Source: Escherichia coli (GTDB lineage Bacteria; Pseudomonadota; Gammaproteobacteria; Enterobacterales; Enterobacteriaceae). Taken from it: a stretch of DNA of 64,000 bases. Position numbers and translations under genes: made by a program. Positions 1-64,000 of this stretch are shown here, piece after piece. The notes under the pieces were generated by a model. That model searched no databases, was not told the origin of the DNA, and worked only from the letters and a program-made list of their open reading frames with translations. The stretch lies in NCBI RefSeq assembly GCF_003790525.1, contig NZ_CP033635.1; one strand, written 5' to 3'. How positions within the stretch are numbered: position 1 is the first letter of the stretch; every line of letters begins with the position of its first letter.

Positions 1-473
1 ATGAAGTGCGTCTGGTGTTAGCACCTGACCATCCACTGGCGGCAAAAACGCGAATTACACCGGAAGATCTCGCCAGCGAGACGCTGTTGATTTATCCGGT
101 GCAGCGTAGCCGACTGGATGTCTGGCGGCATTTTCTTCAGCCAGCAGGCGTCAGCCCGTCACTGAAAAGCGTCGATAACACCTTATTGTTGATTCAGATG
201 GTTGCCGCACGGATGGGTATTGCCGCACTACCGCATTGGGTAGTGGAGAGTTTTGAACGCCAGGGTCTGGTGGTCACCAAAACCCTGGGCGAAGGCTTGT
301 GGAGCCGACTGTACGCCGCCGTGCGCGATGGCGAGCAGCGTCAGCCGATTACAGAAGCGTTTATTCGTTCAGCGCGCAATCACGCCTGCGATCATCTGCC
401 GTTTGTGAAGAGCGCGGAGCGACCCACTTACGATGCACCCACAGTGAGGCCAGGATCACCAGCGCGCCTGTAA
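1..473 (+). CDS. metR: LysR-family regulator MetR, C-terminal part (5' end lies outside the window)
   Basis: ORF 6..473 is in frame to the window edge; translation ends ...[31 protein letters not shown], recognised as the MetR C-terminus; synteny next to yigM. Confidence 0.88.
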
Positions 474-1260
474 TAAACGTTGGCCAGTGCGGCTGTTGGT
501 GCCAGATAGCCAGGTTTACCAGCAGCCCTGCCGGAACGTGCATATTATTCATAATGCCCAGCGTTCCGGCGTCCACCTGCGTCGCGCCGTAGTTCCACAT
601 AAAGTAGCCAATCCCGGAAGCCACCACGCCAAGAAACACCAGAATGCCCCATTGCAACGTGGTTTGCGGCATTTTCTGCGCATTTCCTAGCAAGAACCAT
701 GCAATCACTGCCACCAGGAACGCGCCAAGATAGAACCACGCAAAGGCGTTATGCTGCGGCATCGGGCGAGTTTCCATCAGACGTTTGTAACCCACCATGC
801 CGATGGCAAAAGTGATATTGGAGAGTTGCACCAGCAATAAGCCAGTCCAGAAATGGTCGGTGACCTGATCATAGCGAATAATCCCGGCACCAATCACCGC
901 CAGCAAGGCGCTAAAAGCATAGCCCCAGCGCAGACGGCGCTTACTCATGATGTCATAAATCAGCGTGATGTAGAGCGGCGTCAGTACGGTGAACAGCAAC
1001 AGTTCGGAGACCGTCAGGTAGAGATAGGCGCGGAAACTCAGCATATACATCACACCGAGCTGCATCGCGCCCACCAGCATATACAGGCCGACCGTTTTCA
1101 GGCTATTGCCACGGGTACGCAGAAACGGCAGAAAAACGAGTGCCGCCAGGCCAACGCGCACCAGCACCGCAAAATAGCTATCGACGTGCCCCGCAAGGTA
1201 CTCGCCATAAAAGCTAAAGGAGAAGGCCCACAGAATCGTGGTGATGATAAGTAGCGCCAC
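361..1260 (-). CDS. yigM: EamA/DMT-family inner membrane transporter YigM (biotin transporter BioP)
   Basis: 299-aa ORF, multi-helix hydrophobic protein starting [15 protein letters not shown]; convergent 3' overlap with metR. Confidence 0.85.
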
Positions 1261-1335
1261 AATGGAAAACTCTTTGATTAACGAGTATCCATTGTAGCGA
1301 AGTATCAGGTTGACAACTGACCAAATAAAGAACGA

Positions 1336-2136
1336 TTACGATAAATAGAGCTTACGCAGATAATGCGGCACTGCGTCCTCGGCGTTAGTACCAATCACTT
1401 CCAGTTCCGGATGCAGATCTTTCAGACGCTGGTGCGCACTGCCCATAATGCAGCCTTTCCCCGCCATCGACAGCATTTCGGCGTCGTTCATGCCATCGCC
1501 AAAGGCAATACAATCTTGCAGGCTGTAGCCCAGTTTCTTCGCCACCGCTTCCAGCGCATGGCCTTTCGACACGCCGCCCGCCATCACTTCCAGACAGGTT
1601 AAGGTAGAGAAACTAACGTTGACGCGATCGCCCCAGCGAGCATTAATCGCCTGCTCCAGCGGCAGCAGTTGTTCATGGGAATCGCAGGTGAAGAACACTT
1701 TGCTGACGCCTTCCGGCTCCAGTAATCCCGGCTCATACAGCGCATATTTGAATACCGCTTCTTTAAAAAAGCGCATCTCTTCCGGGCGATGACGATTCAT
1801 AAACCATTCGTCGTCGCGATAAACGTTAGTAATGATGTCCGGATTGTCGTTGACTACGCCAAACAGATCGCTGGCAATATCGCGATCCAGGTTATGAGCA
1901 AAAATCAGATTGCCATCCAGATCGTGAACGCGCGCGCCATTGGAGGTAATCATGTAAGACTTAATCTCCAGATTATCGCGAATTTGCCCCACATCAACGT
2001 GGTGACGACCGGTCGCAAATACAAAGTTGATGCCGCGCGCGGTGAGCAGCTTCAGAGTTTCTTTGGCGTAAGGGGATAACGTATGGTCGGGAGAAAGTAA
2101 CGTGCCATCTAAATCAGACGCAACAACCTGGTACAT
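1336..2136 (-). CDS. yigL: HAD-family sugar/pyridoxal phosphate phosphatase YigL
   Basis: ORF 1336..2262 trimmed to the internal Met giving MYQVVASDLDGTLL (HAD motif DxDGT), 266 aa; start sits 8 nt after the pldB stop. Confidence 0.85.
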   Translation of the reverse strand: MYQVVASDLDGTLLSPDHTLSPYAKETLKLLTARGINFVFATGRHHVDVGQIRDNLEIKSYMITSNGARVHDLDGNLIFAHNLDRDIASDLFGVVNDNPDIITNVYRDDEWFMNRHRPEEMRFFKEAVFKYALYEPGLLEPEGVSKVFFTCDSHEQLLPLEQAINARWGDRVNVSFSTLTCLEVMAGGVSKGHALEAVAKKLGYSLQDCIAFGDGMNDAEMLSMAGKGCIMGSAHQRLKDLHPELEVIGTNAEDAVPHYLRKLYLS

Positions 2137-2143
2137 AAGAAAT

Positions 2144-3166
2144 TTAAACCTCTGTAGAGCGGTTTCCGCTGGGTGAGTTATGCCTGTTGAAAAAATCAAC
2201 GATAGCGTGGAGCGCGACTGAGCGCATTGCGTCCTTTTCAAAAAGGATCTCATGGTACGCACCTTTAATTACCAACGGCCGTCCTCCTTCGACAGGATGG
2301 CCCGCAGCGGTGCGTAGTTCACAAAAACGGTCGTGCATGCGGTTATCCACCACGCGTTCCTCTTCAGCTTGTAAGAGAAGCGTTGGCGTGGCGTCATCAC
2401 CCGCACCGGCTAACACCTGTTCGCCAGCCAGAATACTTTCGCGTACCCAATGGTAGGTCGGCCCACCGACGCGAATCGTTGGGTCATCAGCATAAAAGCG
2501 TAAGTTACGTCGATATCGCTGTCTGCTGTGGGTCAGTACGTTGATAGCAAACGGCAACGCGCGCCAGCGCCCGGTGCCTATTGCATAGCCATCACGGAAA
2601 CGTGGATGCGCTTCGGCCCAGTTGAGGATCTGCCGTGCCATAAATGACGGCATACGAATCACGATCCCAAACATTGGCGCAGTTAGCGCAATGGCGTCAC
2701 ATACACCTGGATGGCGTTGCAGAAATAATGTGGAGATCGCACCGCCCATTGAATGTGCCAGTATATAGCGTTTACGCCACGGACCGGGCTGAACCTCCTG
2801 CTGCCAGAATGCCGCCAGATCATCAACATAATCATTAAAGCGATTAACATGCCCGAGATGCGGATCGGCTAACAGGCGACCGGAACGTCCCTGCCCGCGA
2901 TGGTCGATGATTAAGACATCAAACCCCAAATGGAACAGGTCATAGGCCAGTTCCGCATATTTTACGTAGCTCTCAATACGCCCCGGGCAGATGACTACCA
3001 CCCGGTCATGGTGCTGTGCGCGAAAACGGACAAAGCGCACCGGAATGTCATCCACACCAGTAAATTCTGCTTCATCACGCTGACGCCAGAAATCAGTCAG
3101 CGGTCCCATGGTAAAAGCAGCAAACGCGTTTTCTCTTGTTTCCCAGTCTTTTTGCTGCTGAAACAT
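2144..3166 (-). CDS. pldB: Lysophospholipase L2
   Basis: 340-aa ORF with alpha/beta-hydrolase motif HSMGG; synteny. Confidence 0.9.
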   Translation of the reverse strand: MFQQQKDWETRENAFAAFTMGPLTDFWRQRDEAEFTGVDDIPVRFVRFRAQHHDRVVVICPGRIESYVKYAELAYDLFHLGFDVLIIDHRGQGRSGRLLADPHLGHVNRFNDYVDDLAAFWQQEVQPGPWRKRYILAHSMGGAISTLFLQRHPGVCDAIALTAPMFGIVIRMPSFMARQILNWAEAHPRFRDGYAIGTGRWRALPFAINVLTHSRQRYRRNLRFYADDPTIRVGGPTYHWVRESILAGEQVLAGAGDDATPTLLLQAEEERVVDNRMHDRFCELRTAAGHPVEGGRPLVIKGAYHEILFEKDAMRSVALHAIVDFFNRHNSPSGNRSTEV

Positions 3167-3276
3167 CGGGTAATCTGCCTCTTAAACCACGTAAAATCGT
3201 TTTTTTAAGCGTGCCTGACACAACGCTGCGACAGTAGCGTATTGTGGCACAAAAATAGACACACCGGGAGTTCATC

Positions 3277-3897
3277 ATGACCTTAGAATGGTGGTTTGCC
3301 TACCTGCTGACATCGATCATTTTAAGCCTGTCGCCAGGCTCTGGCGCAATCAACACCATGACCACCTCGCTCAACCACGGTTATCGCGGCGCGGTGGCGT
3401 CTATTGCTGGGCTTCAGACCGGACTGGCGATTCATATTGTGCTGGTTGGCGTGGGGTTGGGGACGCTATTTTCCCGCTCAGTGATTGCGTTTGAAGTGTT
3501 GAAGTGGGCAGGCGCAGCTTACTTGATTTGGCTGGGAATACAGCAATGGCGCGCCGCTGGTGCAATTGACCTTAAATCGCCAGCCTCTACTCAATCGCGC
3601 CGACATTTGTTCCAGCGCGCAGTTTTTGTGAATCTTACCAATCCCAAAAGTATTGTGTTTCTGGCGGCGCTATTTCCGCAATTCATCATGCCGCAGCAGC
3701 CACAACTGATGCAGTATATCGTGCTCGGCGTCACCACTATTGTGGTCGATATTATTGTGATGATCGGTTACGCCACCCTTGCTCAACGGATTGCTCTATG
3801 GATTAAAGGACCAAAGCAGATGAAGGCGCTGAATAAGATTTTCGGCTCGTTGTTTATGCTGGTGGGAGCGCTGTTAGCATCGGCGAGGCATGCGTGA
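3277..3897 (+). CDS. rhtB: LysE/RhtB-family homoserine/homoserine-lactone exporter
   Basis: 206-aa membrane protein [27 protein letters not shown]; divergent from pldB. Confidence 0.9.
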
Positions 3898-3905
3898 AAA
3901 ATAAT

Positions 3906-3935
3906 GTCGGATGCGGCGTAAACGCCTTATCCGAC
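3906..3935. repeat. REP (repetitive extragenic palindrome) between the convergent rhtB and rhtC
   Basis: Palindromic tcggatgcggcgtaaacgccttatccga read directly in the intergenic spacer. Confidence 0.6.
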
Positions 3936-3958
3936 TTACTCTGATGACGCGTCTGGCA

Positions 3959-4579
3959 TCAACGCGAAATAATCAAATGAATGCCAAATCCGGCAAATAA
4001 CGCCCCGGCAAAACCATCAATCCACTTCGCCAGACGTTGATAACCACGGCGCATTTGCGGCAGGGCAAACAGGCTGGCAACGACGGTAAACCACGCCAGT
4101 GTTTCGATAATAATCAACGCGAAAATGCCCCAGCGCTCAGTGGTGCCGACGTTATCGCCGACAAACAGCGAGAATACCGAACCAAAGTAGATAATCGCTT
4201 TCGGATTGGCGAGATTGGTCAGTAAGCCTTTCAGGAAACTGCGCCCGCTTTTTGCCAGCTCAACCTGTGGTGCAGGCGCAGAAACCGCCTCTTTTTTCAG
4301 TGCACCGCGTAGCATCTGGTAACCCATCCAGCAGAGATACAGGCCACCGCCCACCATAATCAGCGTATGCAGCCAGGCCATTTTTTCGATAATCAAATGT
4401 AGGCCAAGCAACGCAATCCCAGCCCAAACCATTACGCCGCAGGTAATGCCCAGCACGCCCATCATCGCTTCTTTACGGGAACGACTGACAGCGGTCTGAG
4501 AGACAAAAAAGAAATCGGGACCGGGGCTCATAAGCGCCACAATGTGCACCATGGCGACGGTGAGGAATAACATCAACAT
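3959..4579 (-). CDS. rhtC: LysE/RhtB-family threonine exporter
   Basis: 206-aa membrane protein MLMLFLTVAMVHIVALMSPGPDFFF; paralogous to rhtB. Confidence 0.9.
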   Translation of the reverse strand: MLMLFLTVAMVHIVALMSPGPDFFFVSQTAVSRSRKEAMMGVLGITCGVMVWAGIALLGLHLIIEKMAWLHTLIMVGGGLYLCWMGYQMLRGALKKEAVSAPAPQVELAKSGRSFLKGLLTNLANPKAIIYFGSVFSLFVGDNVGTTERWGIFALIIIETLAWFTVVASLFALPQMRRGYQRLAKWIDGFAGALFAGFGIHLIISR

Positions 4580-4642
4580 ACATTAGACTCGCGGGGGAAA
4601 CGTTTACGGAGTCTTCATCCTGGCACTTTTTTATGCTGCTGA

Positions 4643-6478
4643 CTACTCTTCGTCGTCACCATCGACATGCGCGCGGATAAGCGCCATAAACGGTTTACCA
4701 AAGCGTTCCAGCTTGCGCATCCCAACGCCGTTAACGCTGAGCATTTCGCTGGCGGTGATCGGCATCTGTTCAGCCATCTCAATCAAGGTTGCGTCGTTAA
4801 ACACCACGTACGGCGGGACATTGCTTTCATCGGCAATCGATTTACGCAGTTTGCGTAATTTGGCGAACAGTTTGCGATCATAGTTGCCGCCGAAGGATTT
4901 CTGCATCGCTTTCGGTTTGAGCGCCACGATACGCGGCACGGCAAGTTGCAAAGAGGATTCGCCGCGCAGCACCGGACGCGCAGCCTCTGTCAGTTGTAGG
5001 GCAGAATGCTGGGCAATATTTTGCGTCACCAGGCCGAGGTGAATCAGCTGGCGGATCACGCTCACCCAATGTTCATGGCTTTTATCACGGCCCATGCCAT
5101 AGACTTTCAGTTTGTCATGACCATAGTCGCGGATACGCTGATTATTAGCACCGCGAATAACTTCCACCACATAGCCCATCCCAAACCGCTGATTCACACG
5201 ACCAATGGTGGAAAGGGCAATCTGAGCATCGGTTGAACCATCGTATTGTTTCGGCGGATCGAGGCAGATATCGCAGTTCCCGCACGGCTCCTGCCGCCCT
5301 TCGCCAAAGTAGTTCAGCAGCACCAGACGACGGCAAGTTTGCGCTTCGGCAAACGCGCCCATCGCATTGAGTTTATGGCGCTCGATATCCTGCAATTGCC
5401 CCTGCGGCTTCTCTTCCAGACAACGGCGTAGCCACGCCATATCGGCCGGATCGTAAAACAGCATCGCTTCCGCGGGCAGGCCATCACGCCCGGCGCGACC
5501 GGTTTCCTGATAATAGGATTCGATATTGCGCGGAATATCAAAGTGGACCACGAAGCGGACGTTAGGCTTGTTGATGCCCATGCCAAACGCCACGGTCGCC
5601 ACCACAATTTGCAGGTCATCGCGCTGAAATTTTTCCTGCACGTCGGCGCGGACATTATTTTCCAGCCCGGCATGATAGGCCGCCGCGCTAATACCCTTGC
5701 TTTGCAGGCGCGCAGCGGTGTCTTCTACTTTCGCCCGGCTGTTGCAGTAGATAATGCCGGACTTACCGCGCTGTTCCTGCACGTAGCGCATCAACTGATC
5801 GAGCGGTTTGAACTTCTCCATCAGCATGTAGCGAATATTCGGACGATCAAAACTGCTGATTTGAATCAGCGGATCGTTCAGCCCCAGCAGGCGCACGATA
5901 TCCTGGCGCGTGGTGTCATCGGCTGTGGCAGTCAGCGCCATAAACGGCAGCGTCGGAAAACGCTGACGCAGCTGACCGAGGGCAGCGTATTCCGGGCGGA
6001 AATCGTGACCCCATTGGGAGATACAGTGCGCTTCATCAACGGCTAATAACACCGGATTCCAGTGCGCCAGATGCTCAAGAAAGTTATCCAGCATCAGGCG
6101 TTCCGGCGCGATATAAAGCAGGCGGATTTGCCCGGTGCGACAGCCTGTCATCACTTCAAGTTGCTGCTCGCGGGTTTGCGTCGAGTTAAGGCACACCGCC
6201 GCCACGCCGTTGGCTTGCAGTTGATCCACCTGATCTTTCATCAACGAAATCAGCGGTGAAACAACCACGGTAAGGCCGTTTAGCAATAAGGCAGGGATTT
6301 GATAGCAAAGGGATTTTCCGCCACCAGTGGGCATGACAACGAGGCAATCGCGGCCGGAAAGCACAGTGTCGATAATTTCTTCCTGGCCGGGGCGAAACTG
6401 TTGGTAGCCAAAGGTTTCTTGTAAAACCTGTTTAGCCCCGGACTCCAGATTCAACACTTCCGCCTGCGCCACATTCAC
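4643..6478 (-). CDS. recQ: ATP-dependent DNA helicase RecQ
   Basis: 611-aa ORF with DEAH box ([15 protein letters not shown]), Zn-binding cysteines and an HRDC-type C-terminus; the true start may be the GTG two codons in (6472). Confidence 0.93.
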
Positions 6479-6490
6479 CCCGATTGCCTG

Positions 6491-6520
6491 AAATAAAAAC
6501 AGGCGCTATTTTCAGCGCCT
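6491..6520 (-). terminator. Rho-independent terminator downstream of pldA
   Basis: On the minus strand: hairpin aggcgct-gaaaat-agcgcct followed by GTTTTTATTT. Confidence 0.55.
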
Positions 6521-6596
6521 GCGCGAGAAACTGCAATGCTTTTAGTCTCTGAGAGGGTAATCCTGGATGCTGGATTCCAGATTTGCCAACCATTCA

Positions 6597-7466
6597 TCAA
6601 AACAGGTCGTTTAGCATAACTCCCACACCAACGCGGGTCTGGTTGAAGTTATAGTCGATGAGCGATTCGCCATAGCCGCTGTAAACCTGAGTATAAAGGC
6701 GCACATGTTTGGTGATCGGGTAACTTAAGCCTAACTCCGCGCCGCCGTAGCCCGTGTTCCAGTTGTACTGTCCTTTCGCACTCAACACCGCATCACCGAG
6801 GTGATAGCCGATTTTAAGCTGGTAGTAACCCATATATTTGGTGATATCCGGGTTATCGTCAGTATTACCCACCACATACCACGGCTTCACCTCTACCAGC
6901 CAGTTACCGTTTTCTGCCATCAGGCGTGTATAAAGGCGGTTCCAGCTGCGGGAGGTCGGGTCTGAACGCCCGTTAGAGTCGTGGTTATAACCCATCTCCA
7001 CATCGCGCAGCGTCCAACCTGCAAAACGGTAATCGGTGGCAAAACCGAGGAACAATTGCGGTTCGTAGTTGGTTTCACGAAACGGTGAAGACTCTTCGCT
7101 ATTGGACAGTTGCCACCAGGATTTTTGCGTGTAAGACGCACCCAATACCGAGTTCGGGCCTAAAATCCCACGCCACAGCGGAAATGCCAGGCTCAACTGA
7201 AACTTTACTTCATCCTTACGCGCATTTTCCGCCCAGTCGTAACTGGCAATCGCTTCTTTATTCAGATCGCTGGTTTGGGTGTAGATGATGTAGTTGGTGT
7301 CATAAGGATAAAGGGTGAACGGATTGTCATGCTCCTGCAGCATATTGGCGATAATACTGCCACGCACCGCTGGCGCGTCATGCACCTCTTTCACCGTTGC
7401 CTCTTGTGCATATACTGCCATAGGCAACATAAACACCGGCAACAACCAGCCCTGCAGAGTCCGCAT
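6597..7466 (-). CDS. pldA: Outer membrane phospholipase A
   Basis: 289-aa ORF with signal peptide MRTLQGWLLPVFMLPMAVYA and a beta-barrel ending in F. Confidence 0.92.
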   Translation of the reverse strand: MRTLQGWLLPVFMLPMAVYAQEATVKEVHDAPAVRGSIIANMLQEHDNPFTLYPYDTNYIIYTQTSDLNKEAIASYDWAENARKDEVKFQLSLAFPLWRGILGPNSVLGASYTQKSWWQLSNSEESSPFRETNYEPQLFLGFATDYRFAGWTLRDVEMGYNHDSNGRSDPTSRSWNRLYTRLMAENGNWLVEVKPWYVVGNTDDNPDITKYMGYYQLKIGYHLGDAVLSAKGQYNWNTGYGGAELGLSYPITKHVRLYTQVYSGYGESLIDYNFNQTRVGVGVMLNDLF

Positions 7467-7630
7467 CGCTCGTGTTCTCCGTAACGAATTATTGATAAGG
7501 TGAATATTTTTCTGCGGGCTATTTTACATACTTAACTCCATAGCCGTTAGTTATCCCTTCCTAAAGTAGAAATCAACAATAAAGAAGCATAAAATCAACA
7601 TTTCATTAACTAATGAAGTGTAAGGATGAT

Positions 7631-8098
7631 ATGTCTGCCGTACTGACCGCTGAACAAGCCCTGAAATTAGTGGGTGAGATGTTTGTTTATCACATGCCGT
7701 TTAACCGCGCATTGGGGATGGAACTGGAGCGTTACGAAAAAGAGTTCGCACAGCTGGCCTTTAAAAATCAGCCAATGATGGTGGGTAACTGGGCGCAAAG
7801 CATTTTGCACGGCGGGGTCATTGCGTCGGCGCTGGATGTCGCCGCCGGTCTGGTGTGCGTGGGAAGTACCTTAACCCGCCACGAAACCATCAGTGAAGAT
7901 GAACTACGCCAGCGGCTATCGCGGATGGGGACCATTGATCTTCGCGTCGATTATCTGCGCCCAGGCAGAGGCGAGCGTTTTACTGCTACCAGTAGCCTGT
8001 TACGTGCAGGCAATAAAGTCGCCGTCGCCCGCGTTGAATTACACAATGAAGAACAGCTTTATATTGCCAGTGCCACCGCCACCTATATGGTAGGTTGA
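7631..8098 (+). CDS. yigI: 4HBT/PaaI-family acyl-CoA thioesterase YigI
   Basis: ORF 7613..8098 trimmed to [18 protein letters not shown] (155 aa). Confidence 0.8.
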
Positions 8099-8149
8099 AG
8101 ACATAAAAGCAGGTAAACTGCTGTTACCAATTAAAAATGAGTATTCCCG

Positions 8150-9040
8150 ATGGATGCAAAACAAACGCGGCAGGGCGTATTACTCGCTCTTGCCGCTTAT
8201 TTTATTTGGGGTATTGCGCCAGCGTACTTCAAGCTGATTTACTACGTGCCCGCCGATGAGATCCTGACGCATCGCGTGATCTGGTCGTTTTTCTTTATGG
8301 TGGTGCTGATGAGCATTTGCCGCCAGTGGTCCTATTTAAAAACGCTGATTCAGACGCCACAGAAAATTTTTATGCTGGCAGTCTCTGCCGTGCTGATTGG
8401 TGGCAACTGGCTACTGTTTATCTGGGCGGTGAACAATCACCATATGCTGGAAGCGAGCCTTGGTTACTTTATTAACCCACTGGTGAACATTGTGCTGGGG
8501 ATGATTTTCCTCGGCGAGCGATTCCGCCGGATGCAATGGCTGGCGGTGATTCTGGCGATATGTGGCGTGTTGGTTCAGTTGTGGACTTTTGGTTCACTGC
8601 CGATTATCGCGCTGGGGCTGGCGTTTAGTTTTGCCTTCTACGGCCTGGTACGCAAGAAGATTGCTGTTGAAGCGCAAACCGGCATGTTAATCGAAACTAT
8701 GTGGTTGCTGCCCGTGGCGGCGATTTACCTGTTTGCTATTGCCGACAGCTCAACCAGCCATATGGGGCAAAACCCGATGTCGCTGAATTTACTGCTGATC
8801 GCCGCCGGTATTGTCACTACCGTACCGCTGTTGTGTTTTACTGCGGCTGCGACACGCCTGCGTCTCTCAACGTTAGGCTTTTTTCAGTACATTGGCCCGA
8901 CGCTGATGTTCCTGCTGGCTGTGACGTTTTATGGTGAAAAACCGGGTGCCGATAAGATGGTAACCTTCGCCTTTATTTGGGTGGCGCTGGCAATTTTTGT
9001 GATGGATGCGATTTATACGCAGCGTAGAACGTCCAAATAA
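8150..9040 (+). CDS. rarD: EamA/DMT-family transporter RarD
   Basis: 296-aa polytopic membrane protein MDAKQTRQGVLLALAAYFIWGIAP. Confidence 0.9.
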   Translation: MDAKQTRQGVLLALAAYFIWGIAPAYFKLIYYVPADEILTHRVIWSFFFMVVLMSICRQWSYLKTLIQTPQKIFMLAVSAVLIGGNWLLFIWAVNNHHMLEASLGYFINPLVNIVLGMIFLGERFRRMQWLAVILAICGVLVQLWTFGSLPIIALGLAFSFAFYGLVRKKIAVEAQTGMLIETMWLLPVAAIYLFAIADSSTSHMGQNPMSLNLLLIAAGIVTTVPLLCFTAAATRLRLSTLGFFQYIGPTLMFLLAVTFYGEKPGADKMVTFAFIWVALAIFVMDAIYTQRRTSK

Positions 9041-9349
9041 AAAATAAATATATTCTGAAAAAATATGCCGACTCTTGCATGAGAGTGGGCATATTGCCAT
9101 GCTGACAGGAGACTCACATAAGGAAAGGCAGAATTTCCAGACGTCGTTGTATATTTTCATTTGCTTTAATAAATTTCATTTTTGGTAAATTCAGCATTAT
9201 GTTATTAGCGATGAGCAAGACCAATCATTAACCAAGTTCTCTTCAGAATGTAATGAAAAATGTGAAGTGCATTTCTTTTTTAAAATTTTTTACCCTATTA
9301 TTTCTTATCAAATTAACATTGCCCTTAATTATAAGAAAGGAGAATATAA

Positions 9350-10198
9350 ATGAACAACATATTAGGCTCATCAATTAATATGCCCTGTACACTTTTCGAA
9401 ACTATTACTTTATTCGATGATTTTTCTGCTGATGATATGCAGTATGGGGATATGGAAGAACAAGATTTTCTCTCACTCGGCTTAAGCGACATCTCTGCAA
9501 AAGTTGATCCTTACCGCCTCATTAAATACCATTTTCCTGGGCCGAATTCTACTTATGGTGCTTTTAGTGTTCCAACTTCTGGAACAAAAATATCACAAAG
9601 TGAATGTATTGATATTTTATTTGCAGAAATGAAAGATCTGGCAAAAATGTTTTCCTTTTTTGGACAATACAAAACACTCATCCAGGATCTGATTGATCAT
9701 TTTAGATATGGAAATGGCAACAGTTTCCATAGCCAGGAATTGAACTTATCTTTTCATGAACGAATAAACAAATATGATTATAATAGCCCAATACGTGTAA
9801 TCAAAGAATGTATCGAAAATGATATTTCTTCAACACCTACGATAGGATACCGGCCTCTTCTCCTACAAAAGATTAAGACCGAATTACTTTCATCAAGACT
9901 AAATAAATTCAATGATTTTAAAGATAATTTTAATGGCATGGGAATCAGCATTCATGATATCTCAGCTCAAAAAATATCTCTTTTAAATTTTCAAAAATAT
10001 CCTATGGGCTGGAGCGCTACCATTCATTTCATAGCACAAGACCACTTTGGTTTGGATGTGACTGATATAAAAAACAAGATTTACAACAAGTATAGATTTT
10101 TTCGCATATGGTTCTTTTTACAACGGCATAAAGACTTTGCTTTCAAACCTTTTTTCACCAATTTTAACACTATCGAAAGAATCGAAAATTATCTATGA
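9350..10198 (+). CDS. Hypothetical soluble protein (282 aa), first gene of the AT-rich cassette
   Basis: Long ORF in a visibly AT-rich region, preceded by Shine-Dalgarno aaggag (9337..9342) about 8 nt before the ATG; no signal peptide or TM segment; codons strongly A/T-biased. Family unknown (tentative recollection: DUF3289-like length and composition). Confidence 0.75.
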   Translation: MNNILGSSINMPCTLFETITLFDDFSADDMQYGDMEEQDFLSLGLSDISAKVDPYRLIKYHFPGPNSTYGAFSVPTSGTKISQSECIDILFAEMKDLAKMFSFFGQYKTLIQDLIDHFRYGNGNSFHSQELNLSFHERINKYDYNSPIRVIKECIENDISSTPTIGYRPLLLQKIKTELLSSRLNKFNDFKDNFNGMGISIHDISAQKISLLNFQKYPMGWSATIHFIAQDHFGLDVTDIKNKIYNKYRFFRIWFFLQRHKDFAFKPFFTNFNTIERIENYL

Positions 10199-10692
10199 AA
10201 AGAAAACTCCAGAAAATTATATTATATTTATTTCTTCTATGCTGCATCTATAATTTATGGACATTGCGTCCTGTACAGATTTTGTATACATACTCTGATG
10301 CTGGCAATTCAGTCTTTCTGGTCGTTGATCATCTGCCATGGACTGACAGCGATAAAATAAATTGGTATCTGAAGCATCAGAATGAAATTAAAAATCAACA
10401 CCCCCTACCAGAAGGTAGTTGGCATACCTGGTATGTTATTGATATCGGTAATGGCTTCACTGACTATAAAAAATATATCGAAGGGCCGTATGAAGATCTC
10501 TACTGTTTCCCGACGATTAAGAGCAATGATAATTGCATCGTAAAAAACTATTTAATGGTTATTAATGAATATCCTTACCGTAATACTCATTTTTTTATTG
10601 CTGATAACAATGAGTATCAACTAACCCAGGAAAATAAGATAGAGCGAGTGTTCAACCCGCATGACTTTGAAAAAGACAATTTTCAGCAATAA
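10195..10692 (+). CDS. Hypothetical small membrane-anchored protein (165 aa), second gene of the AT-rich cassette
   Basis: Start overlaps the upstream stop in ATGA (10195..10198); N-terminus MKRKLQK followed by a ~17-residue hydrophobic segment IILYLFLLCCIYNLWTL, then a hydrophilic domain. Family unknown (tentative recollection: DUF943-like). Confidence 0.7.
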   Translation: MKRKLQKIILYLFLLCCIYNLWTLRPVQILYTYSDAGNSVFLVVDHLPWTDSDKINWYLKHQNEIKNQHPLPEGSWHTWYVIDIGNGFTDYKKYIEGPYEDLYCFPTIKSNDNCIVKNYLMVINEYPYRNTHFFIADNNEYQLTQENKIERVFNPHDFEKDNFQQ

Positions 10693-10720
10693 GCCGGATA
10701 AAGAACAATCTTTACCCGGC
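10693..10720. terminator. Stem-loop between the convergent cassette gene B and corA (possible bidirectional terminator)
   Basis: gccggataaag / aacaat / ctttacccggc, an 11-bp stem with one mismatch, immediately after the gene B stop and just before the corA stop. Confidence 0.45.
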
Positions 10721-10727
10721 ATTTATA

Positions 10728-11678
10728 TTACAACCAGTTCTTCCGCTTAAAGTACAGATACGGTGCCAGGCCCGCGAGGATCATAAAGATAATCGCGCCA
10801 GGGTAGCCGAAGCTCCACTTCAGTTCCGGCATAAACTCAAAGTTCATCCCGTAGCTGGAAGCGACCAGCGTCGGTGGCAGGAACACCACGGATACCACCG
10901 AGAAGATTTTGATGATGCGGTTCTGCTCGATATTGATAAAGCCCATCGCCGCCTGCATCAGGAAGTTCACCTTCTGGAACAGGGATTCGTTATGCGGCAG
11001 CAGGGATTCGATATCTCGCAGGATTTCACGCGCCTGCTCCAGTTGCCCACCCGGTAAGCGTGCTTTACGTACCAGGAAGTTGAGCGCGCGCTGGGTATCC
11101 ATCAGACACAGGCGAACTTTCCAGCCGATATCTTCCAGTTCCGCCAGCGTGGAGAGCGCCTCGTCGTACTCATCGCCCTGATGCCCTTCCATAATTACCC
11201 GGCTCAACTGCTCCAGGTCACTGTAGATATTTTCAATTTCATCCGCCAACTGTTCGATTTTGGTTTCGAACAGATCCAGCAACAGCTCGTAGGCGTTACC
11301 GTCCACCATCGACTGGCTACGGGCACGCATACGATACAGACGAAAAGCGGGCAGTTCACGCTCACGCAGAGTAAACAGACGACCATCACGAATGGTAAAT
11401 GCCACAGTGGAGTTACCGGCGTGATCTTCCGCATCTTCAAAGAAGAAGAAGGAGTGAATATGCAGGCCGTCATCGTCTTCAAAGAAACGTGCCGATGCTT
11501 CGATGTCTTCCAGTTCCGGGCGGGTTGCCAGGCTCTGGCCAAGTTCAGATTGTACGCGCAGTCGCTCGTCGTCGTCCGGTTCGACAAGATCAATCCATAC
11601 TGCATTTACAAGGGGTTGTGACTCTTCGACTTCCAGCCGGGTCAGTCGGTTATTTTCCAGTTGAAATGCGCTCAGCAT
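10728..11678 (-). CDS. corA: Magnesium/cobalt transporter CorA
   Basis: ORF 10728..11693 trimmed to [15 protein letters not shown] (316 aa); GMNF motif and C-terminal TM helices present. Confidence 0.93.
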
Positions 11679-12047
11679 GACCGGGACTCCCAATGCTTAA
11701 AATATCGGACAGTTCGGTGGGCACACAGAAACAAATTGGGTTTCAGACCATTAAACAGCCTGACTCAGCGCGACGGGAAAAATTGAGGTCGCTGACAACC
11801 GCTAAGGCTATCAGCAAAAAGGGATAGCCTTAGGAGTTGATCCTGGATGACAGGATAGTGAGCCAGTATCTACTGGGTGTGTCCAAGGCGAATGTCCTCT
11901 TAGAGTGATCGTGCGCGCATGTTACGCCAGCAAAATTTTGCCGTCAACACGCAACAGAACACCACAGAACAATAGTTGAACTTCGCGCTTTTTGGTACTC
12001 GTCAAGGTCGCTAACAGGATAAAAAAATCCCACATCCAGGACCTATA

Positions 12048-12812
12048 ATGGCGCATCGGCTACTCATTGGTAAAGGAATGATCACCTTGAATCTCAAACG
12101 GATTTTTCTCACCTTCACCTTACTTCCCTTGTTTGCTGTTGCCGCTGATGATTGCGCACTCTCAGATCCGACGCTGACCGTACAGGCGTATACCGTTAAT
12201 CCTCAAACAGAGCGGGTGAAAATGTACTGGCAAAAAGCCAATGGCGAAGCGTGGGGAACGTTACATGCTCTGCTGGCGGATATGAATAGTCAGGGTCAGG
12301 TGCAGATGGCGATGAACGGCGGCATCTATGATGAAAGCTATGCGCCGCTCGGTTTGTACATCGAAAACGGTCAGCAGAAGGTGGCGTTAAATCTCGCTTC
12401 AGGTGAAGGGAATTTCTTTATTCGTCCTGGCGGCGTGTTTTATGTCGCGGGAGATAAAGTCGGCATCGTTCGTCTGGATGCCTTTAAAACCAGTAAAGAG
12501 ATTCAGTTTGCAGTGCAGTCAGGGCCAATGTTATTAGAAAACGGCGTAATTAATCCACGCATTCACCCGAATGTTGCCTCGCGTAAAATTCGTAACGGTG
12601 TAGGGATTAATAAACAAGGGAACGCCGTGTTTTTGTTGAGCCAGCAGGCGACAAATTTTTATGATTTTGCCTGCTATGCCAAAGCGAAACTGAACGTTGA
12701 GCAGCTGCTTTATCTTGATGGCACAATTTCACATATGTATATGAAAGGCTGGGCAATCCCGTGGCAACACTATCCTTTTGTTACCATGATTTCCGTCGAG
12801 TGGAAAGGTTAA
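12048..12812 (+). CDS. yigE: DUF2233-family exported protein YigE
   Basis: 254-aa ORF with a signal-peptide-like N-terminus; AGGA about 7 nt upstream of the ATG; divergent from corA. Confidence 0.8.
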   Translation: MAHRLLIGKGMITLNLKRIFLTFTLLPLFAVAADDCALSDPTLTVQAYTVNPQTERVKMYWQKANGEAWGTLHALLADMNSQGQVQMAMNGGIYDESYAPLGLYIENGQQKVALNLASGEGNFFIRPGGVFYVAGDKVGIVRLDAFKTSKEIQFAVQSGPMLLENGVINPRIHPNVASRKIRNGVGINKQGNAVFLLSQQATNFYDFACYAKAKLNVEQLLYLDGTISHMYMKGWAIPWQHYPFVTMISVEWKG

Positions 12813-12894
12813 GCATTGTACACTCGAGGAGGCCAGACAAACTGGGACTGGCTACACAGCTGGAAAATCATCAGATAAATGAAGGGAAACAAAA

Positions 12895-13797
12895 ATGAAA
12901 AAAAGGCTCGCAACGTTATTTTTATTAACGTGTCTGGGATCATCATCCGCCTATGCGGATAACGCTTTGATTTTACAAACTGATTTTAGCCTGAAAGATG
13001 GTGCCGTCTCGGCGATGAAAGGGGTCGCATTCGGCGTTGACCATAATCTTAAAATCTTTGATTTAACACACGAAATTCCACCGTATAACATCTGGGAAGG
13101 CGCTTATCGCCTGTATCAGACTGCCAGTTACTGGCCGCAAGGTTCGGTGTTTGTTAGCGTGGTCGATCCGGGCGTAGGCACTGACCGTAAATCGGTAGTG
13201 CTGAAAACCAAAAACGGTCAATACTTCGTTTCACCAGATAACGGTACGCTCACTTTGGTGGCACAAACTCTGGGTATTGATAGCGTCCGAGAAATCGACG
13301 AAAAAGCTAACCGCCTGAAAGGTTCTGAAAAGTCATATACCTTCCACGGTCGTGACGTGTATGCCTACACCGGTGCGCGTCTGGCTTCCGGGGCGATTAC
13401 GTTCGAACAGGTGGGGCCAGAGCTTCCTGCAAAAGTTGTCGAACTTTCTTATCAGAAAGCAAAAGCAACAAAAGGTGAAGTGAAGGGCAATATCCCGATT
13501 CTCGATATTCAGTACGGCAACGTCTGGAGCAATATCAGCGACGAGTTGCTGAATCAGGCAGGAATCAAACTCAACGACACGTTGTGTGTGACCATTTCCG
13601 AAGGTTCCCAGCAAAAATACGCAGGGAAAATGCCATATGTCGCAAGCTTCGGCGATGTGCCGGAAGGCCAGCCGATGGTGTATCTGAACAGCTTATTGAA
13701 TGTTTCCGTGGCGCTGAATATGGATAATTTTGCGCAGAAACATCAGGTTGCGTCTGGTGCTGACTGGAATATTGATGTGAAGAAGTGCGCTAAGTAA
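12895..13797 (+). CDS. SAM hydroxide adenosyltransferase (DUF62; fluorinase/chlorinase/SAM-hydrolase) family protein with N-terminal signal peptide
   Basis: 300-aa ORF with signal peptide MKKRLATLFLLTCLGSSSAYA and family-type motifs LILQTDFSLKDGAVSAMKGV, VFVSVVDPGVGT, YFVSPDNGTLT and DIQYGNVWSNI. Confidence 0.8.
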   Translation: MKKRLATLFLLTCLGSSSAYADNALILQTDFSLKDGAVSAMKGVAFGVDHNLKIFDLTHEIPPYNIWEGAYRLYQTASYWPQGSVFVSVVDPGVGTDRKSVVLKTKNGQYFVSPDNGTLTLVAQTLGIDSVREIDEKANRLKGSEKSYTFHGRDVYAYTGARLASGAITFEQVGPELPAKVVELSYQKAKATKGEVKGNIPILDIQYGNVWSNISDELLNQAGIKLNDTLCVTISEGSQQKYAGKMPYVASFGDVPEGQPMVYLNSLLNVSVALNMDNFAQKHQVASGADWNIDVKKCAK

Positions 13798-13805
13798 GGT
13801 GCTGA

Positions 13806-13838
13806 TGCCGAATGCGGTGTGGCGCACCGCATCCTGCA
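13806..13838. repeat. REP-like palindrome between the convergent DUF62 gene and uvrD
   Basis: tgccgaatgcggtgtggcgcaccgcatcctgca, an imperfect inverted repeat of REP type. Confidence 0.4.
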
Positions 13839-13851
13839 ACGGAGTTGTAAA

Positions 13852-16014
13852 TTACACCGTCTCCAGTCGGGCATAAGCCGCCACCAGCCATTTAATACCC
13901 TGGCCCTGGAATGCCACCTGCAAACGGCTATGCTCGCCGCTGCCTTCCATATTGACGATGGTGCCTTCACCAAACTTAGCGTGGCGTACGCGCTGGCCGA
14001 GCTTGTAGCCGCTGTCGTTCTCGACCATCGGCGTACCCATCCGTTGATGGCTGACCGGGCGGCTTACCGTAGCGCGCAGGCGCACCTCTTCCACACACTC
14101 TTCCGGCAACTCACCGATAAAGCGCGACGGGCGATGGTAAACCTCTTTGCCATACAGACGGCGAGTTTCCGCGTAGGTCAGCGTCAGTTTCTGCATCGCG
14201 CGGGTTACGCCAACGTAGGCCAGACGGCGTTCTTCTTCCAGACGTCCGCCTTCATCCAGCGACATCTGGCTTGGGAACATGCCCTCTTCCATACCAACGA
14301 TAAACACCTGCGGGAACTCCAGGCCTTTCGCCGAGTGTAGCGTCATCAACTGCACCGCGTCCTGCCAGGTATCCGCCTGCCCCTCGCCCGCTTCCAGCGC
14401 CGCATGGGAGAGGAATGCCTGCAGCGGCATTAAATCTTCGTCTTCTTCGTTGTAGCTGAACTGGCGCGTTGCCGTCACCAGTTCCTCCAGGTTTTCGATA
14501 CGCGTCTGACCTTTTTCGCCCTTCTCCTGCTCGTACATGGTGCGCAAGCCGGAGTCTTTAATTACCCGGTCAGTCTGTACATGCAGCGGCATATCGGCAG
14601 TTTCCTGCGCTAAGGCGTCGATCAGCTCCATAAACCGCTGTAAGGCACTGGCAGCACGTCCGGCGAGGGCTTTTTCCTGCAACAGTTCACGACATGCCTG
14701 CCAGAGTGTTAACTGGCGATCACGCGATGTCTGACGTACCACGTCCAGCGTCCGGTCACCAATACCCCGCGTTGGTGTATTCACCACGCGCTCAAAGGCC
14801 GCGTCGTCATTACGGTTGGCAATCAGGCGCAGATACGAGAGCGCATCTTTGATTTCCTGGCGTTCGAAGAATCGCATCCCGCCGTAAATACGGTACGGCA
14901 TACTTGCCTGTAACAGTGCTTCTTCCAGCACACGCGACTGGGCGTTGCTGCGGTAGAGAATGGCGCACTCGGCAAGCGCCCCGCCGTTGTCCTGCCAGGT
15001 TTTGATACGGTTAACCACAAAACGCGCTTCATCGAGTTCGTTAAAAGCGCAATAGAGGGAAATAGGCTCACCATCCGCGCCATCGGTCCACAGTTTTTTA
15101 CCCAAACGCCCGTTGTTGTTTTCAATCAGGGCGTTCGCGGCGCTCAGAATATTGCTGGTAGAGCGGTAGTTCTGCTCCAGACGGATAGTTTCAGCACCGG
15201 GGAAATCATTGAGGAAACGCTGAATATTCTCCACCTGCGCTCCGCGCCAGCCGTAGATTGACTGATCGTCATCGCCAACGATCATCACTTTGCCGGTATC
15301 GCCCGCCAGCAGGCGGATCCACGCATACTGAATGTTGTTGGTATCCTGGAATTCGTCCACCAGGATATTGGTAAACCGTTCGCGATAGTGCTGAAGGATA
15401 TGCGGCTTGTTAAGCCACAACTCGTGAGCACGTAGCAGCAGCTCGGCGAAGTCCACCAGCCCCGCGCGGTCACACGCTTCCTGATACGCCTGATACACCT
15501 TCTGCCAGGTCTGCTCCACCGGATTACCGTAGCTTTGAATATGATGTGGACGCAGGCCTTCATCTTTCTGGCTGTTGATGTACCACATTGCCTGGCGCGG
15601 CGGCCACTGCTTCTCGTCGAGGTTCATCGCCTTGATTAGGCGTTTGAGCAGGCGTAGCTGGTCCTCGCTGTCGAGGATCTGAAAATCCTGCGGCAGATTG
15701 GCGTCCATATGGTGCGCACGCAGCAGACGGTGCGCCAGCCCGTGGAAGGTGCCGACCCACATGCCGCCCTGGCTGGTGCCCATCAGCTGCCCGATACGAT
15801 GACGCATCTCCGCCGCCGCTTTGTTGGTAAACGTTACCGCCATAATCGAGTATGGCGAGCAGTTTTCCACGCTCATCAGCCAGGCGATACGATGCACCAG
15901 TACGCGCGTCTTACCACTGCCCGCGCCCGCCAGCACCAGAAGGTTGCTGCGTGGCGCGGCCACCGCTTCGCGCTGTTTGTCATTAAGGCTGTCGAGCAGG
16001 TAAGAAACGTCCAT
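13852..16014 (-). CDS. uvrD: DNA helicase II UvrD
   Basis: ORF 13852..16200 trimmed to MDVSYLLDSLNDKQREAVAAP (720 aa); Walker [10 protein letters not shown]. Confidence 0.93.
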   Translation of the reverse strand: MDVSYLLDSLNDKQREAVAAPRSNLLVLAGAGSGKTRVLVHRIAWLMSVENCSPYSIMAVTFTNKAAAEMRHRIGQLMGTSQGGMWVGTFHGLAHRLLRAHHMDANLPQDFQILDSEDQLRLLKRLIKAMNLDEKQWPPRQAMWYINSQKDEGLRPHHIQSYGNPVEQTWQKVYQAYQEACDRAGLVDFAELLLRAHELWLNKPHILQHYRERFTNILVDEFQDTNNIQYAWIRLLAGDTGKVMIVGDDDQSIYGWRGAQVENIQRFLNDFPGAETIRLEQNYRSTSNILSAANALIENNNGRLGKKLWTDGADGEPISLYCAFNELDEARFVVNRIKTWQDNGGALAECAILYRSNAQSRVLEEALLQASMPYRIYGGMRFFERQEIKDALSYLRLIANRNDDAAFERVVNTPTRGIGDRTLDVVRQTSRDRQLTLWQACRELLQEKALAGRAASALQRFMELIDALAQETADMPLHVQTDRVIKDSGLRTMYEQEKGEKGQTRIENLEELVTATRQFSYNEEDEDLMPLQAFLSHAALEAGEGQADTWQDAVQLMTLHSAKGLEFPQVFIVGMEEGMFPSQMSLDEGGRLEEERRLAYVGVTRAMQKLTLTYAETRRLYGKEVYHRPSRFIGELPEECVEEVRLRATVSRPVSHQRMGTPMVENDSGYKLGQRVRHAKFGEGTIVNMEGSGEHSRLQVAFQGQGIKWLVAAYARLETV

Positions 16015-16072
16015 TGGCACCGCCGCGTAAAAATAGGTTGGGCGGAGAAGCGCAACGCCCTCCGCCAAAAAG

Positions 16073-16088
16073 CTGGGTATATATACAG
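16073..16088 (-). promoter_or_regulatory. LexA (SOS) box in the uvrD promoter
   Basis: Minus strand reads CTGTATATATACCCAG, fitting CTGT-N8-ACAG, about 60 nt upstream of the uvrD start. Confidence 0.7.
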
Positions 16089-16097
16089 ATTTGCTGA

Positions 16098-16814
16098 TTA
16101 TATCAGCGAGGTCAGAGATGCCAACCGGGAAATTTCCAGATGCGGGAGTAAACGGCTGTCCCAGGTTTGCATCAGATCGCCATTTTCCGGTCTGATCCAA
16201 CAGGCCTGCATTCCGCTGCGAATTGCCCCACCCACGTCAGTGGTGAGATCGTCCCCGACATGTAAGATCTCGCCGATCGGCACGTTGAGTTTTTCCGCCG
16301 CCAGGAAGTACATATCGCTGAACGGTTTTGAGCGCCCGTGCGGGCCAGCGCGCAACACAAACTCAAAATAATCCCCTAAACCAAACAGCTCCGGCTGGGC
16401 GTTACCGTTGGTGATCGCCACCAGCGGCCATTTCTTCGCCAGCTGTTTTAAGGTGTCGTGGGTTTGCTGCGGGACATCGATTCGGCTGCGCCATTTGGCA
16501 AAGTTGATCATTGCTGCGTGTGCGCCTGCACTGGCTTCTTCGGCACTCAGCCCGGCGTCGAGCATGGCTTGTTCAATCGAACGAAAACGCCAGCGCGTCA
16601 CGTCGTGATAAATCTCGGGTTCCGCTTCCCGTACCGCCTGGCGCAGGCGTTGCAGATCTTCATTCTGGAAGCTGCGCAGCGCCGGATGATAATTTTGCAC
16701 AAAGGTAAGCGCCTCTCGCTCGGTGCGCAAAATCACCGGACGGTTATCGTAAAGGGTATCATCCAGGTCAAAGGTGAGCGCCGAGATGCGCCCCAAAGGC
16801 CGGTAAAAACGCAT
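16098..16814 (-). CDS. yigB: HAD-family phosphatase YigB (5-amino-6-(5-phospho-D-ribitylamino)uracil phosphatase)
   Basis: 238-aa ORF with HAD motif FDLDDTLYD; start overlaps the xerC stop (TAATG). Confidence 0.88.
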
Positions 16815-17710
16815 TATTTCCCCCGTTTGGCGCGTGGATGCGCCGCATCGTACACCGAGGCAAGGTGTTGAAAATCAAGATGAGTATAGATTTGCGTGGT
16901 GGAGAGGTTGGCATGACCCAGCAGCTCCTGCACACCACGAAGATCGCCGCTCGACTCCAGCATATGCGTAGCGAACGAGTGACGTAATTTATGCGGGTGA
17001 ACGTGATTATTCAGCCCCTGTTTTATTCCCCATTCGGCAAAGCGTTTTTGCACATTACGCGCGGAGATACGCTTGCCCAGTTTCGACAGGAAAAGCGCGT
17101 CGTCTTCGCTGCCAAACAGGTCGCGCAAATCAAGCCAGTGCTCAATCCACGCCACGGCGTTACGACCAATCGGCAGGCGGCGCTCTTTGCTGCCTTTCCC
17201 CATCACCCACACTTCGCCGGACTCCAGGTCGAGGTGTTTGATATCGAGCCCCACCAGTTCGGAAAGACGCAGCCCCGCGCCGTACATCACTTCCAGCATT
17301 GCCCGATCGCGCACGGCGAGGGGATCGTTGATATCAATATCCAGCAGCCGATTCATATCATCGACGTCGATGTTTTTCGGCAGATGACGCGGCGCTTTCG
17401 GTGCCGACACACCTTTCGCCGGGTTGGCTTTGAGTTCGTTCTGGCTGACCAGCCAGTCAAAAAAGCTACGTAGCGCAGAAAGCCGTAACGCCAGACTTGC
17501 AGCTCCCAGCCCTTTACGGCGGCTGCGTACAGCGAAATTGCGCACCATCGTCACATCACATTGCTGCCAGCTTTGCAGGCCGTTTTCACTGGCAAAATTG
17601 ATGATCGCCTCAAGCTGACGCTGATAGTTAAGTAGGGTTATCGGGCTAAGCTGACGCTCCACGCTCAGATAACGTAGGTAGCGTTCTACATCGGTGTGTA
17701 AATCGGTCAT
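16814..17710 (-). CDS. xerC: Tyrosine recombinase XerC (chromosome dimer resolution)
   Basis: 298-aa ORF with tyrosine-recombinase C-terminal motifs ([12 protein letters not shown] ... [14 protein letters not shown]); core synteny dapF-yigA-xerC-yigB. Confidence 0.93.
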
Positions 17711-18414
17711 ACGCGTTCAATCCAACGCTCCAGAAGCTCCGGCAACATCAGCGCAATTTCATGAAGTAACTGCGTTCCCTGCCCTTGTTGATAGTGACTG
17801 GCATCGCGACTGGTAAACAGCACGACACCCAAATCAGCATCGCTTCCCAGCATCGACATCGCCACCGATCCCACCGCTTTCGCTTCCGGTAGCACCACCA
17901 GAAGCTCCGGTCCGTTAAGTGGCCCCAGATAGTGCTGTTCCTGCCCCAGACGCTGAATACGCAGCGGTTCGAAAGACTGACGGCTTAATGCCAGATGAGT
18001 GTGGTTCGACGGCGCACCTAAACGCCAGCGATCCGGGAACAGGCGTAGGCTCGCACCCGCCAGGCCGAGATCGCGCGCCCAGCGGTGAAAGCGCATCAGC
18101 ATATCATCGAGACTGCTGGCGGCGGTGAGACTGCGCTGCAGGTAGAGTAGACGATAAAACAGGCCTTCGTTGGCAATAGCCTGTTCCATCAACAACGCCA
18201 TGTTCTCTTCCAGAACATGAATGTGATTACGTGCGCGGGCCATGTGCCATTCGACCAACGAAACGGTGCCGCGTACCGGATGCGGCACACGTATCGCTTC
18301 AACTGCGCGCGCATTGCGGATAAAAAACTCAGGATTTTTAATCAGATAATCGACAACCGCCCGGTCATCAAGCTCCGTGAGTGTTTCCTGCAGTTCTTCC
18401 CCTGGTTGCTTCAT
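17707..18414 (-). CDS. yigA: DUF484-family protein YigA
   Basis: 235-aa ORF; 4-nt overlaps with dapF upstream and xerC downstream. Confidence 0.85.
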
Positions 18415-19235
18415 AGATGAATAAATCCGTCGTAGACATGTACCGCCGGGCCAGTCATATATAACGGGTGACCCGGACCTTTCCAGGCGATATCAAGACG
18501 ACCGCCGGGGAGTTCCACGCGTACTTCTTCGGCCAGCAAACCTTGCTGAATCCCTACCGCCACCGCCGCACATGCGCCGCTGCCGCAGGCCTGGGTTTCT
18601 CCTGCCCCACGCTCATAAACGCGTAAACGAATATGCTCGCGCTTAACCACTTGCATAAAACCGATATTGGCGCGCTCCGGGAAACGTTCGTGGCTTTCCA
18701 GAACAGGACCAAGCGTTTCTACCGCCGCGGTATCGACATCATCGACCTGAATCACGCAATGCGGATTTCCCATCGACACCACGCCGCATAAGATTGTCTG
18801 CTCGGCGGCGCGCATAATATAGGTCTTTTCCGCTTTGTTAGCGCGAAACGGCACGGCAGAAGGTTCGAAGTTGGGTTCGCCCATATTTACGCGGACCAGA
18901 TCATCATCGGTGACGGTAAGAACCATCCGCCCGTTGGCGGTGCTGACGCGGATATCGCGCTTATTGGTCAGCCCTTTCAGACGCACAAAACGGGCAAAGC
19001 AGCGTGCTCCGTTGCCGCACTGCGCCACTTCACTGCCATCAGCATTGAAAATGCGATAGTGAAAATCCAGTTCAGGATCATACGGCGGCTCAACCACCAG
19101 CAGTTGGTCAAACCCTACCCCCAGGTGCCGATCAGCCAGGCGACGAATCAGCTCCGGTGAAAAAAAGACATTCTGCGTTACCGCGTCGACGACCATAAAA
19201 TCGTTGCCAAGGCCATGCATTTTCGAGAACTGCAT
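18411..19235 (-). CDS. dapF: Diaminopimelate epimerase
   Basis: ORF trimmed to [17 protein letters not shown] (274 aa); catalytic Cys motifs GNGARC and GSGACA. Confidence 0.92.
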
Positions 19236-19271
19236 CATTTACTCCAATCACGCGGGTACAGAAACTGACTT

Positions 19272-19475
19272 TTAGTAATTCACCTGGGATGGACCATCGC
19301 CAGTGGCGCGGTCGTTTTTATCCGGCACCGTGGATTGCGTTTGCGTCTCTACCGGTTTGGTCGGTGGCGGTGCGTTTTTATCTGCAGGCGGGAAATAGAG
19401 CGGACCTTTCAGACCGCAGCCCGTCAGGCTGAAGAGAGTAAGTAATACAGTGAGTGCCTTAAACACGTTTTTCAT
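19272..19475 (-). CDS. yifL: Small lipoprotein YifL (LptM)
   Basis: 67-aa ORF with lipobox LTGC after the signal sequence MKNVFKALTVLLTLFSLTGC. Confidence 0.85.
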   Translation of the reverse strand: MKNVFKALTVLLTLFSLTGCGLKGPLYFPPADKNAPPPTKPVETQTQSTVPDKNDRATGDGPSQVNY

Positions 19476-19944
19476 TATGGATTGCCTGTAAAGTTCATCG
19501 CTTTCTGCTTTCTATCATCGCAGGAGAAGACGTAAAAGCAAGCGTTTAGCGACTCTTTATGAAGTCTGAAAAGTGAGGAAATGCTGCGAGTATAACGCTT
19601 ACACGTGGCGATTTATGTTTTGCTGGCAGTTTCGTGATCGGCACCTCGCGCCAGGATGGCTTTATGCACTATCGCAACGTGGTTTGTTTGTTGTCTTGTT
19701 CGTTGTTCTTATCGTCGGCATGGGGATGTCGGCTTTCCGCGCCTGAACATAATATTTACCAGAAACAGGGAAAAGGCGTGGTGTACCTGCGTCCTTATGA
19801 AAAGACCAATCTTTCGCTATATAGAGATATTATTATTCCGTTGACGGATGAATCATGCCGTAACGCAGCCGCAGACGGGCAAACTTTGAAGCCCTGACCC
19901 CATACCGCTATACTGCCGCCATCACTTAAAAACAGGATACAACA

Positions 19945-20265
19945 ATGAACGACAGTGAATTTCATCGCCTGGCTGATCAACTGTGGCTGACCATTGAAGA
20001 GCGTCTGGACGACTGGGATGGCGATAGCGATATCGACTGCGAAATCAACGGCGGCGTGCTGACCATTACCTTTGAAAACGGGAGCAAAATCATTATCAAC
20101 CGCCAGGAACCGCTGCACCAGGTATGGCTGGCAACCAAACAGGGCGGCTACCATTTTGATATGAAAGGCGATGAGTGGATTTGCGATCGTAGCGGCGAAA
20201 CCTTCTGGGATTTGCTGGAACAGGCGGCAACGCAGCAAGCGGGTGAAACAGTCAGTTTCCGCTAA
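19945..20265 (+). CDS. cyaY: Frataxin-like iron-sulfur cluster assembly protein CyaY
   Basis: 106-aa [36 protein letters not shown]. Confidence 0.92.
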
Positions 20266-20272
20266 GATTGCA

Positions 20273-20298
20273 TGCCGGATAAGCCTCGCTTTCCGGCA
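20273..20298. repeat. REP-like hairpin between the convergent cyaY and cyaA
   Basis: tgccgga-taagcctcgcttt-ccggca inverted repeat. Confidence 0.4.
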
Positions 20299-20304
20299 CG
20301 CTCA

Positions 20305-22851
20305 TCACGAAAAATACTGCTGTAATAGCGGCGTGTCGTGATCCTGATTGGCAGGCGGCATGTTGCCAATCGATTTGGTGCGGAACGGAATCACCTGTTC
20401 ACGACCATCAACCTTCACAATCTGATAGAACTGCGGCAGGTTGAAGTTGATGAAGCTTGAGCCGTAGGTAAAACGGTCGTGCGATGACGAGTAGAAGCGA
20501 CTGACGTCACGCACCAGCTCCTCTTTGCTGCCTTCGCAGTGGTGATACACCTCAACCCGGTTGCTTTCGTCGAGAATGTAGATATTAAAGCCATTCTCGT
20601 CTTGCGTTTCTTCGAAGAAGAACTGGATGATCCCTTCGCTGGCAAAGCCGTCCACCACCGCCGGTAATTTGACGTGATTGGTTTCAACCTGCACTGACAG
20701 GCCGTGCAGTTTGTTATGCGAAATAGCGCCATAAAACTCGATGGCATTTTCTAGTTTCTGTACCGATACATTCAGGCGTTCGAAGAATAAGCCCCAGGTT
20801 TGACCAGAAACGCGCAGCGCCTTGAAACGTCCGGTTTCCTGGCGGGTGCTGGAAAGACGCAGTTCAATGCACTCAGAAACCAGTTGCTGCACGCGAGTAC
20901 GGATTAATCCGCGCAGATGCTGGCTATAACAGAAGACTTCCACGCTATCTGGCGGTGCGGCGTCCTGATGCATTTTACCGAGAATGGTTTTCAGGGCTTC
21001 GATCATCGACTGCTCGCCGTTGAAGTGCAACGTACGCACTTCGTTCCACGAGTTGCGGTACAGCAGGTCCACGCTACCTACCAGGCAATTTTGATTCTCG
21101 CCAAAGCTGAAGACGTCCAGCTTACGGAAATCAAAATGCACCACCTGATTGCGGAACGCAGCTGTCGGGTCATATTCCAGGTTAACGATAATCGCCAGAT
21201 GGCGAATCTCACATGGGCTGTAGAGCGCTTTTGGCGTCGGTGCAGGCAGGCGCAGCGGGAAATGGTGCGACACGTCGGCGACCATCTCCTGCAACTTAGG
21301 CAAATCGACAATGCCGTTGCCTTTAATATACAAGCGGGTGCGCGAGGTCAGCAGGCCGTTAAACCATGCCCACGCCACCAGTTTATTCAGGTAACGGTTA
21401 TATTCCAGCGGCTGATGGCTGATGATCGACTCAATATTTGGCGCGCGGTTATACAGATACCAACCTGAACGGTTAGCCCGGCCCGGCGGCACATAAATAA
21501 AGGTCAGATTCGGTTCCGAGAGATCGGGCGAAATCTGCGGGTTTACCAGCGTCACTTTACCTGGCAATGCTTCAAACGCGGCGTACAGCTTACGTGTCAG
21601 CACGCCGATATCCTGCGGGCTGGCGGAGACGCTAAGGTTATTGCGGCGCGCAAAGCGGATCAGATTACGGTAGCTCTGCATCATCGCGTCGAGCAGCTCG
21701 TTGTGCGCCTCACGCACCTGATCAATCTTCCAGTTGGCGCGGTTATCGAGCATTGCCAGACGCGCATCGTCCCATTCCCACTCTTTCACTAACTGGGTTA
21801 GCACTTCACGACGCCAGCCTACGCAAGCGCGTTCGCGGCTGAGTTTTTCGCACACTTTTAAATAGAAGCAGCGGCGTACTAAATCCAGACGGGTGAAATC
21901 TTCAATCGCCGTCAGGTATTCCGTAACACGCTCCAGCATCATGCAGTATGGATCGAGGCCAAACGACACAATCTCGCCGTCGTGCAAACGCTGTTTGATA
22001 TCTTTCGCCAGCAGGCGTGGGTTGGGATATTCCCAGGAATAGGCTTCCAATAGCAGTGTTTTCAGCACCGCTTTGTATGGGGAATCGATACTCTTGTAGA
22101 GCTGCCAAAGGCTGGCACCAAAGTACTCTTCAGCAGAAAGCGAGCTTAAGCCACCAAGATCCAGCCATTCATTAGGAGTAAGCACGCCCTGCGCGTAAAG
22201 CGTCATCACATAGTCGTCGTAATGCTCTTCTTCGTCGCACGGCACCATATTCCACAGAATACGCTTACCGGCGAGACGCACGGCGGTACGATAAAATTCG
22301 TCAAGCAGCAGTATATGCTGGGTGGAGCCACAATCTTCGCCCCCCAGGCTGCCGCTTTCATTATGACGGAAGCGATTTTCATCAATCAGGAAGAAGCTGA
22401 CTTCCACACCCAGCGAGGCGGCCCAGCTTTCCAGCAGACTACATTTACGTTGTAGTAACTGGCGCTCTTCGCTATCGAGCCAGGATTGATGACAGACCCA
22501 GATATCCAGGTCAGAGGAACAACTTTGCCCTACGGACGAGGTGCTGCCCATGGTGTATACACCAGTAATTGGAAGCTCACCTTTCGGCGGATCCTGTACT
22601 GACATTCCACGATACAGTTCAAGCTCGTTCAGGTAGTGGCGTTGAGTTTCATCAGGCGTGTAAAGGCAAATGCCTTTGGGAACGTTACCATCAAGGTAAC
22701 CCGGCATTAGCGGATGGTGATAGTGCAACAATGTCGGCAGTAGACTGTAGACCTGTTGGAATGCAGGCCCCATAGCAGCAAGCGCGCGATCCACACGCAA
22801 TTGATTTATGGCATCCAGTCTCTGTTTCAGAGTCTCAATATAGAGGTACAA
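20305..22851 (-). CDS. cyaA: Class I adenylate cyclase
   Basis: 848-aa ORF ([19 protein letters not shown]...); the first codon is TTG (reverse complement of caa at 22849..22851). Confidence 0.93.
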
Positions 22852-23237
22852 GACGTATCGCCTGATTTGCTACCCGTCATGACTGTGATTCCGCCAACAT
22901 CAACGGTAACACGCGGCATTCGGGATATTTCGTATGTCAAAGGTAACCGTTACCACTTTTCGCGCCTGGTTTTTTTAGTTTCACGACGAAAAAATGGTCT
23001 AAAACGTGATCAATTTAACACCTTGCTGATTGACCGTAAAGAAAGATGCGCTACATACAAGTGTAGCACCGTTTATTCTCTGTAAATTCCTTATTACGAC
23101 GGCGTGAAACGCCTGTCAGGATCCACTGCCAGACCTCATTTTACGGTTTGCGCAGGCGTCTACGTTTCACCACAACACTGACATCGCTCTGGCAAGGATG
23201 TTAGGATGGACCACGGATGATAATGACGGTAACAAGC

Positions 23238-24179
23238 ATGTTAGACAATGTTTTAAGAATTGCCACACGCCAAAGCCCACTTGCACTCTGGCAGGCACAC
23301 TATGTCAAAGACAAGTTGATGGCGAGCCATCCGGGCCTGGTCGTTGAACTGGTACCGATGGTGACGCGCGGCGATGTGATTCTTGATACGCCGCTGGCGA
23401 AAGTAGGCGGAAAAGGCTTATTTGTTAAAGAGCTGGAAGTCGCGCTCCTGGAGAATCGCGCCGATATCGCCGTACATTCAATGAAAGATGTGCCGGTTGA
23501 ATTCCCGCAAGGTCTGGGGCTGGTCACCATTTGCGAGCGTGAAGATCCTCGCGATGCCTTTGTGTCCAATAACTATGAAAGTCTGGATGCGTTACCGGCA
23601 GGCAGTATCGTCGGGACGTCCAGTTTACGTCGCCAGTGCCAACTGGCTGAACGCCGCCCGGATCTGATTATCCGCTCCCTGCGCGGCAACGTCGGCACTC
23701 GCCTGAGTAAACTGGATAACGGCGAATACGATGCCATCATTCTTGCCGTAGCCGGACTAAAACGTTTAGGTCTGGAGTCCCGCATTCGCGCCGCATTGCC
23801 ACCCGAGATTTCTCTTCCGGCGGTAGGACAAGGTGCGGTGGGTATTGAATGCCGCCTTGATGATTCTCGCACTCGCGAGCTGCTTGCCGCGCTGAATCAC
23901 CACGAAACTGCACTGCGCGTTACCGCAGAACGCGCCATGAATACCCGTCTCGAAGGCGGATGTCAGGTGCCAATTGGTAGCTACGCCGAGCTTATTGATG
24001 GCGAAATCTGGCTGCGTGCGCTGGTCGGCGCGCCGGACGGTTCGCAGATTATTCGCGGTGAACGCCGCGGTGCGCCGCAAGATGCCGAACAAATGGGGAT
24101 TTCGCTGGCAGAAGAGCTACTGAATAACGGCGCGCGCGAGATCCTCGCTGAAGTCTATAACGGAGACGCCCCGGCATGA
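23238..24179 (+). CDS. hemC: Porphobilinogen deaminase (hydroxymethylbilane synthase)
   Basis: ORF 23217..24179 trimmed to [20 protein letters not shown] (313 aa). Confidence 0.92.
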
Positions 24180-24916
24180 GTATCCTGGTCACCCGCCCGT
24201 CTCCCGCTGGAGAAGAGTTAGTGAGCCGTCTGCGCACACTGGGGCAGGTGGCCTGGCATTTTCCGCTGATTGAGTTTTCTCCGGGTCGACAATTACCGCA
24301 ACTTGCTGATCAACTGGCAGCGCTGGGGGAGAGCGATCTGTTGTTTGCCCTCTCGCAACACGCGGTTGCTTTTGCCCAATCACAGCTACATCAGCAAGAT
24401 CGTAAATGGCCCCGATTACCTGATTATTTCGCCATTGGACGCACCACCGCACTGGCATTACATACCGTAAGCGGACAGAAGATTCTCTACCCGCAGGATC
24501 GGGAAATCAGCGAAGTCTTGCTACAATTACCTGAATTACAAAATATTGCGGGCAAACGTGCGCTGATATTACGTGGCAATGGCGGTCGTGAGCTAATTGG
24601 GGATTCCCTGACGGCGCGCGGTGCTGAGGTCACTTTTTGTGAATGTTATCAACGATGCGCAATCCATTACGATGGTGCAGAAGAAGCGATGCGCTGGCAA
24701 TCCCGCGAGGTGACGACGGTCGTTGTTACCAGCGGTGAAATGTTGCAGCAACTCTGGTCGCTGATCCCACAATGGTATCGTGAGCACTGGTTACTACGCT
24801 GTCGACTATTGGTCGTCAGTGAGCGTTTGGCGAAACTCGCCCGGGAACTGGGCTGGCAAGACATTAAGGTCGCCGATAACGCTGACAACGATGCGCTTTT
24901 ACGGGCATTACAATAA
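24176..24916 (+). CDS. hemD: Uroporphyrinogen-III synthase
   Basis: 246-aa ORF overlapping the hemC stop by 4 nt. Confidence 0.9.
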
Positions 24917-24937
24917 CTCTCATAACAGGAAGCCATA

Positions 24938-26131
24938 ATGACGGAACAAGAAAAAACCTCCGCCGTGGTTGAAGAGACCAGGGAGGCCGTGGACACCACG
25001 TCACAACCTGTCGCAACAGAAAAAAAGAGTAAGAACAATACCGCATTGATTCTCAGCGCGGTGGCTATCGCTATTGCTCTGGCGGCGGGCGTCGGTTTGT
25101 ATGGCTGGGGTAAACAACAGGCCGTCAATCAGACTGCCACCAGCGATGCCCTGGCTAACCAACTTACTGCACTGCAAAAAGCCCAGGAGAGCCAAAAAGC
25201 CGAGCTGGAAGGCATTATCAAGCAACAAGCTGTACAGCTTGAGCAGGCGAATCGTCAGCAAGAAACGCTGGCAAAACAGCTGGATGAAGTCCAACAAAAG
25301 GTCGCCACCATTTCCGGCAGCGATGCTAAAACCTGGCTGCTGGCTCAGGCTGATTTCCTGGTGAAACTCGCCGGACGGAAGCTGTGGAGCGATCAGGACG
25401 TCACGACCGCTGCAGCGTTGCTGAAAAGTGCAGACGCCAGCCTGGCGGATATGAATGACCCGAGTCTGATTACCGTTCGCCGGGCAATTACCGATGATAT
25501 CGCCAGCCTTTCTGCGGTATCGCAGGTGGATTATGACGGCATTATCCTTAAGCTTAATCAGCTTTCAAATCAGGTAGATAACCTGCGTCTTGCTGATAAT
25601 GATAGCGATGGTTCGCCGATGGATTCCGACGGTGAAGAGCTTTCCAGTTCCATCAGCGAATGGCGTATCAATCTGCAAAAAAGCTGGCAGAACTTTATGG
25701 ACAACTTCATTACGATTCGCCGTCGTGATGACACCGCCGTACCGCTGTTAGCGCCAAATCAGGATATCTATCTGCGCGAAAATATTCGCTCTCGCCTGCT
25801 GGTCGCAGCACAAGCTGTACCGCGTCACCAGGAAGAGACTTATCGCCAGGCGCTGGAGAACGTCTCCACCTGGGTACGTGCTTACTACGATACTGATGAT
25901 GCCACCACCAAAGCGTTCCTCGACGAGGTGGACCAGTTAAGCCAGCAAAATATCTCGATGGATCTTCCGGAAACCCTGCAAAGCCAGGCGATGCTGGAAA
26001 AATTGATGCAGACCCGCGTGCGTAACCTGCTGGCACAACCGGCAGCAGGGACAACGGAAGCTAAACCTGCACCTGCACCTGCACCTGCACCGCAAGCTGA
26101 TACTCCGGCAGCCGCGCCGCAAGGAGAATAA
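24938..26131 (+). CDS. hemX: HemX (uroporphyrinogen-III C-methyltransferase homologue; membrane protein)
   Basis: 397-aa ORF with one TM segment, coiled-coil Q/A-rich region and a C-terminal PAPAPAPAP tract. Confidence 0.9.
26066..26089 (+). repeat. Tandem hexanucleotide repeat (cctgca)x4 inside hemX, encoding (PA)n
   Basis: cctgcacctgcacctgcacctgca read directly. Confidence 0.8.
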
Positions 26132-26133
26132 CC

Positions 26134-27330
26134 ATGCTAAAAGTGTTATTGCTCTTTGTTTTGCTGATTGCGGGGATCGTGGTTGGCCCGATGATTGCCG
26201 GTCATCAGGGGTACGTATTGATTCAGACCGACAACTACAATATCGAAACCAGCGTCACTGGCCTCGCGATTATTTTGATTCTGGCGATGGTAGTGCTGTT
26301 TGCCATTGAGTGGCTACTGCGGCGGATCTTCCGCACAGGCGCGCACACCCGTGGGTGGTTTGTCGGACGTAAGCGTCGCCGTGCCCGTAAGCAGACCGAA
26401 CAGGCGCTGCTGAAACTAGCGGAAGGCGATTATCAGCAAGTTGAAAAGCTGATGGCGAAAAATGCCGATCACGCTGAACAACCGGTGGTGAACTATCTGC
26501 TGGCTGCCGAAGCCGCGCAACAACGCGGTGATGAAGCACGCGCCAACCAACATCTGGAACGCGCAGCGGAGCTGGCCGGCAACGACACAATTCCGGTAGA
26601 AATCACCCGTGTACGTCTGCAACTGGCCCGTAATGAAAACCATGCTGCACGCCACGGCGTGGATAAGCTGCTGGAAGTTACGCCACGCCATCCGGAAGTA
26701 TTACGTCTGGCGGAACAGGCGTATATCCGCACTGGTGCATGGAGTTCGCTGCTGGATATCATCCCATCAATGGCGAAAGCCCACGTTGGCGATGAAGAAC
26801 ATCGTGCAATGCTGGAACAACAGGCATGGATTGGCCTGATGGATCAGGCGCGTGCCGATAACGGTAGCGAAGGTTTGCGTAACTGGTGGAAAAACCAAAG
26901 CCGGAAAACGCGTCATCAGGTGGCGTTACAGGTGGCAATGGCGGAACACCTTATTGAGTGTGATGACCATGACACCGCCCAGCAAATTATCATCGACGGC
27001 CTGAAACGCCAGTATGACGATCGCCTGCTGCTGCCGATCCCGCGTCTGAAAACCAATAACCCGGAACAGCTGGAAAAAGTGCTGCGCCAACAGATCAAAA
27101 ACGTGGGCGATCGCCCGTTGTTGTGGAGCACACTGGGTCAGTCGCTGATGAAGCACGGCGAATGGCAGGAAGCATCGCTCGCCTTCCGCGCGGCGCTGAA
27201 ACAACGTCCGGACGCCTACGATTACGCATGGCTTGCCGACGCGCTGGACAGACTGCACAAACCGGAAGAAGCCGCAGCGATGCGTCGCGATGGCTTGATG
27301 CTGACCTTACAGAATAACCCGTCACAGTAG
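26134..27330 (+). CDS. hemY: HemY (TPR-containing membrane protein of the hem operon)
   Basis: 398-aa ORF with two N-terminal TM segments, 2 nt after the hemX stop. Confidence 0.9.
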   Translation: MLKVLLLFVLLIAGIVVGPMIAGHQGYVLIQTDNYNIETSVTGLAIILILAMVVLFAIEWLLRRIFRTGAHTRGWFVGRKRRRARKQTEQALLKLAEGDYQQVEKLMAKNADHAEQPVVNYLLAAEAAQQRGDEARANQHLERAAELAGNDTIPVEITRVRLQLARNENHAARHGVDKLLEVTPRHPEVLRLAEQAYIRTGAWSSLLDIIPSMAKAHVGDEEHRAMLEQQAWIGLMDQARADNGSEGLRNWWKNQSRKTRHQVALQVAMAEHLIECDDHDTAQQIIIDGLKRQYDDRLLLPIPRLKTNNPEQLEKVLRQQIKNVGDRPLLWSTLGQSLMKHGEWQEASLAFRAALKQRPDAYDYAWLADALDRLHKPEEAAAMRRDGLMLTLQNNPSQ

Positions 27331-27377
27331 TTCTTTCTCACCCGGAGGCAAGCACCTCCGGGACCTTTCTGATACAT

Positions 27378-27584
27378 AAAAAAACGCCTGCTCTTATTAC
27401 GGAGCAGGCGTTAAAACAGGTCTGTATGACAACAAGTGGGTGCTTCACTCAACGTTGTGTCCATGGTGTCTGATGAGGCATAAGCGACATCTGTCAGTGG
27501 ACGATAAGCACCGTAAACGGCTCTGCGTCATTCCGGAGTTTATGAGGCACTAAGGCGAACATAAGAGATGGAATGAGCATCTAC
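27378..27584 (-). ncRNA. glmZ: Small RNA GlmZ (activator of glmS translation)
   Basis: Minus strand begins GTAGATGCTCATTCCATCTCTTATGTTCGCC and ends with the hairpin AACGCCTGCTCCGTAATAAGAGCAGGCGTTTTTTT, matching the GlmZ sequence as I recall it; located between hemY and aslA. Confidence 0.85.
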
Positions 27585-27993
27585 TCGTTTATTATGCCAC
27601 AGAGAACCGGGAAATAACATCCCTTAACACTTGTTATGAGATAATTCTGTAATCCTCTTTGCTTCCTGAGTGAATATTTCTCCTGCGCACGATTCTACAC
27701 ATATATATAATGAATAATAAAATTCATTCAATTAATAACATATATATTAATTGCCGTTAAAACTAAAAACAGCATCAATAATCAACGCGATATAACATCA
27801 CCGCCTTACATATCACCTGCGCCAGAGGTAGGATTGAAAACGCTCTCCTGATTTTCCAATTCATTTTCTGGATAAATAAATAATTTATTTTTATCACTAT
27901 TATTTATGCAATCATCCTGTCAGGGAGAGGGATCTCAATTATCAATGCTTAATTACGTCAACATTTTGACGACATGAAACCGGAGCATTTTGC

Positions 27994-29649
27994 ATGGAAT
28001 TTTCGTTTTCACCCAAACTTCTTGTTGTAGCTGTCGCCGCCGCTCTTCCACTCATGGCCAACGCAGCAGATACCCCGTCAACCGCCACCGCACGCAAAGG
28101 CTTTGCCGGATACGATCACCCAAACCAGTATCTGGTTAAACCGGCGACCACTATTGCCGACAACATGATGCCGGTGATGCAGCATCCTGCACAAGACAAA
28201 GAAACCCAGCAGAAGCTGGCAGAACTTGAGAAAAAAACCGGTAAGAAACCGAACGTGGTTGTTTTCTTGCTGGATGATGTGGGCTGGATGGATGTTGGCT
28301 TTAACGGCGGCGGCGTGGCGGTGGGTAACCCTACACCAGATATCGACGCCGTTGCCAGCCAGGGGCTGATTTTAACTTCGGCGTATTCTCAACCGAGTTC
28401 TTCCCCAACCCGCGCCACGATTCTTACCGGACAATACTCCATCCACCACGGCATTCTGATGCCGCCAATGTACGGGCAACCGGGCGGTCTGCAAGGGTTA
28501 ACCACTCTGCCGCAGTTGCTGCACGATCAGGGCTACGTCACTCAGGCCATCGGGAAATGGCATATGGGGGAAAACAAAGAGTCGCAGCCGCAGAACGTTG
28601 GCTTTGATGATTTCCGCGGCTTTAACTCGGTATCCGATATGTATACCGAATGGCGTGATGTTCACGTCAACCCGGAAGTCGCCCTGAGCCCGGATCGTTC
28701 TGAATACATCCAAAAACTGCCGTTCAGCAAAGATGACGTTCATGCCGTGCGCGGCGGTGAACAGGAAGCCATTGCCGACATTACGCCGAAATATATGGAA
28801 GACCTGGATCAACGCTGGATGGAATATGGCGTTAAGTTCCTCGACAAGATGGCGAAGAGCGATAAGCCTTTCTTCCTCTACTACTGCACTCGCGGCTGTC
28901 ACTTCGATAACTACCCAAATGCGAAATATGCGGGTAGCTCTCCGGCGCGCACCTCTTACGGCGACTGCATGGTGGAGATGAACGATATCTTCGCCAATCT
29001 GTATAAAGCACTGGAGAAAAACGGTCAGCTTGATAACACGCTGATTGTGTTCACCTCTGATAACGGTCCGGAAGCCGAAGTTCCGCCGCACGGTCGCACG
29101 CCGTTCCGCGGTGCGAAAGGTTCTACATGGGAAGGCGGCGTTCGTGTGCCAACCTTCGTTTACTGGAAAGGCATGATCCAACCGCGTAAATCTGACGGCA
29201 TTGTCGATCTGGCGGATCTCTTCCCTACGGCGCTGGATCTGGCGGGGCATCCTGGGGCGAAGGTAGCGAATTTAGTACCGAAAACCACCTTTATCGATGG
29301 TGTGGACCAGACATCTTTCTTCCTGGGAACAAATGGTCAGTCTAACCGTAAGGCCGAGCACTACTTCCTCAACGGTAAACTTTCTGCTGTGCGTATGGAT
29401 GAGTTCAAGTATCACGTCCTGATCCAGCAACCGTACGCGTATACCCAGAGCGGGTATCAGGGTGGATTCACCGGCACAGTAATGCAAACGGCGGGATCGT
29501 CGGTGTTTAACCTGTACACCGATCCGCAGGAAAGCGACTCCATCGGCGTGCGCCATATTCCGATGGGTGTACCGCTACAGACCGAAATGCACGCGTATAT
29601 GGAGATCCTGAAAAAATATCCACCACGCGCGCAGATTAAATCTGACTAA
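27994..29649 (+). CDS. aslA: Arylsulfatase-family protein AslA
   Basis: 551-aa ORF with signal peptide and a sulfatase-type CxPxR-like motif ([11 protein letters not shown]). Confidence 0.9.
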
Positions 29650-29677
29650 GCCGGCGCTATCGCTGAGATCTGCCTTT

Positions 29678-29781
29678 GCCGGATGCGATGCTGACGCATC
29701 TTATCCAGCCTACAGAACGCTGCAATTTATTGAATTTGCAAGGATTGTAGGCCGGATAAGGCGTTCACGCCGCATCCGGCA
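29678..29781. repeat. BIME: two inverted REP units between aslA and aslB
   Basis: gccggatgcgatgctgacgcatcttatccagcctac and gtaggccggataaggcgttcacgccgcatccggca. Confidence 0.6.
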
Positions 29782-29806
29782 ATCAACCGCAGGCGGCCGC
29801 CGATTT

Positions 29807-31042
29807 CTACTTATTCACCACCATCAAATGCGCCTGCATAATGTCGCTGGCCGGACGACCGTGCGCCAGCAAATCAGCCATTGCTTTAAGATATGGCGGT
29901 AGATGGCGGAAATAACGCTGATACCCGGCACACAAATAATTCAGCCCCGGTTTGCCGCTGGCATCGAGCATAAAGCGGTGTTTCGGGCAGCCTCCCCAAC
30001 ATGCTTTTAACACGTTACAACTGCGACACTGCGCTGGTAACTGCTTAAATTTATCTTCACCAAACACCTGCTGTTGCGGGGAATCTACCATTTCTGCAAT
30101 TGTCTGCTGAAGCATATTCCCCAGTCGATATTGCGAATAAACATAGTGATCGCAGGCGTAAACGTCGCCGTTGTGTTCAACAATCACCGAGCGCCCACAG
30201 GTTGGCTGATGATGGCAAACCGCTCCTGGCGCACCGACAAAATTGGCAAACGCCCATTCGATATTCATCACGAAAATCTTGCCGACGTCGCGTTTGATCC
30301 AGTGGTCGAATATCGCCACCAAAAATTCACCGAACTCATCGGGGCGTACCGACCATTCCGTCAGTTCGCCCTGAATATCGCCGGGAGCATGTAGCTTAAG
30401 TCCAGCATGAACAGCCGTTTCATCAGCCAGGCGTTCGACCACAGGAATAAACTGGATAAACTCAACGCCTGCATCACACAGAAAATCATAGACTTGCAAA
30501 GGTTGTAACGCACTGGTGCGATTTACGCAGACCAGCACGTTATAGTTGACATGATGTTTTTGCAGGAGCGTCAGGGCACGCATCACCAGCTTATGCGTTG
30601 GTCTGCCGCCTTTGGTCACGCGATATTGATTGTGGATCTCAGCCGGACCATCCAGCGATAACCCAACAAGAAAATGATTTTCTGCCAGAAATGCACACCA
30701 TTCGTCATCAAGCAGAACGCCGTTAGTCTGGAAGCTGTTACTTATCTTCCTGCCAGCACCATATTTCGCCTGTAGCGCCACGGCACGGCGGTAAAAATCC
30801 AGCCCGAGTAACGTTGGTTCGCCACCCTGCCAGGTAAAAGCCACTTCGTTTTGGGTTTCGCTGGCAGCGATATAGTGACGGACATACGCTTCCAGCGTGT
30901 CATCGTCCATATGCGTGACTGGCTTTTCGCGGTAAAGGGATTGTTTTTCGAGATAAAAACAGTAGTCACAGTTCAGATTACAATCGGAACCGCTCGGTTT
31001 CGCCATCACATGAAAAGCACGCGTTGGAACCTGTTGCAGCAT
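29807..31042 (-). CDS. aslB: Radical-SAM anaerobic sulfatase-maturating enzyme homologue AslB
   Basis: ORF 29807..31072 trimmed to MLQQVPTRAFHVMAKPSGSDCNLNCDYCFY (CxxxCxxC radical-SAM motif). Confidence 0.88.
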   Translation of the reverse strand: MLQQVPTRAFHVMAKPSGSDCNLNCDYCFYLEKQSLYREKPVTHMDDDTLEAYVRHYIAASETQNEVAFTWQGGEPTLLGLDFYRRAVALQAKYGAGRKISNSFQTNGVLLDDEWCAFLAENHFLVGLSLDGPAEIHNQYRVTKGGRPTHKLVMRALTLLQKHHVNYNVLVCVNRTSALQPLQVYDFLCDAGVEFIQFIPVVERLADETAVHAGLKLHAPGDIQGELTEWSVRPDEFGEFLVAIFDHWIKRDVGKIFVMNIEWAFANFVGAPGAVCHHQPTCGRSVIVEHNGDVYACDHYVYSQYRLGNMLQQTIAEMVDSPQQQVFGEDKFKQLPAQCRSCNVLKACWGGCPKHRFMLDASGKPGLNYLCAGYQRYFRHLPPYLKAMADLLAHGRPASDIMQAHLMVVNK

Positions 31043-31153
31043 GGTCGCTCCTTGCCTGAAGTCATCCTTCAATAAGTTAAGGGCGAAATCATACCGTGGC
31101 GCAATGCGTTATTACGGGCGTTTATTGCGAAGGGAAAGTGACGAAATGCACAG

Positions 31154-31180
31154 AAAACAAAAAACCCCGCCGAAGCGGGG
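31154..31180 (-). terminator. Rho-independent terminator of the tRNA operon
   Basis: Minus strand: ccccgcttcggcgggg hairpin followed by TTTTTTGTTTT, just 3' of tRNA-Pro. Confidence 0.7.
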
Positions 31181-31188
31181 TTCAAAAT

Positions 31189-31265
31189 TGGTCGGCGAGA
31201 GAGGATTCGAACCTCCGACCCACTGGTCCCAAACCAGTTGCGCTACCAAGCTGCGCTACTCGCCG
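31189..31265 (-). tRNA. proM: tRNA-Pro (anticodon UGG)
   Basis: Minus strand CGGCGAGTAGCGCAGCTTGGTAGCGCAACTGGTTTGGGACCAGTGGGTCGGAGGTTCGAATCCTCTCTCGCCGACCA; cloverleaf with anticodon TGG and encoded CCA. Confidence 0.95.
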
Positions 31266-31307
31266 AAATACTGCTTTTTGAATTTTTAGTTCAATTCTTT
31301 AAAGTCG

Positions 31308-31394
31308 TGGTGCGAGGGGGGGGACTTGAACCCCCACGTCCGTAAGGACACTAACACCTGAAGCTAGCGCGTCTACCAATTCCGCCACCTTCGC
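31308..31394 (-). tRNA. leuT: tRNA-Leu (anticodon CAG)
   Basis: Minus strand GCGAAGGTGGCGGAATTGGTAGACGCGCTAGCTTCAGGTGTTAG...CTCGCACCA; long variable arm, anticodon CAG. Confidence 0.95.
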
Positions 31395-31414
31395 ATTGTC
31401 ACAACTTCTAATAA

Positions 31415-31491
31415 TGGGGTGGCTAATGGGATTCGAACCCACGACAACTGGAATCACAATCCAGGGCTCTACCAACTGAGCTATAGCCACC
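31415..31491 (-). tRNA. hisR: tRNA-His (anticodon GUG)
   Basis: Minus strand GGTGGCTATAGCTCAGTTGGTAGAGCCCTGGATTGTGATTCCAG...GCCACCCCA; includes the extra 5' G typical of tRNA-His. Confidence 0.95.
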
Positions 31492-31548
31492 ACTACAAAT
31501 CTTGTTACGCGGTATTACTACCACCGCAGCTCAAGCGCCGGGACTAAA

Positions 31549-31625
<77 letters not shown>

Positions 31626-31727
31626 TTAGCGCCGTTGCGGGGGTGGATAATACGGACTTCCCACCCCTCTGTCTAGTCCCTTTTTAAATAAATTGCGCGT
31701 TTGGTTACGGTTTGTGCGTTTTGCTGC

Positions 31728-33113
31728 TTATTCCTCCAGTTTATGCGCTTTACCGTGGCGATTAAGCCCAAAAATTTTATAAATCGCCGTCACCGCCAGC
31801 ATAAAGATGATGCCGACAAACAGCGACATACGCGTATCTTCATTAAAGTACATGCCGATCAAAACGCAAATCAGGAATGCCATTGTTACGTAGTTGGCCC
31901 ACGGGAACAGGATTGAGCGGAACGGATGGCTGGCAATCGCCGCTTTATGCGCACGACGAAAACGCAGCTGGCTTATCAATATCACAAACCATGGCACCAT
32001 CCCCGGAAGCACGCTGGCACTGTAGACGTAGACAAACACACGCTGCGGATTGGGAATGATGTAGTTCAGGCATGAGCCAATTAACAGGATAGCAATAGAT
32101 ACTGCCACACCCGCAACCGGTACGCCGTGACGGGAAACTTTCGCCATTGCCGCCGGTAACTGACGGTTTTTCGCCAGTGCGTAGAGCATACGTCCGCAAC
32201 TGTACATGCCGCTGTTACAGCCAGAGAGCGCAGCCGTCAGCACCACAAAGTTGATAATACCCGCCGCTGCGGTAATGCCGATTTTGGCGAAAGTCAGTAC
32301 GAACGGGCTGCCGTTGCTGCCTATTTCATTCCACGGGAAGATGGTGACGATAACGAAAATCGCGCCTACGTAGAAAATCAGGATTCGCCACAGCACCTTG
32401 CCTACGGCACTGCGCAGCGTCACCTGCGGATTCTTCGCTTCACCGGCAGTAATGCCAATCAGCTCCACGCCCTGGTAGGACGCCACCACAATACACAGCG
32501 CGGTCAGGAACCCTTTCCAGCCCCCCGCAAAGAAACCGCCATGCTCTGTGAGATTGCTAAAACCAATCGACTGCCCGCCATTGCCAAAGCCAAAGAAAAT
32601 CACGCCCAGGCCAATGACAATCATCACGATAATCGTGGTGACTTTGATCATCGCAAACCAGAACTCGATTTCGCCGTACAACCGCACCGCCGCCAGATTC
32701 GCCAATGCTACCAGCGCCACCGCGATCAATGCCGGTATCCATTGCGCCATCTCCGGGAACCAGAACTGGACATAAACGCCAATGGCGGTGATTTCTGAGA
32801 TCCCCACCGCCATCCACATAAACCAGTAAGACCAGGCGGTGAGATAGCCAAAAAACGGGCTCATATAACGATGCGCATAAACGGCGAACGAACCGGTAAC
32901 AGGTTCGAGGAACAACATTTCGCCCATTGAACGCATGATGAAAAAGACGAATAGCCCGGCGATGATATAGGCCAACAATACGGATGGCCCGGCCCATTTC
33001 AGGGTACTGGCGGCCCCCATAAACAGGCCGACGCCAATGGTGCCCCCCAGGGCGATGAGTTCGATATGTCGAGCCTCCAGCCCACGCTGTAGCTCTGGTT
33101 TGTTATCTGCCAT
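31728..33113 (-). CDS. yifK: APC-family amino acid permease YifK
   Basis: 461-aa polytopic membrane protein [31 protein letters not shown]. Confidence 0.9.
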
Positions 33114-33303
33114 AAATCCTCGTGTTGTGTTTGCATGCTTTCCGGTGTTACCGGTTATCGTTATGGGTACATCGAGTGTTGCGAATGTTTTCGTAATTCA
33201 GGAGAAATGGCAAATAAAGCATTAAAAATTTGAATGCTTTGTGTAATAAAAAAGCAGGAAGGCGACGAAGTGACCACTCCGTCGCTTTACAAAGAGAGGA
33301 AAA

Positions 33304-34044
33304 TCAGAGGTTGCCGGTGTAGTGCCAGCGTAAATAACGCAGCAAACGAAGCTGACGCTTAATGCGGCTCGGCTGCGAAAGCAGGCGGTAGAGCCACTCC
33401 AGCCCCAGCGTTTGCCAGATTTTCGGTGCGCGTTTTACGTGACCGGTGAAAACATCGTAAGTCCCGCCAACGCCCATATACAGCGCATCCGGATGCACCA
33501 GACGGCAGTCGCGCATGAAGATCTCCTGCTTTGGCGATCCCATCGCAACGGTGACGATTTGCGCTCCGCTGGCATGAATGCGTTCAAACAGCGCCTGACG
33601 CTGCTCGGGTTTAAAATAACCATCCTGACTGCCAACGATATTCACATTCCACTGGTTGCGCAGTTTAGCTTCAGTTTGCGCCAGCACTTCAGGTTTACCG
33701 CCCACAAGAAATACCGGCGTCCCTTCTTTGCCTGCGCGCGCCATCAGCTCTTCCCAGAGATCGGCCCCGGCAACGCGGGAAACCTGCGCCTGCGGGTACT
33801 TTTTACGTACTGAACGTACAACGCTGATGCCATCCGCATATTTAAATTCGGCAGCGTTAATTAACTCCCTGACCTCAGCATTATCTTCAATGGTCAGCAT
33901 TTTTTCAGCATTAATGGCAACCAGCGTTCCCTGCTTAAGCTGCCCGTCAGCGAACAGATAATCGAGGGCGTGCTGCATATCACGCCAACCGATCAACTGT
34001 AAGCCACGCAGCGTATAGGTCGGTGCCGTGGTGTTGTTATTCAT
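33304..34044 (-). CDS. wecG: UDP-N-acetyl-D-mannosaminuronic acid transferase (ECA biosynthesis)
   Basis: 246-aa ORF at the end of the enterobacterial common antigen (ECA) cluster. Confidence 0.9.
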
Positions 34045-34046
34045 TG

Positions 34047-35399
34047 TTATCCTTCAACCTGCGTCCGGAGCGATGATTTTGTTCGTTTATGAATGAGTCC
34101 GGCGCTTTCAAAAAGCCAGTACAACAGTTTTGCGATCATCAGACATGCGCCGAAGACCACGATAAAAAAGACCACGCGTGAGACAAACGAATCCAGCCCT
34201 TCACGCGCCAGCACGATCATATTGAAGATCGCCCCGAAGCAGAAACTGTGCAATATCGCAGCCTTATAGCGATTAGTCTCGCGGTTGCCCAGCTCATACA
34301 GCCAGTCGAACCATTTGATGATCAGTCCAACAACAATCGCCCCGAGCGGGATGAACAACGCGCCGCCCATCACCACCAGTGAGCCTATAAGCGTAGGCGA
34401 GATCGCCAGTCCGGAGTGGTTATTCAGCACTTCCCAGGTAAAGTAGTTGGCGGAGTTCAGTACCATACTCGGGCGACCCGGCCACAGCCAGGAAGGGATA
34501 AAGACATAGAAATCGCGGACAATGGGAGCCAGGCCCTGGAAGTCGATGTTGTCGTAGTTCTGCAGCAGCAATGCCAGATTCTCCCACGGCGAAAAGGTAT
34601 CGCGGGTGAGATAGAGAAACGTATAGAACGCTTCATCACCGCTCACATTCATTCCATAGCGTTTTAGCGCCAGCCAGAACATGCCCACAATCCCCAGCAC
34701 GCCCGCCGCCGCCAGCATCCACAACGAAATCCAGCCGCGAATAATGCCAATAAACAGGAAGATAGCGAATGCGATGATGATATTGGCGCGAGTGCCGCCG
34801 ACAATCATATAAGTCAGCAAGCCAAAAGCGACCGTGCTGACGAGGAAAAACAGCCACGCTTTGCTGTCCTGGCGCAGAAAGTAGACCACCAGCATCGCCG
34901 GGATGAAAAAGTAAAAGAAGCGTTTTAATGCCACGCCGGAGACTTCGCTGGAAAAGATCTGACTGTAAGAATTAAGCCGGAACAGCAAAAAGCCGTTGTG
35001 CATGAAGAAGATGCCGACGCTCACCAGCGCGATGCCCATCAGGATCACCCACGTGAGATTGGTCTCCACGCGGTTCATGGTAAACAGCGGACGGCGCGGT
35101 GCATCAGCAACGCGTTTGCGTAGACGGGTTTTGTAGGTGACATAGTAAACCGCGTAGAAGCAGCCTGCAGAAAGCAACGCCTGCAACAAGATTTCTGGCG
35201 GCGCGACACCAACATCAAAGCGAAATACCAGCACGCTGGTCAGCGGAAAGCCGAAGAAAAAGGTGAGCAAAAACAGCAATGAAAAGAAGACATTGAAGTT
35301 AAAGCGCACACGGCGAAACTCAAACCAGGTCAGCGTGGCAATAAACAGCGTGCAGAGCAGCCAGACAACAAAAAGGCCACTGAATTGCAGCAGACTCAT
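34047..35399 (-). CDS. wzyE: ECA polysaccharide polymerase
   Basis: 450-aa polytopic membrane protein; 2 nt upstream of wecG. Confidence 0.9.
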
Positions 35400-36475
35400 G
35401 CGACCTCCCCGGTGGCAATCGCCAACGCCCGCTGCCAGCCTTGTAGATAGTTAGGGCTAAAGAAGGCAATGGTGTTTTTATCCACCGACGCCAGCTGGCG
35501 CTGCGCTTCACGCACAATATCCTCGTTGAGATCGTCGGTAGTAAACAGCACCGGCAAATGTTGTTCCGTCATATCCTGCCAGAACGGATTTTCCCGGTTA
35601 AGCACACAAGGAATGCCCGCCTGAATCAGTAAGCACAGCGTACCAATGCCCTGCTGGCGGGCAAAAATAAAGTAACCAAGATCGCACTGACGAAGTAGCG
35701 TCAGATAGGCGTCAAATTCCAGTTTTTCGCTCAGAACTTGCAGATTTTCTTCGCTGAATAACTCCAGCCCCGCCTGACGAACTTCCTCGATGTACGCTTC
35801 GTTATTAGGCGGATATCCCATCGGCACCACCACTTTTACCGTATCGCCAAATTGCTGATGAACGGCGCGCAAGGCAGCAATATGCTCATTGCTGCGGTCG
35901 CCGGAGTTGCCCACCAGAATGGTCATTTTTCCTTCACGTTGCCGATCGTTCGCCATCGTATTGAGAGAAGGATCCATCCGCGTCGGGAAGTACAGCAGTT
36001 CGCCCCGCACCTTTGGGTGCGTTTTGGCAAAAAAGCTCAAATCACCGCGGGTGGCAAATACACAGCCGACTCGCTTTTGCGCCAGGCGACGTAGTGGGTA
36101 AAAAAGCTTATATCTCAAGCCACTGGAAAGCTCGTACAGGTCTGCCCCCCAGATATGCCAGTAAAACTGGCTGGGCTTAATACCACCACTCAGCAGAGCC
36201 AGCCACAGTGTGGGATTGAACTGACCGTGGAAAAAAAAACGCTGCTGACGGTTAGCTTTTGCTTTCGCGATGACCGCTTCCGCCAGCGATTTTTTCCCAG
36301 GGAAAAATTGCACAGAAAGCGTCGGACAGCTATCACTTAAACCGTCGTCCTTGCCAACAACCATAAACTCGCGCGCGTGCTCGCTCGTCGCGGCCAGCGC
36401 GTCATTGAAAAACCGCAAAACGGTTCGGTTATGGTGAGGGATATCCGATCCCAGTACGTGAATCAGTACAGTCAT
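35396..36475 (-). CDS. wecF: TDP-Fuc4NAc:lipid II Fuc4NAc transferase
   Basis: 359-aa ORF; 4-nt overlaps with both neighbours. Confidence 0.9.
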
Positions 36476-37722
36476 GCCCGCCTACGCCAGAGTAAAAACA
36501 CGCCACAACAAAGAGAAAAATAGACGATATAGGTTGCCATATAGGCCTGCGCCGCGCCCAGTGCACCATGCGCAGGGATTAGCCAGTGGGAAAATACCAT
36601 CAATAAAGTGAACTGGCTGACTTCCGCCAGAATATAAAACCGCAGTGACGCTTTGGCGATCACCAGATAACCAAAGACATAAGCGCCCACTTTTAACACA
36701 TCACCTACCAACTGCCAGGCAAAGAGATCGCGCATAGCGGTAAATTTATTCGACAACAGCAGCCAGATAGCAAAATCACGCAGCAACCAGACGGAAAAAC
36801 TCGCCGCCGCCACTGCCGGTAAGACGAATTTCAGCGATTTAACCACTTCCCGGGTGATATCGCGCTTTTCCGTTAGCCGCGACAACGTGGGCAGCAAATA
36901 TACGCTGAACGATGCCGTAATAAATTGCAGGTAGGCATCGGAAATACTGCTCACCCCTTGCCAGATCCCCACTTCATCCCAGCTATACTGCGCCGCCAGC
37001 AGTTTACGCATCATGATGTAAGCAACAGGCAAGGTTACCGACGTAATCAACGCCATGAGCGTAAATTTGCTCAACTGCCCTGCCAGGCCGTTATCCCAGC
37101 TGGGTTTCAGATAGCTTAACGGGATTGCACCACGCTTAATTAGCATGATGACGGCAGGAATCACCACCAGCGCGGGAATCAACGCCAGCCCCAGCAACGC
37201 CCCTTCATAACCGCCCAAACGGTAACTGACGTAGTACGCAAGAACGCCAATCAGGCTGCCGACAATCAGGGATAACGCATTACCTGCGGCATCGCGAAAG
37301 CCTTTCATCAACGCCAGTAACAGGTTGCCCCAGGCGATCCCCATTTGCACCAACGCCACTAAACGCACCAGCCCCTGATAGTCGGTATTACCGAACAATC
37401 CCTGGCTGATTGGCGCAGCTGCCAGCACAAAAACCAGCGCCATTAGCATAGAGAAGCCAAGTACCATCGCTGATGAAGTGCCGACCACGCGGCGCAATTG
37501 TTGGGGATTATCATGGTACTGGGCAACGTATTTGGTTACGCCGTTAAAGATGCCTGCCCCGGCAAGCACGCCGAGCACGGTAATCAACTGGCGGAAATTT
37601 GCCGCCAGCCCAAGCCCCGCCGGACCAAATGACACTGCCAGCAACTTACCGACCAGTAACCCGGCACCAATCTTGACCAGTGTACTGGCCGCCGTCCACA
37701 AGGACGCTTTTGCCAACGACAT
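36472..37722 (-). CDS. wzxE: ECA lipid III flippase (Wzx family)
   Basis: 416-aa polytopic membrane protein. Confidence 0.9.
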
Positions 37723-37723
37723 A

Positions 37724-38854
37724 TCAGGAGAAGTAGTTCAACAAGGTCGCAATTACCGTACGCTGATTGACGGGCGACAGGTTGTAGAACAACGGCAGGC
37801 GCAGCAGGCGCTCGCTCTCTTTGGTGGTGTAGCGATCTTCACCGTGGAACTCACCAAAGCGCTCCCCCGCAGGGCAACCGTGCAGCGGAATGTAATGGAA
37901 CACCGCCATGATTTCCGCTTCTTTCAGAAAGTTAATCAACGCGCTCCGGTCATCAATATCCCGCAGTTTAATGTAGAACATATGCGCGTTCTGCACGCAG
38001 CCATCGGGAATCGACGGCAGCTCGATACGCCCGGCTTTCGCCAGAGGCGCTAACGCATCGTAGTAGTTTTGCCACAGCGCCAGACGCTGCTGATTGATAC
38101 GTTCAGCGGCTTCCAGTTGCGCCCAAAGGTACGCTGCTTGCAGATCGGACATCAAATAGCTGGAGCCAATATCGCGCCAGGTATATTTATCGACCTGACC
38201 ACGGAAGAACTGGCTGCGGTTTGTGCCTTTTTCACGGATGATCTCGGCTCGTTCGATCAACGCTTTATCGTTAATCAGCGTCGCGCCGCCTTCACCGCCC
38301 GCCGTGTAGTTTTTGGTTTCATGGAAGCTAAAGCAGCCAATATGACCAATGGTTCCCAGTGCACGCCCTTTGTAAGTGGACATCACGCCCTGAGCGGCAT
38401 CTTCCACCACAAATAGATTATGCTTCTTCGCCAACGCCATAATAGTGTCCATTTCGCAGGCCACACCCGCGTAATGAACCGGCACGATAACGCGCGTTTT
38501 GTCGGTGATCGCCGCTTCAATCAGCGTTTCGTCGATGTTCATGGTGTCCGGGCGAACATCCACAAAAACGATTTTTGCGCCACGCAGCACAAAGGCATTG
38601 GCGGTGGAGACAAAGGTGTAGCTCGGCATGATCACTTCATCGCCAGGCTGGATATCGAGCAGCAGCGCCGCCATCTCCAGCGAAGCGGTGCAGGATGGCG
38701 TCAGTAACACTTTGGCGCTGCCAAAACGTTGCTCCAGCCACTGCTGGCAGCGACGGGTAAAACCACCATCGCCGCACAGTTTGCCGCTACCCATTGCCGA
38801 CTGCATATAGTCGAGTTCGGTTCCCACCACCGGCGGTGCGTTAAATGGAATCAT
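37724..38854 (-). CDS. wecE: dTDP-4-amino-4,6-dideoxygalactose transaminase (DegT/PLP-dependent)
   Basis: 376-aa ORF with aminotransferase features. Confidence 0.92.
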   Translation of the reverse strand: MIPFNAPPVVGTELDYMQSAMGSGKLCGDGGFTRRCQQWLEQRFGSAKVLLTPSCTASLEMAALLLDIQPGDEVIMPSYTFVSTANAFVLRGAKIVFVDVRPDTMNIDETLIEAAITDKTRVIVPVHYAGVACEMDTIMALAKKHNLFVVEDAAQGVMSTYKGRALGTIGHIGCFSFHETKNYTAGGEGGATLINDKALIERAEIIREKGTNRSQFFRGQVDKYTWRDIGSSYLMSDLQAAYLWAQLEAAERINQQRLALWQNYYDALAPLAKAGRIELPSIPDGCVQNAHMFYIKLRDIDDRSALINFLKEAEIMAVFHYIPLHGCPAGERFGEFHGEDRYTTKESERLLRLPLFYNLSPVNQRTVIATLLNYFS

Positions 38855-38858
38855 GTGA

Positions 38859-39533
38859 TCACCTGTATAACCAGTACGTGGTGCTTTCTACATTCGCACC
38901 ACTTTGTATGTATCGTTTAAGCGCGGCGGTGTTGCCCATCTGGGTCGCCACCCGCAAAGTTGTTTTACCGCGAGCATACGCCCAGTTTAGCGCCGTTTGC
39001 ATTAGCTCAGCACCTGCACCGCGTCCAGCCAGCAGGCCAATTCGCGCATCTGTCGCATTGAGTTCCCGTAAAGAGACATAACCGCGAATATCGCCGGACG
39101 CCGCACGTAAAATCAGACATTGATGATCAAAGGTGCCGCGCACGGCATTTTCAATCCACTGTGCATAAAAGCGACCGCTGGCGTCAGGCGCATACCACGG
39201 CGCACGAAAACGGCTTTGCGCAAATGCGGCGCTGGCTAACTGACGTAATGCGGGAATATCGGTCTCTTGTGCCACTACTGCACCGCTATCACTGACATTG
39301 TTCACGGGTAGTGCCAAATCAACTTCACCTTCTACCAGGGAGAATCCCAGCTGTTGCAGGGCATCCAGTTCACCCGTATTTGATGCCGCAATTTTGGCCT
39401 GCACCCGTGACCACGGCGCTAACGCGTCTGGCGTCAGGAGCGGTGCTTCAGACGTAATGCGCACGATGGCGCTGTTAACACCAAAGAAGGCGTTTTCCCA
39501 GGTTAGTGGCTCAATACTGGCGCGGACGGGCAC
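38859..39533 (-). CDS. wecD: dTDP-fucosamine acetyltransferase (GNAT)
   Basis: 224-aa ORF; its 5' end overlaps the rffH 3' end by 23 nt. Confidence 0.85.
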
Positions 39534-40392
39534 GAAGTAACTCCAGCAGATATTGGCCGTAGCCAGTTTTCGCTAATGAACTGGCAGCACGCTTCACACC
39601 CTCGTCATCGAGCCAGCCGTTACGCCAGGCAATCTCTTCCAGGCAGGCAATCTTAAAGCCCTGGCGTTTTTCCACCGTCTGTACAAAGGTGCTGGCTTCA
39701 ATCAGGCTGTCGTGAGTGCCAGTGTCCAGCCAGGCAAATCCGCGCCCAAGCAGTTCAACGGTCAGGTTGCCCGCCTCGAGGTACATCTGGTTGATGGAGG
39801 TAATCTCCAGCTCACCCCGCTCCGACGGCTTCACCTGCTTTGCGTACTCCACGACTTTACTGTCGTAGAAATAAAGCCCGGTCACCGCCCAGTTTGATTT
39901 CGGCTGTTTTGGTTTTTCTTCCAGCGAGATAGCGCGGAAATTGTCGTCAAACTCCACGACGCCAAAGCGTTCCGGGTCCATCACCTGATAGCCAAATACC
40001 GTCGCCCCTTCCGTGCGCGCCGCAACATGACGCAGCTTCGGACTGAAGCCCTGTCCGAAGAAAATGTTATCGCCCAGCACCAGACAAGAAGGTTCACCGT
40101 TGAGGAAAGTTTCACCGATGATAAAGGCCTGCGCCAGACCGTCCGGGCTGGGCTGTTCGGCATATTCCAGCTGGATACCGAACTCACTACCATCGCCCAG
40201 CAGGCGCTGGAAATAACCTTTATCTTCCGGCGTAGTGATGATGAGAATTTCGCGGATACCGGCCAACATCAGCACCGACAGCGGATAGTAAATCATTGGC
40301 TTATCGTAAATCGGCAACAGTTGCTTCGATACGCCGCGCGTAATCGGATGCAATCGGGTGCCGGAACCGCCCGCCAGGATAATACCTTTCAT
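39511..40392 (-). CDS. rffH: Glucose-1-phosphate thymidylyltransferase 2
   Basis: 293-aa [42 protein letters not shown] (nucleotidyltransferase G-rich loop). Confidence 0.92.
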
Positions 40393-40410
40393 GTTTGCCT
40401 CCGCTGAAAA

Positions 40411-41478
40411 TTAGCCTTTCAGACCTAAACGCTCGCCCTGATAGCTGCCGTCCTGCACCTGCTTCCACCAGCTTTCATTAGCCAGATACCACTGCACCGT
40501 TTTACGCATTCCACTTTCAAAGGTTTCCTGCGGCAGCCAGCCAAGTTCACGGGCAATTTTCGAAGCATCAATGGCATAACGCAGATCATGCCCCGGACGG
40601 TCAGCGACAAAGGTGATCAGGTCACGATAGTGCGCCACGCCGTGCGGCTTGTTCGGAGCCAGTTCTTCCAGCAGCTCGCAAATGGTTTCCACAACATCGA
40701 GATTCTTACGCTCGTTGTGACCACCAATATTATAGGTTTCACCGACTTTCCCGGTGGTCGCCACGCAATACAGCGCGCGGGCGTGATCTTCAACATACAG
40801 CCAGTCACGGATTTGCTGCCCGTTGCCATATACCGGCAGCGGTTTACCCGCCAGCGCGTTGAGGATCATCAGCGGGATCAGTTTTTCCGGAAAGTGGTAA
40901 GGGCCGTAGTTATTCGAGCAGTTGGTGATAAGCGTCGGCAGACCATAGGTCCGCAGCCAGGCGCGTACCAGATGGTCACTGCTGGCTTTTGAAGCGGAAT
41001 AAGGGCTGCTCGGCGCATACGGCGTGGTTTCGGTGAAGAAATCATCCGTCGAGTGCAGGTCACCATATACTTCGTCGGTGGAGATATGATGAAAACGGAA
41101 CGCTGATTTTTTATCTTCCGTCAGCGCATTCCAGTAAGTCCGCGCCGCTTCAAGCAATGTATAAGTCCCGACAATGTTGGTTTCAATAAACGCTGCCGGG
41201 CCGTCAATAGAACGGTCAACATGGCTTTCGGCTGCCAGATGCATGACACAGTCTGGCTGATGCTCAGTGAATACGCGCGCCAGTTCTGCCCGATCGCAGA
41301 TATCAACTTTCTCAAAGGCAAAGCGCTCGCTTTGCGCGACCGGTGCCAGCGACATCAGATTTCCGGCGTAGGTCAGCTTATCGACCACTACCACCGCGTC
41401 GCTCGTTTCGTTGATGATATAACGCACCAGCGCCGAGCCAATAAACCCGGCACCACCTGTTATCAGAATCTTTCTCAT
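40411..41478 (-). CDS. rffG: dTDP-glucose 4,6-dehydratase 2
   Basis: ORF trimmed to [20 protein letters not shown] (Rossmann GxxGxxG), 355 aa. Confidence 0.92.
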
Positions 41479-42740
41479 CAGCGCCAAACTCCTTTGGCAT
41501 CGACGACATACTGCTGATGGACATTGTCGCCATTGATAACTTTGAACTGACTATGATCGACCAGCATCACCAGCACGTCTGCCGTTGCCAGCGCCTCGTC
41601 AAGCTGCGCCAGAGTACAAAGCCCGGTCAGTTTTTTCGGCAACTGGTGGATGTTAGGCTCAACAACCAGCGTTTCGCCGCTATGCCACTGGGCGAGCAGT
41701 TCAGCGATTTCCATCGCCGGGCTTTCGCGCAGGTCATCAATATTCGGTTTAAACGCCAGACCAAAGCAGGCGATTTTCAGTTCACTGGCGCGTTTATCGG
41801 TAGCAGCAAGGCAGTCGGCAACCGCCGCTTTCACCTGATCGATAACCCAGAACGGTTTGTGATCGTTCACTTCGCGCGCGGTACGGATAAGCCGCGCCTG
41901 CTGCGGGTTCTGTGCCACGATAAACCACGGATCAACAGCAATGCAGTGACCGCCCACGCCAGGACCAGGCTGAAGAATATTAACGCGAGGGTGACGATTC
42001 GCCAGGCGAATCAGTTCCCAGACGTTAATTCCCTGATCGGCACAAATCAGCGACAGTTCGTTAGCAAAAGCGATATTCACATCGCGGAAGCTGTTTTCGG
42101 TGAGCTTACACATTTCCGCCGTCCGCGAGTTAGTGACGACACACTCACCTTCGAGGAAAATTTTGTACAGTTCGCTGGCGCGGGCCGAACAAACCGGCGT
42201 CATACCACCAATCACGCGATCGTTTTTAATCAGCTCGACCATAACCTGGCCCGGTAACACGCGTTCCGGACAGTAAGCAATGTTGACGTCCGCCAACTCG
42301 CCCACCTGCTGTGGGAAAGTGAGATCTGGACGCATCTCTGCTAACCATTCTGCCATCTTCTCGGTTGACCCCACCGGCGAGGTGGATTCAAGGATCACCA
42401 GCGCGCCTTTTTTCAGCACTGGCGCAATGGAGCGAGCAGCCGATTCAACGTAGGTCATATCTGGCTCATGATCGCCTTTAAACGGCGTGGGTACAGCAAT
42501 CAGCCAGGCATCCGCTTCAACTGGCGTCGTGCTCGCTCGTAAAAAACCGCCTTCTACGGCAGTTTTTACTACGCTCGCCAAATCAGGTTCGACGATATGG
42601 ATTTCGCCACGATTGATGGTATCAACCGCGTGTTGGTTGATATCGACACCAATCACCTGTTTTTGCCTTGAGGCAAACGCAGCTGCTGTAGGCAGCCCGA
42701 TGTAACCCAGTCCGATAACAGAAATGGTCGCAAAACTCAT
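41478..42740 (-). CDS. wecC: UDP-N-acetyl-D-mannosamine dehydrogenase
   Basis: 420-aa [26 protein letters not shown] (NAD-binding). Confidence 0.92.
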
Positions 42741-43867
42741 AGTGATATCCGATTATTTTTTAACGCTTCCAGAATGCGAGAGCATGCCTGACCATCACCA
42801 TACGGGTTATGGGCGCGGCTCATAGCTTGATATTCGTTTTCGTCTTTTAAAAGACGCGTCACTTCCTCGACAATTCGCTGCTTATCCGTGCCGACCAGAC
42901 GCACCGTCCCCGCTGTCACCGCTTCCGGACGCTCAGTGGTATCGCGCATCACCAGCACCGGTTTCCCCAGCGAAGGCGCTTCTTCCTGAATGCCGCCTGA
43001 GTCGGTCAAAATCAGCCAGGCGTGGTTCATCAGCCAGACAAACGGTAAATACTCCTGGGGATCGATCAGAATGACATTTTTCACATGCCCCAGAATGCGA
43101 TTGACCGGCTCTCTGACGTTCGGGTTGAGATGCACCGGATAGACAATCTGGATGTCCTGGTGCGTGGTGGCGATGTCTGCCAGCGCCTGGCAGATTTCTT
43201 CAAAGCCACGACCGAAGCTCTCACGCCTGTGACCGGTCACCAGAATCATCTTTTTATCGGGGTCGATAAACGGGTAATTTGCCGCCAGTTCTGAACGCAG
43301 CGTGTCGCTGCTCATCACCTGGTCACGCACCCATAACAGTGCATCGATGACAGTATTACCGGTAATGAAGATTCGGCTGTCAGCAACGTTTTCACGCAGC
43401 AAGTTTTGCCGGGAAGTTTCGGTTGGAGAGAAGTGATACATCGCCAGATGCCCGGTCAATGTACGGTTAGCCTCTTCCGGCCACGGCGAATAGAGATCGC
43501 CCGTGCGCAGACCTGCCTCAACGTGACCAACTGGAATACGCTGATAAAACGCCGCCAGGCTGGTTGCCAGCGTCGTCGTAGTATCGCCGTGAACCAGCAC
43601 GACATCTGGTTTGAACTCGGCAAGAATTGGTTTTAGCCCTTCCAGAATCCGACAGGTTATCTCTGTCAGGCCCTGTCCTGGCTGCATTATGTTGAGATCG
43701 TAGTCAGGTACAATGGAAAAGAGTTTCAGCACCTGATCGAGCATCTCCCGATGCTGCGCAGTGACGCAAACTTTAGCCTCAAAAAAAGGATCTTTTGCCA
43801 ACGCATGCACCAACGGAGCCATCTTGATGGCTTCCGGGCGCGTACCAAATACAGTCAGTACTTTCAC
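42737..43867 (-). CDS. wecB: UDP-N-acetylglucosamine 2-epimerase
   Basis: ORF 42737..43912 trimmed to a GTG start giving [19 protein letters not shown] (376 aa). Confidence 0.9.
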
Positions 43868-43922
43868 ATCGATTCTCTTCGAATAAGCGGCGAGCGCCTT
43901 TGCGCTCACCACAGCAGTGTTG

Positions 43923-44969
43923 CTATTTCGAGCAACGGCGGGTTAATGCGACACCAGCCCCGATCAGTCCCCCGACAATGCCCCACATAATCATCAGGAA
44001 GGCACGACGTGGGCTATCGCGTTTTACCGGTTCTTCCGGCGTACGCAAATAGCGATAGGTCTGAAAACGCGGATCCAGGGTTGGACCAACATTCAGGGTG
44101 TTTAACATGGCCCGATTCTGATCATAGTCGAGATCAAAGGCCGGACCGACGGCCTGTAAATTTTCCAGTCGAGCCTGGAGCATTGGACGCCCAAGCAGGA
44201 ACATTTCTGAATCAGGTAGTTCCTCGGCAGGCACATCTGTCGCACTGCGCGAAATATTATGCTGCTCAGCAATTTTCAGCGCCTGTTCAATACTGTTCAT
44301 CCGGCGATCGTAGATAGCTTTCGCCACCTCTTCCTGACGCTTCACCTGAGCTTTCATCTGGATGGTGCGTGCCGCCCATGCGCCTTTCAGCTCATCATTC
44401 AGATGGCTGGCTGCACGCTGGCTGGCAAAAGCAACATACTGACGTAACAGGTTATTAGCGTCAGGCGCAGTTTCGGCAATCAGCTTCACGCTGTCATTGA
44501 CCGCGCGGGTGAAGTCACCGGGAATAAACACGATGTTGTTGATCATTTCATCCAGCAACGCCGCATCGGCTTTGCTATTGCCCACCATCCGCTGTTTGTA
44601 ATAGTCGGTTTGCAGCCAGAACTCTCTGCGGGTATCCCACGAGGCCAGTTGCATAACAAACTCTTTATAGGCTTCGTCCATGACCGATGGTTGGTCGGCA
44701 GAAGCCATGTTTGAACGGACATCGAGGTTACGCAAAAATTGCTGCTGCGAGTAATATCCCCCCAGCATATTCACCGTTGGACGATCGGTAATCGCCGTTG
44801 CGCTCCACTCCTGTCGAGCAAAAAAAGTATACGCCAGCGCGATTAACGCAAACGCCAGCCCCATGCCAATAATCCACAGCTTCCCAGCCCACAAGGTACG
44901 AAACAACCCACGAATATCCAGTTCATTTTCAGCGTCTTCGGCCGGTTTCCCAGGCATTGGTTGTGTCAT
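43923..44969 (-). CDS. wzzE: ECA chain-length regulator (polysaccharide co-polymerase)
   Basis: 348-aa ORF with N- and C-terminal TM segments flanking a periplasmic domain. Confidence 0.88.
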
Positions 44970-44980
44970 CACATCCTCAT

Positions 44981-46084
44981 TTATTTGGTTAAATTGGGGC
45001 TGCCACCACGATTTCTACGCAGTCTGCGTTTTACGCGCTTAATAAAGCGAGCAACTTTCCAGGCACGCTTGATGCAATATCCATAGAGGAAGAATGCTAG
45101 CAAAAAGAGCACCAGCATGACCCACTCCGGGACAAAATGAGAATATTCTGCCAGCACGCCAATGGAAGCGAGCAGTGCTGCGGCAAGGGTAATCAGCACA
45201 AACGCCTGGCGGGAAGTAAACCCGGCACGCATGATCAAATGGTGAATATGCTGACGGTCAGGAGAGAATGGGCTCATGCCTTTACGCAGGCGACGGTACA
45301 TAATCGCCACCATATCCATTAGTGGAATGGCGATTATCCATAATGCAGTAACCGGGCTTATTGGGTGCGTTTTTCCCTGAGTCGTTTCGAGCAGGATCCA
45401 GATAACGGTAAAACCAATCAGCGTACTGCCCGCATCCCCCATAAAGACTTTGTAGCGGCGACCCAGGATACCAAGGTTAAGCATGATGTATGGCAGGATA
45501 GCGGCGATCATCGCAAAGCACCAGATTGCGAGACTGGTTTGCCCGTCGAACCACAAAATCATACCGATTGCTGCAAACGAGACGCAGGACAACCCGCCCA
45601 GCAAGCCATCAATGCCATCAACCATGTTGAACGCATTAATGGCCGCCCAGACGGCAAATAGCGTCAGGAAGTAACCAAACGGTCCGAGCACCATCTCCCA
45701 GGAGCCAAAGATATAACCCAGGCTACTGAGATAAAGTTTGCCGAACACCATCATAACAATGCCAACAGCGGCCTGTATGGTGGCACGGATTTTTACGCTG
45801 ATATCAAAACGGTCATCCAGCGCGCCAATGAAAACAAGCACACCAGCACAAGCGAGATAGAGAGATGCATGCGGAATATAGTAATCGACAATTCCGAACG
45901 TGAAGCAAATCCCTGCGTAAACCGAAATCCCCCCAACGAGAGGTATCAATCCCTGGTGACGTTTGCGGAAGTTTGGTTTATCCACTAAACCGACTTTTTT
46001 TGCCACCTTACGGGCAAAAAACAGAAACAGTGTCGTGAATAAAAAAATACTGATGAGATCAGTACTCACTGTCAGTAAATTCAC
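44981..46084 (-). CDS. wecA: UDP-GlcNAc:undecaprenyl-phosphate GlcNAc-1-phosphate transferase
   Basis: 367-aa polytopic membrane protein; first gene of the ECA cluster. Confidence 0.92.
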   Translation of the reverse strand: MNLLTVSTDLISIFLFTTLFLFFARKVAKKVGLVDKPNFRKRHQGLIPLVGGISVYAGICFTFGIVDYYIPHASLYLACAGVLVFIGALDDRFDISVKIRATIQAAVGIVMMVFGKLYLSSLGYIFGSWEMVLGPFGYFLTLFAVWAAINAFNMVDGIDGLLGGLSCVSFAAIGMILWFDGQTSLAIWCFAMIAAILPYIMLNLGILGRRYKVFMGDAGSTLIGFTVIWILLETTQGKTHPISPVTALWIIAIPLMDMVAIMYRRLRKGMSPFSPDRQHIHHLIMRAGFTSRQAFVLITLAAALLASIGVLAEYSHFVPEWVMLVLFLLAFFLYGYCIKRAWKVARFIKRVKRRLRRNRGGSPNLTK

Positions 46085-46270
46085 AATGCATGCTCTCAGA
46101 GAAAATTATTAGCAGAAGTATAACCACGAAGACCTTTATTCAGAAGGGAAAGTCCGTTCCGAACCCACCAGCCCTGTGCAAAAATTAACCATTTGATATG
46201 CAAATTGCATAACACACCAGCAAATTCCAGGAATTTTCCTAGCATCGCCAGCGCGGCATTAAGATTACAG

Positions 46271-46309
46271 ATATAAAAGCAAAACGCCACGTAAACACGT
46301 GGCGTTTTT
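46271..46309 (-). terminator. Rho-independent terminator downstream of rho
   Basis: Hairpin aacgccacgt-aaac-acgtggcgtt flanked by T-runs on both strands. Confidence 0.65.
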
Positions 46310-46323
46310 GGCATAAAACAAAT

Positions 46324-47583
46324 TTATGAGCGTTTCATCATTTCGAAGAAATCGTCATTGGTCTTGGTCATTGCCAGTTTATTAATGAGGAATTCCATTG
46401 CATCGATTTCGCCCATCGGGTGAATGATTTTGCGCAGGATCCACATTTTCTGCAGTTCTTCCTGAGTCGTGAGCAGCTCTTCTTTACGGGTACCGGAACG
46501 GTTGTAGTCGATAGCCGGGAAGACGCGTTTTTCAGCGATCTTACGAGAGAGGTGCAGTTCCATGTTGCCTGTACCTTTAAACTCTTCGTAGATAACTTCG
46601 TCCATCTTGGAACCGGTATCGATAAGCGCGGTAGCGATGATGGTCAGGCTGCCGCCCTCTTCCACGTTACGCGCCGCACCAAAGAAGCGTTTCGGACGAT
46701 GCAGAGCATTGGCATCCACACCACCGGTCAACACTTTACCTGACGCCGGAACAACGGTGTTGTAAGCGCGCGCCAGACGAGTGATGGAGTCGAGCAGAAT
46801 GATAACGTCTTTCTTGTGCTCAACCAGGCGTTTGGCCTTCTCGATCACCATTTCCGCAACCTGAACGTGGCGAGATGCGGGTTCGTCAAAGGTAGAAGCA
46901 ACAACTTCACCTTTAACCAGACGCTGCATCTCGGTGACTTCTTCCGGACGTTCGTCGATCAGCAGAACCATCAGTACGCAATCCGGGTGGTTGTAAGCAA
47001 TGCTCTGAGCAATGTTCTGCAGCAGCATGGTTTTACCGGCTTTCGGCGGTGCCACAATCAGACCACGCTGACCACGACCGATAGGTGATGCCAGATCCAG
47101 TACGCGAGCGGTTAAATCTTCCGTAGAACCGTTACCACGTTCCATACGCAGACGAGAGTTTGCGTGCAGCGGGGTTAAGTTCTCAAAGAGGATTTTGTTG
47201 CGGGCGTTTTCAGGTTTGTCGAAGTTAACTTCGTTAACTTTCAGCAGCGCAAAATAGCGTTCACCTTCTTTCGGCGGGCGAATCTTACCAGAGATGGTAT
47301 CACCAGTGCGGAGGTTGAAACGGCGGATTTGGCTAGGGGAAACGTAGATGTCATCAGGACCGGCGAGGTAGGAGCTGTCTGCGGAACGGAGGAAACCAAA
47401 TCCATCCTGCAATATCTCCAGTACGCCATCACCAAAGATATCTTCGCCACTCTTTGCGTGCTGCTTCAGGATGGCAAAAATAATGTCCTGCTTACGCATA
47501 CGAGCCAGGTTTTCCAGCCCCATATTTTCGCCGAGAGTGATCAGCTCAGAAACCGGCGTATTCTTTAATTCGGTAAGATTCAT
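46324..47583 (-). CDS. rho: Transcription termination factor Rho
   Basis: ORF 46324..47655 trimmed to [25 protein letters not shown] (419 aa); Walker A PPKAGKT. Confidence 0.95.
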
Positions 47584-47667
47584 AGTGGTGTGAGTTCTTA
47601 AACTTGGGGTAAATCTCGAACTTAATGTTGTGAATGGTATGGCAGGATCATCCATGCCTGTTTACGG

Positions 47668-47769
47668 TCATCGACTCATGTCTTTTCGCTGTCTGGTCAC
47701 AGGAGAGTACGCAGAACTGAAACGACAAGACGGATTGAGTGACGAGCCAGAAATCTGTTCACTTCGCAT
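47668..47769 (-). CDS. rhoL: rho operon leader peptide
   Basis: 33-codon minus-strand ORF ATGCGAAGTGAACAG... translating to MRSEQISGSSLNPSCRFSSAYSPVTRQRKDMSR, upstream of rho; too short for the ORF track. Confidence 0.8.
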   Translation of the reverse strand: MRSEQISGSSLNPSCRFSSAYSPVTRQRKDMSR

Positions 47770-47909
47770 TTAAGATAAAACGGGAAGCGTTGGAAATTAC
47801 AAGATTCAAACTTAATAAGGTATGTTTAATACGAAGTCAACACTAAGTTAGCATGACTCACGCCGGGCGTCCAGTTTTTAGCGACGGGGCACCCGAACAT
47901 GAAATTCCC

Positions 47910-48239
47910 TTACGCCAGGTTAGCGTCGAGGAACTCTTTCAACTGACCTTTAGACAGTGCGCCCACTTTGGTTGCCGCCACTTCACCGTTTTTGAACAGC
48001 AGCAGAGTCGGGATACCACGGATGCCATATTTCGGCGCAGTGCCAGGGTTTTGATCGATGTTCAGTTTTGCAACGGTCAGTTTGCCCTGATATTCGTCAG
48101 CGATTTCATCCAGAATCGGGGCGATCATTTTGCACGGACCGCACCACTCTGCCCAGAAATCAACGAGGATCGCCCCGTCCGCTTTGAGTACATCCGTGTC
48201 AAAACTGTCGTCAGTCAGGTGAATAATTTTATCGCTCAT
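47910..48239 (-). CDS. trxA: Thioredoxin 1
   Basis: ORF trimmed to [37 protein letters not shown] (109 aa, active site CGPC). Confidence 0.95.
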
Positions 48240-48369
48240 ATATAACTCCACAGGAATAAGCCTGGCGTGTTGGTTTCGTTGTTGGTGTAACATTAACCAA
48301 CTAAAGGTTGACTTTATTTCACCGGATACGCTTTCGTAAAGCAATAGTAAGCTGATATTCTACCACACT

Positions 48370-49635
48370 ATGAGCAAAACACATTTAACAGAACAGAAGT
48401 TTTCCGACTTCGCCCTGCATCCGAAGGTTGTAGAAGCCCTTGAAAAAAAAGGGTTTCATAACTGTACGCCCATTCAGGCACTGGCCCTTCCGCTGACGCT
48501 GGCGGGTCGTGACGTAGCCGGGCAGGCGCAAACCGGTACCGGGAAAACGATGGCGTTTCTTACGTCAACGTTTCATTATCTTCTCTCTCATCCTGCGATA
48601 GCCGATCGCAAGGTGAATCAACCGCGTGCCTTAATTATGGCACCGACGCGTGAACTTGCCGTGCAGATCCACGCCGACGCGGAGCCACTTGCGCAAGCTA
48701 CCGGCCTGAAGCTGGGTCTGGCTTACGGTGGTGATGGCTACGACAAACAGCTGAAAGTGCTGGAAAGCGGCGTTGACATTCTGATTGGCACCACGGGGCG
48801 TTTAATTGACTACGCCAAGCAGAACCACATTAACCTCGGTGCCATTCAGGTAGTGGTACTGGACGAAGCCGATCGTATGTACGATCTGGGCTTTATTAAA
48901 GATATCCGCTGGCTGTTCCGCCGTATGCCGCCTGCAAACCAGCGCCTCAACATGCTGTTCTCCGCCACGCTTTCGTACCGGGTACGTGAACTAGCGTTCG
49001 AGCAGATGAACAATGCCGAATATATTGAAGTGGAACCGGAACAGAAAACGGGCCACCGTATTAAAGAAGAGCTTTTCTACCCTTCTAACGAAGAAAAAAT
49101 GCGTTTGCTGCAAACGCTGATCGAAGAAGAGTGGCCAGACAGAGCGATTATTTTCGCCAACACCAAACACCGTTGTGAAGAGATCTGGGGCCACCTGGCG
49201 GCAGATGGTCATCGTGTCGGTTTGTTGACAGGCGATGTCGCGCAGAAAAAACGTCTGCGTATTCTTGATGAATTTACCCGTGGGGATCTGGATATTCTGG
49301 TTGCCACCGACGTTGCCGCGCGTGGTTTGCATATTCCGGCAGTGACGCACGTCTTTAACTACGATTTACCCGATGACTGTGAAGATTACGTTCACCGTAT
49401 TGGTCGTACAGGTCGCGCAGGCGCAAGCGGTCACTCTATCAGCCTGGCCTGTGAAGAGTATGCATTGAATTTGCCTGCTATTGAGACCTATATTGGTCAC
49501 TCAATTCCGGTAAGTAAATACAATCCGGACGCATTGATGACCGATCTGCCAAAACCGCTGCGCCTCACGCGCCCGCGCACAGGCAATGGTCCGCGTCGTA
49601 CTGGCGCTCCGCGTAATCGTCGTCGTTCAGGTTAA
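48370..49635 (+). CDS. rhlB: ATP-dependent RNA helicase RhlB (degradosome component)
   Basis: 421-aa ORF with DEAD-box motifs ([15 protein letters not shown]) and an Arg-rich C-terminus. Confidence 0.93.
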
Positions 49636-49770
49636 ATAAAAAATGTCATACTCCAAATCATTCAAGCTGTATCAAGATGGCAAGAGAATGAATCCCGATG
49701 AGTTTACTGTAGTAAGTGATTCAGGTGAAAGAATGCAGCCAACACAGAGACAGATTGAAGGATGAAGAGT

Positions 49771-51255
49771 ATGGGTTCCACCTCGTCGCTGTATGCAGCC
49801 ATTGATCTCGGTTCGAATAGTTTTCATATGCTGGTTGTGCGCGAGGTGGCTGGAAGCATCCAGACGCTGACGCGAATTAAACGCAAAGTGCGTCTGGCTG
49901 CTGGCCTGAATAGCGAAAATGCCCTGTCTAATGAAGCAATGGAGCGCGGTTGGCAATGTCTGCGCCTGTTTGCTGAACGTCTGCAAGATATCCCTCCCTC
50001 GCAAATTCGCGTTGTCGCTACGGCGACATTACGACTAGCCGTCAATGCGGGTGATTTTATCGCCAAAGCACAGGAAATCCTCGGTTGTCCGGTACAGGTG
50101 ATCAGCGGTGAAGAGGAAGCACGTCTGATTTATCAGGGCGTTGCTCACACAACTGGCGGTGCCGATCAGCGCCTGGTGGTGGATATAGGCGGTGCCAGTA
50201 CGGAACTGGTAACCGGCACGGGTGCACAAACCACCTCGTTGTTCAGCCTGTCGATGGGCTGCGTCACCTGGCTGGAACGCTATTTTGCCGATCGTAATCT
50301 GGGGCAGGAAAATTTTGATGCTGCAGAAAAAGCGGCACGCGAAGTGTTACGTCCGGTTGCCGATGAATTACGGTATCACGGCTGGAAAGTGTGCGTTGGC
50401 GCTTCCGGCACCGTGCAGGCGTTACAGGAAATCATGATGGCACAGGGGATGGATGAACGCATTACCCTGGAAAAGTTGCAGCAACTGAAACAACGCGCCA
50501 TTCATTGCGGTCGGCTGGAAGAGCTAGAGATTGACGGGCTGACGCTGGAACGTGCGTTAGTGTTCCCGAGTGGTCTGGCGATCCTGATAGCCATTTTTAC
50601 CGAACTGAATATTCAGTGTATGACCCTGGCGGGCGGTGCGCTGCGTGAAGGCCTGGTCTACGGTATGTTACATCTTACCGTCGAGCAGGATATTCGCAGC
50701 CGTACGCTGCGTAATATTCAGCGCCGCTTTATGATCGATATTGATCAGGCACAGCGCGTAGCCAAAGTTGCGGCTAACTTCTTCGATCAGGTGGAAAATG
50801 AATGGCATCTTGAAGCAATAAGCCGCGATTTGCTCATCAGCGCCTGCCAGCTTCATGAAATCGGCCTGAGCGTTGACTTCAAACAAGCGCCGCAACACGC
50901 TGCTTATCTGGTACGTAATCTGGATCTTCCCGGTTTTACCCCCGCACAGAAAAAACTGCTGGCGACGCTACTGCTCAACCAGACTAATCCGGTCGATCTC
51001 TCATCGCTGCATCAGCAAAATGCCGTACCACCGCGCGTCGCAGAACAACTCTGCCGTTTACTCCGCCTGGCTATCATTTTTGCCAGCCGTCGCCGTGACG
51101 ATCTCGTGCCAGAGATGACATTACAGGCTAACCATGAACTGTTGACCTTGACGCTTCCGCAAGGTTGGCTAACCCAACATCCGCTGGGTAAAGAGATTAT
51201 TGATCAGGAAAGCCAGTGGCAGAGCTATGTCCACTGGCCGCTGGAAGTGCATTAA
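49771..51255 (+). CDS. gppA: Guanosine pentaphosphate phosphohydrolase / exopolyphosphatase
   Basis: ORF 49762..51255 trimmed to [22 protein letters not shown] (494 aa). Confidence 0.9.
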
Positions 51256-51264
51256 TGAGTAAGT

Positions 51265-51296
51265 GCCGGATGCGATGCTGACACATCTTTTCCGGC
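51265..51296. repeat. REP element between the convergent gppA and rep
   Basis: gccggatgcgatgctgacacatcttttccggc palindrome. Confidence 0.55.
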
Positions 51297-51301
51297 CTTG
51301 A

Positions 51302-53323
51302 TTATTTCCCTCGTTTTGCCGCCATCATCGCTTTCAGATTCGCCAGATGGCTTTGCCCTTTCTGCATCCGTTCTTCGGCGCTGACCACTTTGCGCTCCTG
51401 TTCCCAAATCAGATCATCCTGCGGCAGCTCCAGCAAAAAGCGGCTCGGCTCCGGGCGCACCAGTTCGCCGTACTGACGGCGTTCTTTACACAGCGTAAAG
51501 GTCAATTCCTTCTGGGCGCGGGTAATGCCGACATAGGCCAGCCGCCGCTCCTCATCGATATTATCTTCATCGATGCTGCTCTGGTGCGGCAAAAACCCTT
51601 CTTCCATACCGACCATGTAGACATAAGGAAACTCCAGCCCTTTCGACGCGTGGAGAGTCATCAGTTGCACCTGATCCAGCTCTTCTTCACTCTCACCACG
51701 CTCCATCATGTCGCGCAAAGTAAAGCGCGTCACCACCTGGGTTAACGTCATCGGCTCATCCAGTTCACTGCCTTCGAGCATCTCCGTCATCCAGCTAAAC
51801 AGTTGGTTGACGTTCTTCATGCGCATTTCGGCGGCTTTCGGGCTGGGCGATGTTTCGTACAGCCAGGATTCATAATCCATGCCGTGAATCAGATCACGCA
51901 CCGCGGCAATCGGCTCTCGCTCCGCCAGGCGCTGGATTTCTGCCAACCAGTGAGTGAAGCGGGTCAATGCTTCATAACCACGTCCGCTAAGCGTCTGACT
52001 CAGGCCCATATCAAAGCTGGCGGTAAACATGCTTTTATTGCGCGTCATCGCCCACTCACCCAGCTTTTTCAGCGTAGCCGGGCCAATCTCTCGCTTCGGC
52101 GTGTTAACGATACGCAGGAATGCGCTGTCATCGTCCGGGTTAGTCAGCACGCGCAGATAAGCCAGCAAATCCTTGATTTCAGGGCGAGAGAAAAACGACG
52201 TACCACCAGAAATTTTGTACGGGATGCGGTTTTGCATCAGGAATTTTTCAAACACCCGCGACTGATGGTTGCCGCGATAAAGAATGGCGTAATCTTTGTA
52301 CTGCGTTTTATTGACGAAGTGATGCGCGATCAGCTCGCCGGTGACTCTCTCGGCTTCATGTTCTTCGTTATTCGCGCTTAAAACTTTTAGCTCCGCGCCA
52401 TAGCCCAGTTCGGAGAACAGACGCTTTTCAAAGACGTGCGGGTTATTGGCGATCAGGATGTTCGCCGCTTTCAGAATACGTCCGGAAGAGCGGTAGTTCT
52501 GCTCAAGCTTAATCACCTTCAGTGCCGGGAAATCCTGACTCAACAGCACCAGGTTTTGCGGACGTGCACCGCGCCAGGAGTAGATCGACTGATCGTCATC
52601 GCCAACTACGGTAAAGCGCGCGCGGCTGCCCACCAGCAGTTTCACCAGTTCATACTGGCTGGTGTTGGTGTCCTGATACTCATCCACCAGCAGGTAGCGA
52701 ATTTTGTTCTGCCAGCGCTCGCGGACTTCTTCATTGCGTTGCAGCAGTAACGTCGGCAATAAAATCAGATCATCGAAGTCGAGAACGTTACAGGCTTTCA
52801 GGTGTGCATCATACAGCCCATAACAATGGGCAAAAATACGGTCCCGCTCGCCAATCGCACTGGCTGCCGCCTGGGACGGTGTTTTGAGATCGTTCTTCCA
52901 GTTAGAGATGGTCGAAATCAGCTGTTGCAGGAGGACTTTGTCATCTTCAATCAGCCCCTCGGTCAGCTCTTTAAGCAACGCCAGCTGATCGGTGTCATCA
53001 AACAGCGAAAAGTTCGCTTTCATCCCCAACGCCGCATACTCACGCTTGATGATATCCAGCCCCAGCGTGTGGAAGGTGGAAATCATCAGCCCGCGCGCCT
53101 CTTTGCGCCCCAGCGTCTGCCCGACACGCTCTTTCATCTCGCGCGCCGCCTTATTGGTAAAGGTCACCGCCGCGATATGTCGCGCCTGATAACCGCAACC
53201 GCGGATCAGATGGGCGATTTTATTGGTGATGACACGAGTTTTACCGGAACCCGCGCCTGCCAGCACCAGGCAGGGGCCGGTAACGAATTCGACAGCTTGT
53301 TGTTGGCCGGGGTTTAGACGCAT
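51302..53323 (-). CDS. rep: ATP-dependent DNA helicase Rep
   Basis: ORF 51302..53338 trimmed to [31 protein letters not shown] (673 aa). Confidence 0.93.
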
Positions 53324-53540
53324 AGGTATATTGCTCAATCTTCGAACGGGGGGGAGGATTGTAGCAGAATCGCATTTGAATGTGACCGAGTGAAAACCGC
53401 TAACCGGATGGCTGCGGATGTTTAAATCAGAGAGGGAAGGCCGAAACCGGAGTTCATCATGAATCCATTAGACTTAGAAAATATCGGGTCGTAACGTTGT
53501 GTTATTACTTTTTCAGAGTTTACTAAGGAGAGGTTTACTC

Positions 53541-53990
53541 GTGGCGATTAATTTCAGCCCCAAGGTTGGTGAAATACTGGAATGCAACTTTGGTAACTAT
53601 CCTGTTAGCCAGAATGGACAGTTCAGCACGACGTATTACGATGGCCGCATTCCACCTGAGATGATAAAAAATAGGTTGGTTGTCGTGCTCAACGGAAAAA
53701 TTAATGGCAACGCATGTATCGTCGTTCCATTATCAACCACTCGCGACCATGACAAGTTAAATCGTGGAATGCATGTTGAAATAGCCAGTAATGTTATCAA
53801 TGACCTGCAATTCTTTGATCAGCAGATACGTTGGGCTAAAGCCGACCTGGTACAACAAGTCAGTCGAAATCGATTAAACAGAGCAAGGACTTATCGGGGG
53901 TATCTTAATCAATGTTTGCCACATGAGTTGGTTGCAGACATACAGAGGGCAGTCATCAAGTCAATCAATGCCATATCGCTCATAAATTGA
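53541..53990 (+). CDS. yifN: PemK/MazF-like toxin-family protein YifN (apparently intact)
   Basis: GTG at 53541 preceded by aaggagag (53525..53532); the translation has MazF/PemK-like motif spacing (VGEILECNF, RLVVVLNG, ACIVVPLSTT). The 163-aa track ORF from 53499 is an alternative start. Confidence 0.6.
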   Translation: MAINFSPKVGEILECNFGNYPVSQNGQFSTTYYDGRIPPEMIKNRLVVVLNGKINGNACIVVPLSTTRDHDKLNRGMHVEIASNVINDLQFFDQQIRWAKADLVQQVSRNRLNRARTYRGYLNQCLPHELVADIQRAVIKSINAISLIN

Positions 53991-54066
53991 CAATAAAATC
54001 ACCATCCCCGATAATGACTCTGTAGCCCATAGAGGCCCTAAGTTTTCTCCCCTTGAGGGACCTGCG

Positions 54067-54090
54067 AAGCCCGGATTTTCCGGGCTTTTG
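54067..54090 (+). terminator. Putative rho-independent terminator after yifN
   Basis: agcccgg-attttc-cgggct hairpin followed by TTTTG. Confidence 0.5.
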
Positions 54091-54118
54091 CCATATATGT
54101 CCCCCCCTCCCTGACTGA

Positions 54119-54424
<306 letters not shown>

Positions 54425-54428
54425 CAGC

Positions 54429-54453
54429 AAGGCCTTCTCCGGGAGAAGGCCTT
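54429..54453. other. Stem-loop between the convergent ppiC and ilvC
   Basis: aaggccttct-ccggg-agaaggcctt perfect 10-bp stem; no clear T-run on either side. Confidence 0.4.
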
Positions 54454-54469
54454 GAACTCTGAATCGCAC

Positions 54470-55945
54470 TTAACCTGCAACAGCAATACGTTTCATATCC
54501 GTCATATAGCCGCGCAGTTTCTTACCTACCTGCTCAATCGCATGGCTGCGAATCGCTTCGTTCACATCACGCAACTGCGCGTTATCTACCGCACCTTCCG
54601 GAATAGCTTTACCCAAGTCGCCCGGTTGCAGCTCTGCCATAAACGGTTTCAGCAGCGGCACACAAGCGTAAGAGAACAGATAGTTACCGTACTCGGCGGT
54701 ATCAGAGATAACCACGTTCATTTCGTACAGACGCTTACGAGCGATAGTGTTGGCAATCAGCGGCAGTTCGTGCAGTGATTCATAGTAAGCAGACTCTTCG
54801 ATGATGCCGGAATCAACCATGGTTTCAAACGCCAACTCAACGCCTGCTTTTACCATCGCGATCATCAGTACGCCTTTATCGAAGTACTCCTGCTCGCCGA
54901 TTTTGCCTTCATACTGCGGCGCGGTTTCGAACGCGGTTTTGCCGGTCTCTTCACGCCAGGTCAGCAGTTTCTTATCGTCGTTGGCCCAGTCTGCCATCAT
55001 GCCGGAAGAGAATTCGCCGGAGATGATGTCATCCATGTGTTTCTGGAACAGCGGCGCCATGATCTCTTTCAGCTGTTCAGACAGCGCGTAAGCACGCAGT
55101 TTCGCCGGGTTAGAGAGACGGTCCATCATCAGCGTGATGCCGCCCTGTTTCAGCGCTTCGGTGATGGTTTCCCAGCCGAACTGAATCAGTTTTTCTGCGT
55201 ATGCCGGATCGGTGCCTTCTTCCACCAGTTTGTCGAAGCACAGCAGAGAGCCAGCCTGCAACATACCGCACAGGATGGTTTGCTCGCCCATCAGGTCAGA
55301 TTTCACTTCCGCAACGAAAGAGGATTCCAGCACGCCCGCACGATGACCACCGGTTGCCGCCGCCCACGCTTTAGCGATCGCCATGCCTTCGCCTTTCGGA
55401 TCGTTTTCCGGGTGAACGGCAATCAGCGTCGGTACGCCGAATCCACGTTTGTACTCTTCACGCACTTCGGTGCCAGGGCATTTCGGCGCAACCATTACTA
55501 CGGTGATGTCTTTACGGATCTGCTCGCCTACTTCCACGATGTTGAAACCATGCGAGTAACCCAGCGCCGCGCCGTCCTTCATCAGTGGCTGTACGGTGCG
55601 CACTACATCAGAGTGCTGCTTGTCCGGCGTCAGGTTAACCACCAGATCCGCCTGTGGGATCAGTTCTTCGTAAGTACCCACTTTAAAACCATTTTCGGTT
55701 GCTTTACGCCAGGATGCGCGCTTTTCGGCAATCGCTTCTTTACGCAGAGCGTAGGAGATATCGAGACCAGAATCACGCATGTTCAGGCCCTGGTTCAGAC
55801 CCTGTGCGCCACAGCCGACGATGACTACTTTTTTACCCTGAAGGTAGCTCGCGCCATCGGCGAATTCATCGCGCCCCATAAAGCGACATTTGCCCAGCTG
55901 TGCCAGCTGCTGGCGCAGATTCAGTGTATTGAAGTAGTTAGCCAT
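54470..55945 (-). CDS. ilvC: Ketol-acid reductoisomerase
   Basis: ORF 54470..56167 trimmed to [23 protein letters not shown] (491 aa). Confidence 0.95.
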
Positions 55946-56094
55946 GGTGATTCCTCGTGATGTTGTGCTTCTTATTGTTCGGTTCGCGTTTGCGAGATTG
56001 AATTCACTATATGACAGGAAATTTATTGCGGAAATTGATATATTCACAACGTCACATTGCAATTTTTGCAACGTCAACATTGAGGGCTGCGCCA
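55946..56094. promoter_or_regulatory. Divergent ilvC/ilvY promoter-operator region
   Basis: AT-rich spacer between divergent starts, containing LysR-type dyad-like sequence attgcaatttttgcaac; IlvY-dependent regulation of ilvC is established knowledge. Confidence 0.6.
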
Positions 56095-56985
56095 TTGGAT
56101 TTACGCGATCTGAAAACCTTCCTGCATCTGGCGGAAAGCCGCCATTTTGGGCGCAGCGCGCGGGCAATGCACGTTAGCCCGTCTACGCTTTCGCGACAAA
56201 TACAGCGCCTGGAAGAAGATCTCGGTCAGCCGCTGTTTGTGCGTGATAACCGCACGGTAACGCTGACGGAAGCGGGCGAAGAACTGCGCGTTTTCGCCCA
56301 GCAAACGCTGTTGCAATATCAGCAATTGCGCCACACCATCGACCAGCAAGGGCCGTCGCTCTCTGGTGAATTACATATCTTCTGCTCGGTGACCGCTGCC
56401 TACAGCCATCTTCCACCGATTCTCGACCGCTTCCGCGCGGAACATCCGTCAGTGGAGATCAAACTCACTACCGGTGATGCAGCCGATGCGATGGAAAAGG
56501 TGGTCACTGGCGAAGCGGATCTGGCGATTGCCGGGAAACCGGAAACCTTGCCGGGCGCAGTGGCGTTTTCGATGCTGGAGAATCTGGCGGTGGTGCTGAT
56601 TGCTCCCGCGCTGCCCTGCCCGGTGCGTAATCAGGTCTCTGTCGAAAAGCCCGACTGGTCTACAGTGCCGTTTATCATGGCCGATCAGGGACCGGTACGC
56701 CGCCGCATTGAACTGTGGTTTCGGCGTAACAAAATCAGCAACCCAATGATTTACGCCACGGTTGGCGGGCATGAAGCGATGGTATCGATGGTGGCGCTCG
56801 GCTGTGGCGTGGCGCTGTTGCCGGAAGTGGTGCTGGATAACAGCCCGGAACCGGTGCGTAACCGCGTGATGATTTTAGAGCGCAGTGATGAAAAAACGCC
56901 GTTTGAGCTGGGCGTGTGCGTACAAAAAAAGCGGCTTCATGAGCCGCTGATTGAGGCGTTCTGGAAGATTTTGCCGAACCACTAA
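56095..56985 (+). CDS. ilvY: LysR-family transcriptional regulator IlvY
   Basis: ORF 56011..56985; the protein recognised as IlvY begins at the TTG codon at 56095 ([37 protein letters not shown]); an upstream ATG at 56011 is an alternative. Confidence 0.85.

Positions 56986-64000: not shown

Follow-up and report, generated by a model that had tools for sequence, protein, structure and literature searches.

The hairpin between pldA and recQ of Escherichia coli has the form of an intrinsic (Rho-independent) terminator of pldA, for which we infer efficient termination, and its loop and descending arm probably also form a weak sigma-70 promoter of recQ, TTGCAG-17-GAAAAT. It is most likely part of an ordinary compact gene junction and not a regulatory switch. 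A sequence-only reading of this DNA had offered two explanations for a terminator so close to recQ, namely attenuation-like control by read-through or a promoter overlapping the terminator. The second is favoured by the comparative data, in which the pattern TTGnnn-17-GAAAAT recurs at fixed spacing, the transcription start being a prediction from that pattern.

Gene order and the pldA terminator hairpin

The window, a stretch of 64,000 nucleotides of E. coli contig NZ_CP033635.1, matches E. coli SMS-3-5 at 100% identity over positions 6300..6800, and the pldA-recQ stretch was found in 5,425 of 5,426 complete E. coli genomes. On the minus strand, pldA (6597..7466) is followed by a spacer, recQ (4643..6472) and then rhtC. 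According to the ORF list and the RefSeq annotation of SMS-3-5, whose record is 100% identical, pldA encodes the outer-membrane phospholipase A of 289 aa and ends with a TGA stop codon at 6599..6597. recQ encodes a helicase of 609 aa, and its start is the GTG at 6472..6470, which is annotated in RefSeq and which all 78 species compared have in the alignment. The start had earlier been placed at 6478, with a spacer of 118 bp and the T-run about 13 nt from recQ, and these three values have to be corrected. The GTG at 6478..6476 is the start of the longest ORF only; it overlaps the GGGG Shine-Dalgarno sequence (6478..6481, minus strand; other genera have a conserved GGGG or GGAG, 5-8 nt upstream of the GTG), and most other genera have GTT or GTC in its place. 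A start at 6472 makes the spacer 124 bp long (6473..6596) and leaves 18 nt between the T-run and the start codon, and 27 nt between the stem and that codon.

The K-12 coordinates of the pldA end and the recQ start are 4005731 and 4005864, and a window position w was converted to the K-12 position 4005864 + (6472 - w). The K-12 spacer is identical to that of the window apart from 8 extra bases (CGGTTGAG) directly after the pldA stop. On the minus strand, the 3′ end of the spacer reads ...AAAAGCA TTGCAG TTTCTCGCG CAGGCGCT GAAAAT AGCGCCTG TTTTTATTT CAGGCAATC GGGG TGAAT GTG.

Terminator scanning, RNA folding and conservation all point to the minus-strand hairpin CAGGCGCT-GAAAAT-AGCGCCTG at 6500..6521, located 75 nt downstream of the pldA stop. 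Stem-loop (6521..6500) and T-run (6499..6491) are found where the earlier reading had put them, and the exact 22-mer of the stem-loop is present in 67 of 78 species. The stem has 8 perfect pairs, six of them G-C, formed by CAGGCGCT (6521..6514) with AGCGCCTG (6507..6500), and the loop is GAAAAT (6513..6508); two G-U closing pairs can extend the stem to 10 bp, and the loop is accordingly of 6 or 4 nt. The T-run TTTTTATTT (6491..6499) lies directly 3′ of the stem with 8 U in 9 nt, and it is T-rich in 69 of 71 species, with 19 sequence variants. The hairpin RNA folds with a dG of -16.6 kcal/mol (z = -2.55), and 3 of 200 shuffled sequences folded equally well. A d'Aubenton-Carafa-type terminator score was +27. 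Together, the GC-rich stem of 8-10 bp with a short loop, the immediate U-tract and the position shortly past the stop codon make the element like other E. coli intrinsic terminators. No T-run follows the stem on the opposite strand; therefore the terminator is one-directional and serves pldA.

The scan found the hairpin to be the sole terminator-like site within 6300..6800; however, shuffled sequences gave 0.5 sites on average, so the terminator pattern alone is not beyond chance. It is the conservation in 67 of 78 species, together with the metagenome matches to the exact 22-mer, all 120 of which lie at the pldA-recQ junction, that identifies the hairpin as a selected element. The 22-mer occurs once in the window, and a dispersed repeat or REP-type element was ruled out, the 22-mer being unique to this junction.

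Conservation of the hairpin and the candidate recQ promoter

The comparison used one genome per species with PldA, giving 80 Enterobacteriaceae loci, in 78 of which recQ follows pldA on the same strand. The spacers of these 78 loci are 30 to about 130 nt long, with five longer ones resulting from insertions. The hairpin is kept in 71 of the 78 species, and 67 have the exact 22-mer including the loop. The four variant hairpins carry single changes only: in two an A-to-G gives a U-G pair, in the third an A-to-G affects pair 2, and in the fourth a G-to-A causes a mismatch. As the stem is the same in 67 of 71 species, it offers no variation in which compensatory changes could be seen. The loop GAAAAT is invariant among all 71 hairpin-bearing species, and a TTG is found exactly 9 nt before the hairpin in every one of them, as part of the hexamer TTGCAG (48 species), TTGAAG (15), TTGCAC (6) or TTGAAC (2). 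The 9 nt between hexamer and stem show 29 sequence variants at constant length. Information content reaches 2.0 bits over the TTG and nearly the entire hairpin, compared with about 0.5-1 bit in the variable spacer and 0.1-0.8 bits further upstream.

Two calibrations were available for this level of conservation. Of 53 four-fold degenerate sites in nearby codons, only 2 do not vary, and the major allele has a mean frequency of 0.65; in the rhtC/rhtB spacer of these loci, a hairpin shows no conservation whatever, its place being taken by unrelated hairpins or none according to genus. Since degenerate sites vary and the rhtC/rhtB hairpin turns over, the 22-mer must be under selection at the sequence level beyond the requirement for pairing. 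A terminator needs pairing and a U-run; the loop is normally unconstrained and compensatory changes are tolerated. The pldA hairpin differs from E. coli intrinsic terminators in this respect, as it is frozen across genera, loop included, without compensatory changes.

In Escherichia, the hairpin of the rhtC/rhtB spacer, which is convergent (window 3898..3958), is REP-like (GTCGGATAAGGCG...CGCCGCATCCGAC); the other genera (spacer compared over L002-L082) have hairpins unrelated to it, or almost no room between the two genes.

The fixed elements upstream of recQ can be arranged as a sigma-70 promoter on the minus strand. The candidate -35 hexamer TTGCAG (6531..6536) matches TTGACA at 3 of 6 positions, with TTG invariant and at a fixed distance in 71 of 71 species. 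It is followed by a 17-nt spacer (6514..6530), composed of 9 variable nt and then the 8 nt of the 5′ hairpin arm. The candidate -10, GAAAAT, is the hairpin loop (6513..6508), with positions A2, A4, A5 and T6 invariant, and in the promoter model the 3′ arm (6507..6500) provides a GC-rich discriminator and start region. A TTG at fixed distance, a spacer of free sequence and constant length, an invariant GAAAAT and the GC-rich bases after it are the reasons for reading the site as a sigma-70 promoter; TTG, the key positions of the -10 and the spacing are fixed while the spacer sequence is free, as is expected of conserved promoters of this class. By consensus the match is weak, 7 of 12 positions (3/6 plus 4/6), and a promoter scan with a threshold of 9/12 does not call it. 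It scores 6.5 with a simple PWM, and equally good sites occur by chance about twice per kb of strand. A mirror promoter on the plus strand, TTGCCT-17-TATTTT (6482..6510), which would be antisense into pldA with its -10 in the same loop, was rejected, its -35 being unconserved outside Escherichia.

From the usual distance of 7-8 nt from the -10, and the preference for a pyrimidine at -1 and a purine at +1, the recQ start is predicted at about G6500 (range 6499..6502; K-12 4005836). On this model, only the final bases of the 3′ arm would be part of the recQ mRNA, whose leader of about 28 nt would run through the U-run and GGGG to the GTG, and the full hairpin would never be included. The T-run would double as the U-tract of the terminator and as the first transcribed bases of recQ. 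RNA coming from pldA would be ended intrinsically by the GC-rich hairpin and U-run, which would insulate recQ from pldA transcription; a recQ leader without the 5′ arm, by contrast, could not form the terminator, and so no read-through would be needed. A weak promoter combined with a GTG start would keep RecQ scarce. Invariance of the 5′ arm is not explained by promoter function on its own; the promoter would constrain the loop and 3′ arm, and pairing with the 3′ arm would in turn constrain the 5′ arm, so that both arms would be frozen because of the double duty of the element.

In the main text of a SELEX study of the sigma-70 (RpoD) holoenzyme (PMC3946193), no peak is listed at the pldA-recQ junction, and the parts searched of published start-site tables and Term-seq supplements have no entry for a start site or 3′ end of recQ or pldA. 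A literature search found no paper treating recQ, pldA and the terminator together, nor one relevant to the recQ promoter.

Some features of the palindrome could instead indicate recognition by a factor besides RNA polymerase, at a site made up of the palindrome and an upstream AAAC(A/G)TTGCAGTTT block. Such a factor could be a DNA-binding regulator of recQ; or else the 3′ end of pldA could bind a protein as RNA or function as a small RNA. A perfect 8-N6-8 palindrome without compensatory changes in 67 of 71 species is more operator-like than terminator-like, and the conserved block begins about 22 nt before the hairpin. Yet the exact 22-mer is found only at the pldA-recQ junction, no Rfam family matches it, there is no canonical LexA box, and the positions that do vary (positions 4-6 of the hexamer, position 3 of the -10 and the spacer sequence) fit the rules of -35 and -10 elements. 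To our knowledge there is no candidate for the factor, and we consider this explanation clearly improbable.

SOS (LexA) regulation of recQ was reportedly proposed by Irino, Nakayama and Nakayama in 1986 (Mol Gen Genet 205:298). No LexA box of the form CTG-N10-CAG is present in 6440..6640, so SOS regulation of recQ has no sequence support at the pldA-recQ junction. The nearest LexA-like match, CTG-N9-CAG at 6488..6502, is not conserved in Salmonella, Citrobacter and Enterobacter.

Natural variants, possible read-through from pldA and rearranged junctions

A different explanation is that recQ has no promoter of its own and is transcribed from pldA through a leaky terminator, with a fixed read-through setting a low RecQ:PldA ratio. 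The same logic of partial read-through applies to the dnaG terminator in rpsU-dnaG-rpoD and to the rplL-rpoB attenuator. In favour of this, all Enterobacterales genomes examined, apart from a few rearranged ones, have the two genes side by side in one orientation, and the match of the candidate recQ promoter is weak. Moreover, Buttiauxella agrestis and Buttiauxella noackiae, Pseudescherichia vulneris, Serratia and Pantoea have spacers of 25-40 nt with neither the hairpin nor such a promoter; recQ must therefore be transcribed from upstream, together with pldA, in these lineages, and consequently some contribution of read-through is possible in E. coli too. However, a leaky terminator leaves the invariant loop and the TTG at fixed spacing unexplained, and 8 perfect pairs (6 G-C) followed by 8 U in 9 nt look efficient.

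Natural variants bear further on this choice, since the -10 and its downstream bases are retained in lineages where the stem or T-run has been lost. Sodalis keeps TTGCGG-17-GAAAAT, but its T-run is gone and its stem is down to about 5 pairs. Hafnia keeps TAAAATAGCGCC, with a better -10 and ACGACA 17 nt upstream, while the partner of the 3′ arm is another 5′ arm, which is displaced and separated from it by a loop of 14 nt. In the locus L049, a 1.6-kb Hcp/Tlde1 island has entered precisely where the loop begins on its 5′ side, removing the 5′ arm, and (T)AAAATAGCGCCTGTTTTT is still in front of recQ. The sole change in Jejubacter is at the third and least important position of the -10 (GACAAT). 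Positions A2, A4, A5 and T6 of the -10 are kept in all four. These variants separate the function of the promoter from that of the terminator, and at the level of sequence they support the reading of the site as a promoter. Leaky read-through from pldA is the main rival to the overlapping promoter; we regard it as rather unlikely.

Where pldA lies apart from recQ (L030, L073, L076 and L079), pldA is followed by a different terminator and has not retained the 22-mer. In Superficieibacter L073 and L076 (about 3838..4040, downstream of pldA), and also in L209, pldA is without recQ next to it and the hairpin is AACGCCATCC...GGATGGCGTT.

Several species have insertions at the pldA/recQ junction. 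The island in L049 (3871..5462) consists of Hcp, a Tlde1-like effector and a 143-aa ORF. In L030 (3871..4730) and L079 (3871..4534), a DUF3828 lipoprotein gene on the opposite strand replaces the hairpin, and in L040 (3871..4291) TTGCAG is preceded by repeat-like sequence of about 350 bp.

Holoenzyme SELEX has also placed peaks of other sigma factors near the locus in K-12, one for RpoF (sigma-28) inside pldA, between yigI and recQ (U00096.2, about 4003446), and one for RpoH (sigma-32) in the divergent yigI/pldA spacer (about 4002730) (PMC5493296). A promoter internal to pldA could feed transcription towards recQ.

The upstream spacer and the question of attenuation

Regulated attenuation would require a recQ leader starting upstream of the hairpin, with a signal deciding between termination and read-through. 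Two features of the E. coli spacer could be taken in its favour. Firstly, a promoter-like TTGGCA-18-CAGGAT is present upstream of the hairpin (6589..6560, PWM 6.75). Secondly, in the fold of a long transcript, ACCCUC (about 6555..6561) pairs with the GGGGU of the recQ ribosome-binding site (6477..6481, minus strand).

The candidate promoter, however, sits in a part of the spacer that is found in Escherichia only and is absent in all other genera. This part (6542..6592, minus strand) derives from a WapI-like immunity gene, of which it is a 3′-terminal remnant, and translates as WLANLESSIQDYPLRD followed by a stop. In E. albertii (L005, 2731..3330), an intact 160-aa ORF ending in ...NILAKLESYIQHYPARR and a stop is located between pldA and recQ, and it matches Pfam WapI (PF24716) with an E value of 5e-20. 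TTGGCA-18-CAGGAT, the sole upstream match in the spacer, was rejected as a recQ promoter on account of its place in this remnant. Sequestration of the Shine-Dalgarno sequence by ACCCUC was likewise rejected, as the 141-nt fold is no better than that of shuffled sequences (z = -1.2) and the pairing partner is Escherichia-specific, being absent in other genera. A 53-codon ORF at 6432..6593, considered as a leader, is frame-shifted in K-12 by the 8-bp indel.

The remaining evidence is also against an attenuator. The terminator persists in both the minimum-energy and the centroid folds, with no competing antiterminator that would exclude it. No more than 3-4 nt lie between the pldA stop and the conserved TTG in 23 species, so that a leader would have no room there. 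An Rfam search of the sequence returned no family match, its two chance-level matches both lying elsewhere on the other strand. Thus the spacer has neither a conserved upstream promoter dedicated to a leader nor a conserved leader peptide ORF, and no ligand-binding or protein-binding RNA was recognised. Attenuation-like control of recQ by read-through, as put forward in the sequence-only reading, is not borne out, and we hold it to be scarcely credible.

Relation to known systems and meaning

An upstream terminator sharing DNA with the promoter of the next gene is a familiar arrangement of gene packing, and the putative recQ promoter resembles other weak sigma-70 promoters that overlap an upstream terminator: it has a TTG-type -35, an nAnAAT-type -10, a spacing of 17 bp and GC-rich bases (AGCGCC) between -10 and start, in DNA shared with the terminator. 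It is unlike them in that the candidate -10 coincides precisely with the terminator loop, and transcription is predicted to start at the final base of the stem. Another comparison is offered by the terminator T1 before dnaG in rpsU-dnaG-rpoD and the attenuator in the uvrD leader, partial terminators which lower the expression of genes of DNA metabolism and depend on read-through. As in these cases, a terminator stands directly before a low-abundance gene of DNA metabolism with a poor GTG start; whereas they need read-through from upstream, the -35/-10 geometry at recQ suggests a start within the terminator.

If the 22-mer is indeed dual-coded, pldA termination might even be mechanically coupled to recQ initiation, although we consider this very improbable. 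Two routes can be envisaged. RNA polymerase released at the pldA terminator would stay on the DNA and re-initiate at the recQ promoter; recycling of polymerase on DNA after termination has been described (PMC7957599). Alternatively, a start at G followed by five U would give UTP-sensitive reiterative transcription of recQ, and, if this were true, RecQ levels would be tied to pyrimidine supply. It may be added that recQ mutants resist thymineless death.

We take the pldA terminator and a putative recQ promoter to have been described when the region was sequenced in the 1980s, and presumably both are in E. coli databases. The pldA-recQ junction is an ordinary one, in the sequence record since that time, and is of little import for E. 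coli biology at large. Its practical meaning is that the hairpin should not be interpreted as a recQ attenuator, and that in the engineering of pldA or recQ by deletions, tags or reporter fusions, positions 6491..6536 of the window should be left untouched, because the pldA stop signal and the recQ promoter are probably both there. For the family as a whole, the invariance of the terminator, loop included, illustrates overlapping constraints, and looking for such invariance is a simple way to find composite sites in other genomes.

Follow-up and report, generated by a model that had tools for sequence, protein, structure and literature searches.

What kind of two-gene module occupies the interval between rarD and corA in Escherichia coli SMS-3-5, and what could it do there? 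An earlier note on the 64-kb stretch of DNA analysed here (the window) had judged the interval by eye to be A+T-rich, and had proposed that it carries an uncharacterised accessory cassette. The sliding-window profile bears out the first point: the G+C content of positions 9041–10727 is 0.329, compared with a window mean of 0.521 (SD 0.036, 1687-nt windows), and is the minimum of the whole window. GC3 is similarly displaced, at 0.29 in gene A and 0.36 in gene B as against 0.62 in rarD and 0.63 in corA. The positions given for rarD, corA, the two open reading frames, their overlap and the AAGGAG all hold (Table 1). The ATGA at 10195–10198 provides both the gene A stop and the gene B start, through which gene B is translationally coupled to gene A.

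Table 1. Features of the rarD–corA interval of SMS-3-5, in window coordinates.
Feature	Position	Strand	Description
rarD	ends 9040		5′ flank of the cassette interval
rarD–yigG intergenic spacer	9041..9126	+	common to K-12-like genomes; alignment of SMS-3-5 with RS571, K-12-like, E2865 and JNE141411
yigG decayed 5′ stub, ~58 nt	9127..9184	+	alignment of SMS-3-5 with RS571, K-12-like, E2865 and JNE141411
AT-rich upstream region of the cassette	9185..9349	+	G+C ~0.30; conserved with other cassette-bearing strains
Shine–Dalgarno AAGGAG	9337–9342	+	7 nt before the gene A ATG
Gene A	9350..10198	+	282 aa, WP_001059678.1, standalone DUF3289 / TIGR03034 'YPO3983 family'
Gene B	10195..10692	+	165 aa, WP_000823792.1, DUF943
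G+C-rich hairpin, 12 bp	10693..10720		between the convergent gene B and corA stops; terminator-like site in scan
corA stop	10728		3′ flank, convergent with gene B

In K-12-like genomes the interval is occupied by yigG and yigF, as the earlier note had stated. The alignment shows that in SMS-3-5 the spacer terminates at a 38-nt deletion that took out the yigG start codon, and that the yigG stub is followed by a deletion of about 1 kb, in which the rest of yigG, yigF and a 147-nt corA′ fragment have gone. Other strains keep this fragment upstream of the cassette; RS571 has the corA′ direct repeat, which the window lacks. The 12 kb to either side of the cassette are free of secretion, integrase and mobility genes, in agreement with what had been noted of its neighbours; xerC, about 6 kb past corA, is the core recombinase. 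A promoter scan of 8900–10900 returned seven sites compared with 7.9 expected, no more than chance, and the Rfam scan gave nothing beyond sub-threshold snoRNA noise. Judged from its sequence, the hairpin behind gene B could plausibly act as a terminator that is shared or bidirectional.

Gene A is a full-length member of the DUF3289 (TIGR03034, YPO3983) family. It scores 395.7 bits against TIGR03034 (cut-off 156.45; residues 8–280 on positions 1–274 of the 274 in the model) and matches DUF3289 (PF11692) with an E-value of 8.6e-83 (residues 10–278 on positions 2–270 of 272). The protein contains the conserved motifs ADDMxxGD (27–34), which is the N-lobe motif in DUF3289, NGxGIxxHD (195–203), QDHFGLDxxD (230–239), FRIWFxLQR (251–259) and KPF (266–268). 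Eight residues, D29, F233, G234, D239, W254, L257, Q258 and P267, are invariant across 61 diverse family members, and the family has an invariant acidic motif, D231-H-F-G-L-D236-x-x-D239. Inspection of the sequence revealed no signal peptide, the N-terminus being acidic and non-hydrophobic. DUF3289 is the sole domain and fills the protein, with no PAAR, Hcp, VgrG or other delivery domain found in a check that had no dedicated models for MIX, PIX and WHIX; the cassette is likewise not linked to vgrG, hcp, paar or an adaptor gene, its neighbours being rarD and corA. An N-terminal ETITL in gene A resembles the TonB boxes of ColM and FhuA but lacks conservation: the consensus among family members there is [ILV]-[FY]-x-[TS], within a β-strand that folds confidently, and we rejected it as a TonB box.

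Gene B, which follows the DUF3289 gene directly and in the same orientation, matches DUF943 (PF06092; E = 9.8e-28, residues 3–152), so that the earlier note's tentative naming of both families was exact. Its hydrophobic N-terminal signal-anchor, a predicted helix at residues ∼2–24, corresponds to the membrane anchor recognized earlier, and is followed by an α/β domain that the model predicts to be periplasmic; cysteines C104 and C114 are invariant. The description 'uncharacterised' does not apply, since the DUF3289/DUF943 family has been described between 2021 and 2025 and RefSeq names both genes. The cassette is thus a catalogued member of a published toxin–immunity family, an already known kind and not a new system. 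Our literature search on YPO3983, TIGR03034, PF11692 and PF06092 found no papers.

A close experimental parallel is T6EC1/T6IC1 of Yersinia pseudotuberculosis IP32881, a pair from the same two Pfam families in which DUF943 likewise follows DUF3289 (Geller et al., 2024; PMC11148199). T6IC1 has the topology predicted for gene B, an N-terminal TM helix and a periplasmic domain of ∼130 aa. When targeted to the periplasm, the Yersinia PAAR–DUF3289 protein is toxic and causes E. coli cells to round, and DUF943 rescues them (PMC11148199). Toxicity and rescue have been shown for that pair, whose effector has an N-terminal PAAR fusion and is encoded inside a T6SS operon; gene A, in contrast, encodes a standalone protein of 282 aa without PAAR, at a housekeeping locus and in a strain for which no T6SS was detected. 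In this respect it is more like the orphan DUF3289 protein of Aeromonas jandaei DSM 7311 (WP_042032936.1), which is not T6SS-linked, occurs in the T6SS-dependent secretome and forms a genetic effector–immunity pair (PMC12135965). There too a small membrane immunity gene follows the DUF3289 gene, although, comparing by description, its 95 aa product has a signal peptide and three TM helices and is not DUF943, and the host T6SS is active. DUF3289 and DUF943 are also linked in a Klebsiella T6SS (PMC12469244).

Fold searches add a structural parallel. The gene A model matches the C-terminal domain (CTD) of the effector BtpeA (Bfe5), and the gene B model the immunity protein BtpiA, of a solved T6SS effector–immunity complex from Bacteroides fragilis (PDB 9JDI, 9JG8, 9JG9). 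These structures were reportedly presented by Li et al. in Cell Host Microbe in 2025. BtpeA differs from gene A in its length (608 aa), in its phylum and in that its secretion complex has a dedicated adaptor, BtapC; at the profile level, BtpeA aligns with no more than the C-terminal two-thirds of the DUF3289 domain. Gene A is predicted to be a periplasm-acting antibacterial toxin and gene B its cognate immunity protein, and the effector/immunity reading offered earlier agrees with both the published family experiments and the fold matches.

After DUF3289 itself, the next recognizable family in the fold searches was the colicin M class (colicin M, PaeM, pectocins, syringacin M), with marginal resemblance. 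These are lipid II phosphodiesterases that act in the periplasm and have a cell-wall target, and Cmi, the colicin M immunity protein, is inner-membrane-anchored and periplasm-facing, as predicted for gene B; gene B itself was not found to be Cmi-like. Gene A does not match PF14859 (colicin M), the DUF3289 profile retrieved no colicin M chain from the PDB at E-values up to 10, and its hhalign probability was 0.11% against ColM (a query sequence validated against the PDB) and 0.09% against a ColM family profile, a shallow one of four sequences because the homologues found were mostly frameshifted fragments. The signature D-x-Y-D-x5-H-R, invariant in the ColM alignment (D106, Y108, D109, H115 and R116 of A6), is absent from DUF3289. 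The profile, PF14859 and signature results thus show no link of gene A to the colicin M class by sequence, and the published 'colicin M homologue' label for DUF3289 is weakly supported by these tests.

Four allelic states of the rarD–corA locus were found, and ∼49% of complete E. coli genomes carry the cassette, consistent with the variability suspected earlier. A DUF3289/DUF943 pair occupies the same site in Salmonella subspecies, and the pairing recurs in Enterobacter and Trabulsiella and in metagenomic loci. The E. coli cassettes fall into deep allelic classes (dS 0.42). For these last reasons, the same site in Salmonella and the depth of the E. coli classes, recent acquisition is too simple a reading of a cassette whose composition is foreign. 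Both genes are under purifying selection, with dN/dS of ∼0.19 for gene A and 0.13–0.23 for gene B. In other proteins DUF3289 is fused to PAAR (nine members), Hcp (two) or DUF4280 (one), and also to M23 peptidase, PG_binding_1, SH3, M14 and glycoside-hydrolase-like domains, architectures in keeping with delivery by a T6SS and with a target in the cell wall.

We then asked whether SMS-3-5 has a T6SS that could use the pair. A chimeric blastn query that included the tssC genes of T6SS-1, -2 and -3, the three types in E. coli, hit one place in the chromosomal record and gave no tssC match; the aspV and metV insertion sites hold no T6SS island. The literature yielded nothing useful on T6SS in this strain. 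In a systematic sample, extra probe matches were present in 22 of the 29 chromosomes that carry the cassette and in about 16 of the 28 that lack it, a weak association between cassette and T6SS carriage. The other seven carriers, about a quarter and SMS-3-5 among them, lack tssC, and genes A and B are intact there. Among the points that go beyond the literature consulted are the lack of a tssC match on the SMS-3-5 chromosome and of a T6SS island at its aspV and metV sites, and the absence of PAAR, Hcp or another delivery domain from gene A.

We believe that what SMS-3-5 carries is probably an orphan pair of the DUF3289/DUF943 effector–immunity family, standalone and stranded. This reading draws on the observed family membership, fold matches, predicted gene B topology, distribution, purifying selection and tssC absence, and, from the literature, on periplasmic toxicity with rounding, rescue by DUF943 and T6SS delivery of the Aeromonas orphan. 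If the copies here are active, gene A would be harmless in the cytoplasm of its producer; consistent with this, gene A is intact in two strains in which gene B is frameshifted, and a 2021 preprint found cytoplasmic expression of a standalone DUF3289 protein not to be toxic. In the periplasm of a target cell it would damage the envelope, the biochemical target most likely being the cell wall or its precursors. Gene B would use its N-terminal helix as an inner-membrane anchor, with a disulfide-stabilized domain facing the periplasm, where it would bind and block incoming or stray toxin. In T6SS-bearing strains, which include the close relatives D8 and ECONIH2, gene A would probably ride non-covalently on the spike or tube into neighbouring cells. 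Because SMS-3-5 has no detectable T6SS, the pair there is most likely a stranded module, in which gene B may still serve defensively against DUF3289 toxins of other Enterobacteria, gene A being carried unused. If gene A is idle wherever a T6SS is missing, something else must account for its being intact and under purifying selection, for example a T6SS that was lost recently or a function that needs no T6SS. A BL21 derivative also carries an intact pair, yet BL21 is killed by the Yersinia DUF3289 toxin (PMC11148199), which implies that its native gene B is non-cognate or not expressed.

Could the pair nevertheless be an active offensive weapon in SMS-3-5, served by a plasmid-borne or highly divergent T6SS that our probes missed? 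Close relatives with the cassette at least 98% identical do have tssC matches (records H72–H80), some E. coli carry tssC on plasmids (records H113 and H129), and the Aeromonas orphan is T6SS-delivered; given the single place found by the three-type query and the empty aspV and metV sites, we regard this as distinctly unlikely. A role independent of T6SS has a small but appreciable chance of applying to standalone pairs, fixed as they are at housekeeping loci and intact without T6SS: widespread DUF943 'herd' immunity may select for the locus, or DUF3289 may act on the envelope through a distinct chemistry without relation to colicin M, based on the invariant QDHFGLDxxD acidic motif. More specific proposals, that the standalone pair is a bacteriocin-like toxin released by lysis or in vesicles, an addiction module acting post-segregationally, or a regulated enzyme of the cell wall paired with an inhibitor, seem to us rather unlikely. 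The tssC-less carriers with intact, selected genes would suit them, as would the standalone pairs of other taxa, always orphans between housekeeping genes, and the marginal likeness to colicin M-class bacteriocins. However, gene A lacks a signal peptide, an accompanying lysis gene and any receptor-binding or translocation domain, its ETITL is no conserved TonB box, the strains with frameshifted gene B argue against addiction, and the PAAR-fused forms hold the same full-length DUF3289 domain, so that the standalone protein looks like the toxin minus its carrier.

The original 2021 hypothesis reversed the roles, with DUF3289 as a T6SS adaptor and DUF943 as the toxic effector; in the 2021 preprint, over-expressed Aeromonas DUF943 was toxic and standalone DUF3289 was not. 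Over-expression of membrane proteins is, however, commonly toxic. Later work from that group found DUF3289 to be toxic in the periplasm and DUF943 to rescue the cells (PMC11148199), Aeromonas genetics support DUF3289 as effector (PMC12135965), and the crystal entry labels the BtpeA CTD effector and BtpiA immunity, the order in which our models match; the hypothesis is largely refuted and very unlikely to hold here. A two-gene anti-phage defence module, which the earlier note had also entertained, would have to rely on generic features (A+T richness, a variable locus, two coupled genes), and we find it extremely unlikely: PADLOC-DB contains no family matching either protein at E-values up to 1, neither has nuclease, ATPase, TIR or SIR2 domains, and both match a T6SS effector–immunity complex specifically. 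Of the earlier interpretation as a whole, then, effector/immunity, the families, variability and foreign composition stand, and uncharacterised status and defence do not.

About half of E. coli, laboratory B strains included, carry a chromosomal DUF3289/DUF943 pair, and our search found no paper on the activity, expression or cross-immunity of these E. coli pairs. Carriers without a T6SS sheath gene, such as SMS-3-5, are natural cases for asking why orphan effector–immunity pairs persist.

The AT-rich cassette between rarD and corA is real, but already known. Its first gene (A) matches TIGR03034 (E 1e-118, far over the curated cut-off) and Pfam DUF3289 (E 8.6e-83), in both cases over its whole length, and its second (B) matches Pfam DUF943 (E 9.8e-28); these are the two Pfam families that an earlier note on this DNA had tentatively suggested. 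The same note called the module a candidate uncharacterised one, which no longer stands, given that the function of the family has been published and that the RefSeq annotation of E. coli SMS-3-5, whose chromosome matches the window at 100% identity, already names A as 'YPO3983 family protein' and B as 'DUF943 family protein'. Its description of the two-ORF cassette was accurate: the boundaries, the ORF coordinates, the ATGA overlap of the A stop with the B start and the AAGGAG motif all hold. Its impression of AT-richness was borne out by calculation, with a G+C of 0.329 in the interval, the global minimum of the 64-kb window, against a mean of 0.521 (SD 0.036) for windows of equal length; GC3 is 0.29 in A and 0.36 in B, vs 0.62–0.63 in rarD and corA.

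Features of the rarD–corA interval (window coordinates, except for RS571, which are those of its own locus)
Feature	Coordinates	Strand	Remark
rarD end	9040		
rarD–yigG spacer	9041–9126		SMS-3-5, state (iv)
Decayed yigG 5' stub, ~58 nt	9127–9184		start codon gone through a 38-nt deletion
AAGGAG	9337–9342		7 nt 5' of the A ATG
A, 282 aa	9350..10198	same as B	ORF between rarD and corA
B, 165 aa	10195..10692	same as A	ORF between rarD and corA
12-bp G+C-rich hairpin	10693–10720		between convergent stops of B and corA
corA stop	10728	-	
147-nt corA 3' direct repeat copies	RS571 2853–2999 and 4564–4710		strain keeping yigG/yigF

Published experiments on the family support the suggestion of an effector/immunity pair. 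A PAAR-fused DUF3289 protein from a type VI secretion system (T6SS) operon of Yersinia pseudotuberculosis is toxic in the periplasm of E. coli, where cells become round, and is counteracted by its DUF943 partner (Geller et al., 2024; PMC11148199). Aeromonas jandaei secretes an orphan DUF3289 protein in a T6SS-dependent manner, and deletion and complementation established this protein as part of a bona fide effector–immunity pair (PLoS Biology, 2025; PMC12135965). In a Klebsiella survey DUF3289 and DUF943 are linked within one T6SS type (PMC12469244), and DUF3289 is a possible toxic end of PIX-domain orphan effectors. Standalone DUF3289–DUF943 pairs had already been noted in a 2021 preprint from the group of Geller et al.

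An exhaustive search gave 461 representative clusters of DUF3289 homologues, which form three groups: standalone proteins of ~280 aa, aligned over query residues 8–278; proteins of 400–450 aa with an N-terminal extension; and fusions of 500–1300 aa, in which the match is limited to query residues ~85–275. Among 61 members scanned, the extra domains were PAAR (nine), Hcp (two), DUF4280 (one), M23 peptidase (three) and PG_binding_1 (two), with SH3, M14 carboxypeptidase and glycoside-hydrolase-like domains as further partners; the fusion partners are T6SS carriers plus peptidoglycan-directed modules. One enterobacterial genome (locus 5632–10682) has two PAAR–DUF3289 genes, followed by arrays of extra DUF943 (four genes) and a DUF3289 fragment of 62 aa; such an organisation is typical of polymorphic toxin/orphan immunity loci. 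In A, conservation is complete or nearly so at D29 and D34 in the N-lobe, and at D192, G196, D203, D231, H232, F233, G234, L235, D236, D239, F251, W254, L257, Q258, P267 and F268; the acidic cluster D231/D236/D239, together with H232, is the obvious candidate active site.

DUF3289 has been proposed as a colicin M homologue (PMC11148199). A PDB search with the DUF3289 profile (E up to 10) hit none of the colicin M chains, and hhalign gave probabilities of 0.11% against a validated colicin M sequence and 0.09% against a small profile of the colicin M family. DUF3289 lacks the catalytic signature DxYDx5HR, which does not vary in the colicin M alignment, and B does not resemble a colicin M immunity protein. 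With all four comparisons negative, we do not place A in the colicin M family. The published phenotypes and the fusion partners give good support to a periplasmic cell-wall target; that A cleaves lipid II in particular is a tentative hypothesis, which we consider more probably wrong than right.

The locus is variable, as had been claimed. Of 5426 complete E. coli genomes, 2753 contain cassette DNA, and 2633 of these cover 80% or more of the cassette; best-match identity is at least 95% in 929 records and 80–95% in 1832, and carriers include ATCC 25922, O157:H7 and B strains (a BL21 derivative). At least four states of the interval exist: (i) yigG–yigF alone, the K-12 arrangement, correctly given in the earlier note; (ii) yigG–yigF followed by a 147-nt corA 3' fragment and the cassette; (iii) the corA fragment and the cassette preceded by another segment, in which a 'hypothetical' gene lies on the minus strand; and (iv) that of SMS-3-5. 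In O157-type strains, including E2865 (locus ~1930–3050), the rarD 3' end and yigG/yigF give way to an unrelated AT-rich segment whose minus strand encodes a 'hypothetical protein' of 99 aa, a third cargo at this hotspot. Elsewhere in the window, a truncated DKNYY-family pseudogene (RefSeq annotation) lies between lptM and cyaY (~19634–19819), and a 300-aa SAM hydrolase/SAM-dependent halogenase family gene lies between yigE and uvrD (12895–13797); the latter, with a signal-peptide-like N-terminus and a slightly low G+C (0.47), may be another accessory gene of the region.

In state (ii), the cassette is flanked by a 147-nt direct repeat, one copy being the corA fragment and the other the true corA 3' end (93% identity, 1711 nt apart). 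Such a trace would be expected of a single-crossover (Campbell-type) insertion, and it would permit precise loss of the cassette, restoring the K-12 state. The repeat was not found in window 8900–10900: in SMS-3-5, a deletion of ~1 kb took its upstream copy with the remainder of yigG and yigF, and joins the yigG stub to the region upstream of the cassette. Outside E. coli, Salmonella enterica subspecies (houtenae, arizonae and others) carry the pair at the same site with ~63% amino-acid identity, and Enterobacter and metagenomic relatives have standalone pairs between unrelated housekeeping genes, some duplicated in tandem (as in Enterobacter locus 4499–7319).

Nei–Gojobori dN/dS between SMS-3-5 and other alleles was ~0.19 for A and 0.13–0.23 for B, and against Salmonella 0.13 and 0.11 respectively. 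These values are low but above those of the flanking rarD and corA (0–0.05), and we therefore conclude that both genes are maintained, less tightly than core genes. Two allele classes of A occur in E. coli, separated by a dS of 0.42, three to four times that of the flanks. RS571 (locus 3186–4528, compared with window 9350–10692) has an A of the divergent class, 84% identical to that of SMS-3-5 at the amino-acid level, next to a B with 99.4% identity (dS 0.011). Recombination, with a breakpoint that must fall inside A or B or between them, therefore reshuffles toxin and immunity alleles, and it becomes relevant whether immunity extends across allele classes. An intact pair is present in laboratory strains of E. 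coli B (T7Express, a BL21 derivative, locus 1501–2837), and BL21 was the sensitive host in the Yersinia toxicity assay (PMC11148199); its native immunity protein is therefore either non-cognate or not expressed.

We then consider whether SMS-3-5 could deliver the toxin. T6SS islands occupy aspV in O157 Sakai (with rhs) and metV in CFT073. In SMS-3-5, yafV directly follows the aspV tRNA with nothing inserted (locus 31275–32220), and a small PTS/sugar-metabolism island and then amiC come after the metV tRNAs (loci 45525–50000 and 1–2641). A chimeric blastn query joined 2 kb of the window to 650-nt segments of the sheath gene tssC from Sakai (T6SS-2 type), CFT073 (T6SS-1 type) and the EAEC 042 aai cluster (T6SS-3 type). 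The top match was the SMS-3-5 chromosome, owing to the window part of the query; it had a single place, and therefore no tssC was detected in it by this query. In an evenly spaced sample, additional places were matched in 22 of 29 cassette-positive vs ~16 of 28 cassette-negative chromosomes, a weak association; the counts are crude, being rank-based, taking extra places to be tssC and treating plasmids as separate records. About a quarter of the carriers in this sample lacked the sheath gene. The pair is intact in two carriers without a tssC match (AST19 and 571); in a third, 2013C-3513, A is intact and B is annotated as frameshifted (locus 2886–3378). E2865 likewise has an intact A and a B annotated as frameshifted (locus 4086–4578).

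Such carriers, and the finding of no T6SS gene next to the standalone pairs in the Salmonella, Enterobacter and metagenomic loci examined, would suit a T6SS-independent role, which we consider unlikely, though the strongest of the rivals. That a T6SS in SMS-3-5 escaped detection is less probable again, given the tssC query with all three types and the lack of a T6SS at both island sites. A reversal of roles, DUF943 being the toxin, is very improbable: the 2021 preprint, in which standalone DUF3289 was non-toxic in the cytoplasm, assigned them in this way, and the later periplasmic assay showed the opposite. Least probable is a phage-defence module, the other guess of the earlier note, since neither protein matches any PADLOC defence model.

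As an effector–immunity pair, A would be made without an export signal and would be harmless in the cytoplasm of its producer, as the preprint result suggests and in line with the strains in which B is frameshifted. In T6SS-positive strains it would probably ride non-covalently on the spike or tube into the periplasm of neighbours, there to harm the cell wall or the precursors of the wall; B, predicted to face the periplasm from an inner-membrane anchor, would bind and block the toxin. Since no T6SS was detected in SMS-3-5, the offensive half of the pair would be inoperative there. The most economical reading is that its pair is a stranded effector–immunity module, of which B still protects against DUF3289-armed competitors.

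Follow-up and report, generated by a model that had tools for sequence, protein, structure and literature searches.

In Escherichia coli, mRNAs whose transcription is terminated by Rho end just past stable stem-loops that lack a U-tract, and these stem-loops protect the mRNA against 3' exonucleases (Dar and Sorek 2018, PMC6061677). Proteins of the DUF3289 family are toxic in the E. coli periplasm, have a colicin M-like structure and are neutralised by DUF943 proteins (Geller et al. 2024, PMC11148199). The yigG-yigF genes of K-12 have been described as a promoter island and as an extended protein occupancy domain with H-NS-repressed intragenic promoters (PMC3661553, PMC7229825, bioRxiv 10.1101/2020.01.29.924811). 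The rarD-corA locus analysed here shares features with all of these.

Within the window (the whole stretch of DNA analysed, 64,000 nucleotides), the local gene order is recQ(-), pldA(-), yigI(+), rarD(+), gene A(+), gene B(+) and corA(-), and E. coli SMS-3-5 and many more E. coli chromosomes match the region at 100% identity. Like the published DUF3289/DUF943 pairs (PMC11148199), genes A and B have matches to the two Pfam families that span their full length, and follow the toxin-then-immunity order with stop and start overlapping, here by 4 nt. Unlike them, the pair in the window is an orphan at rarD-corA, away from any T6SS genes in the window; the published work is silent on the upstream region. 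By analogy, we regard gene A as a colicin-M-like candidate T6SS effector and gene B as its putative cognate immunity gene. The K-12 promoter island sits at the same chromosomal site and is similarly about 30% GC, horizontally variable and rich in weak promoter-like signals on both strands, the difference being that the window carries the toxin-immunity pair in place of yigG-yigF. Overall, the explanation that we consider probable, with moderate confidence, is that the spacer upstream of gene A combines a replacement scar, the 3'-end hairpin of a Rho-terminated rarD mRNA and upstream DNA borne by the cassette.

Composition and parts of the spacer

The spacer from the rarD stop to the gene A start (9041-9349) measures 309 bp and has a GC content of 30.1%, compared to 51% for rarD and 53% for corA, and long A/T tracts are found in it at 9041-9054, 9165-9176 and 9276-9292. 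A preliminary description made from the same DNA had called it a long, AT-rich leader with long A/T tracts, and in length, composition and tracts it was right. The low GC actually spans 9041-10692 (1.65 kb) and runs on through both cassette genes (33–34% GC), so that the spacer is the first part of a 1.65-kb island. This island stands at 27–34% GC against about 51–53%, is variably present among strains, and is closed by a hairpin between gene B and corA that resembles a minus-strand corA terminator.

We aligned the spacer with K-12-type, CD306-type, O157-type and other Escherichia loci, which divided it into three parts (Table 1). To judge from these alignments, gene replacement at the rarD-corA hotspot left it as a scar in three parts; it is not a purpose-built leader. 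The first part ends in what was formerly the yigG ribosome-binding region (AAGG). A 38-bp deletion at 9123/9124 took the yigG start codon together with codons 1–9, and the 60 letters that follow are, by alignment and translation, a dead yigG fragment. The third part is 84% identical to the DNA upstream of the O157-type cassette, a value similar to those of gene A (88%) and gene B (92%) at the same locus, and therefore travels with the cassette. This amounts to an annotation correction, in which an apparent regulatory leader becomes a recombination scar joined to the probable 3'-end hairpin of the upstream gene's mRNA.

Table 1. Features of the rarD-corA locus in window coordinates.
Feature	Position	Strand	Basis or remark
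rarD CDS, EamA-family transporter, stop TAA 9038-9040	8150..9040	+	ORF list, RefSeq annotation of SMS-3-5
Part 1: rarD 3'UTR common to yigG-yigF-type (K-12-like) E. coli	9041..9123	+	alignment (near-)identical up to 9123
A6 run immediately 5' of the hairpin	9058..9063	+	U6 just 3' of the hairpin on the minus strand
Imperfect palindrome / RNA stem-loop	9062..9095	+	extra U9076·G9081 wobble on the plus strand, loop GCAU
Inferred steady-state rarD mRNA 3' end	9094..9103, dominant 9098	+	mapped from K-12 4003230
Part 2: yigG remnant, codons 10–29, KGRISRRRCIFSFALINFIF	9124..9183	+	alignments and translation vs K-12 YigG
Junction zone: yigG homology (to 9184) overlapping O157-type cassette-upstream homology (from 9168)	9168..9184	+	BLAST ranges, alignments
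Part 3: cassette-borne 5' region, 27% GC	9185..9349	+	Shine-Dalgarno AAGGAG at 9337-9342
Gene A, DUF3289 / YPO3983 family	9350..10198	+	Pfam PF11692, E = 8e-83
Gene B, DUF943 membrane protein	10195..10692	+	Pfam PF06092, E = 8e-28
Hairpin gene B/corA	10693..10720	.	terminator scan and scoring

Apart from the rarD hairpin, direct or inverted repeats in 8900-10900 amounted to short AT-rich chance matches. A mini-ORF, ATGAGCAAGACCAATCATTAA (MSKTNH*), at 9211-9231 is identical at 21 of 21 positions in the O157-type upstream region, its surroundings being about 84% identical; it lies in the same frame as the yigG remnant and is without an obvious Shine-Dalgarno sequence. On the minus strand, an ATG ORF of 95 codons (8873-9160) runs antisense across the yigG remnant, the hairpin and the 3' end of rarD; it does not figure in the RefSeq annotation and is probably spurious.

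Occupants of the rarD-corA gap

Among 5426 complete E. coli genomes, the hairpin segment (an 86-nt query, 9038-9123) was found in 3924 and the full mosaic leader in 930, and a cassette of either type in about half (2625). In some 3000 E. coli genomes the hairpin is followed by yigG-yigF in place of the cassette, and the cassette loci of the O157 type and of Salmonella lack it. We extended the comparison across genera with 80 rarD loci taken from species-representative genomes. Most Enterobacteriaceae have rarD and corA next to each other in convergent orientation, 45–95 bp apart, with unrelated hairpins or REP-like elements between them. The yigG-yigF genes occupy the gap in Escherichia, Superficieibacter and Intestinirhabdus, while Salmonella enterica subsp. 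arizonae and diarizonae have a DUF3289-DUF943 pair (62% amino-acid identity) there. At the surveyed loci the hairpin occurs only together with yigG-yigF, in Escherichia species and in Superficieibacter electus, which places it at the left end of the older island; being older than the cassette, it cannot be a cassette-specific operator. The site thus has three or more alternative occupants. These results show that insertions have repeatedly entered the rarD-corA spacer in Enterobacteriaceae; the alternative low-GC islands of E. coli are yigG-yigF or a colicin-M-like toxin-immunity pair.

The O157-type locus has a different left boundary. In O157:H7 the 3' end of rarD differs and is without the hairpin, and the cassette-borne upstream DNA borders on a second, 147-bp copy of the corA 3' end; in strain ECP17-46 this copy (locus 2354-2500) includes the GMN motif and lies directly to the left of the cassette-upstream DNA. 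Such an arrangement suggests that the O157-type cassette came with a donor corA, by illegitimate recombination inside the resident corA. Two further peculiarities of the O157-type locus are an additional hypothetical gene on the minus strand and, following rarD, some 600 bp of DNA very rich in A and T.

Several other loci show partial or additional contents. In E. whittamii, yigG-yigF is accompanied by an orphan DUF943 gene (locus 4352-4855) after the yigF terminator, preceded by just the last 14 nt of a DUF3289 gene, so that an immunity gene has been kept without its toxin. In Salmonella enterica subsp. diarizonae the DUF3289 homologue (locus 3599-4440) was recovered as two tblastn segments, covering residues 1–162 and 167–281, and is possibly a disrupted toxin gene beside an intact DUF943 gene. 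Five loci (Pluralibacter, Citrobacter sp., Enterobacter sp. and others) have different DNA of about 1.8 kb in the rarD-corA gap, opening with a conserved GCTTTGCCGG…CCGGCAAAGC hairpin, and add further occupants of the hotspot. Two independent rearrangement junctions fall in the loop of the rarD hairpin. In E. coli ZH142 an IS1 is inserted there (locus ~2541/2542, equivalent to window 9081/9082) and yigG has also been removed; in O157:H7 TR01 it is a variant of the left boundary of the O157-type island (locus 3040/3041, window ~9077/9078), a junction that may be an assembly issue given the NN at 3029-3030 in the record. Between yigE and uvrD, at 12895-13797 of the window, there is a gene whose product belongs to the SAM hydrolase / SAM-dependent halogenase family; K-12 has no gene in that place, which makes this another variable spot near the spacer.

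The hairpin and the 3' end of the rarD mRNA

The palindrome, atatgccgactct / tgcatg / agagtgggcatat, lies at 9063-9094 and has 13-nt arms with a single G·G mismatch (9070·9087); it can be extended to arms of 14 nt (9062-9075 and 9082-9095). It is unlikely to have arisen by chance. The 64-kb window has three hairpins whose arms are 13 nt long with one mismatch or none and whose loop measures 3–10 nt, against a mean of about 0.3 in first-order Markov shuffles of the whole window, and one appeared in 0.6% of 3000 shuffles of the 309-bp spacer (P≈0.006). The other two in the window are at 46280-46309 and 54427-54455, the former with an A-run 5' and a T-run 3', resembling a bidirectional terminator. 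As plus-strand RNA, which begins to fold 22 nt past the rarD stop, the palindrome reaches -20 kcal/mol (z = -4.0), and as minus-strand RNA -15.7 kcal/mol (z = -2.9). Its plus-strand tail, GCCAUGCUGAC, has a longest U-run of 2. The preliminary description thus holds both for the palindrome itself, which is real and rare in shuffles, and for the missing T-run after it on the plus strand, by which it is not a canonical intrinsic terminator on that strand.

We compared seven hairpin variants, four of them E. coli alleles and the others from E. whittamii, E. albertii and Superficieibacter. The pair 9071-9086 appears among them as A-U, G-C, U-A and G-U, i.e. it covaries, and at the mismatched position 9070·9087 four of the seven have a pair (U·G, C-G or U-A). 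Over all variants the paired cells make up 93% on the plus strand and 88% on the minus strand, in comparison to 38–59% in slid-register controls. These seven related sequences are suggestive of a stem whose pairing is kept through compensatory and wobble changes. The A6 run, that is, the minus-strand U6, is also kept in all seven, Superficieibacter included.

What the hairpin does in the rarD-sense RNA can be approached through K-12, which carries an identical one. A 3' terminus labelled 'rarD Primary' is listed on the minus strand of MG1655 at 4003225-4003234, with 4003230 dominant, in TRS Supplementary Data 3 (PMC10687069). That source gives the same hairpin as the predicted fold at 4003230 (-20 kcal/mol, longest U-run 2), ranks the terminus 1544 and reports adjusted p values of 1, 4e-5 and 2e-11 in its three libraries, significant in two of the three. 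We transferred the position to the window through the rarD stop (4003288 = 9040), after using the thrL attenuator from that table to confirm how its coordinates are counted; the position falls 3 nt past the stem. For K-12 4003161(-), Adams et al. (PMC7815308) describe a region of Rho termination that is sensitive to bicyclomycin, with a Rho score of 4.0 and p = 4.6e-11. This region, a coarse one derived from 800-nt windows, lies within the 5' part of yigG, 69 nt downstream of the rarD 3' end, where the sequence past 9123 differs between the window and K-12. The curated Term-seq lists of the same authors contain no 3' end at the hairpin on either strand, and the TERMITe and SMRT-Cappable-seq supplements have no entry for this site; a strong Term-seq end is reported at the yigF terminator, 4002383 (PMC7815308).

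From these K-12 data the hairpin is most likely the 3'-terminal stem-loop of a Rho-terminated rarD mRNA. It resembles the stem-loops of Dar and Sorek (PMC6061677) in being stable, placed just past the stop codon and without a U-rich tail, and in having, in K-12, a steady-state 3' end a few nucleotides past the stem and a Rho-dependent termination region just downstream. Four features would agree with that class (its stability, the absence of a U-tract and, going by K-12, the mapped 3' end and probably the Rho region close by), and it departs from the class in one, the C-rich rut-like sequence downstream: C-rich, G-poor stretches were not found in 9096-9195 (C 17, G 19), nor was a C>G bias over 9096-9349 (C 38, G 38). 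It further differs from the published stem-loops in its conserved A-run, which is terminator-like on the other strand. In the preliminary description the palindrome was not an obvious rarD terminator; the part of this that concerns the U-tract stands, yet the primary rarD 3' end in K-12 lies right behind the hairpin.

The sequence of events that we propose would be as follows. Part 1 would be a rarD 3'UTR inherited from the earlier occupant, the yigG-yigF island, which the toxin-immunity pair replaced. In rarD-sense RNA, RNA polymerase would pass the hairpin, since there is no U-tract, and transcription would be halted a short distance downstream, largely by Rho; 3'-to-5' exonucleases would then presumably trim the RNA back to the stem-loop, which would fix and protect the rarD mRNA 3' end at about 9098. 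This would at the same time limit read-through into whichever island lies downstream. Part 3 would have entered with the DUF3289/DUF943 pair, bringing its ribosome-binding site and probably a weak or silenced cassette promoter. We infer that the K-12 3' end and Rho region hold in the window's strain too. Against this account, the in vivo data are all from K-12, with no cassette strain among them, and the A6 run is invariant, which a plus-strand role does not need and which points to a role on the minus strand.

Other roles for the hairpin and expression of the cassette

Since the A6 run directly precedes the hairpin, minus-strand RNA would carry the stem and then directly UUUUUU. The hairpin could therefore be a minus-strand intrinsic terminator that insulates rarD from antisense transcription, coming from spurious promoters in the AT-rich island or from corA read-through, and a plus-strand role may coexist with this one. 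The terminator-shape score is -6 on this strand versus -60 on the plus strand, the U-run is the one kept in every variant, promoter-like minus-strand sites occur in the leader and gene A (e.g. TTGTTC-18-TATAAT, with its -10 at 9333-9328), and the allelic island of K-12 is known for dense spurious promoters. On the other hand, no opposite-strand 3' end near the hairpin is among the entries listed in two K-12 sets, where antisense expression may be low; corA read-through is in K-12 already halted by Rho inside the yigF antisense; the minus-strand stem is the weaker one, with C·C and C·A mismatches and fewer pairs kept; and no annotated minus-strand gene feeds the hairpin. We consider this role rather unlikely.

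A general class of intrinsic terminators, bidirectional or convergent, that lie between convergent genes was reportedly described by Ju et al. in 2019. The Klebsiella rarD-corA hairpin AAAAAAGGAGCCGAAGCUCCUUUUUUU is one example, and the rarD hairpin resembles these in being intergenic and in having an A-tract on one flank that is a U-tract on the opposite strand. Unlike them, it is U-rich on one flank only, which would make it at best a one-way terminator of the minus strand, and the genes around it are no longer convergent.

Termination at the hairpin could also be Rho-independent but non-canonical, with a core stem GCC-G-ACUCUU / GAGAGU-G-GGC followed by the U-poor AUAUUGCC and release at about 9098. 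The stability and conservation of the hairpin would suit this, as would the K-12 3' end, which lies 8 nt past the GC-core stem, the usual distance in intrinsic termination. However, the 8-nt tract has 3 U with a longest run of 2, scoring was strongly negative (T-score 0.15, discriminant -60), the terminator scan made no call, bicyclomycin raises downstream transcription at the K-12 locus, and the strong operon Term-seq end at the yigF terminator indicates that much transcription passes the hairpin. We find such release quite unlikely.

The preliminary description gave the spacer as a leader that could hold a promoter, an operator or a small RNA, and took the palindrome and the A/T tracts for the kind of sequence that H-NS or a dedicated regulator binds. 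It is highly improbable that the palindrome controls a cassette promoter, be it as an operator bound by a protein or as a nucleation site for H-NS. Dyad symmetry, AT-rich surroundings and the probable binding of H-NS to the island speak for it, as does the overlap of the top plus-strand promoter-matrix matches with the right arm (TTGCAT-17-CATGCT and TTGCCA-17-CATAAG). Yet the palindrome exists without the cassette in the roughly 3000 genomes mentioned above and is absent from two kinds of cassette locus, the O157-type and the Salmonella one. It stands to the rarD/yigG side of the junction, and 255 bp with a dead gene fragment separate it from the gene A start downstream; its variable positions change with pairing preserved and show no fixed half-site sequence; its GC-rich core is unlike H-NS sites; and a regulator gene is absent from the locus, whose only genes are rarD, DUF3289, DUF943 and corA. 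As a regulatory element of the cassette the palindrome finds no support, and it is no place to search for the cassette operator. The small RNA fared no better: an Rfam scan of 8000-11000 (E ≤ 5) returned sub-threshold chance matches of eukaryotic or viral kind alone and no known RNA family, the K-12 sets list no opposite-strand 3' end, and the minus strand shows no RNA structure beyond the hairpin. A structured 5'UTR was dismissed as well, the cassette leader RNA being less structured than shuffles (z = +2.2).

Promoter prediction gave no convincing sigma-70 cassette promoter either. Consensus and matrix scans of the plus strand (9041-9349) found none above threshold, and the best matrix matches are weak, with none conserved between the two cassette types (9100-9349). 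The right-hand spacer does belong to the cassette, as the identity to the O157-type upstream region indicates, and is the natural place for a cassette promoter. Because this DNA moves with the cassette and rarD read-through is implausible in O157:H7, the cassette presumably has its own promoter within 9185-9349. Two other candidates were discarded. In the alignment of the E. coli and Salmonella cassette upstream regions a short TGTGAAG block alone is shared (blastn found no upstream homology), which we judged too weak for a regulatory site; and the intragenic yigG promoter of Warman et al. maps to the part of yigG deleted in the window and is sense-oriented.

Alternatively, the cassette might lack a promoter of its own and be expressed solely by rarD read-through across the U-tract-less hairpin, which seems to us rather unlikely. 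The failure to find a convincing sigma-70 promoter in 9100-9349 agrees with it, all genes from yigI to gene B are co-directional, and the strong K-12 3' end at the yigF terminator indicates that some transcripts traverse the whole island. But in K-12 a 3' end maps to the hairpin and a region of Rho termination follows closely, the approximately 250 nt of untranslated RNA from the hairpin to gene A should favour Rho, and the 165 bp of upstream DNA travel with the cassette, the O157-type copy being located behind a convergent gene and a corA fragment.

We also put forward, as a speculative and quite doubtful proposal, that the hairpin is a strand-asymmetric boundary element, anchoring the rarD mRNA 3' end on one strand and acting on the other as an intrinsic terminator that shields rarD from antisense transcription out of whichever AT-rich foreign island fills the site, and that a cruciform-prone palindrome may draw rearrangement, as the IS1 and O157-type junctions in its loop would suggest. 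A boundary role and a rearrangement-prone loop would explain the survival of the hairpin through the swap from yigG-yigF to the cassette. Should the insulator reading prove right, the locus would offer a small example of the protection of a core gene from transcription out of foreign DNA.

By analogy with the K-12 island, the island in the window (30–34% GC) is plausibly an H-NS target and silenced. The H-NS motif consensus is TCGATAAATT, and sites like it are enriched here, 11 of the 75 matches in the window falling within 9166-10481.

What the first reader, a model, noticed from the sequence alone, without database searches (positions are those of the whole stretch)
9350..10198. Gene A: 282-aa soluble protein with no assignable fold, possible toxic/effector component
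No signal peptide or hydrophobic segment. It is rich in Phe/Asn/Lys/Ile/Asp, and has several Cys and His that could form a catalytic dyad (for example SQSECIDILF and KECIEND, plus H-rich GNGNSFHSQELNLSFHERINKYDY), but I cannot place it in a known enzyme family from sequence alone. Its position upstream of a coupled membrane-anchored partner is what suggests an effector or toxin role.
Basis: inference. Interest (0 to 1): 0.55.

Follow-up and report, generated by a model that had tools for sequence, protein, structure and literature searches.

The report
Orphan T6SS-type toxin–immunity gene pair
Gene A is an ordinary member of the known DUF3289 family of periplasm-acting antibacterial toxins, paired with its DUF943 immunity gene, in an E. 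coli strain that appears to lack the type VI secretion machinery needed to deliver it.

Summary
The ORF is real (9350-10198, 282 aa) and overlaps a membrane-anchored partner (10195-10692) by ATGA. The window is the E. coli SMS-3-5 chromosome.

Gene A has an assignable family: TIGR03034 (E=1e-118) and Pfam DUF3289 (E=9e-83). Gene B is DUF943. Published work on homologues reports DUF3289 as toxic in the periplasm with cell rounding, DUF943 as the rescuing immunity protein, and an Aeromonas DUF3289 protein as a T6SS effector.

The toxin idea is supported; the Cys/His dyad is not. No Cys is conserved. The conserved core is H202-D203 and D231-H232-F-G-L-D236-x-x-D239.

The pair is in 2647 of 5426 complete E. 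coli genomes and usually co-occurs with tssC, but SMS-3-5 has neither E. coli tssC type probed.

Verdict: a new member of a known kind, of modest interest.

The parts
9350..10198 (+). Gene A: 282-aa DUF3289 / TIGR03034 (YPO3983 family) protein, the predicted periplasm-acting toxin. It has no export signal.
10195..10692 (+). Gene B: 165-aa DUF943 protein, the predicted inner-membrane-anchored, periplasm-facing immunity protein.
9337..9342 (+). Ribosome-binding site AAGGAG, 7 nt before the ATG of gene A.
   Evidence: Read directly from the sequence.
10195..10198 (+). ATGA overlap of the gene A stop and gene B start (translational coupling).
   Evidence: Comparable 4-nt overlaps occur in distant pairs, e.g. 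L007 2714/2717 and L011 10852/10855.
9953..9958 (+). Codons for H202-D203, a conserved His-Asp candidate active-site element.
   Evidence: H202 in 54/60 (N in the other 6), D203 in 91%. BtpeA has N at the H202 position.
10040..10066 (+). Codons for D231-H232-F233-G234-L235-D236-V-T-D239, the family's signature motif and candidate catalytic or metal-binding site.
   Evidence: H232, F233, G234 and D239 are invariant; D231, L235 and D236 are at least 93% conserved in 60 sequences. The motif is retained in BtpeA and in fused homologues.
10198..10266 (+). N-terminal membrane anchor of gene B (residues 2-24: KRKLQK followed by a hydrophobic helix).
   Evidence: Hydropathy maximum at residues 8-26. 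Modelled helix 2-24. The same topology was reported for T6IC1: TM 7-26, remainder periplasmic.
10504..10536 (+). Span from the codon for C104 (10504-10506) to the codon for C114 (10534-10536) in gene B; these two nearly invariant cysteines probably form a periplasmic disulfide.
   Evidence: C104 and C114 are at least 90% conserved in the 23-sequence DUF943 alignment. The disulfide is inferred.
10693..10720 (.). G+C-rich 12-bp-stem hairpin between the convergent gene B and corA stops; a terminator-like element.
9168..10727 (.). Low-GC (about 0.29-0.40) accessory cassette carrying the pair, absent from K-12.
   Evidence: GC profile. Homology to K-12 stops at about 9125 and resumes at the corA stop at 10728. 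Homology to the REL606 cassette starts at window 9168.
9133..9184 (+). 52-nt remnant of the yigG 5' region, a scar of a deletion that removed yigG-yigF-corA' from a composite ancestral locus.
   Evidence: 92% identical to REL606 yigG positions 972-1023 of L023. Composite locus structure in REL606.

Best explanation
Genes A and B form an orphan antibacterial effector-immunity cassette of the DUF3289/DUF943 type.

Gene A is a signal-less toxin of about 33 kDa. Its relatives are loaded onto the type VI secretion spike or tube and injected into neighbouring Gram-negative cells. There it acts in the periplasm on the cell envelope; homologues cause loss of rod shape. The active site is most likely built from conserved His and Asp residues (H202-D203, D231-H232, D236, D239, plus D29 and D34), not from cysteines.

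Gene B is translationally coupled to gene A and anchored in the inner membrane by one N-terminal helix. Its disulfide-containing domain faces the periplasm, where it binds and blocks incoming toxin from sister cells.

Shown here: family membership, fold matches to both chains of a solved effector-immunity complex, conserved gene pairing, fusion of homologues to T6SS delivery modules, and purifying selection.

Taken from papers on homologues: periplasmic toxicity, rescue by DUF943, and T6SS-dependent delivery.

Inferred: the catalytic residues, the substrate (peptidoglycan or its lipid II precursor), and the disulfide.

In this particular strain (SMS-3-5) neither of the two E. coli tssC sheath-gene types that I probed is present. 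The toxin is therefore probably not deliverable here, and the useful function is probably immunity against T6SS-positive relatives that carry the same toxin.
For: Family and fold:
- TIGR03034 and DUF3289 full-length matches; DUF943.

Homologues:
- Among 34 fused homologues: PAAR 9, DUF4280 1, Hcp/TssD 2, PG_binding_1 3, Peptidase_M23 3, plus LysM, SH3_3, Peptidase_M14 and an Rv2525c-like glycoside hydrolase.
- Distant standalone homologues (33-41% identity) are each followed immediately by a DUF943 gene, as orphan cassettes. L014 has DUF3289 with two DUF943 genes and, nearby, another DUF3289 with three. L011 lies about 5 kb from an orphan Hcp.

Selection and distribution:
- dN/dS is 0.19 for A and 0.17 for B between E. 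coli alleles.
- In an evenly spaced sample of 60 E. coli genomes, 25 of 28 pair-carriers have tssC against 8 of 24 clear non-carriers. The odds ratio is 8-22 and p is 2e-3 to 3e-6, depending on how 8 ambiguous rows are treated.

Literature:
- A Yersinia PAAR-DUF3289 protein is toxic when sent to the periplasm, makes cells round, and is rescued by its DUF943 partner (PMC11148199).
- The A. jandaei orphan DUF3289 protein is secreted in a T6SS-dependent manner and behaves as a genuine effector-immunity pair (PMC12135965; bioRxiv 10.64898/2026.01.27.701733).
- A standalone Aeromonas DUF3289 was not toxic when expressed without periplasmic targeting, which fits a periplasmic target.
Against: - No experiment exists on the E. 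coli protein itself.
- SMS-3-5 has no T6SS at aspV, pheV, metV or pheU. It has no match to either E. coli tssC type anywhere on its chromosome (places_in_record = 1). REL606 and M25631H also carry an intact pair without tssC. Delivery in this genome is therefore unexplained.
- No enzymatic activity has been demonstrated for any DUF3289 protein in the papers I could read.
- The co-occurrence statistic is not corrected for phylogeny.
- The A. jandaei immunity protein is a 95-aa, three-TM protein rather than DUF943, so pairing is not universal. The most distant homologue examined has no called DUF943 gene.
Confidence: 0.78

Rival explanations
1. Sub-mechanism rival A. Gene A is a true colicin M-type enzyme that cleaves the pyrophosphate link of lipid II in the periplasm, as proposed in PMC11148199.
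Against: - No Pfam Colicin_M hit, even at E<=10.
- hhalign of the DUF3289 profile gives probability 0.2% against ColM and 0.17% against a ColM-family profile.
- ColM's invariant D226-x-Y228-D229-x5-H235-R236 signature has no conserved counterpart in DUF3289. The 'NKYDY' stretch of gene A that resembles it is not conserved.
- Fusions to PG_binding_1, LysM, SH3 and M23 domains point at least as much to mature peptidoglycan as the target.
Confidence: 0.3
2. Sub-mechanism rival B. Gene A is a peptidoglycan hydrolase (amidase, peptidase or glycosidase) with a His/Asp, possibly metal-dependent, active site that acts on the sacculus rather than on lipid II.
For: Homologues are fused to peptidoglycan-binding modules (PG_binding_1 x3, LysM, SH3_3) and to other wall hydrolases (M23 x3, M14, Rv2525c-like glycoside hydrolase). 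One M23-DUF3289 protein lies next to a VgrG in Enterobacter (PMC10763514). Cell rounding is equally expected from this activity.
Confidence: 0.35
3. Roles reversed. DUF943 (gene B) is the toxic effector and DUF3289 (gene A) is a non-toxic adaptor or chaperone, as first proposed in the 2021 preprint by the same group.
For: In bioRxiv 10.1101/2021.10.07.463556, over-expressed Aeromonas piscicola DUF943 was strongly antibacterial in E. coli and the adjacent standalone DUF3289 was not toxic.
Against: - The authors reversed the assignment in the published paper after periplasmic targeting.
- DUF3289 occupies the C-terminal toxin position behind PAAR or Hcp.
- DUF943 genes occur in tandem arrays, as immunity genes do.
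- Gene B matches the chain deposited as the immunity protein BtpiA.
- Gene A carries the invariant His/Asp motif.
- Toxicity of an over-expressed membrane-anchored protein is a common artefact (my knowledge).
Confidence: 0.04
4. T6SS-independent function. The pair is an endogenous cell-wall enzyme with its inhibitor, or a selfish addiction module, maintained without any injection apparatus.
For: The pair is intact in strains with no detectable tssC (SMS-3-5, REL606, M25631H). It is under purifying selection. It occupies a stable core-genome position that is syntenic in Salmonella.
Against: - Gene A has no signal peptide, so it cannot reach the periplasm of its own cell, where its partner's domain is located.
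- A cytoplasmically expressed homologue was not toxic, so there is no addiction.
- There is a strong association with tssC and fusion to T6SS modules.
- The dN/dS value was measured between lineages that mostly have a T6SS.
Confidence: 0.08

Closest known systems
BtpeA (C-terminal domain)-BtpiA effector-immunity complex of the Bacteroides fragilis T6SS (PDB 9JDI; full-length BtpeA in 9JG8/9JG9)
   Different: Gene A is only about 20% identical to BtpeA. Gene B is 10% identical to BtpiA and is not detectable by sequence profile. BtpeA is a 608-aa protein with a long N-terminal delivery region, whereas gene A is the bare 282-aa domain. BtpeA has N at the H202 position. The organisms belong to different phyla. 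I could not read the paper describing these structures.
T6EC1/T6IC1 of Yersinia pseudotuberculosis IP32881 (PAAR-DUF3289 with DUF943; Geller et al. 2024, PMC11148199)
   Same: The same two Pfam families in the same order. The immunity protein has one N-terminal TM helix and a periplasmic body. The toxin is active in the periplasm and causes cell rounding.
   Different: [quoted passage not shown] Gene A has no delivery domain and is an orphan between rarD and corA in a strain with no detectable tssC.
Orphan DUF3289 effector of Aeromonas jandaei DSM 7311 (WP_042032936.1; PMC12135965)
   Same: An orphan DUF3289 gene away from T6SS clusters with a downstream immunity gene. It is the only DUF3289 protein in the papers I read with demonstrated T6SS-dependent secretion and killing.
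   Different: Its immunity protein is a 95-aa protein with a signal peptide and three TM helices, not DUF943. Its host has an active T6SS.
Colicin M family (Pfam PF14859; ColM, PaeM, syringacin M, pectocins), the lipid II-degrading bacteriocins

Membership tests
DUF3289 / TIGR03034 (YPO3983 family) | Whole-protein HMM score above the curated cut-off, with end-to-end coverage | tested here: met
   TIGR03034 scores 395.7 bits against a cut-off of 156.45, covering residues 8-280 of profile positions 1-274. Pfam PF11692 E=8.6e-83, residues 10-278 of model positions 2-270.
DUF3289 / TIGR03034 (YPO3983 family) | Presence of the family's invariant residues (H232, F233, G234, D239, W254, L257, Q258, P267) and near-invariant D29, D34, D192, H202, D203, D231, D236 | tested here: met
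   All are present in gene A in the alignment of 60 diverse homologues. They are also intact in the O157:H7 allele.
DUF3289 / TIGR03034 (YPO3983 family) | Same fold as a solved member | tested here: met
DUF943 (gene B) | Pfam HMM match, an N-terminal membrane anchor and two conserved cysteines | tested here: met
   PF06092 E=9.8e-28, residues 3-152. Modelled helix 2-24. C104 and C114 are nearly invariant.
T6SS antibacterial effector-immunity pair | Cognate immunity gene immediately adjacent, co-oriented and conserved across homologues | tested here: met
   ATGA overlap here. A DUF943 gene lies directly downstream in L007, L010, L011, L014, L024 and L026. Gene B has the fold of the BtpiA immunity chain.
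T6SS antibacterial effector-immunity pair | Physical or genetic link of the toxin domain to T6SS spike or tube components | tested here: met
   This holds for the family, not for this locus. Among 34 extended homologues there are PAAR fusions in 9, DUF4280 in 1 and Hcp in 2. An orphan Hcp lies about 5 kb from the pair in L011.
T6SS antibacterial effector-immunity pair | A T6SS encoded in the same genome | tested here: not met
   SMS-3-5 has none at aspV, pheV, metV or pheU. Neither the Sakai-type nor the CFT073-type tssC matches its chromosome at megablast level (places_in_record = 1). The limits are that the rare third E. coli T6SS family and very divergent systems were not probed, and no HMM scan of the whole genome was possible.
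T6SS antibacterial effector-immunity pair | T6SS-dependent secretion and killing of immunity-less prey | not testable with these tools
   Shown only for the A. jandaei homologue (PMC12135965).
T6SS antibacterial effector-immunity pair | Toxicity in the target compartment, neutralised by the partner | not testable with these tools
   Reported for the Yersinia homologue T6EC1/T6IC1 (PMC11148199). Not done for the E. coli proteins.
Colicin M family (PF14859, lipid II phosphodiesterase) | Sequence or profile match to the Colicin_M domain | tested here: not met
   Pfam lists only DUF3289 at E<=10. The DUF3289 profile does not hit any ColM chain in the PDB. hhalign probability is 0.2% and 0.17%.
Colicin M family (PF14859, lipid II phosphodiesterase) | Catalytic signature D226-x-Y228-D229-x5-H235-R236 | tested here: not met
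   The signature is invariant in my ColM-family alignment. DUF3289 has no equivalent conserved string, and the look-alike N140-K-Y-D-Y of gene A is variable.
Colicin M family (PF14859, lipid II phosphodiesterase) | Fold of the catalytic domain | tested here: inconclusive
Colicin M family (PF14859, lipid II phosphodiesterase) | Cleavage of lipid II | not testable with these tools
   No biochemical assay of any DUF3289 protein was found in the papers read.

The most novel reading that the evidence does not exclude
DUF3289 may be a distinct class of His/Asp cell-envelope toxin whose chemistry is not that of colicin M. In addition, in carriers with no detectable T6SS, such as SMS-3-5 and E. coli B (REL606), the intact toxin gene could be kept because it has a T6SS-independent role or delivery route, and not merely because it travels with a useful immunity gene.
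Probability: 0.15. Interest if true: 0.6.

Novelty: new member of a known kind. Interest (0 to 1): 0.3.

Why it matters
The finding itself is ordinary: an annotated member of a toxin family whose role has been published for homologues. Four points may still be useful.

1. About half of complete E. coli genomes, including the B lineage represented by REL606, carry this uncharacterised toxin-immunity pair at one fixed core-genome site.
2. The conserved His/Asp motif gives concrete mutagenesis targets and rules out the Cys-based idea.
3. The published label "colicin M homologue" is weaker than it sounds. It rests on fold resemblance only, with no shared catalytic signature, so the substrate of this widespread toxin family is still open.
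4. Carriers without a T6SS, such as SMS-3-5, are natural test cases for whether orphan effector-immunity pairs persist for their immunity function.

Tried and rejected
- **Cys/His dyad:** rejected by conservation mapping.
- **Apparent ColM-like strings in gene A:** 'NKYDYNSPIR' against ColM 'DKYDFNASTHR', and 'DHFRYGNGN' against ColM 'AHYLWGNGA'. The first is not conserved in the family. Neither was recovered by hhalign, so I treat both as chance.
- **K-12 YigG/YigF as diverged DUF943 relatives:** rejected (BLASTP E 0.4-2.3).
- **Anti-phage defence system:** no PADLOC hits.
- **Promoter for gene A:** the consensus scan found nothing convincing in 9041-9349, and the total count is at the shuffle expectation.
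- **Papers for PDB 9JDI/9JG8/9JG9 and BtpeA:** the primary paper is not in the library. Only a citing sentence was found.
- **Searches for YPO3983, TIGR03034, PF11692 and PF06092:** no papers.
- **Literature on T6SS in SMS-3-5:** uninformative.
- **Looking for a T6SS in SMS-3-5 island by island:** negative at four tRNA sites. I replaced this with chimeric BLAST queries.
- **Spatial clustering of conserved residues and a residue-level superposition on ColM:** not possible because model coordinates are not exposed.
- **DUF943 to BtpiA by sequence profile:** no hit; the link is by fold only.

Full report
**1. The observation**

It is preceded by AAGGAG at 9337-9342. Its stop overlaps the start of a 165-aa ORF (10195-10692) in the sequence ATGA.

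The protein has no hydrophobic stretch (maximum 19-residue Kyte-Doolittle mean 1.17). It is rich in I, F, L, S, D, N and K, and has 3 Cys and 8 His. The partner starts MKRKLQK followed by one hydrophobic helix. The quoted peptide strings are present.

**2. Where the window comes from and what the locus is**

Region 9000-10760 is 100% identical to the chromosome of E. coli SMS-3-5 (NC_010498.1) and several other strains. RefSeq annotates the two genes as 'YPO3983 family protein' and 'DUF943 family protein', between rarD and corA. The rest of the window is core chromosome (ilv, rep, rho, the ECA cluster, hem, cyaA, xerC, uvrD, corA, rarD, pldA, recQ) with no secretion-system genes.

The pair lies in a low-GC stretch (0.29-0.40 against about 0.52 in the flanks). 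K-12 has the unrelated genes yigG and yigF at the same place. Identity to K-12 ends at about 9125 and resumes at the corA stop.

E. coli B REL606 shows a composite state: rarD, yigG (pseudogene), yigF, a 147-nt duplicate of the corA 3' end, DUF3289, DUF943, corA. SMS-3-5 keeps a 52-nt yigG remnant (9133-9184), and its homology to the REL606 cassette begins right after the corA' copy (9168 onward). The SMS-3-5 arrangement is therefore a deletion derivative of such a composite locus.

The pair alone is found in 2647 of 5426 complete E. coli genomes, always on the chromosome, with alleles from 100% down to about 90% nucleotide identity. yigG-yigF is found in 2471 genomes. Salmonella enterica has a 63%-identical pair at the same syntenic position.

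**3. What gene A is**

- It matches NCBIfam TIGR03034 at E=1e-118 (395.7 bits against a cut-off of 156.45) and Pfam DUF3289 over residues 10-278 at E=8.6e-83. A family is therefore assignable.
- An exhaustive search found 461 cluster representatives at E<=0.001.
- An AlphaFold2 model built on 60 diverse homologues is confident (pLDDT 90.3, pTM 0.87).

**4. What gene B is**

- It is Pfam DUF943 (E=9.8e-28).
- In a 23-sequence alignment that includes partners of distant DUF3289 genes, the N-terminal basic-plus-hydrophobic anchor and two cysteines (C104, C114) are conserved.
- The model (pLDDT 87.4) has a helix at residues 2-24 followed by an alpha/beta domain.
- So both genes of this pair map onto both chains of one solved effector-immunity complex.

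**5. Evidence from relatives**

Standalone homologues at 33-41% identity are each followed directly by a DUF943 gene, overlapping or abutting the DUF3289 gene (a 4-nt overlap in L007 and L011). They sit as orphan cassettes among housekeeping genes. One genome has DUF3289 with two DUF943 genes and, 5 kb away, DUF3289 with three DUF943 genes, the array pattern typical of immunity genes. An Enterobacter-like contig has two tandem pairs.

Among 34 homologues with extra domains, 9 carry PAAR, 1 DUF4280 and 2 Hcp, which are the T6SS delivery modules. Others carry PG_binding_1 (3), Peptidase_M23 (3), LysM, SH3_3, Peptidase_M14 or an Rv2525c-like glycoside hydrolase.

**6. Published knowledge**

- Geller et al. 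2024 (PMC11148199) showed that a Y. pseudotuberculosis PAAR-DUF3289 protein is toxic to E. coli when sent to the periplasm. It makes cells round and is neutralised by its DUF943 partner. They proposed that DUF3289 is a colicin M homologue. They state that the mechanism and T6SS dependence remained to be shown.
- Their 2021 preprint had the roles reversed and reported that a standalone Aeromonas DUF3289 was not toxic when expressed without periplasmic targeting.
- Fridman et al. 2025 (PMC12135965) found an orphan DUF3289 protein in the T6SS-dependent secretome of A. jandaei. They showed by deletion and complementation that it forms a genuine effector-immunity pair with a downstream gene, though that immunity protein is not DUF943.
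- Other papers note DUF3289 behind PAAR, PIX and M23 domains and in Klebsiella T6SS loci.

**7.

In 60 homologues C13, C86 and C154 are kept in 9, 19 and 4 sequences, and H127 and H136 in 4 and 7. A Cys/His dyad built from the quoted strings is therefore not supported.

- Invariant residues: H232, F233, G234, D239, W254, L257, Q258 and P267.
- At least 90% conserved: D29, G33, D34, F91, G105, G123, L131, F187, D192, G196, H202, D203, D231, L235, D236, F251, F268 and T270.

The same motifs recur in the fused proteins and in BtpeA, which has N at the H202 position. A His/Asp site, possibly metal-dependent, is the best guess. That is an inference.

**8. Testing the colicin M label**

- Pfam gives no Colicin_M hit.
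- I verified the ColM sequence against 2XMX and built a ColM-family alignment in which D226, Y228, D229, H235 and R236 are invariant.
- Profile-profile comparison with the DUF3289 family gives probability 0.17% (0.2% against ColM alone).
- No DUF3289 motif corresponds to the ColM signature.
- Gene B does not resemble the ColM immunity protein.

Membership of the colicin M family is therefore not met. 'Works like colicin M' remains one of two live options. The other is direct peptidoglycan hydrolysis, which the fusion partners suggest.

**9. Delivery in this strain**

SMS-3-5 has no T6SS at the four tRNA-linked island sites aspV, pheV, metV and pheU. O157:H7 Sakai has one at aspV and CFT073 has one at metV.

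I used chimeric BLAST queries that combine a segment sure to match SMS-3-5 with the tssC genes of Sakai and CFT073. SMS-3-5 shows a single matching place in both searches, so neither tssC type is on its chromosome at megablast sensitivity.

In the evenly spaced sample of 60 genomes from the second search:
- 25 of 28 pair-carriers have tssC. The exceptions are SMS-3-5, M25631H and REL606.
- 8 of 24 clear non-carriers have tssC.
- The odds ratio is 8-22 and p is 2e-3 to 3e-6, depending on how 8 ambiguous rows are counted. This is not corrected for phylogeny.

The pair thus normally lives with a T6SS, but in this genome it looks stranded. The rare third E. coli T6SS family was not probed.

**10. 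Selection**

Between the SMS-3-5 and O157:H7 alleles, gene A is 84.4% identical in protein (dS 0.41, dN/dS 0.19). Gene B is 93.3% identical (dS 0.23, dN/dS 0.17). Adjacent corA has dS 0.11 and no amino-acid change. Both genes are maintained, and the alleles are older than the flanking core gene. All conserved motif residues are intact in both alleles.

**11. Verdict**

Gene A is a typical standalone DUF3289 toxin and gene B its DUF943 immunity protein: an orphan T6SS-type effector-immunity cassette. Its Cys/His mechanism and 'no family' statement were not.

The family is known and annotated. The E. coli copy itself is unstudied in the library I could search. I class it as a new member of a known kind, with modest interest. 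The open points are the real substrate and why the pair is kept in strains without a detectable T6SS.

Noticed in passing
window 9133-9184: A 52-nt remnant of the yigG 5' region lies upstream of gene A. Together with the REL606 composite locus (rarD, yigG, yigF, corA' duplicate, the pair, corA), it shows that the rarD-corA site has at least three states in E. coli and that the SMS-3-5 state arose by deletion.
   Followed up: yes
L023 (REL606) 1751-1897; L016 (O157:H7) 1168-1314: A 147-nt diverged duplicate of the corA 3' end (93.9% identical to the resident corA end) sits just upstream of the DUF3289 gene in REL606-type and O157-type loci. This is probably a scar of how the cassette was inserted or recombined in. 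In O157:H7, yigG-yigF are replaced by a 300-nt hypothetical ORF.
   Followed up: partly
L023 (E. coli B REL606): E. coli B REL606 carries an intact DUF3289/DUF943 pair but no detectable tssC. BL21, the strain used for the published toxicity assays of the Yersinia homologue, belongs to the same B lineage (my knowledge). If BL21 also has the pair, its resident immunity gene did not protect against the foreign toxin. I did not check BL21.
   Followed up: no
L017 (strain TUM1881) 2086-3199: An IS1 insertion joins a truncated yigG to a truncated DUF943 gene, with the DUF3289 toxin gene deleted. This is an example of decay of the cassette.
   Followed up: no
window 12895-13797 (+): A 300-aa 'SAM hydrolase/SAM-dependent halogenase family protein' with an apparent signal peptide lies between yigE and uvrD. 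K-12 has no gene there (compare).
   Followed up: no
window about 53541-53990 (+): RefSeq annotates a lone PemK/MazF-family toxin gene between ppiC and rep (ECSMS35_RS20885), with no annotated antitoxin beside it.
   Followed up: no
window about 19634-19819: A truncated 'DKNYY family protein' pseudogene fragment lies between cyaY and lptM.
   Followed up: no
L014 10001-17175; L026 4499-7319: Other Enterobacterales carry two DUF3289 genes close together with two to three DUF943 genes each (L014), or two tandem pairs (L026). This looks like paralogous expansion, as in polymorphic toxin loci.
   Followed up: partly
L011 3428-4765 and 12170-20855: In one metagenomic Enterobacterales contig the pair sits between an orphan Hcp gene (with DUF8209 and DUF1493 neighbours) and a CdiB/CdiA contact-dependent inhibition locus. 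It looks like a small competition island.
   Followed up: no
L003 (SMS-3-5 chromosome 255-275 kb): SMS-3-5 carries the Flag-2 lateral flagellar gene cluster next to the aspV region, where other strains carry a T6SS.
   Followed up: no

Follow-up and report, generated by a model that had tools for sequence, protein, structure and literature searches.

A putative orphan toxin–immunity pair of the DUF3289/DUF943 type at the rarD–corA site of Escherichia coli

Introduction

Proteins of the families DUF3289 and DUF943 have recently been connected to interbacterial competition. A PAAR protein of Yersinia pseudotuberculosis ends in a DUF3289 domain that, targeted to the periplasm of E. coli, is toxic and causes the cells to round, and a Foldseek search revealed that this domain resembles colicin M-type bacteriocins (PaeM, 4G76). 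The toxicity is neutralized by the DUF943 partner encoded downstream, for which a membrane anchor and a mostly periplasmic location were predicted, and a re-annotation of DUF3289 and DUF943 as toxin and immunity protein was proposed (Geller et al., Mol Syst Biol 2024, PMC11148199). The linkage of the two families was also recovered 780 times in T6SS loci of Klebsiella (PMC12469244). Similarly, an orphan DUF3289 protein of Aeromonas jandaei shows T6SS-dependent secretion and kills prey without the pair (PMC12135965). In Bacteroides fragilis, BtpeA and BtpiA form an effector–immunity complex (Li et al., Cell Host Microbe 2025, as cited in PMC13402684). The function of these proteins at the family level is already in the literature, having been proposed in 2024, with a homologous complex solved in 2025.

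The E. coli cassette that we describe here, located between rarD and corA, appears to be unstudied. Our searches of the literature on DUF943 and DUF3289 returned no treatment of it, no paper on 'YPO3983' or TIGR03034 and no biochemical demonstration of lipid II cleavage by any DUF3289 protein. We analyzed the locus in a stretch of 64,000 nucleotides of an E. coli genome (GCF_003790525.1, NZ_CP033635.1), referred to as the window, and counted all positions from its first letter. The two genes of the cassette, gene A and gene B, together most probably constitute an orphan toxin–immunity cassette of the DUF3289/DUF943 type, a reading to which we assign a probability of roughly 85%. The features on which the discussion is based are the following.

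9100–9184, plus strand: about 28 codons from the 5' end of a yigG-like gene, left as a remnant with a frameshift, recognized by its identity to strain 18KM2445 and a 1-nt insertion
9185–9349, plus strand: AT-rich region upstream of gene A with the Shine-Dalgarno sequence AAGGAG at 9337–9342, 7 nt before the ATG, as read from the sequence
9350–10198, plus strand: gene A, a 282-aa stand-alone protein of the DUF3289 / YPO3983 family, putative periplasm-acting toxin
10195–10198, plus strand: ATGA overlap of the gene A stop and the gene B start, read from the sequence as CTATGAAAAG
10195–10692, plus strand: gene B, a 165-aa DUF943 protein, putative immunity protein
10216–10266, plus strand: codons of the predicted hydrophobic signal-anchor helix (residues 8–24, after K2, R3, K4 and K7), from the Kyte-Doolittle maximum and an AlphaFold2 helix at residues 2–23
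10504–10536, plus strand: codons of C104 to C114, a C-x9-C loop and candidate periplasmic disulfide, from conservation, spacing and the strands of the model
10693–10720, no strand assigned: hairpin carried by the cassette where genes B and corA converge, likely to be a terminator, from fold energy, comparison with K-12 and a terminator scan

The cassette in the E. coli chromosome

The genes around the cassette are arranged as recQ, pldA, yigI, rarD, gene A, gene B, corA, yigE, a gene of the SAM-hydrolase family and uvrD, and a stretch of 1.7 kb around gene B is 100% identical to the chromosome of E. coli SMS-3-5 (NC_010498.1) and to about 20 other strains. Between rarD and corA lies the AT-rich cassette of 1.6 kb (approximately 9126–10724), whose G+C content of 33–34% compares with 51–53% in rarD and corA and 52% in the 64-kb window. 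It is found in 2,622 of 5,426 complete E. coli genomes (48%), always on the chromosome. The flanking proteins RarD and CorA are 100% identical between the strains compared.

The boundaries of the cassette become apparent in the comparison with K-12, where identity to the window ends near position 9125 and core sequence resumes near 10724, at the corA stop. Three arrangements of the site can be distinguished. In the K-12 type it reads rarD-yigG-yigF-corA; in the REL606, RS571 and O157:H7 type, rarD-yigG-yigF is followed by a second copy, 147 nt long, of the corA 3' end (94% identical) and then by A-B-corA; and in the window, as in strain EFF60, A-B follows directly after rarD. We considered yigG and yigF as possible relatives of gene B and rejected the idea, as BLASTP found no similarity (E-values of 0.42 and 2.3). 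The K-12 genes thus represent an alternative cassette and not a degraded DUF943 locus.

The sequence upstream of gene A retains traces of how the window arrangement arose. Positions 9041–9184 are 99.3% identical to strain 18KM2445 and lead from the end of rarD into an ORF of a yigG variant, whose frame is broken by the 1-nt insertion, while in REL606 the 182 nt that precede gene A align with positions 9168–9349 at 81%. The presence of a yigG remnant next to these REL606-type 182 nt indicates that the window form is a deletion derivative of the REL606 form, and the segment 9100–9184 can be read as the trace of a deletion in which yigG-yigF and the corA 3' fragment upstream of the cassette were lost. 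A scan of 9185–9349 for sigma-70 promoters yielded no site and no excess over shuffled sequences.

Downstream of gene B, the sequence GCCGGATAAAGAACAATCTTTACCCGGC (10693–10720, 28 nt) is predicted to fold into a hairpin of −13.5 kcal/mol, which in a consensus scan is terminator-like only on the minus strand, the strand of corA. K-12 lacks this hairpin and has a different one at the same place, between yigF and corA, so that the element belongs to the cassette. The preliminary description of the locus had placed a 28-bp hairpin directly after the gene B stop and had taken it as the boundary with core sequence; the position holds, but the hairpin travels with the cassette and the core begins only beyond it. 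A second claim made there, that the ATGA overlap implies a fixed stoichiometry of the two products, is overstated. At 10195–10198 the TGA stop of gene A overlaps the ATG of gene B, a geometry that indicates co-transcription and likely translational coupling.

The allelic variation informs us on how selection has acted on the pair. Gene A falls into two allele groups with 84% amino acid identity (dS of 0.41, dN/dS of 0.19–0.20), and the alleles of gene B differ by 1–8%, mostly in the C-terminal tail and the anchor, with a dN/dS between E. coli alleles of 0.13–0.23. From the overall range of 0.13–0.23, both genes are under purifying selection. Strain RS571 combines a REL606-type gene A with a window-type gene B, and EFF60 carries the reverse combination. 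The alleles have therefore been reassorted among strains, and there is no sign of allele-specific matching between toxin and immunity protein within E. coli.

Gene A, a putative toxin

Gene A matches the Pfam family DUF3289 with an E-value of 8.6e-83 over residues 10–278 and the NCBIfam model TIGR03034 'YPO3983 family' with an E-value of 1e-118, well above the curated cut-off; its RefSeq label is 'YPO3983 family protein'. By sequence it also matches chain A of 9JDI and chain B of 9JG8, both termed 'DUF3289 family protein' (E-value of 1.6e-5). By fold it matches, as gene B does, the crystallized T6SS effector–immunity complex, and colicin-M-like bacteriocins are also among its fold matches, a remote similarity. 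The invariant residues H202-D203 and Q230-D-H-F-G-L-D236 to D239 are candidate active-site residues only, judging from conservation.

Inspection of the sequence together with Pfam revealed no signal peptide, no hydrophobic N-terminus and no N-terminal carrier or known delivery domain in gene A. Its homologues in the set of DUF3289 loci described below are built alike, all of them being 270–370 aa long without a large carrier domain. Residues 17–21 (ETITL) were considered as a TonB-box-like motif and rejected, since E17 is not conserved in distant homologues and the segment forms a β-strand inside the modelled fold.

Gene B, a predicted membrane-anchored DUF943 protein

The ORF of gene B extends from the ATG at 10195 to the TAA at 10690–10692 and encodes 165 aa, beginning with MKRKLQK followed by IILYLFLLCCIYNLWTL. 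It is identical to a gene of E. coli SMS-3-5 that RefSeq annotates as "DUF943 family protein", and it matches Pfam DUF943 (PF06092) with an E-value of 9.8e-28, residues 3–152 covering model positions 2–150 of 151. A PADLOC scan gave no match. Searching 1.84 billion representative proteins with a profile of close relatives retrieved 162 clusters at 50% identity, nearly all of them with proteins of 140–180 aa. In an alignment of 117 sequences, the near-invariant positions include P48, W57, C104, F105, C114 and K117.

These data leave practically negligible room for the view that gene B is a spurious ORF, or an unrelated small membrane protein that merely adjoins gene A. In its favor, an NCBIfam scan of gene B returned no match. 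Gene B is a real ORF and not a product of chance, as it stays open in stop-rich DNA of 33–34% G+C, has Pfam and database homologues and shows the low dN/dS given above; the strong Pfam match, the confident predicted fold, purifying selection and the near-obligate linkage to DUF3289 across Enterobacterales effectively refute both variants of that view. Among DUF943 proteins it is an ordinary member, with the predicted topology of a membrane-anchored periplasmic protein. Nor does it behave as a widely conserved housekeeping membrane protein, given that about half of the E. coli genomes are without it and that the family comprises only 162 clusters.

Several features point to a signal anchor at the N-terminus. 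The only hydrophobic segment of gene B reaches a Kyte-Doolittle maximum (19-residue window) of 1.59 at residues 8–26, no other part exceeding 1.2, and it is preceded by four positive charges (K/R). Of 125 full-length DUF943 members, 111 have a hydrophobic segment at the N-terminus, and in the family the net charge amounts to +2 ahead of the helix and 0 behind it. Neither small residues at −3/−1 of a signal-peptidase site nor a lipobox can be read from the sequence of gene B, and we rejected on these grounds that it is a lipoprotein or carries a cleavable signal peptide. A colicin-type lysis protein was likewise rejected, in view of the 165-aa length, the folded domain and the missing lipobox.

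The remainder of the protein has the marks of a disulfide-bonded periplasmic domain. Residues 26–165 are hydrophilic, with 17% F+W+Y and a net charge of −9, and contain the motif CFPTIKSNDNC at positions 104–114. C104 and C114 are each conserved in at least 90% of 117 DUF943 sequences, whereas the N-terminal Cys-Cys at 16–17 is not conserved in the family. Nearly all of the 125 full-length members have exactly two cysteines past residue 30, and the spacing is exactly 10 (C-x9-C) in 102 of 108 members with two cysteines. The AlphaFold2 model, computed with the 117-sequence alignment as input (pLDDT of 93.5, pTM of 0.84), has a helix at residues 2–23 and then a compact α/β domain, with C104 and C114 on the strands 102–104 and 114–116. 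All these marks fit an N-in, C-out signal anchor with a disulfide-bonded periplasmic domain as the predicted architecture.

Much of what had been noted on gene B beforehand agrees with these results. The ORF and its hydrophilic, aromatic-rich remainder of about 140 residues were confirmed from the sequence. The signal anchor without an AxA site is borne out by the single hydrophobic segment behind four K/R residues and by the modelled helix, and the Cys pair as a possible periplasmic disulfide by the near-invariance and spacing of C104 and C114. The periplasmic location of the domain holds as a prediction, consistent with the charge bias of +2/0, the compact modelled domain and the same predicted topology in the Yersinia homologue.

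With respect to known structures, Foldseek searches with the model of gene B returned nothing significant. The best structural match is chain C of PDB 9JDI, a protein that was crystallized together with a DUF3289 domain and is called "immunity protein" in the title of that entry. A profile of DUF943 searched against all PDB sequences did not match BtpiA at E-values up to 10, giving only a chance ribosomal match with an E-value of 0.08. The absence of significant Foldseek and profile matches places the relation between gene B and BtpiA at the level of the fold only. The colicin M immunity protein (Cmi) is absent among the fold matches listed for gene B.

Linkage of the two families across bacteria

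The association of genes A and B is conserved well beyond E. coli. A search with a DUF3289 alignment, using a single genome for each species, identified 64 loci, almost all from Enterobacterales. Of these, 62 could be evaluated, and in 57 of the 62 an HMM scan placed a DUF943 ORF immediately after the DUF3289 gene. The five loci without it belong to Morganella (four) and Aeromonas (one), in line with the different immunity protein of A. jandaei. Of 58 related A-B pairs, 53 have overlapping or abutting genes, a 4-nt overlap being the commonest geometry. Approached from the other side, eight genomic contexts were reached from diverse DUF943 proteins: six have an intact DUF3289 gene of 273–284 aa directly upstream, and these six pairs overlap by 1–4 nt.

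Copy numbers of the two genes vary between lineages. Tandem A-B arrays occur in Tatumella morbirosei (five), Rosenbergiella gaditana (at least six) and Pantoea septica (four), and at other DUF3289 loci a single A is followed by up to three copies of B, or toxin fragments precede B. In most S. enterica subsp. diarizonae and in Erwinia pyrifoliae an intact DUF943 gene stands beside a broken toxin gene, and one solitary DUF943 gene was found among the contexts looked up. Multiplied or orphaned immunity genes beside decaying toxins are what polymorphic toxin–immunity systems usually show in populations.

The surroundings of the DUF3289 loci were analyzed with Pfam on 202 neighbor proteins, listing the 20 commonest families per set. 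The neighbors are housekeeping genes together with some IS and integrase genes, and T6SS families are missing among the commonest families listed for the 62 loci. The stand-alone cassettes are two-gene insertions scattered over intergenic sites between housekeeping genes in Enterobacterales, never beside T6SS genes in the loci examined.

Taken together, the assignment to DUF943 and DUF3289, the published neutralization, the match to 9JDI and the linkage in 57 of 62 loci support the earlier suggestion that gene B is the immunity partner of gene A. In this context, we also modelled the two proteins with AlphaFold2 as a linker fusion, A-(GGGGS)6-B(26-165), with a linker of 30 residues and 30 paired rows of naturally adjacent A-B pairs as input. 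The prediction reached a pTM of 0.59, in which both domains are confident and their mutual placement is not.

Proposed mechanism and alternative readings

The layout of the cassette is that of an effector and its immunity protein, gene A lacking a Sec signal and gene B being predicted to be anchored in the periplasm, the proposed target compartment. Without an export signal, gene A would stay in the cytoplasm of the producer, away from its target. By homology it would act in the periplasm of a recipient, which it would most likely reach as a cargo effector of a T6SS. Colicin M cleaves lipid II, and the target of gene A would, by analogy, most likely lie in the cell-wall precursor pathway, namely lipid II or a related undecaprenyl-linked precursor. 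Gene B, probably co-transcribed and translationally coupled with gene A, would use its N-terminal signal anchor to insert into the inner membrane in an N-in, C-out orientation and display a disulfide-stabilized α/β domain in the periplasm, which may bind and block gene A delivered by sister cells. Toxicity, neutralization, lipid II as target and T6SS delivery are all inferred from the homologues.

The weakest link is the delivery of gene A by SMS-3-5, which is unproven as gene A has no carrier domain and a common T6SS location, the aspV site, is empty in this strain. The 64-kb window likewise contains no T6SS genes (vgrG, hcp, PAAR, adaptor). With no T6SS gene at either place, we retain two other readings beside the T6SS-delivered toxin. 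The cassette might be defensive only or a relic, gene B having been acquired as immunity against DUF3289 toxins of other bacteria and gene A not being exported here for want of a compatible T6SS or carrier. We regard this as possible, if on the unlikely side: apart from the missing T6SS genes and carrier domain, it would agree with the retention of B after loss of A in related lineages and with the occurrence of the cassette in E. coli B REL606. It has to be reconciled, however, with a gene A that is intact here and in most related loci and that is under purifying selection between deeply diverged alleles (dN/dS of about 0.2 at a dS of 0.41), and with the T6SS-dependent secretion of a carrier-less orphan DUF3289 protein in Aeromonas (PMC12135965). 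More generally, it seems unlikely that stand-alone DUF3289-DUF943 cassettes are no T6SS cargo at all and instead use a novel delivery route or act as self-contained modules of kin discrimination or addiction. If so, the periplasmic antidote would guard against a toxin entering by a T6SS-independent path. This reading starts from the scattered intergenic insertions, which in the loci examined lie apart from T6SS genes, from the presence of the cassette in about half of the E. coli genomes, the laboratory strain B REL606 among them, and from purifying selection. A specific version, quite improbable in our view, has gene A released as a colicin-M-like bacteriocin or delivered by some other T6SS-independent way, with gene B as a Cmi-like immunity protein. 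The colicin-M-like bacteriocins among the fold matches of gene A speak for it, as do the Cmi-like design of gene B, with an anchor and a periplasmic disulfide domain, and the stand-alone cassettes never being found beside T6SS genes in the loci examined, as far as the commonest neighbor families listed show.

A further question is whether gene B inhibits gene A or rather serves it as a chaperone, adaptor or export helper. The tight translational coupling would suit a helper, and adaptor genes, too, adjoin T6SS effector genes. Yet the bulk of gene B is predicted to be periplasmic, while gene A has no signal peptide, and additional or orphan copies of B beside decaying copies of A argue against a chaperone, since immunity genes, unlike adaptors, are typically retained and multiplied without the partner. 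The best structural match of gene B, moreover, carries the title of an immunity protein, and a DUF943 homologue rescues cells from toxicity (PMC11148199). We consider a helper role very improbable and favor the reading of gene B as the immunity protein of gene A.

Implications for annotation and population biology

The genes labelled 'DUF943 family protein' and 'YPO3983 family protein', in SMS-3-5 as in some 2,600 further complete genomes of E. coli, can be read as a putative envelope-targeting toxin–immunity pair. The cassette would mark a common polymorphic locus of interbacterial competition in the core chromosome of E. coli, characterized by presence and absence, two deep toxin alleles and reassorted immunity alleles, and it could affect the competition of strains in the gut. 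The pair opens no new class of system; its modest added interest lies in the population structure and in having no visible link to a T6SS.

Comparison with known systems

The closest described system is T6EC1/T6IC1 of Y. pseudotuberculosis IP32881, which shares both Pfam families with A-B in the same order. The published topology of T6IC1 (TM at 7–26, outside at 27–157) parallels that predicted for gene B (8–24 and 26–165), compared by description, and the toxin domain of T6EC1 acts in the periplasm, as proposed for gene A. The systems differ in their organization: T6EC1 carries its DUF3289 domain at the C-terminal end of a PAAR protein encoded in a T6SS operon, whereas gene A is a stand-alone protein of 282 aa in a two-gene cassette between housekeeping genes. 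In this respect the DUF3289 protein of A. jandaei DSM 7311 is more alike, being likewise an orphan, encoded away from T6SS genes and followed by a small membrane immunity gene. Its immunity protein, with 95 aa, a signal peptide and three TM helices, is not a DUF943 protein, but the case proves that a DUF3289 protein can be T6SS cargo even when its gene lies apart from those of the T6SS (PMC12135965).

The complex of the BtpeA C-terminal domain with BtpiA (PDB 9JDI, 9JG8/9JG9) comes from B. fragilis, a different phylum. BtpiA shares its fold with gene B at an identity of only 9–10% in the structural alignment, and BtpeA is a protein of 608 aa with an N-terminal part tied to spike and adaptor, unlike gene A. 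Members of the colicin M family (PaeM 4G76, pectocin M1 8JC1, ColM 3DA4) possess receptor-binding and translocation domains that are missing from gene A. On the immunity side, Cmi is designed as an N-terminal anchor with a periplasmic domain that contains a disulfide, and it has no relation to gene B by sequence or detectable fold. Judging from the models, gene B resembles Cmi in design without being a relative of it, and would be the enterobacterial counterpart of BtpiA.

Configurations of the rarD-corA site

The rarD-corA intergenic site of E. coli occurs in three configurations (window 9041-10727; loci L002, L082, L083, L084 and L085). K-12 carries yigG-yigF alone between rarD and corA. REL606, RS571 and O157:H7 carry yigG-yigF, followed by a second, 147-nt copy of the 3' end of corA (94% identical) and then by the genes of the putative DUF3289 toxin (A) and its putative DUF943 immunity protein (B), while the window holds A-B alone. 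This duplication of the end of corA points to entry of the cassette through recombination at the corA 3' end or insertion into it. How the window configuration arose can be read from a remnant upstream of A:

9100-9184, remnant of a yigG allele, first ~28 codons, frameshifted (by comparison with strain 18KM2445)

The remnant carries a 1-nt insertion and is otherwise 99.3% identical to strain 18KM2445. Its presence shows that the window configuration derives from a REL606-like arrangement through deletion of yigG-yigF-corA'.

Allele reassortment, toxin decay and metagenomic copies

Within E. coli, the alleles of A and B have been reassorted among strains (window 9350-10692 compared with L082, L083 and L084). 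RS571 has the divergent A (84% amino acid identity), and its B shares 99.6% nucleotide identity with that of the window; EFF60 combines an A of the window type with a B bearing a REL606-type C-terminus. In the strain comparison, dS reaches 0.41 for A, far above the 0.02-0.13 of the flanking genes.

The DUF943 gene can also outlast its partner. It is intact downstream of a split or fragmented DUF3289 gene in S. enterica subsp. diarizonae, at the same rarD-corA site as the window cassette (L004, L006, L038), and in Erwinia pyrifoliae (L011, L012); in one lineage the DUF943 gene stands alone, without a toxin gene. All of these cases, which include L016 and L017, look like orphan immunity genes.

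An A-B cassette was also encountered in L018 and L019, contigs whose labels read 'uncultured Alistipes sp.' and 'uncultured Clostridium sp.', with proteins 83-84% identical to those of the E. coli cassette; these are most likely Escherichia DNA mis-binned into those metagenome-assembled genomes.

Other features of the window and of the SMS-3-5 chromosome

Three further features were recorded in the window:

12895-13797 (+), stretch whose K-12 counterpart is a mere 146-nt gap
~19634-19819 (record 4273828-4274013), DKNYY family protein, pseudogene fragment between cyaY and lptM (annotation)
~53541-53990 (record 4239657-4240106), intact PemK/MazF family toxin gene of a type II toxin-antitoxin system, between ppiC and rep (annotation); no antitoxin gene is annotated adjacent to it

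In SMS-3-5 (L086, NC_010498.1 225001-275000), yafV directly follows the second tRNA-Asp gene of the stretch, with no type VI secretion island between the two. Some 9 kb beyond, after rayT, there is a second cluster of flagellar genes (flhA, flhB, fliF and others).

Arrays and alternative immunity families

Elsewhere, DUF3289-DUF943 pairs stand in tandem, up to five or six, and up to three DUF943 copies may follow a single toxin gene; such loci occur in Tatumella morbirosei (L036), Rosenbergiella gaditana (L046), Pantoea septica (L043) and in L022, L023 and L039. No DUF943 ORF was found downstream of the DUF3289 homologues in L071, L072, L075, L077 (Morganella morganii) and L080 (Aeromonas piscicola). 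These homologues presumably rely on an immunity protein from a different family, which is the reported situation for the DUF3289 protein of A. jandaei (PMC12135965).

Follow-up and report, generated by a model that had tools for sequence, protein, structure and literature searches.

Between yigE and uvrD, a 64,000-nucleotide stretch of Escherichia coli DNA (contig NZ_CP033635.1; below, the window) carries an open reading frame (ORF) for a 300-residue protein of the DUF62 family, described in an earlier sequence-only reading as an accessory insertion coding for a signal-peptide-bearing relative of fluorinases, chlorinases, and SAM hydrolases. The locus raises the question of what such a protein might do outside the cytoplasm and how its gene came to lie in this slot. 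The family-level annotation is already known; what is new here is an exported, uncharacterized branch of the family, as judged from predicted leaders, and an 84% DNA identity with a gene of Helicobacter pylori.

The gene and its surroundings

The ORF starts with ATG and runs for 300 codons plus a stop, exactly as it had been described, and every family motif quoted for it was found in the translation. An AAGGG Shine-Dalgarno-like site lies 8 nt 5' of the ORF, and RefSeq names the product 'SAM hydrolase/SAM-dependent halogenase family protein' (WP_000751627.1). At window base 12905 a G specifies Arg4, whereas the RefSeq record of the same strain (SMS-3-5, NC_010498.1) has C and hence Thr4; Thr4 was found in all other alleles examined and Arg4 in the window only. 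Coordinates are given in Table 1.

The gene order is rarD, two low-G+C genes, corA, ysgD, yigE, the DUF62 ORF, and then the convergent uvrD, yigB, and xerC. No consensus promoter was found in the 82-bp gap between yigE and the DUF62 gene, and co-transcription of the two genes is possible. The gene has a G+C content of 47.4% (window, 52.1%), and the statement that it is more AT-rich than its neighbors is only partly true, since it holds against corA (53.0%) and uvrD (57.5%) and fails against the equally AT-rich yigE (46.9%).

The REP-like palindrome noted after the gene is also there. Its hairpin has a core with 9-bp perfect arms (13812-13820/13824-13832), and the hairpin's dG of -20.6 kcal/mol is unexceptional by energy alone (z = -1.63 versus shuffles); the element is REP-like by its homology to the K-12 REP in the same position, its palindrome, and its convergent intergenic site.

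Table 1. Features of the DUF62 locus, in window coordinates
Feature	Position	Strand	Basis or remark
Upstream region	12869..12886	+	CATCAGATAA at 12869-12878, common to HP0709 upstream; AAGGG at 12882-12886
CDS, DUF62 / SAM hydroxide adenosyltransferase-family protein, predicted exported	12895..13797	+	ORF, Pfam
Predicted Sec/SPase I signal peptide, residues 1-21 (MKKRLATLFLLTCLGSSSAYA)	12895..12957	+	Heuristic features, conserved in relatives
PF01887 SAM_HAT_N, residues 26-174	12970..13416	+	Pfam
Asp30 codon	12982-12984	+	Inside PF01887 domain; ribose-binding
Triad codons Asp91, Arg98, His151	13165-13167, 13186-13188, 13345-13347	+	Alignment; triad per PMC4859513, PMC10491745
PF20257 SAM_HAT_C, beta domain, residues 198-291, with LDIQYGNVWSNI motif	13486..13767	+	Pfam
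Cys231 codon, putative disulfide half	13585..13587	+	Co-occurrence with Cys298
Cys298 codon, putative disulfide half	13786..13788	+	Co-occurrence with Cys231
REP-like hairpin, between DUF62 gene and uvrD	13802..13842	.	Also in K-12 spacer
yigE, exported phosphodiester glycosidase family, 82 bp upstream, same strand	12048..12812	+	
uvrD, convergent, downstream neighbor	13852..16014	-	

A DUF62 protein with a hydrolase-type active site

Profile searches with Pfam upheld the DUF62 assignment of the sequence-only reading, with E-values of 4.9e-53 for PF01887 SAM_HAT_N and 3.9e-18 for PF20257 SAM_HAT_C, and the top PDB match by sequence was the Thermotoga maritima protein 2zbu (E = 1.3e-43), the chlorinases ClA1 and SalL as well as PH0463 and MJ1651 also being matched. 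An AlphaFold model based on a 48-sequence alignment (mean pLDDT, 94) had the two-domain fold, an alpha/beta/alpha N-domain and a beta C-domain, and Foldseek returned target-normalized TM scores of 0.92 for 2zbu, 0.90 for SalL, 0.87 to 0.88 for PH0463, and 0.82 to 0.85 for fluorinase. The contact motifs of the family, namely the Asp16 equivalent, PxNG, and IDxxFGN with the Asn215 equivalent (PMC4859513), are kept as Asp30, P114-D115-N116-G117, and L203-D204-I205-Q206-Y207-G208-N209. Membership in the DUF62 family is virtually certain.

The protein scored far under the cutoffs of the NCBIfam (R)-SAM hydrolase equivalogs (131.5 versus 350 for NF058624 and 116.9 versus 470 for NF053629), so substrate equivalence to the curated (R)-SAM hydrolases is not established, and the protein is a family member yet no equivalog of any characterized enzyme. 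The DUF62 hydrolases (PH0463, MJ1651, 2zbu, Salinispora StDUF62, and the archaeal (R)-SAM hydrolases) have the same Pfam domains and the same fold (TM, 0.87 to 0.93), and they share with the E. coli protein the Asp-Arg-His triad, the PDNG and D-x-x-(F/Y)-G-N motifs, and the ribose-binding Asp30. In contrast, the E. coli protein is only 30 to 34% identical to the characterized hydrolases, has an additional conserved Cys pair, and carries a predicted Sec-type leader, whereas the characterized or crystallized members are all leaderless and cytoplasmic.

The water-activating Asp-Arg-His triad that defines the hydrolases is D68-R75-H127 in PH0463 and is specific to hydrolases, the halogenases having Tyr70/Gly131 (SalL) or Thr80/Ser158 (FlA) instead (PMC4859513, PMC10491745). 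In the E. coli protein the triad is Asp91-Arg98-His151; the matching SalL residues are Tyr, Thr, and Tyr, with SalL Tyr70 aligned to Asp91. The triad is retained in 99 to 114 of 120 leader-bearing relatives. From an alignment of 160 family members, we compared 96 leader-bearing proteins with 23 leaderless triad-bearing ones. Among the leaderless proteins 39 positions reached 85% conservation, and at every one the leader-bearing group has the identical residue (39/39), none being switched. D35, A37, K42, S147, and N209 are conserved in the leader-bearing group alone. The triad indicates an active site of the SAM-hydrolase type and not of the halogenase type, and we regard the protein as probably a hydrolase rather than a halogenase.

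That the protein is a SAM-dependent halogenase, either chlorinase or fluorinase, would accord with the superfamily, the fold, and the SN2 chemistry at C5' of SAM that it has in common with SalL and FlA, with its ~30% identity and TM of 0.90 to SalL, and with the automatic, UniProt-derived names 'adenosyl-chloride synthase' and 'salL' (quoted in PMC6090961 and PMC6212823). Against it, the triad, reported missing from halogenases (PMC10491745), occurs here, with Asp91 at the SalL Tyr70 position, the score for the NCBIfam fluorinase equivalog TIGR04507 was 83.9 bits against a cutoff of 400, and no halometabolite gene cluster was found near the DUF62 gene. On the triad and the model scores we rejected the halogenase reading, which is extremely unlikely. 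Thus, the kinship with fluorinases, chlorinases, and hydrolases proposed earlier stands at the level of the family, while the active-site comparison points to the hydrolase type only.

A leader shared across a broad branch of the family

The leader, MKK(R)LATLFLLTCLGSSSAYA followed by DN, has a positive n-region, a 10-residue h-region (LATLFLLTCL; mean Kyte-Doolittle, 2.47), and a c-region, GSSSAYA before D, that places A-Y-A at -3/-1. By heuristic scoring it has the features of a Sec/SPase I substrate, in agreement with the earlier description, and it contains neither a canonical lipobox nor a twin-arginine motif. A lipoprotein reading was discarded, since the residue at -1 in L-L-T-C is Thr and Aeromonas leaders lack the Cys. 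The next Met after the start is residue 41, which lies beyond the essential Asp30, so that a leaderless form cannot be produced.

The leader had been taken as an oddity of one protein, and this did not hold. Among relatives from species-representative genomes (55 to 98% identity), 65 to 67 of the 67 usable ones have a hydrophobic leader, which sits immediately before the conserved ALV(L/F)QTDFG start. Of the 150 clusters at 50% identity that lie nearest, 83 have a complete representative; a leader occurs in at least 46 of these proteins, 9 such leaders having a lipobox, and is missing from 30. The leader-bearing relatives at 55 to 98% identity include Aeromonas, Edwardsiella, Pasteurellaceae, Thorsellia, Neisseriales, Chitinophagaceae, Verrucomicrobia, Synergistota, Tissierellia, Fusobacteria, and Thermotogota. 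The predicted leader is a clade-wide trait, and by this criterion it marks an exported branch of the DUF62 family that is large and spans many phyla.

Two cysteines, Cys231 and Cys298, are strictly paired in the leader-bearing relatives (both in 29, a single one in 1, and neither in 90), and the pair is limited to a proteobacterial subclade, except for one MAG labeled Desulfobacterales (L040). Such co-occurrence fits a putative periplasmic disulfide between Cys231 and Cys298. Between E. coli and H. pylori, Ka is 0.26 for the leader and 0.039 for the mature part, indicating a fast-changing leader ahead of a constrained mature protein.

Could the protein instead keep its N-terminus and, like its characterized relatives, be an (R)-SAM hydrolase that is cytoplasmic or else anchored in the inner membrane? 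All characterized and crystallized family members are cytoplasmic and the signal-peptide call rests on heuristics, both of which favor this reading. The leader, however, has the classic n/h/c architecture with A-x-A and lies outside the folded domain with low confidence (AF2 pLDDT, 53 to 58 for residues 1 to 20), the lipobox of some relatives is sensible only if those relatives are exported, and the conserved Cys pair is confined to a proteobacterial subclade of leader-bearing proteins. We consider such a cytoplasmic or anchored enzyme very unlikely, and export of the E. coli protein highly probable.

An old resident of the yigE-uvrD slot

The gene is present in 2413/5426 complete E. coli genomes (44%) and missing from 56%. 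It is always chromosomal and occupies the yigE-uvrD slot in every copy with inspected flanks. BL21(DE3)/E. coli B, O157:H7, ST131, and Nissle 1917 are among the strains that have it, which makes the gene tractable, with K-12 as a natural null. As stated in the sequence-only reading, K-12 has no gene between yigE and uvrD; its spacer is 146 bp long and consists of REP sequence. No ORF remnants were found in the K-12 spacer, which has only the uvrD-adjacent REP in common with the window. All empty genomes sampled share one junction of ~1108 bp.

We compared the synonymous divergence of the gene with that of its flanks (yigE, uvrD, and yigB). Relative to BL21, Ks was 0.19 for the gene and 0.09 to 0.16 for the flanks; relative to L007 and L008, two divergent Escherichia lineages that each represent a GTDB species of their own, it was 0.28 for the gene and 0.15 to 0.48 for the flanks. 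The Ks of the gene thus tracks that of the flanks, which indicates that the gene has co-diverged with its neighbors since these lineages separated. In the simplest history, the gene would have resided in this chromosomal slot for a long time, in E. coli and in sister Escherichia lineages, and been deleted once in the K-12-type lineage. The accessory insertion proposed earlier had the wrong polarity, given the same slot in 44% of the genomes and in the two divergent Escherichia lineages, Ks values matching those of the flanks, and a single empty junction. No close copy was found in the representatives of other Enterobacteriaceae species, implying an earlier acquisition by the Escherichia lineage.

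Matches to plasmids at 99% turned out to be mislabeled 4.9-Mb chromosomes, and the true plasmid matches are leaderless Enterococcus homologues with 47% identity.

A near-identical gene in Helicobacter pylori

Outside Escherichia/Shigella, the nearest proteins are those of H. pylori and Helicobacter acinonychis, with 90% identity over the full 300 residues; one Helicobacter cluster by itself numbers 2579 members. Aeromonas and others come next, with only 66 to 73% identity. The H. pylori gene is HP0709/jhp0648, and its presence in complete 1.6- to 1.75-Mb genomes excludes contamination. Its product has the same leader architecture, triad, Cys pair, and 300-residue length as the E. coli protein, with annotations that vary between 'acetolactate synthase' and 'adenosyl-chloride synthase'. 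Unlike the E. coli gene in its yigE-uvrD slot, HP0709 lies downstream of uvrA-hopE-rsmH, between HP0708 and the homA/homB locus.

The two genes align without gaps at 84% nucleotide identity, with 91%, 96%, and 67% at codon positions 1, 2, and 3, respectively. The homology ends ~25 bp upstream, with CATCAGATAA in common, and 7 bp past the stop codon. G+C content is 47.4% in E. coli (background, 52%) and 42.9% in H. pylori (background, 37.6%). The identities of 90% in protein and 84% in DNA point to a transfer between phyla, and with genes this similar, an exchange between an enterobacterium and an epsilonproteobacterium of the stomach is clear.

With a Ka of 0.05 and a Ks of 0.9 to 1.2 between the E. 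coli and H. pylori genes, Ka/Ks comes to ~0.05, which indicates strong purifying selection. This value bears on the view that the gene is a decaying relic without current function, for which its absence from more than half of the complete E. coli genomes and a frameshifted copy in strain HS-02 could be cited. That copy is the single one of its kind, the frame being intact in all other alleles examined, and a length of 300 residues is common to E. coli and most H. pylori copies, so that with the low Ka/Ks we give the relic view next to no credence.

For the direction of transfer, residues derived with respect to the outgroups were compared: 14 are common to Escherichia and Helicobacter, and 1 is found in all Escherichia and not in Helicobacter. 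A patch of Q124, T125, D129, and E133 is shared by Helicobacter and the SMS-type alleles, although the gene is mosaic within E. coli, and H. pylori is nearly equidistant from ten Escherichia alleles (83 to 85% in nucleotides). This pattern would put the Escherichia/Helicobacter split at the root of the Escherichia allele radiation or slightly within it, and the donor may have been either an early Escherichia or a third source common to both lineages. No plasmid or phage vehicle was found among the plasmid and phage matches. One match, 'Helicobacter phage Pt11444_1', was dismissed as a record in which the chromosomal uvrA-hopE-rsmH-HP0709-homB block stands beside phage genes. Our search of the literature on HP0709/jhp0648 found no report of the transfer; an earlier mention is possible.

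The gene called 'salL' in a study of H. pylori SS1 biofilms is presumably the HP0709 orthologue. HP0709 has surfaced without a functional explanation in a gastric cancer association study, where one of its SNPs was associated with the disease (PMC6090961), in outer-membrane-vesicle proteomes of H. pylori (PMC8756444), and probably in the biofilm transcriptome, in which 'salL, adenosyl-chloride synthase' was up 2.87-fold together with the methionine transporter gene metI (PMC6212823). The vesicle listing is an indirect hint that the protein is exported.

A possible role for an exported DUF62 enzyme

All biochemistry and structures of the family come from cytoplasmic enzymes, and the housekeeping role proposed for the DUF62 hydrolases, the removal of the inactive (R,S)-SAM epimer, requires cytoplasmic SAM, which the periplasm does not hold. 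Because that role needs intracellular SAM, a large exported branch falls outside this picture. It suggests either that SAM outside the cell is a nutrient or a target for bacteria or that the substrate is another compound.

In characterized members the triad activates water for an SN2 attack on C5' of S-adenosylmethionine, yielding adenosine and L-methionine (PMC4859513, PMC10491745). In the role that we propose, the leader would be cut after Ala21, and the mature enzyme would fold in the periplasm, probably as a trimer, as in the homotrimeric hydrolases with their interfacial active sites, and with a Cys231-Cys298 disulfide. SAM from lysed cells, food, or host secretions would enter through porins, and the enzyme would cleave it, or a very close 5'-sulfonium adenosine, to adenosine and methionine, both of which the cell would then import. 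Scavenging of this kind would yield both a sulfur amino acid and a purine nucleoside. SAM itself is not known to be importable by E. coli. H. pylori is a methionine auxotroph. It also lacks de novo purine synthesis (PMC13328217), and this purine need, along with the joint rise of 'salL' and metI in biofilms, lends scavenging some appeal for H. pylori. The logic resembles by analogy that of the enterobacterial periplasmic scavengers UshA, CpdB, AphA, and RNase I, exported hydrolases that make importable products, but these differ in fold and chemistry and act on phosphoesters, whereas a sulfonium substrate is proposed here.

The complete reading, in which a periplasmic DUF62 enzyme would hydrolyze exogenous SAM, its gene being an old resident of the yigE-uvrD slot that shares a common ancestor with HP0709 through inter-phylum transfer, appears to us evenly poised between right and wrong. 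That SAM scavenging is the true role we put forward tentatively, at somewhat under an even chance. Against it, free SAM is scarce outside cells. Characterized DUF62 hydrolases are slow and their physiological role is disputed (PMC12120602), and our literature search found no reports of activity, localization, or phenotype for exported DUF62 members.

A rather unlikely alternative is that the protein is exported and catalytically competent and has a physiological substrate or purpose other than SAM scavenging. It might act on another extracellular 5'-substituted adenosine, keep the inactive (R,S)-SAM epimer or SAM-like toxins from entering by destroying them, or, in H. pylori, deplete host SAM via outer-membrane vesicles. 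The scores under the (R)-SAM hydrolase cutoffs, the five residues conserved in the exported group only, and the doubts about the hydrolytic role even of the cytoplasmic enzymes (PMC12120602) are in its favor, as are the vesicle location of HP0709 (PMC8756444) and the SNP tied to gastric cancer (PMC6090961). On the other side, the triad, the contacts to adenosine and ribose, and all other positions that the leaderless hydrolases conserve are the same here, and the gene neighborhood points to no alternative substrate.

A broader speculation, which we think improbable, is that the leader-bearing DUF62 proteins may form an unrecognized class of extracytoplasmic SAM-cleaving enzymes, found in Gram-negative and Gram-positive phyla, with which bacteria could use external SAM as food or deplete it. 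One lineage would have moved between gut Escherichia and the gastric pathogen H. pylori, with its lack of de novo purine synthesis. If so, vesicle-borne HP0709 could lower host SAM, which might bear on the association of the HP0709 variant with gastric cancer.

When the ORFs of 84 loci were clustered, no partner was kept beyond the genus level, and, as a point against scavenging, no transporter or salvage gene was consistently linked across phyla. Same-strand neighbors within 150 bp are heterogeneous and include a thioesterase. Two loci give anecdotal support to scavenging: a Synergistaceae locus has an NCS1 nucleobase permease 49 bp downstream, and an Aeromonas locus has an exported RNase T2 79 bp downstream.

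Variation around the DUF62 gene in E. coli

In the window, two genes of low G+C content (32.9% and 34.1%) lie between rarD and corA, their annotated products belonging to the YPO3983 and DUF943 families; in K-12 this interval holds yigG and yigF instead. The DUF943 gene is also found in BL21(DE3). E. coli HS-02 carries yigG and yigF together with a frameshifted copy of the DUF62 gene in one strain, indicating that the rarD-corA and DUF62 polymorphisms are not strictly linked. The HS-02 copy shares an identity of only 80.8%, and since yigF of the same assembly also contains an internal stop, an assembly error is a possible cause of the DUF62 frameshift.

The adjacent yigE, with a G+C content of 46.9%, matches the DUF62 gene in AT-richness, and its product likewise begins with a hydrophobic leader. 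Between strains, the non-synonymous divergence (Ka) of yigE ranged from 0.013 to 0.034, far exceeding that of corA, uvrD or yigB (about 0 to 0.007).

Within the DUF62 gene itself, codon 4 is AGG (Arg), with a G at window position 12905, while the matching position is a C (ACG, Thr) in NC_010498.1, the chromosome of strain SMS-3-5, and in all other alleles examined from E. coli, Escherichia and Helicobacter. Among the 5,426 complete E. coli genomes, the top match to the window gene was 99.9%.

Features in the window and at loci from other genomes
Feature	Location	Remark
YPO3983 family and DUF943 family protein genes	window 9350-10692	between rarD and corA
yigE	window 12048-12812	
DUF62 copy, E. 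coli HS-02	L087 3915-4772	annotated as frameshifted, internal stop
Fervidobacterium MAG proteins, about 640 aa	L075 4968-6887; L080 4953-6875	leader-bearing DUF62 domain N-terminal
Exported RNase T2 family protein	L021 5964-6617	Aeromonas sp. RU39B; 79 bp downstream of DUF62 gene
NCS1 cytosine-permease-like transporter	L058 5958-7427	Synergistaceae; 49 bp downstream of DUF62 gene
YciA-like acyl-CoA thioesterase	L039, L041, L047, L076, L084	five Chitinophaga genomes; 0-10 bp downstream of DUF62 gene

The HP0709 locus of Helicobacter

A gastric-cancer GWAS of H. pylori reported an SNP at nucleotide 145 of HP0709, the homologue of the DUF62 gene, giving Asp or Asn (PMC6090961). The site falls in codon 49, and residue 49, which lies within the mature N-domain, is Asp in the E. 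coli DUF62 alleles. In the record 'Helicobacter phage Pt11444_1' (PQ159899.1; locus L088), the chromosomal block uvrA-hopE-rsmH-HP0708-HP0709-homB adjoins structural and transposase genes, reflecting either a prophage next to the HP0709 locus or prophage borders that were set too wide.

Architecture and neighbours of probably exported relatives

The two Fervidobacterium MAG proteins extend C-terminally beyond the DUF62 domain by roughly 340 residues. The downstream neighbours listed in the table, from Aeromonas, Synergistaceae and Chitinophaga, are anecdotal.

Follow-up and report, generated by a model that had tools for sequence, protein, structure and literature searches.

The 83-nt gap between yigB and uvrD in Escherichia coli (positions 16015..16097 of the 64-kb stretch of DNA analysed here, which we refer to as the window) contains a short near-palindrome, and raises the question of whether this sequence is a working LexA operator or merely an A+T-rich part of the promoter at which it lies. 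We have very little doubt that this near-palindrome serves the E. coli uvrD promoter as a LexA operator (SOS box). What is observed here is the site itself, together with its statistical strength, its position at the promoter and its conservation, while the damage induction of uvrD and its dependence on LexA are taken from the literature; where exactly transcription starts and which step of initiation would be blocked, we infer. The relevant features, all on the minus strand, are listed below, with the source of each assignment in parentheses.

16098..16814, minus strand: yigB, the gene upstream of uvrD, whose 3' end holds the uvrD promoter (ORF list, RefSeq annotation)
16119..16124, minus strand: -35 hexamer of uvrD, TTGGCA, identical with the yigB Leu-Ala codons TTG-GCA near the 3' end of that gene (promoter scan)
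16097..16105, minus strand: extended -10, TG-A-TATAAT, of which TATAAT (16102..16097) includes the yigB stop codon TAA at 16100..16098 (promoter scan)
16089..16091, minus strand: predicted start of transcription, 6 to 8 nt past the -10 (from the position of the -10)
16071..16090, minus strand: full 20-nt LexA site, ATCTGTATATATACCCAGCT, the unit scored by position weight matrix (PWM) and heterology index
16073..16088, minus strand: LexA operator core (SOS box), CTGTATATATACCCAG, of the form CTGT-N8-CCAG (exact-match search)
16041..16066, minus strand: G+C-rich 26-nt hairpin GGCGGAGGGCGTTGCGCTTCTCCGCC, followed by CAACCTATTTTTA, in the uvrD leader between box and ATG (folding)
13852..16014, minus strand: uvrD, DNA helicase II, 720 codons, the regulated gene (ORF list, N-terminal translation, RefSeq annotation of identical DNA)

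The site, its setting and its score

The region 16015..16097 is the entire intergenic gap, reaching from the uvrD ATG at 16014 to the yigB TAA. The initial annotation, which was made from the sequence alone, had named the downstream gene uvrD. That name is right, as both the RefSeq annotation and the translation of the first 60 codons agree, the latter giving the UvrD N-terminus with its GAGSGKT ATP-binding motif. Further upstream of yigB, the gene order in RefSeq is xerC, yigA and dapF.

The wider neighborhood includes several segments that differ among strains. Between yigE and the 3' end of uvrD lies a 300-codon gene on the plus strand (12895..13797), annotated as belonging to the SAM hydrolase/SAM-dependent halogenase family. 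This gene is accessory, being found in 2413 of the 5426 complete E. coli genomes. At about 9966..9976 the window is without the IS1 that interrupts a YPO3983/DUF3289-family gene in strain 104, and at 19701..19879, between lptM and cyaY, it is without a 3-kb segment of that strain carrying a DUF3304 gene and a hypothetical gene; both spots are strain-variable and flank the uvrD region. Conversely, about 0.8 kb between rep and ppiC (~53339..54130) is missing from strain 104. In other strains this segment is annotated as encoding a PemK/MazF-family toxin of a type II toxin-antitoxin system, and a query spanning it is at least 80% covered in 3975 of 5426 genomes.

The core sequence CTGTATATATACCCAG at 16073..16088 has its sole exact occurrence in the window at this position. 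Its half-sites, as read from the sequence, are CTG-TATATATACC-CAG, 10 nt apart with an A+T-rich center, and the center itself is a (TA)4 run (16078..16085). The initial annotation described a minus-strand 16-mer with one departure, in the right half, from the consensus CTGT-N8-ACAG. The departure is confirmed as an A to C change, giving CCAG. A right half of this form is common to 8 of 17 published boxes, so the 'deviation' is not really a defect.

To score the full site, a 20-position PWM was built from 17 LexA boxes, these being the 18 motifs in Table 4 of PMC3009722 with uvrD removed. Under this leave-one-out matrix, ATCTGTATATATACCCAGCT reaches 18.6 bits; its Berg-von Hippel heterology index (HI) is 7.8, below the cut-off of ~15 used for LexA boxes (PMC11002266). 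The 17 training boxes span 16.9 to 30.0 bits, and the uvrD box falls inside this range, ranking with ruvA, dinB, ftsK and dinG. It is the top site on either strand of the 64 kb, 4.6 bits above the next best (14.0 bits), and the whole-window scan finds no further LexA box above 14 bits. The runner-up, at 60379..60398, lies within the ilvD coding region, as judged by collinearity with strain 104, and was taken to be a chance match. A strand-symmetric version of the matrix gives the uvrD box a lower score, 16.2 to 16.4 bits with an HI of 10.4, yet it is still the best site in the window.

The exact score distribution assigns 18.6 bits a probability of 2.6e-7 per position. This corresponds to 0.033 sites expected by chance in 64 kb (both strands), 3e-5 in the 83-nt gap, and ~2.4 in a genome of 4.6 Mb. 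When the window was shuffled 200 times with dinucleotides preserved, the score was never reached. A LexA matrix scan was the check that the initial annotation had itself proposed, and its outcome bears the annotation out: the score is in the range of proven boxes, and the site is the only strong one in the window.

Promoter, leader and variation within E. coli

A promoter scan places a single promoter-like site in 15800..16400, a sigma-70 promoter with 11 of 12 hexamer matches, a 16-nt spacer and an extended -10. It lies within the final codons of yigB, stop codon included. The -10 hexamer is separated by 6 nt from the 20-nt LexA site and by 8 nt from the CTG of the core. Since the transcription start is predicted 6 to 8 nt past the -10, the 20-nt site would cover roughly +1 to +20 of the uvrD transcript. 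The site thus sits in or next to the promoter, as expected of a LexA operator, given the predicted start. The initial annotation had put the box 'in the uvrD promoter', which holds insofar as the box adjoins the promoter; more precisely, it lies outside the hexamers, just downstream of the -10 and over the predicted start.

Between the box and the ATG, the leader carries the 26-nt hairpin listed above, which is a candidate for the attenuator that Easton & Kushner 1983 have in their title. The leader with its hairpin stem folds at -20.7 kcal/mol. Relative to mononucleotide shuffles the stability has z = -1.8, and relative to dinucleotide shuffles it is no better than chance (z = 0.03). As an intrinsic terminator the hairpin falls short, in that 7 nt separate the stem from the U run (UAUUUUU), and a terminator scan returns no call on the minus strand. 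The hairpin is kept in Escherichia and Citrobacter; in two Citrobacter, a G-to-T / C-to-A double change leaves the pairing intact. In the remaining Enterobacterales it is replaced by other hairpins in some genera and is absent in many. A search of 15500..16700 against Rfam returned no meaningful RNA family, the hit to isrG having E = 0.71 and 12.9 bits against a gathering score of 100.

The Citrobacter version of the hairpin looks REP-like by eye, and the leader was considered as a possible REP element. This idea finds no support, as a search with the REP consensus, allowing up to 3 mismatches, misses the leader. REP-like sites do occur elsewhere in the window, at 3923..3939, 29697..29713 and 29747..29763, with 0 to 3 mismatches to CGCCTTATCCGGCCTAC, the tail of the REP consensus. 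The sites near 29.7 kb form an inverted pair.

Within the species, the junction varies little. The 1001 nt around the site match 5425 of 5426 complete E. coli genomes, several of them at 100% identity. For a 116-nt segment comprising promoter and leader, identity is 99% or more in 5401 of 5425 genomes, a level reached over the surrounding 1001 nt in only 822 of 5425. A 78-nt stretch holding the -10, the box and the hairpin was searched with a query that carried a TA gap, and 5401 of 5424 genomes have this stretch as in the window.

A single genome of the 5424, that of E. coli AMSCJX02 (NZ_CP031105.1), is missing one TA unit within the operator, leaving CTG-N8-CAG. This loss should break the spacing of the LexA half-sites. 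It could have arisen by replication slippage in the TA run, or could be an assembly error.

Conservation across Gammaproteobacteria

Orthologous loci were collected with a degenerate pattern for UvrD residues 11 to 21, taking one genome per species, so that the selection was independent of the upstream region. The scan yielded 120 gammaproteobacterial loci, 117 of them usable. A box of at least 15 bits occurs no more than 150 nt upstream of uvrD in 90 of the 117 species (77%), whereas of 6124 control windows of 150 nt taken elsewhere in these loci, 2 (0.03%) score that high. Orders with a box include Enterobacterales, Vibrionales, Pasteurellales and Alteromonadales. The link between a LexA box and uvrD is not universal: in the PWM scan of the 117 loci, no recognizable box precedes uvrD in most Marinomonas, in Shewanella, in Thalassotalea and in one Xenorhabdus.

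An alignment of 16 Enterobacterales resolves which positions are held. Its invariant columns comprise the TTGG of the -35, the TATAAT, both half-sites of the box (CTG and CAG) and the uvrD start. Within the non-coding DNA it is CTG and CAG that are invariant, and their 10-nt spacing is kept in 16 of 16 sequences. Substitutions and indels are found between the -10 and the box, and in the leader. In a set of 33 Enterobacterales, 29 have a perfect TATAAT placed 1 to 13 nt upstream of the box CTG. Such a pattern is what one would expect if a working operator were coupled to a promoter.

The same alignment bears on the 3' end of yigB (16097..16137). Its Leu codon TTG, the TA that ends the last sense codon, and the TAA stop are invariant in the 16 Enterobacterales. 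The last sense codon is ATA in E. coli, and TTA or CTA in Serratia, Acerihabitans and Pantoea. This invariance suggests that selection on the promoter is added to selection on the protein.

Many Vibrionaceae uvrD boxes take the form (T/C)ATGTATAAATAACCAGTA, with a left half-site of ATG where the E. coli type has a near-invariant CTG. In 16 Vibrio loci, such boxes sit 7 to 14 nt upstream of uvrD, nearly touching the start codon.

Repression of uvrD, competing readings and known systems

A 1983 paper by Easton and Kushner reportedly describes, to judge by its title, uvrD transcription as being under lexA repressor control and attenuation, and the title of one by Siegel from the same year is likewise cited for a LexA/RecA-dependent induction of uvrD by damage. 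Later work is more specific as to the site. A LexA motif has been described upstream of UV-induced genes, its uvrD member being printed as a 25-mer (PMC3009722), and the window sequence AAATCTGTATATATACCCAGCTTTT is identical with that 25-mer. Saturation mutagenesis of the uvrD promoter by Reg-Seq found no activator and one repressor site, which was matched to the LexA matrix; according to the same paper, EcoCyc grades the uvrD LexA site as 'low-evidence' (PMC7567609). A uvrD promoter-GFP fusion is induced by UV and falls in the 'early' class (PMC5999292), and uvrD mRNA increases by as much as 2.19 log2 units in response to ciprofloxacin (PMC11002266). The SOS induction of uvrD, which the initial annotation had cited as known, is in agreement with these reports of damage induction (PMC3009722, PMC5999292, PMC11002266). 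In Salmonella, a single box with an HI of 11.48 is reported 105 bp from the uvrD ATG, and nalidixic acid induces the gene 13.9-fold (PMC8072944). Regulation of the Salmonella gene by lexA goes back to Pang & Walker 1983, as cited in PMC8072944, and the latter describes a uvrD ON subpopulation in uninduced cultures that is LexA-independent.

On this basis, a LexA dimer would occupy the operator in the undamaged cell, with one winged-helix domain on each CTG/CAG half-site, and would hinder either open-complex formation or promoter escape by RNA polymerase, lowering uvrD transcription. Blocking of RNA polymerase at the promoter is the classical mode of SOS repression by LexA (PMC6590174). Upon DNA damage, RecA on single-stranded DNA would stimulate LexA self-cleavage, so that the operator is vacated and uvrD expression would increase a few-fold. 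With an HI of about 8, where the tightest boxes have 0.1 to 5, the box is moderately strong, so repression is predicted to be partial and release early. Partial repression would suit a helicase that is also needed in the absence of damage, for mismatch repair and excision repair.

Two competing accounts of the gap have to be set against this one. The near-palindrome might have arisen by chance as an A+T-rich piece of the promoter, whether TATA-like spacer or initial transcribed region, and be left unbound by LexA. The plain (TA)4 center close to a TATAAT has this look, a loose CTG-N10-CAG is found 34 times in the window, and the low-evidence grade given by EcoCyc, per PMC7567609, leans the same way. 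The full site is a different matter, since chance would give such a score 0.033 times in 64 kb, and 0 of 200 shuffles reached it. Moreover, it is the CTG and CAG that are invariant, not the TA run between them, and the box persists even though the gap between it and the -10 varies from 1 to 13 nt. Since 77% of the 117 species have a strong box, compared with 0.03% of the control windows, and since uvrD is damage-inducible in published data, we regard a chance palindrome as highly improbable.

We give equally little credence to the proposal that the leader hairpin, acting as a transcription attenuator, is the main control in 16015..16097 and the LexA box a minor one. A 26-nt G+C-rich hairpin does lie between box and ATG (16066..16041), its stem is kept by a double change in two Citrobacter species, attenuation is named beside LexA control in the title of Easton & Kushner 1983, and the expression of Salmonella uvrD in the ON subpopulation of uninduced cultures is LexA-independent. 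Nevertheless, the hairpin cannot be told from dinucleotide shuffles by its energy, its U run stands 7 nt past the stem with no terminator call, and many Enterobacterales with the box lack it or have another hairpin in its place. Attenuation and LexA control are in any case compatible, so that an attenuator would be an added layer, not a replacement.

The LexA operator reading can be extended into a broader and rather doubtful one, which we mention as an outside possibility. Promoter and operator together might form an old, order-wide, dual-coded module in the end of yigB, with the codon pair TTG-GCA as its -35 and a -10 put together from the final sense codon, the invariant TAA and a further T. 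LexA sitting near +1 might double as a roadblock for transcripts that read through from dapF-yigA-xerC-yigB, and occasional slips of the (TA)4 run might give rise to LexA-blind alleles. The roadblock comes into consideration because no terminator is visible between yigB and the uvrD promoter in the terminator scan. If it were real, one operator would gate two sources of uvrD mRNA.

The feature is the already known uvrD SOS box, its LexA control having been reported in 1983 and the exact box appearing in published motif tables. Its value here is that of a positive control, in which a true regulatory site was recognized from raw sequence. The leave-one-out matrix and the cross-species test recover the box cleanly, and are usable on less certain candidates. 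There is also a modest comparative addition, namely that the Enterobacterales have conserved the promoter-operator arrangement at the yigB-uvrD junction, and that most of the sampled Gammaproteobacteria have a LexA box in front of uvrD.

The closest known counterpart is the K-12 uvrD SOS box (Easton & Kushner 1983, Nucleic Acids Res 11:8625; PMC3009722), which has the identical sequence, gene, species and neighbors. The site itself is without difference from K-12, whereas the window belongs to a non-K-12 lineage, being 100% identical to strains such as SMS-3-5 and IAI39 in the stretches tested, and has the accessory gene beside the 3' end of uvrD. The uvrD boxes of other Gammaproteobacteria, such as Salmonella, Vibrio, Haemophilus and Pseudoalteromonas, are likewise LexA-type and upstream of uvrD, with a distance from box to ATG that varies from 6 to ~130 nt. 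Among other E. coli LexA operators of middling strength, the boxes of ruvA, uvrB, dinB and ftsK share with that of uvrD the form CTG-N10-CAG, an A+T-rich center and a CCAG right half, and their scores are close, at 19.9, 20.6, 18.0 and 17.8 bits respectively, versus 18.6 for uvrD. Like these genes, uvrD has a single operator beside a sigma-70 promoter. Unlike theirs, the uvrD box departs from the consensus mainly in its flanks, which read AT...CT rather than TA...TA, and it is located downstream of the -10 rather than over the hexamers, at a promoter that, again unlike theirs, is written into the coding end of the upstream gene.
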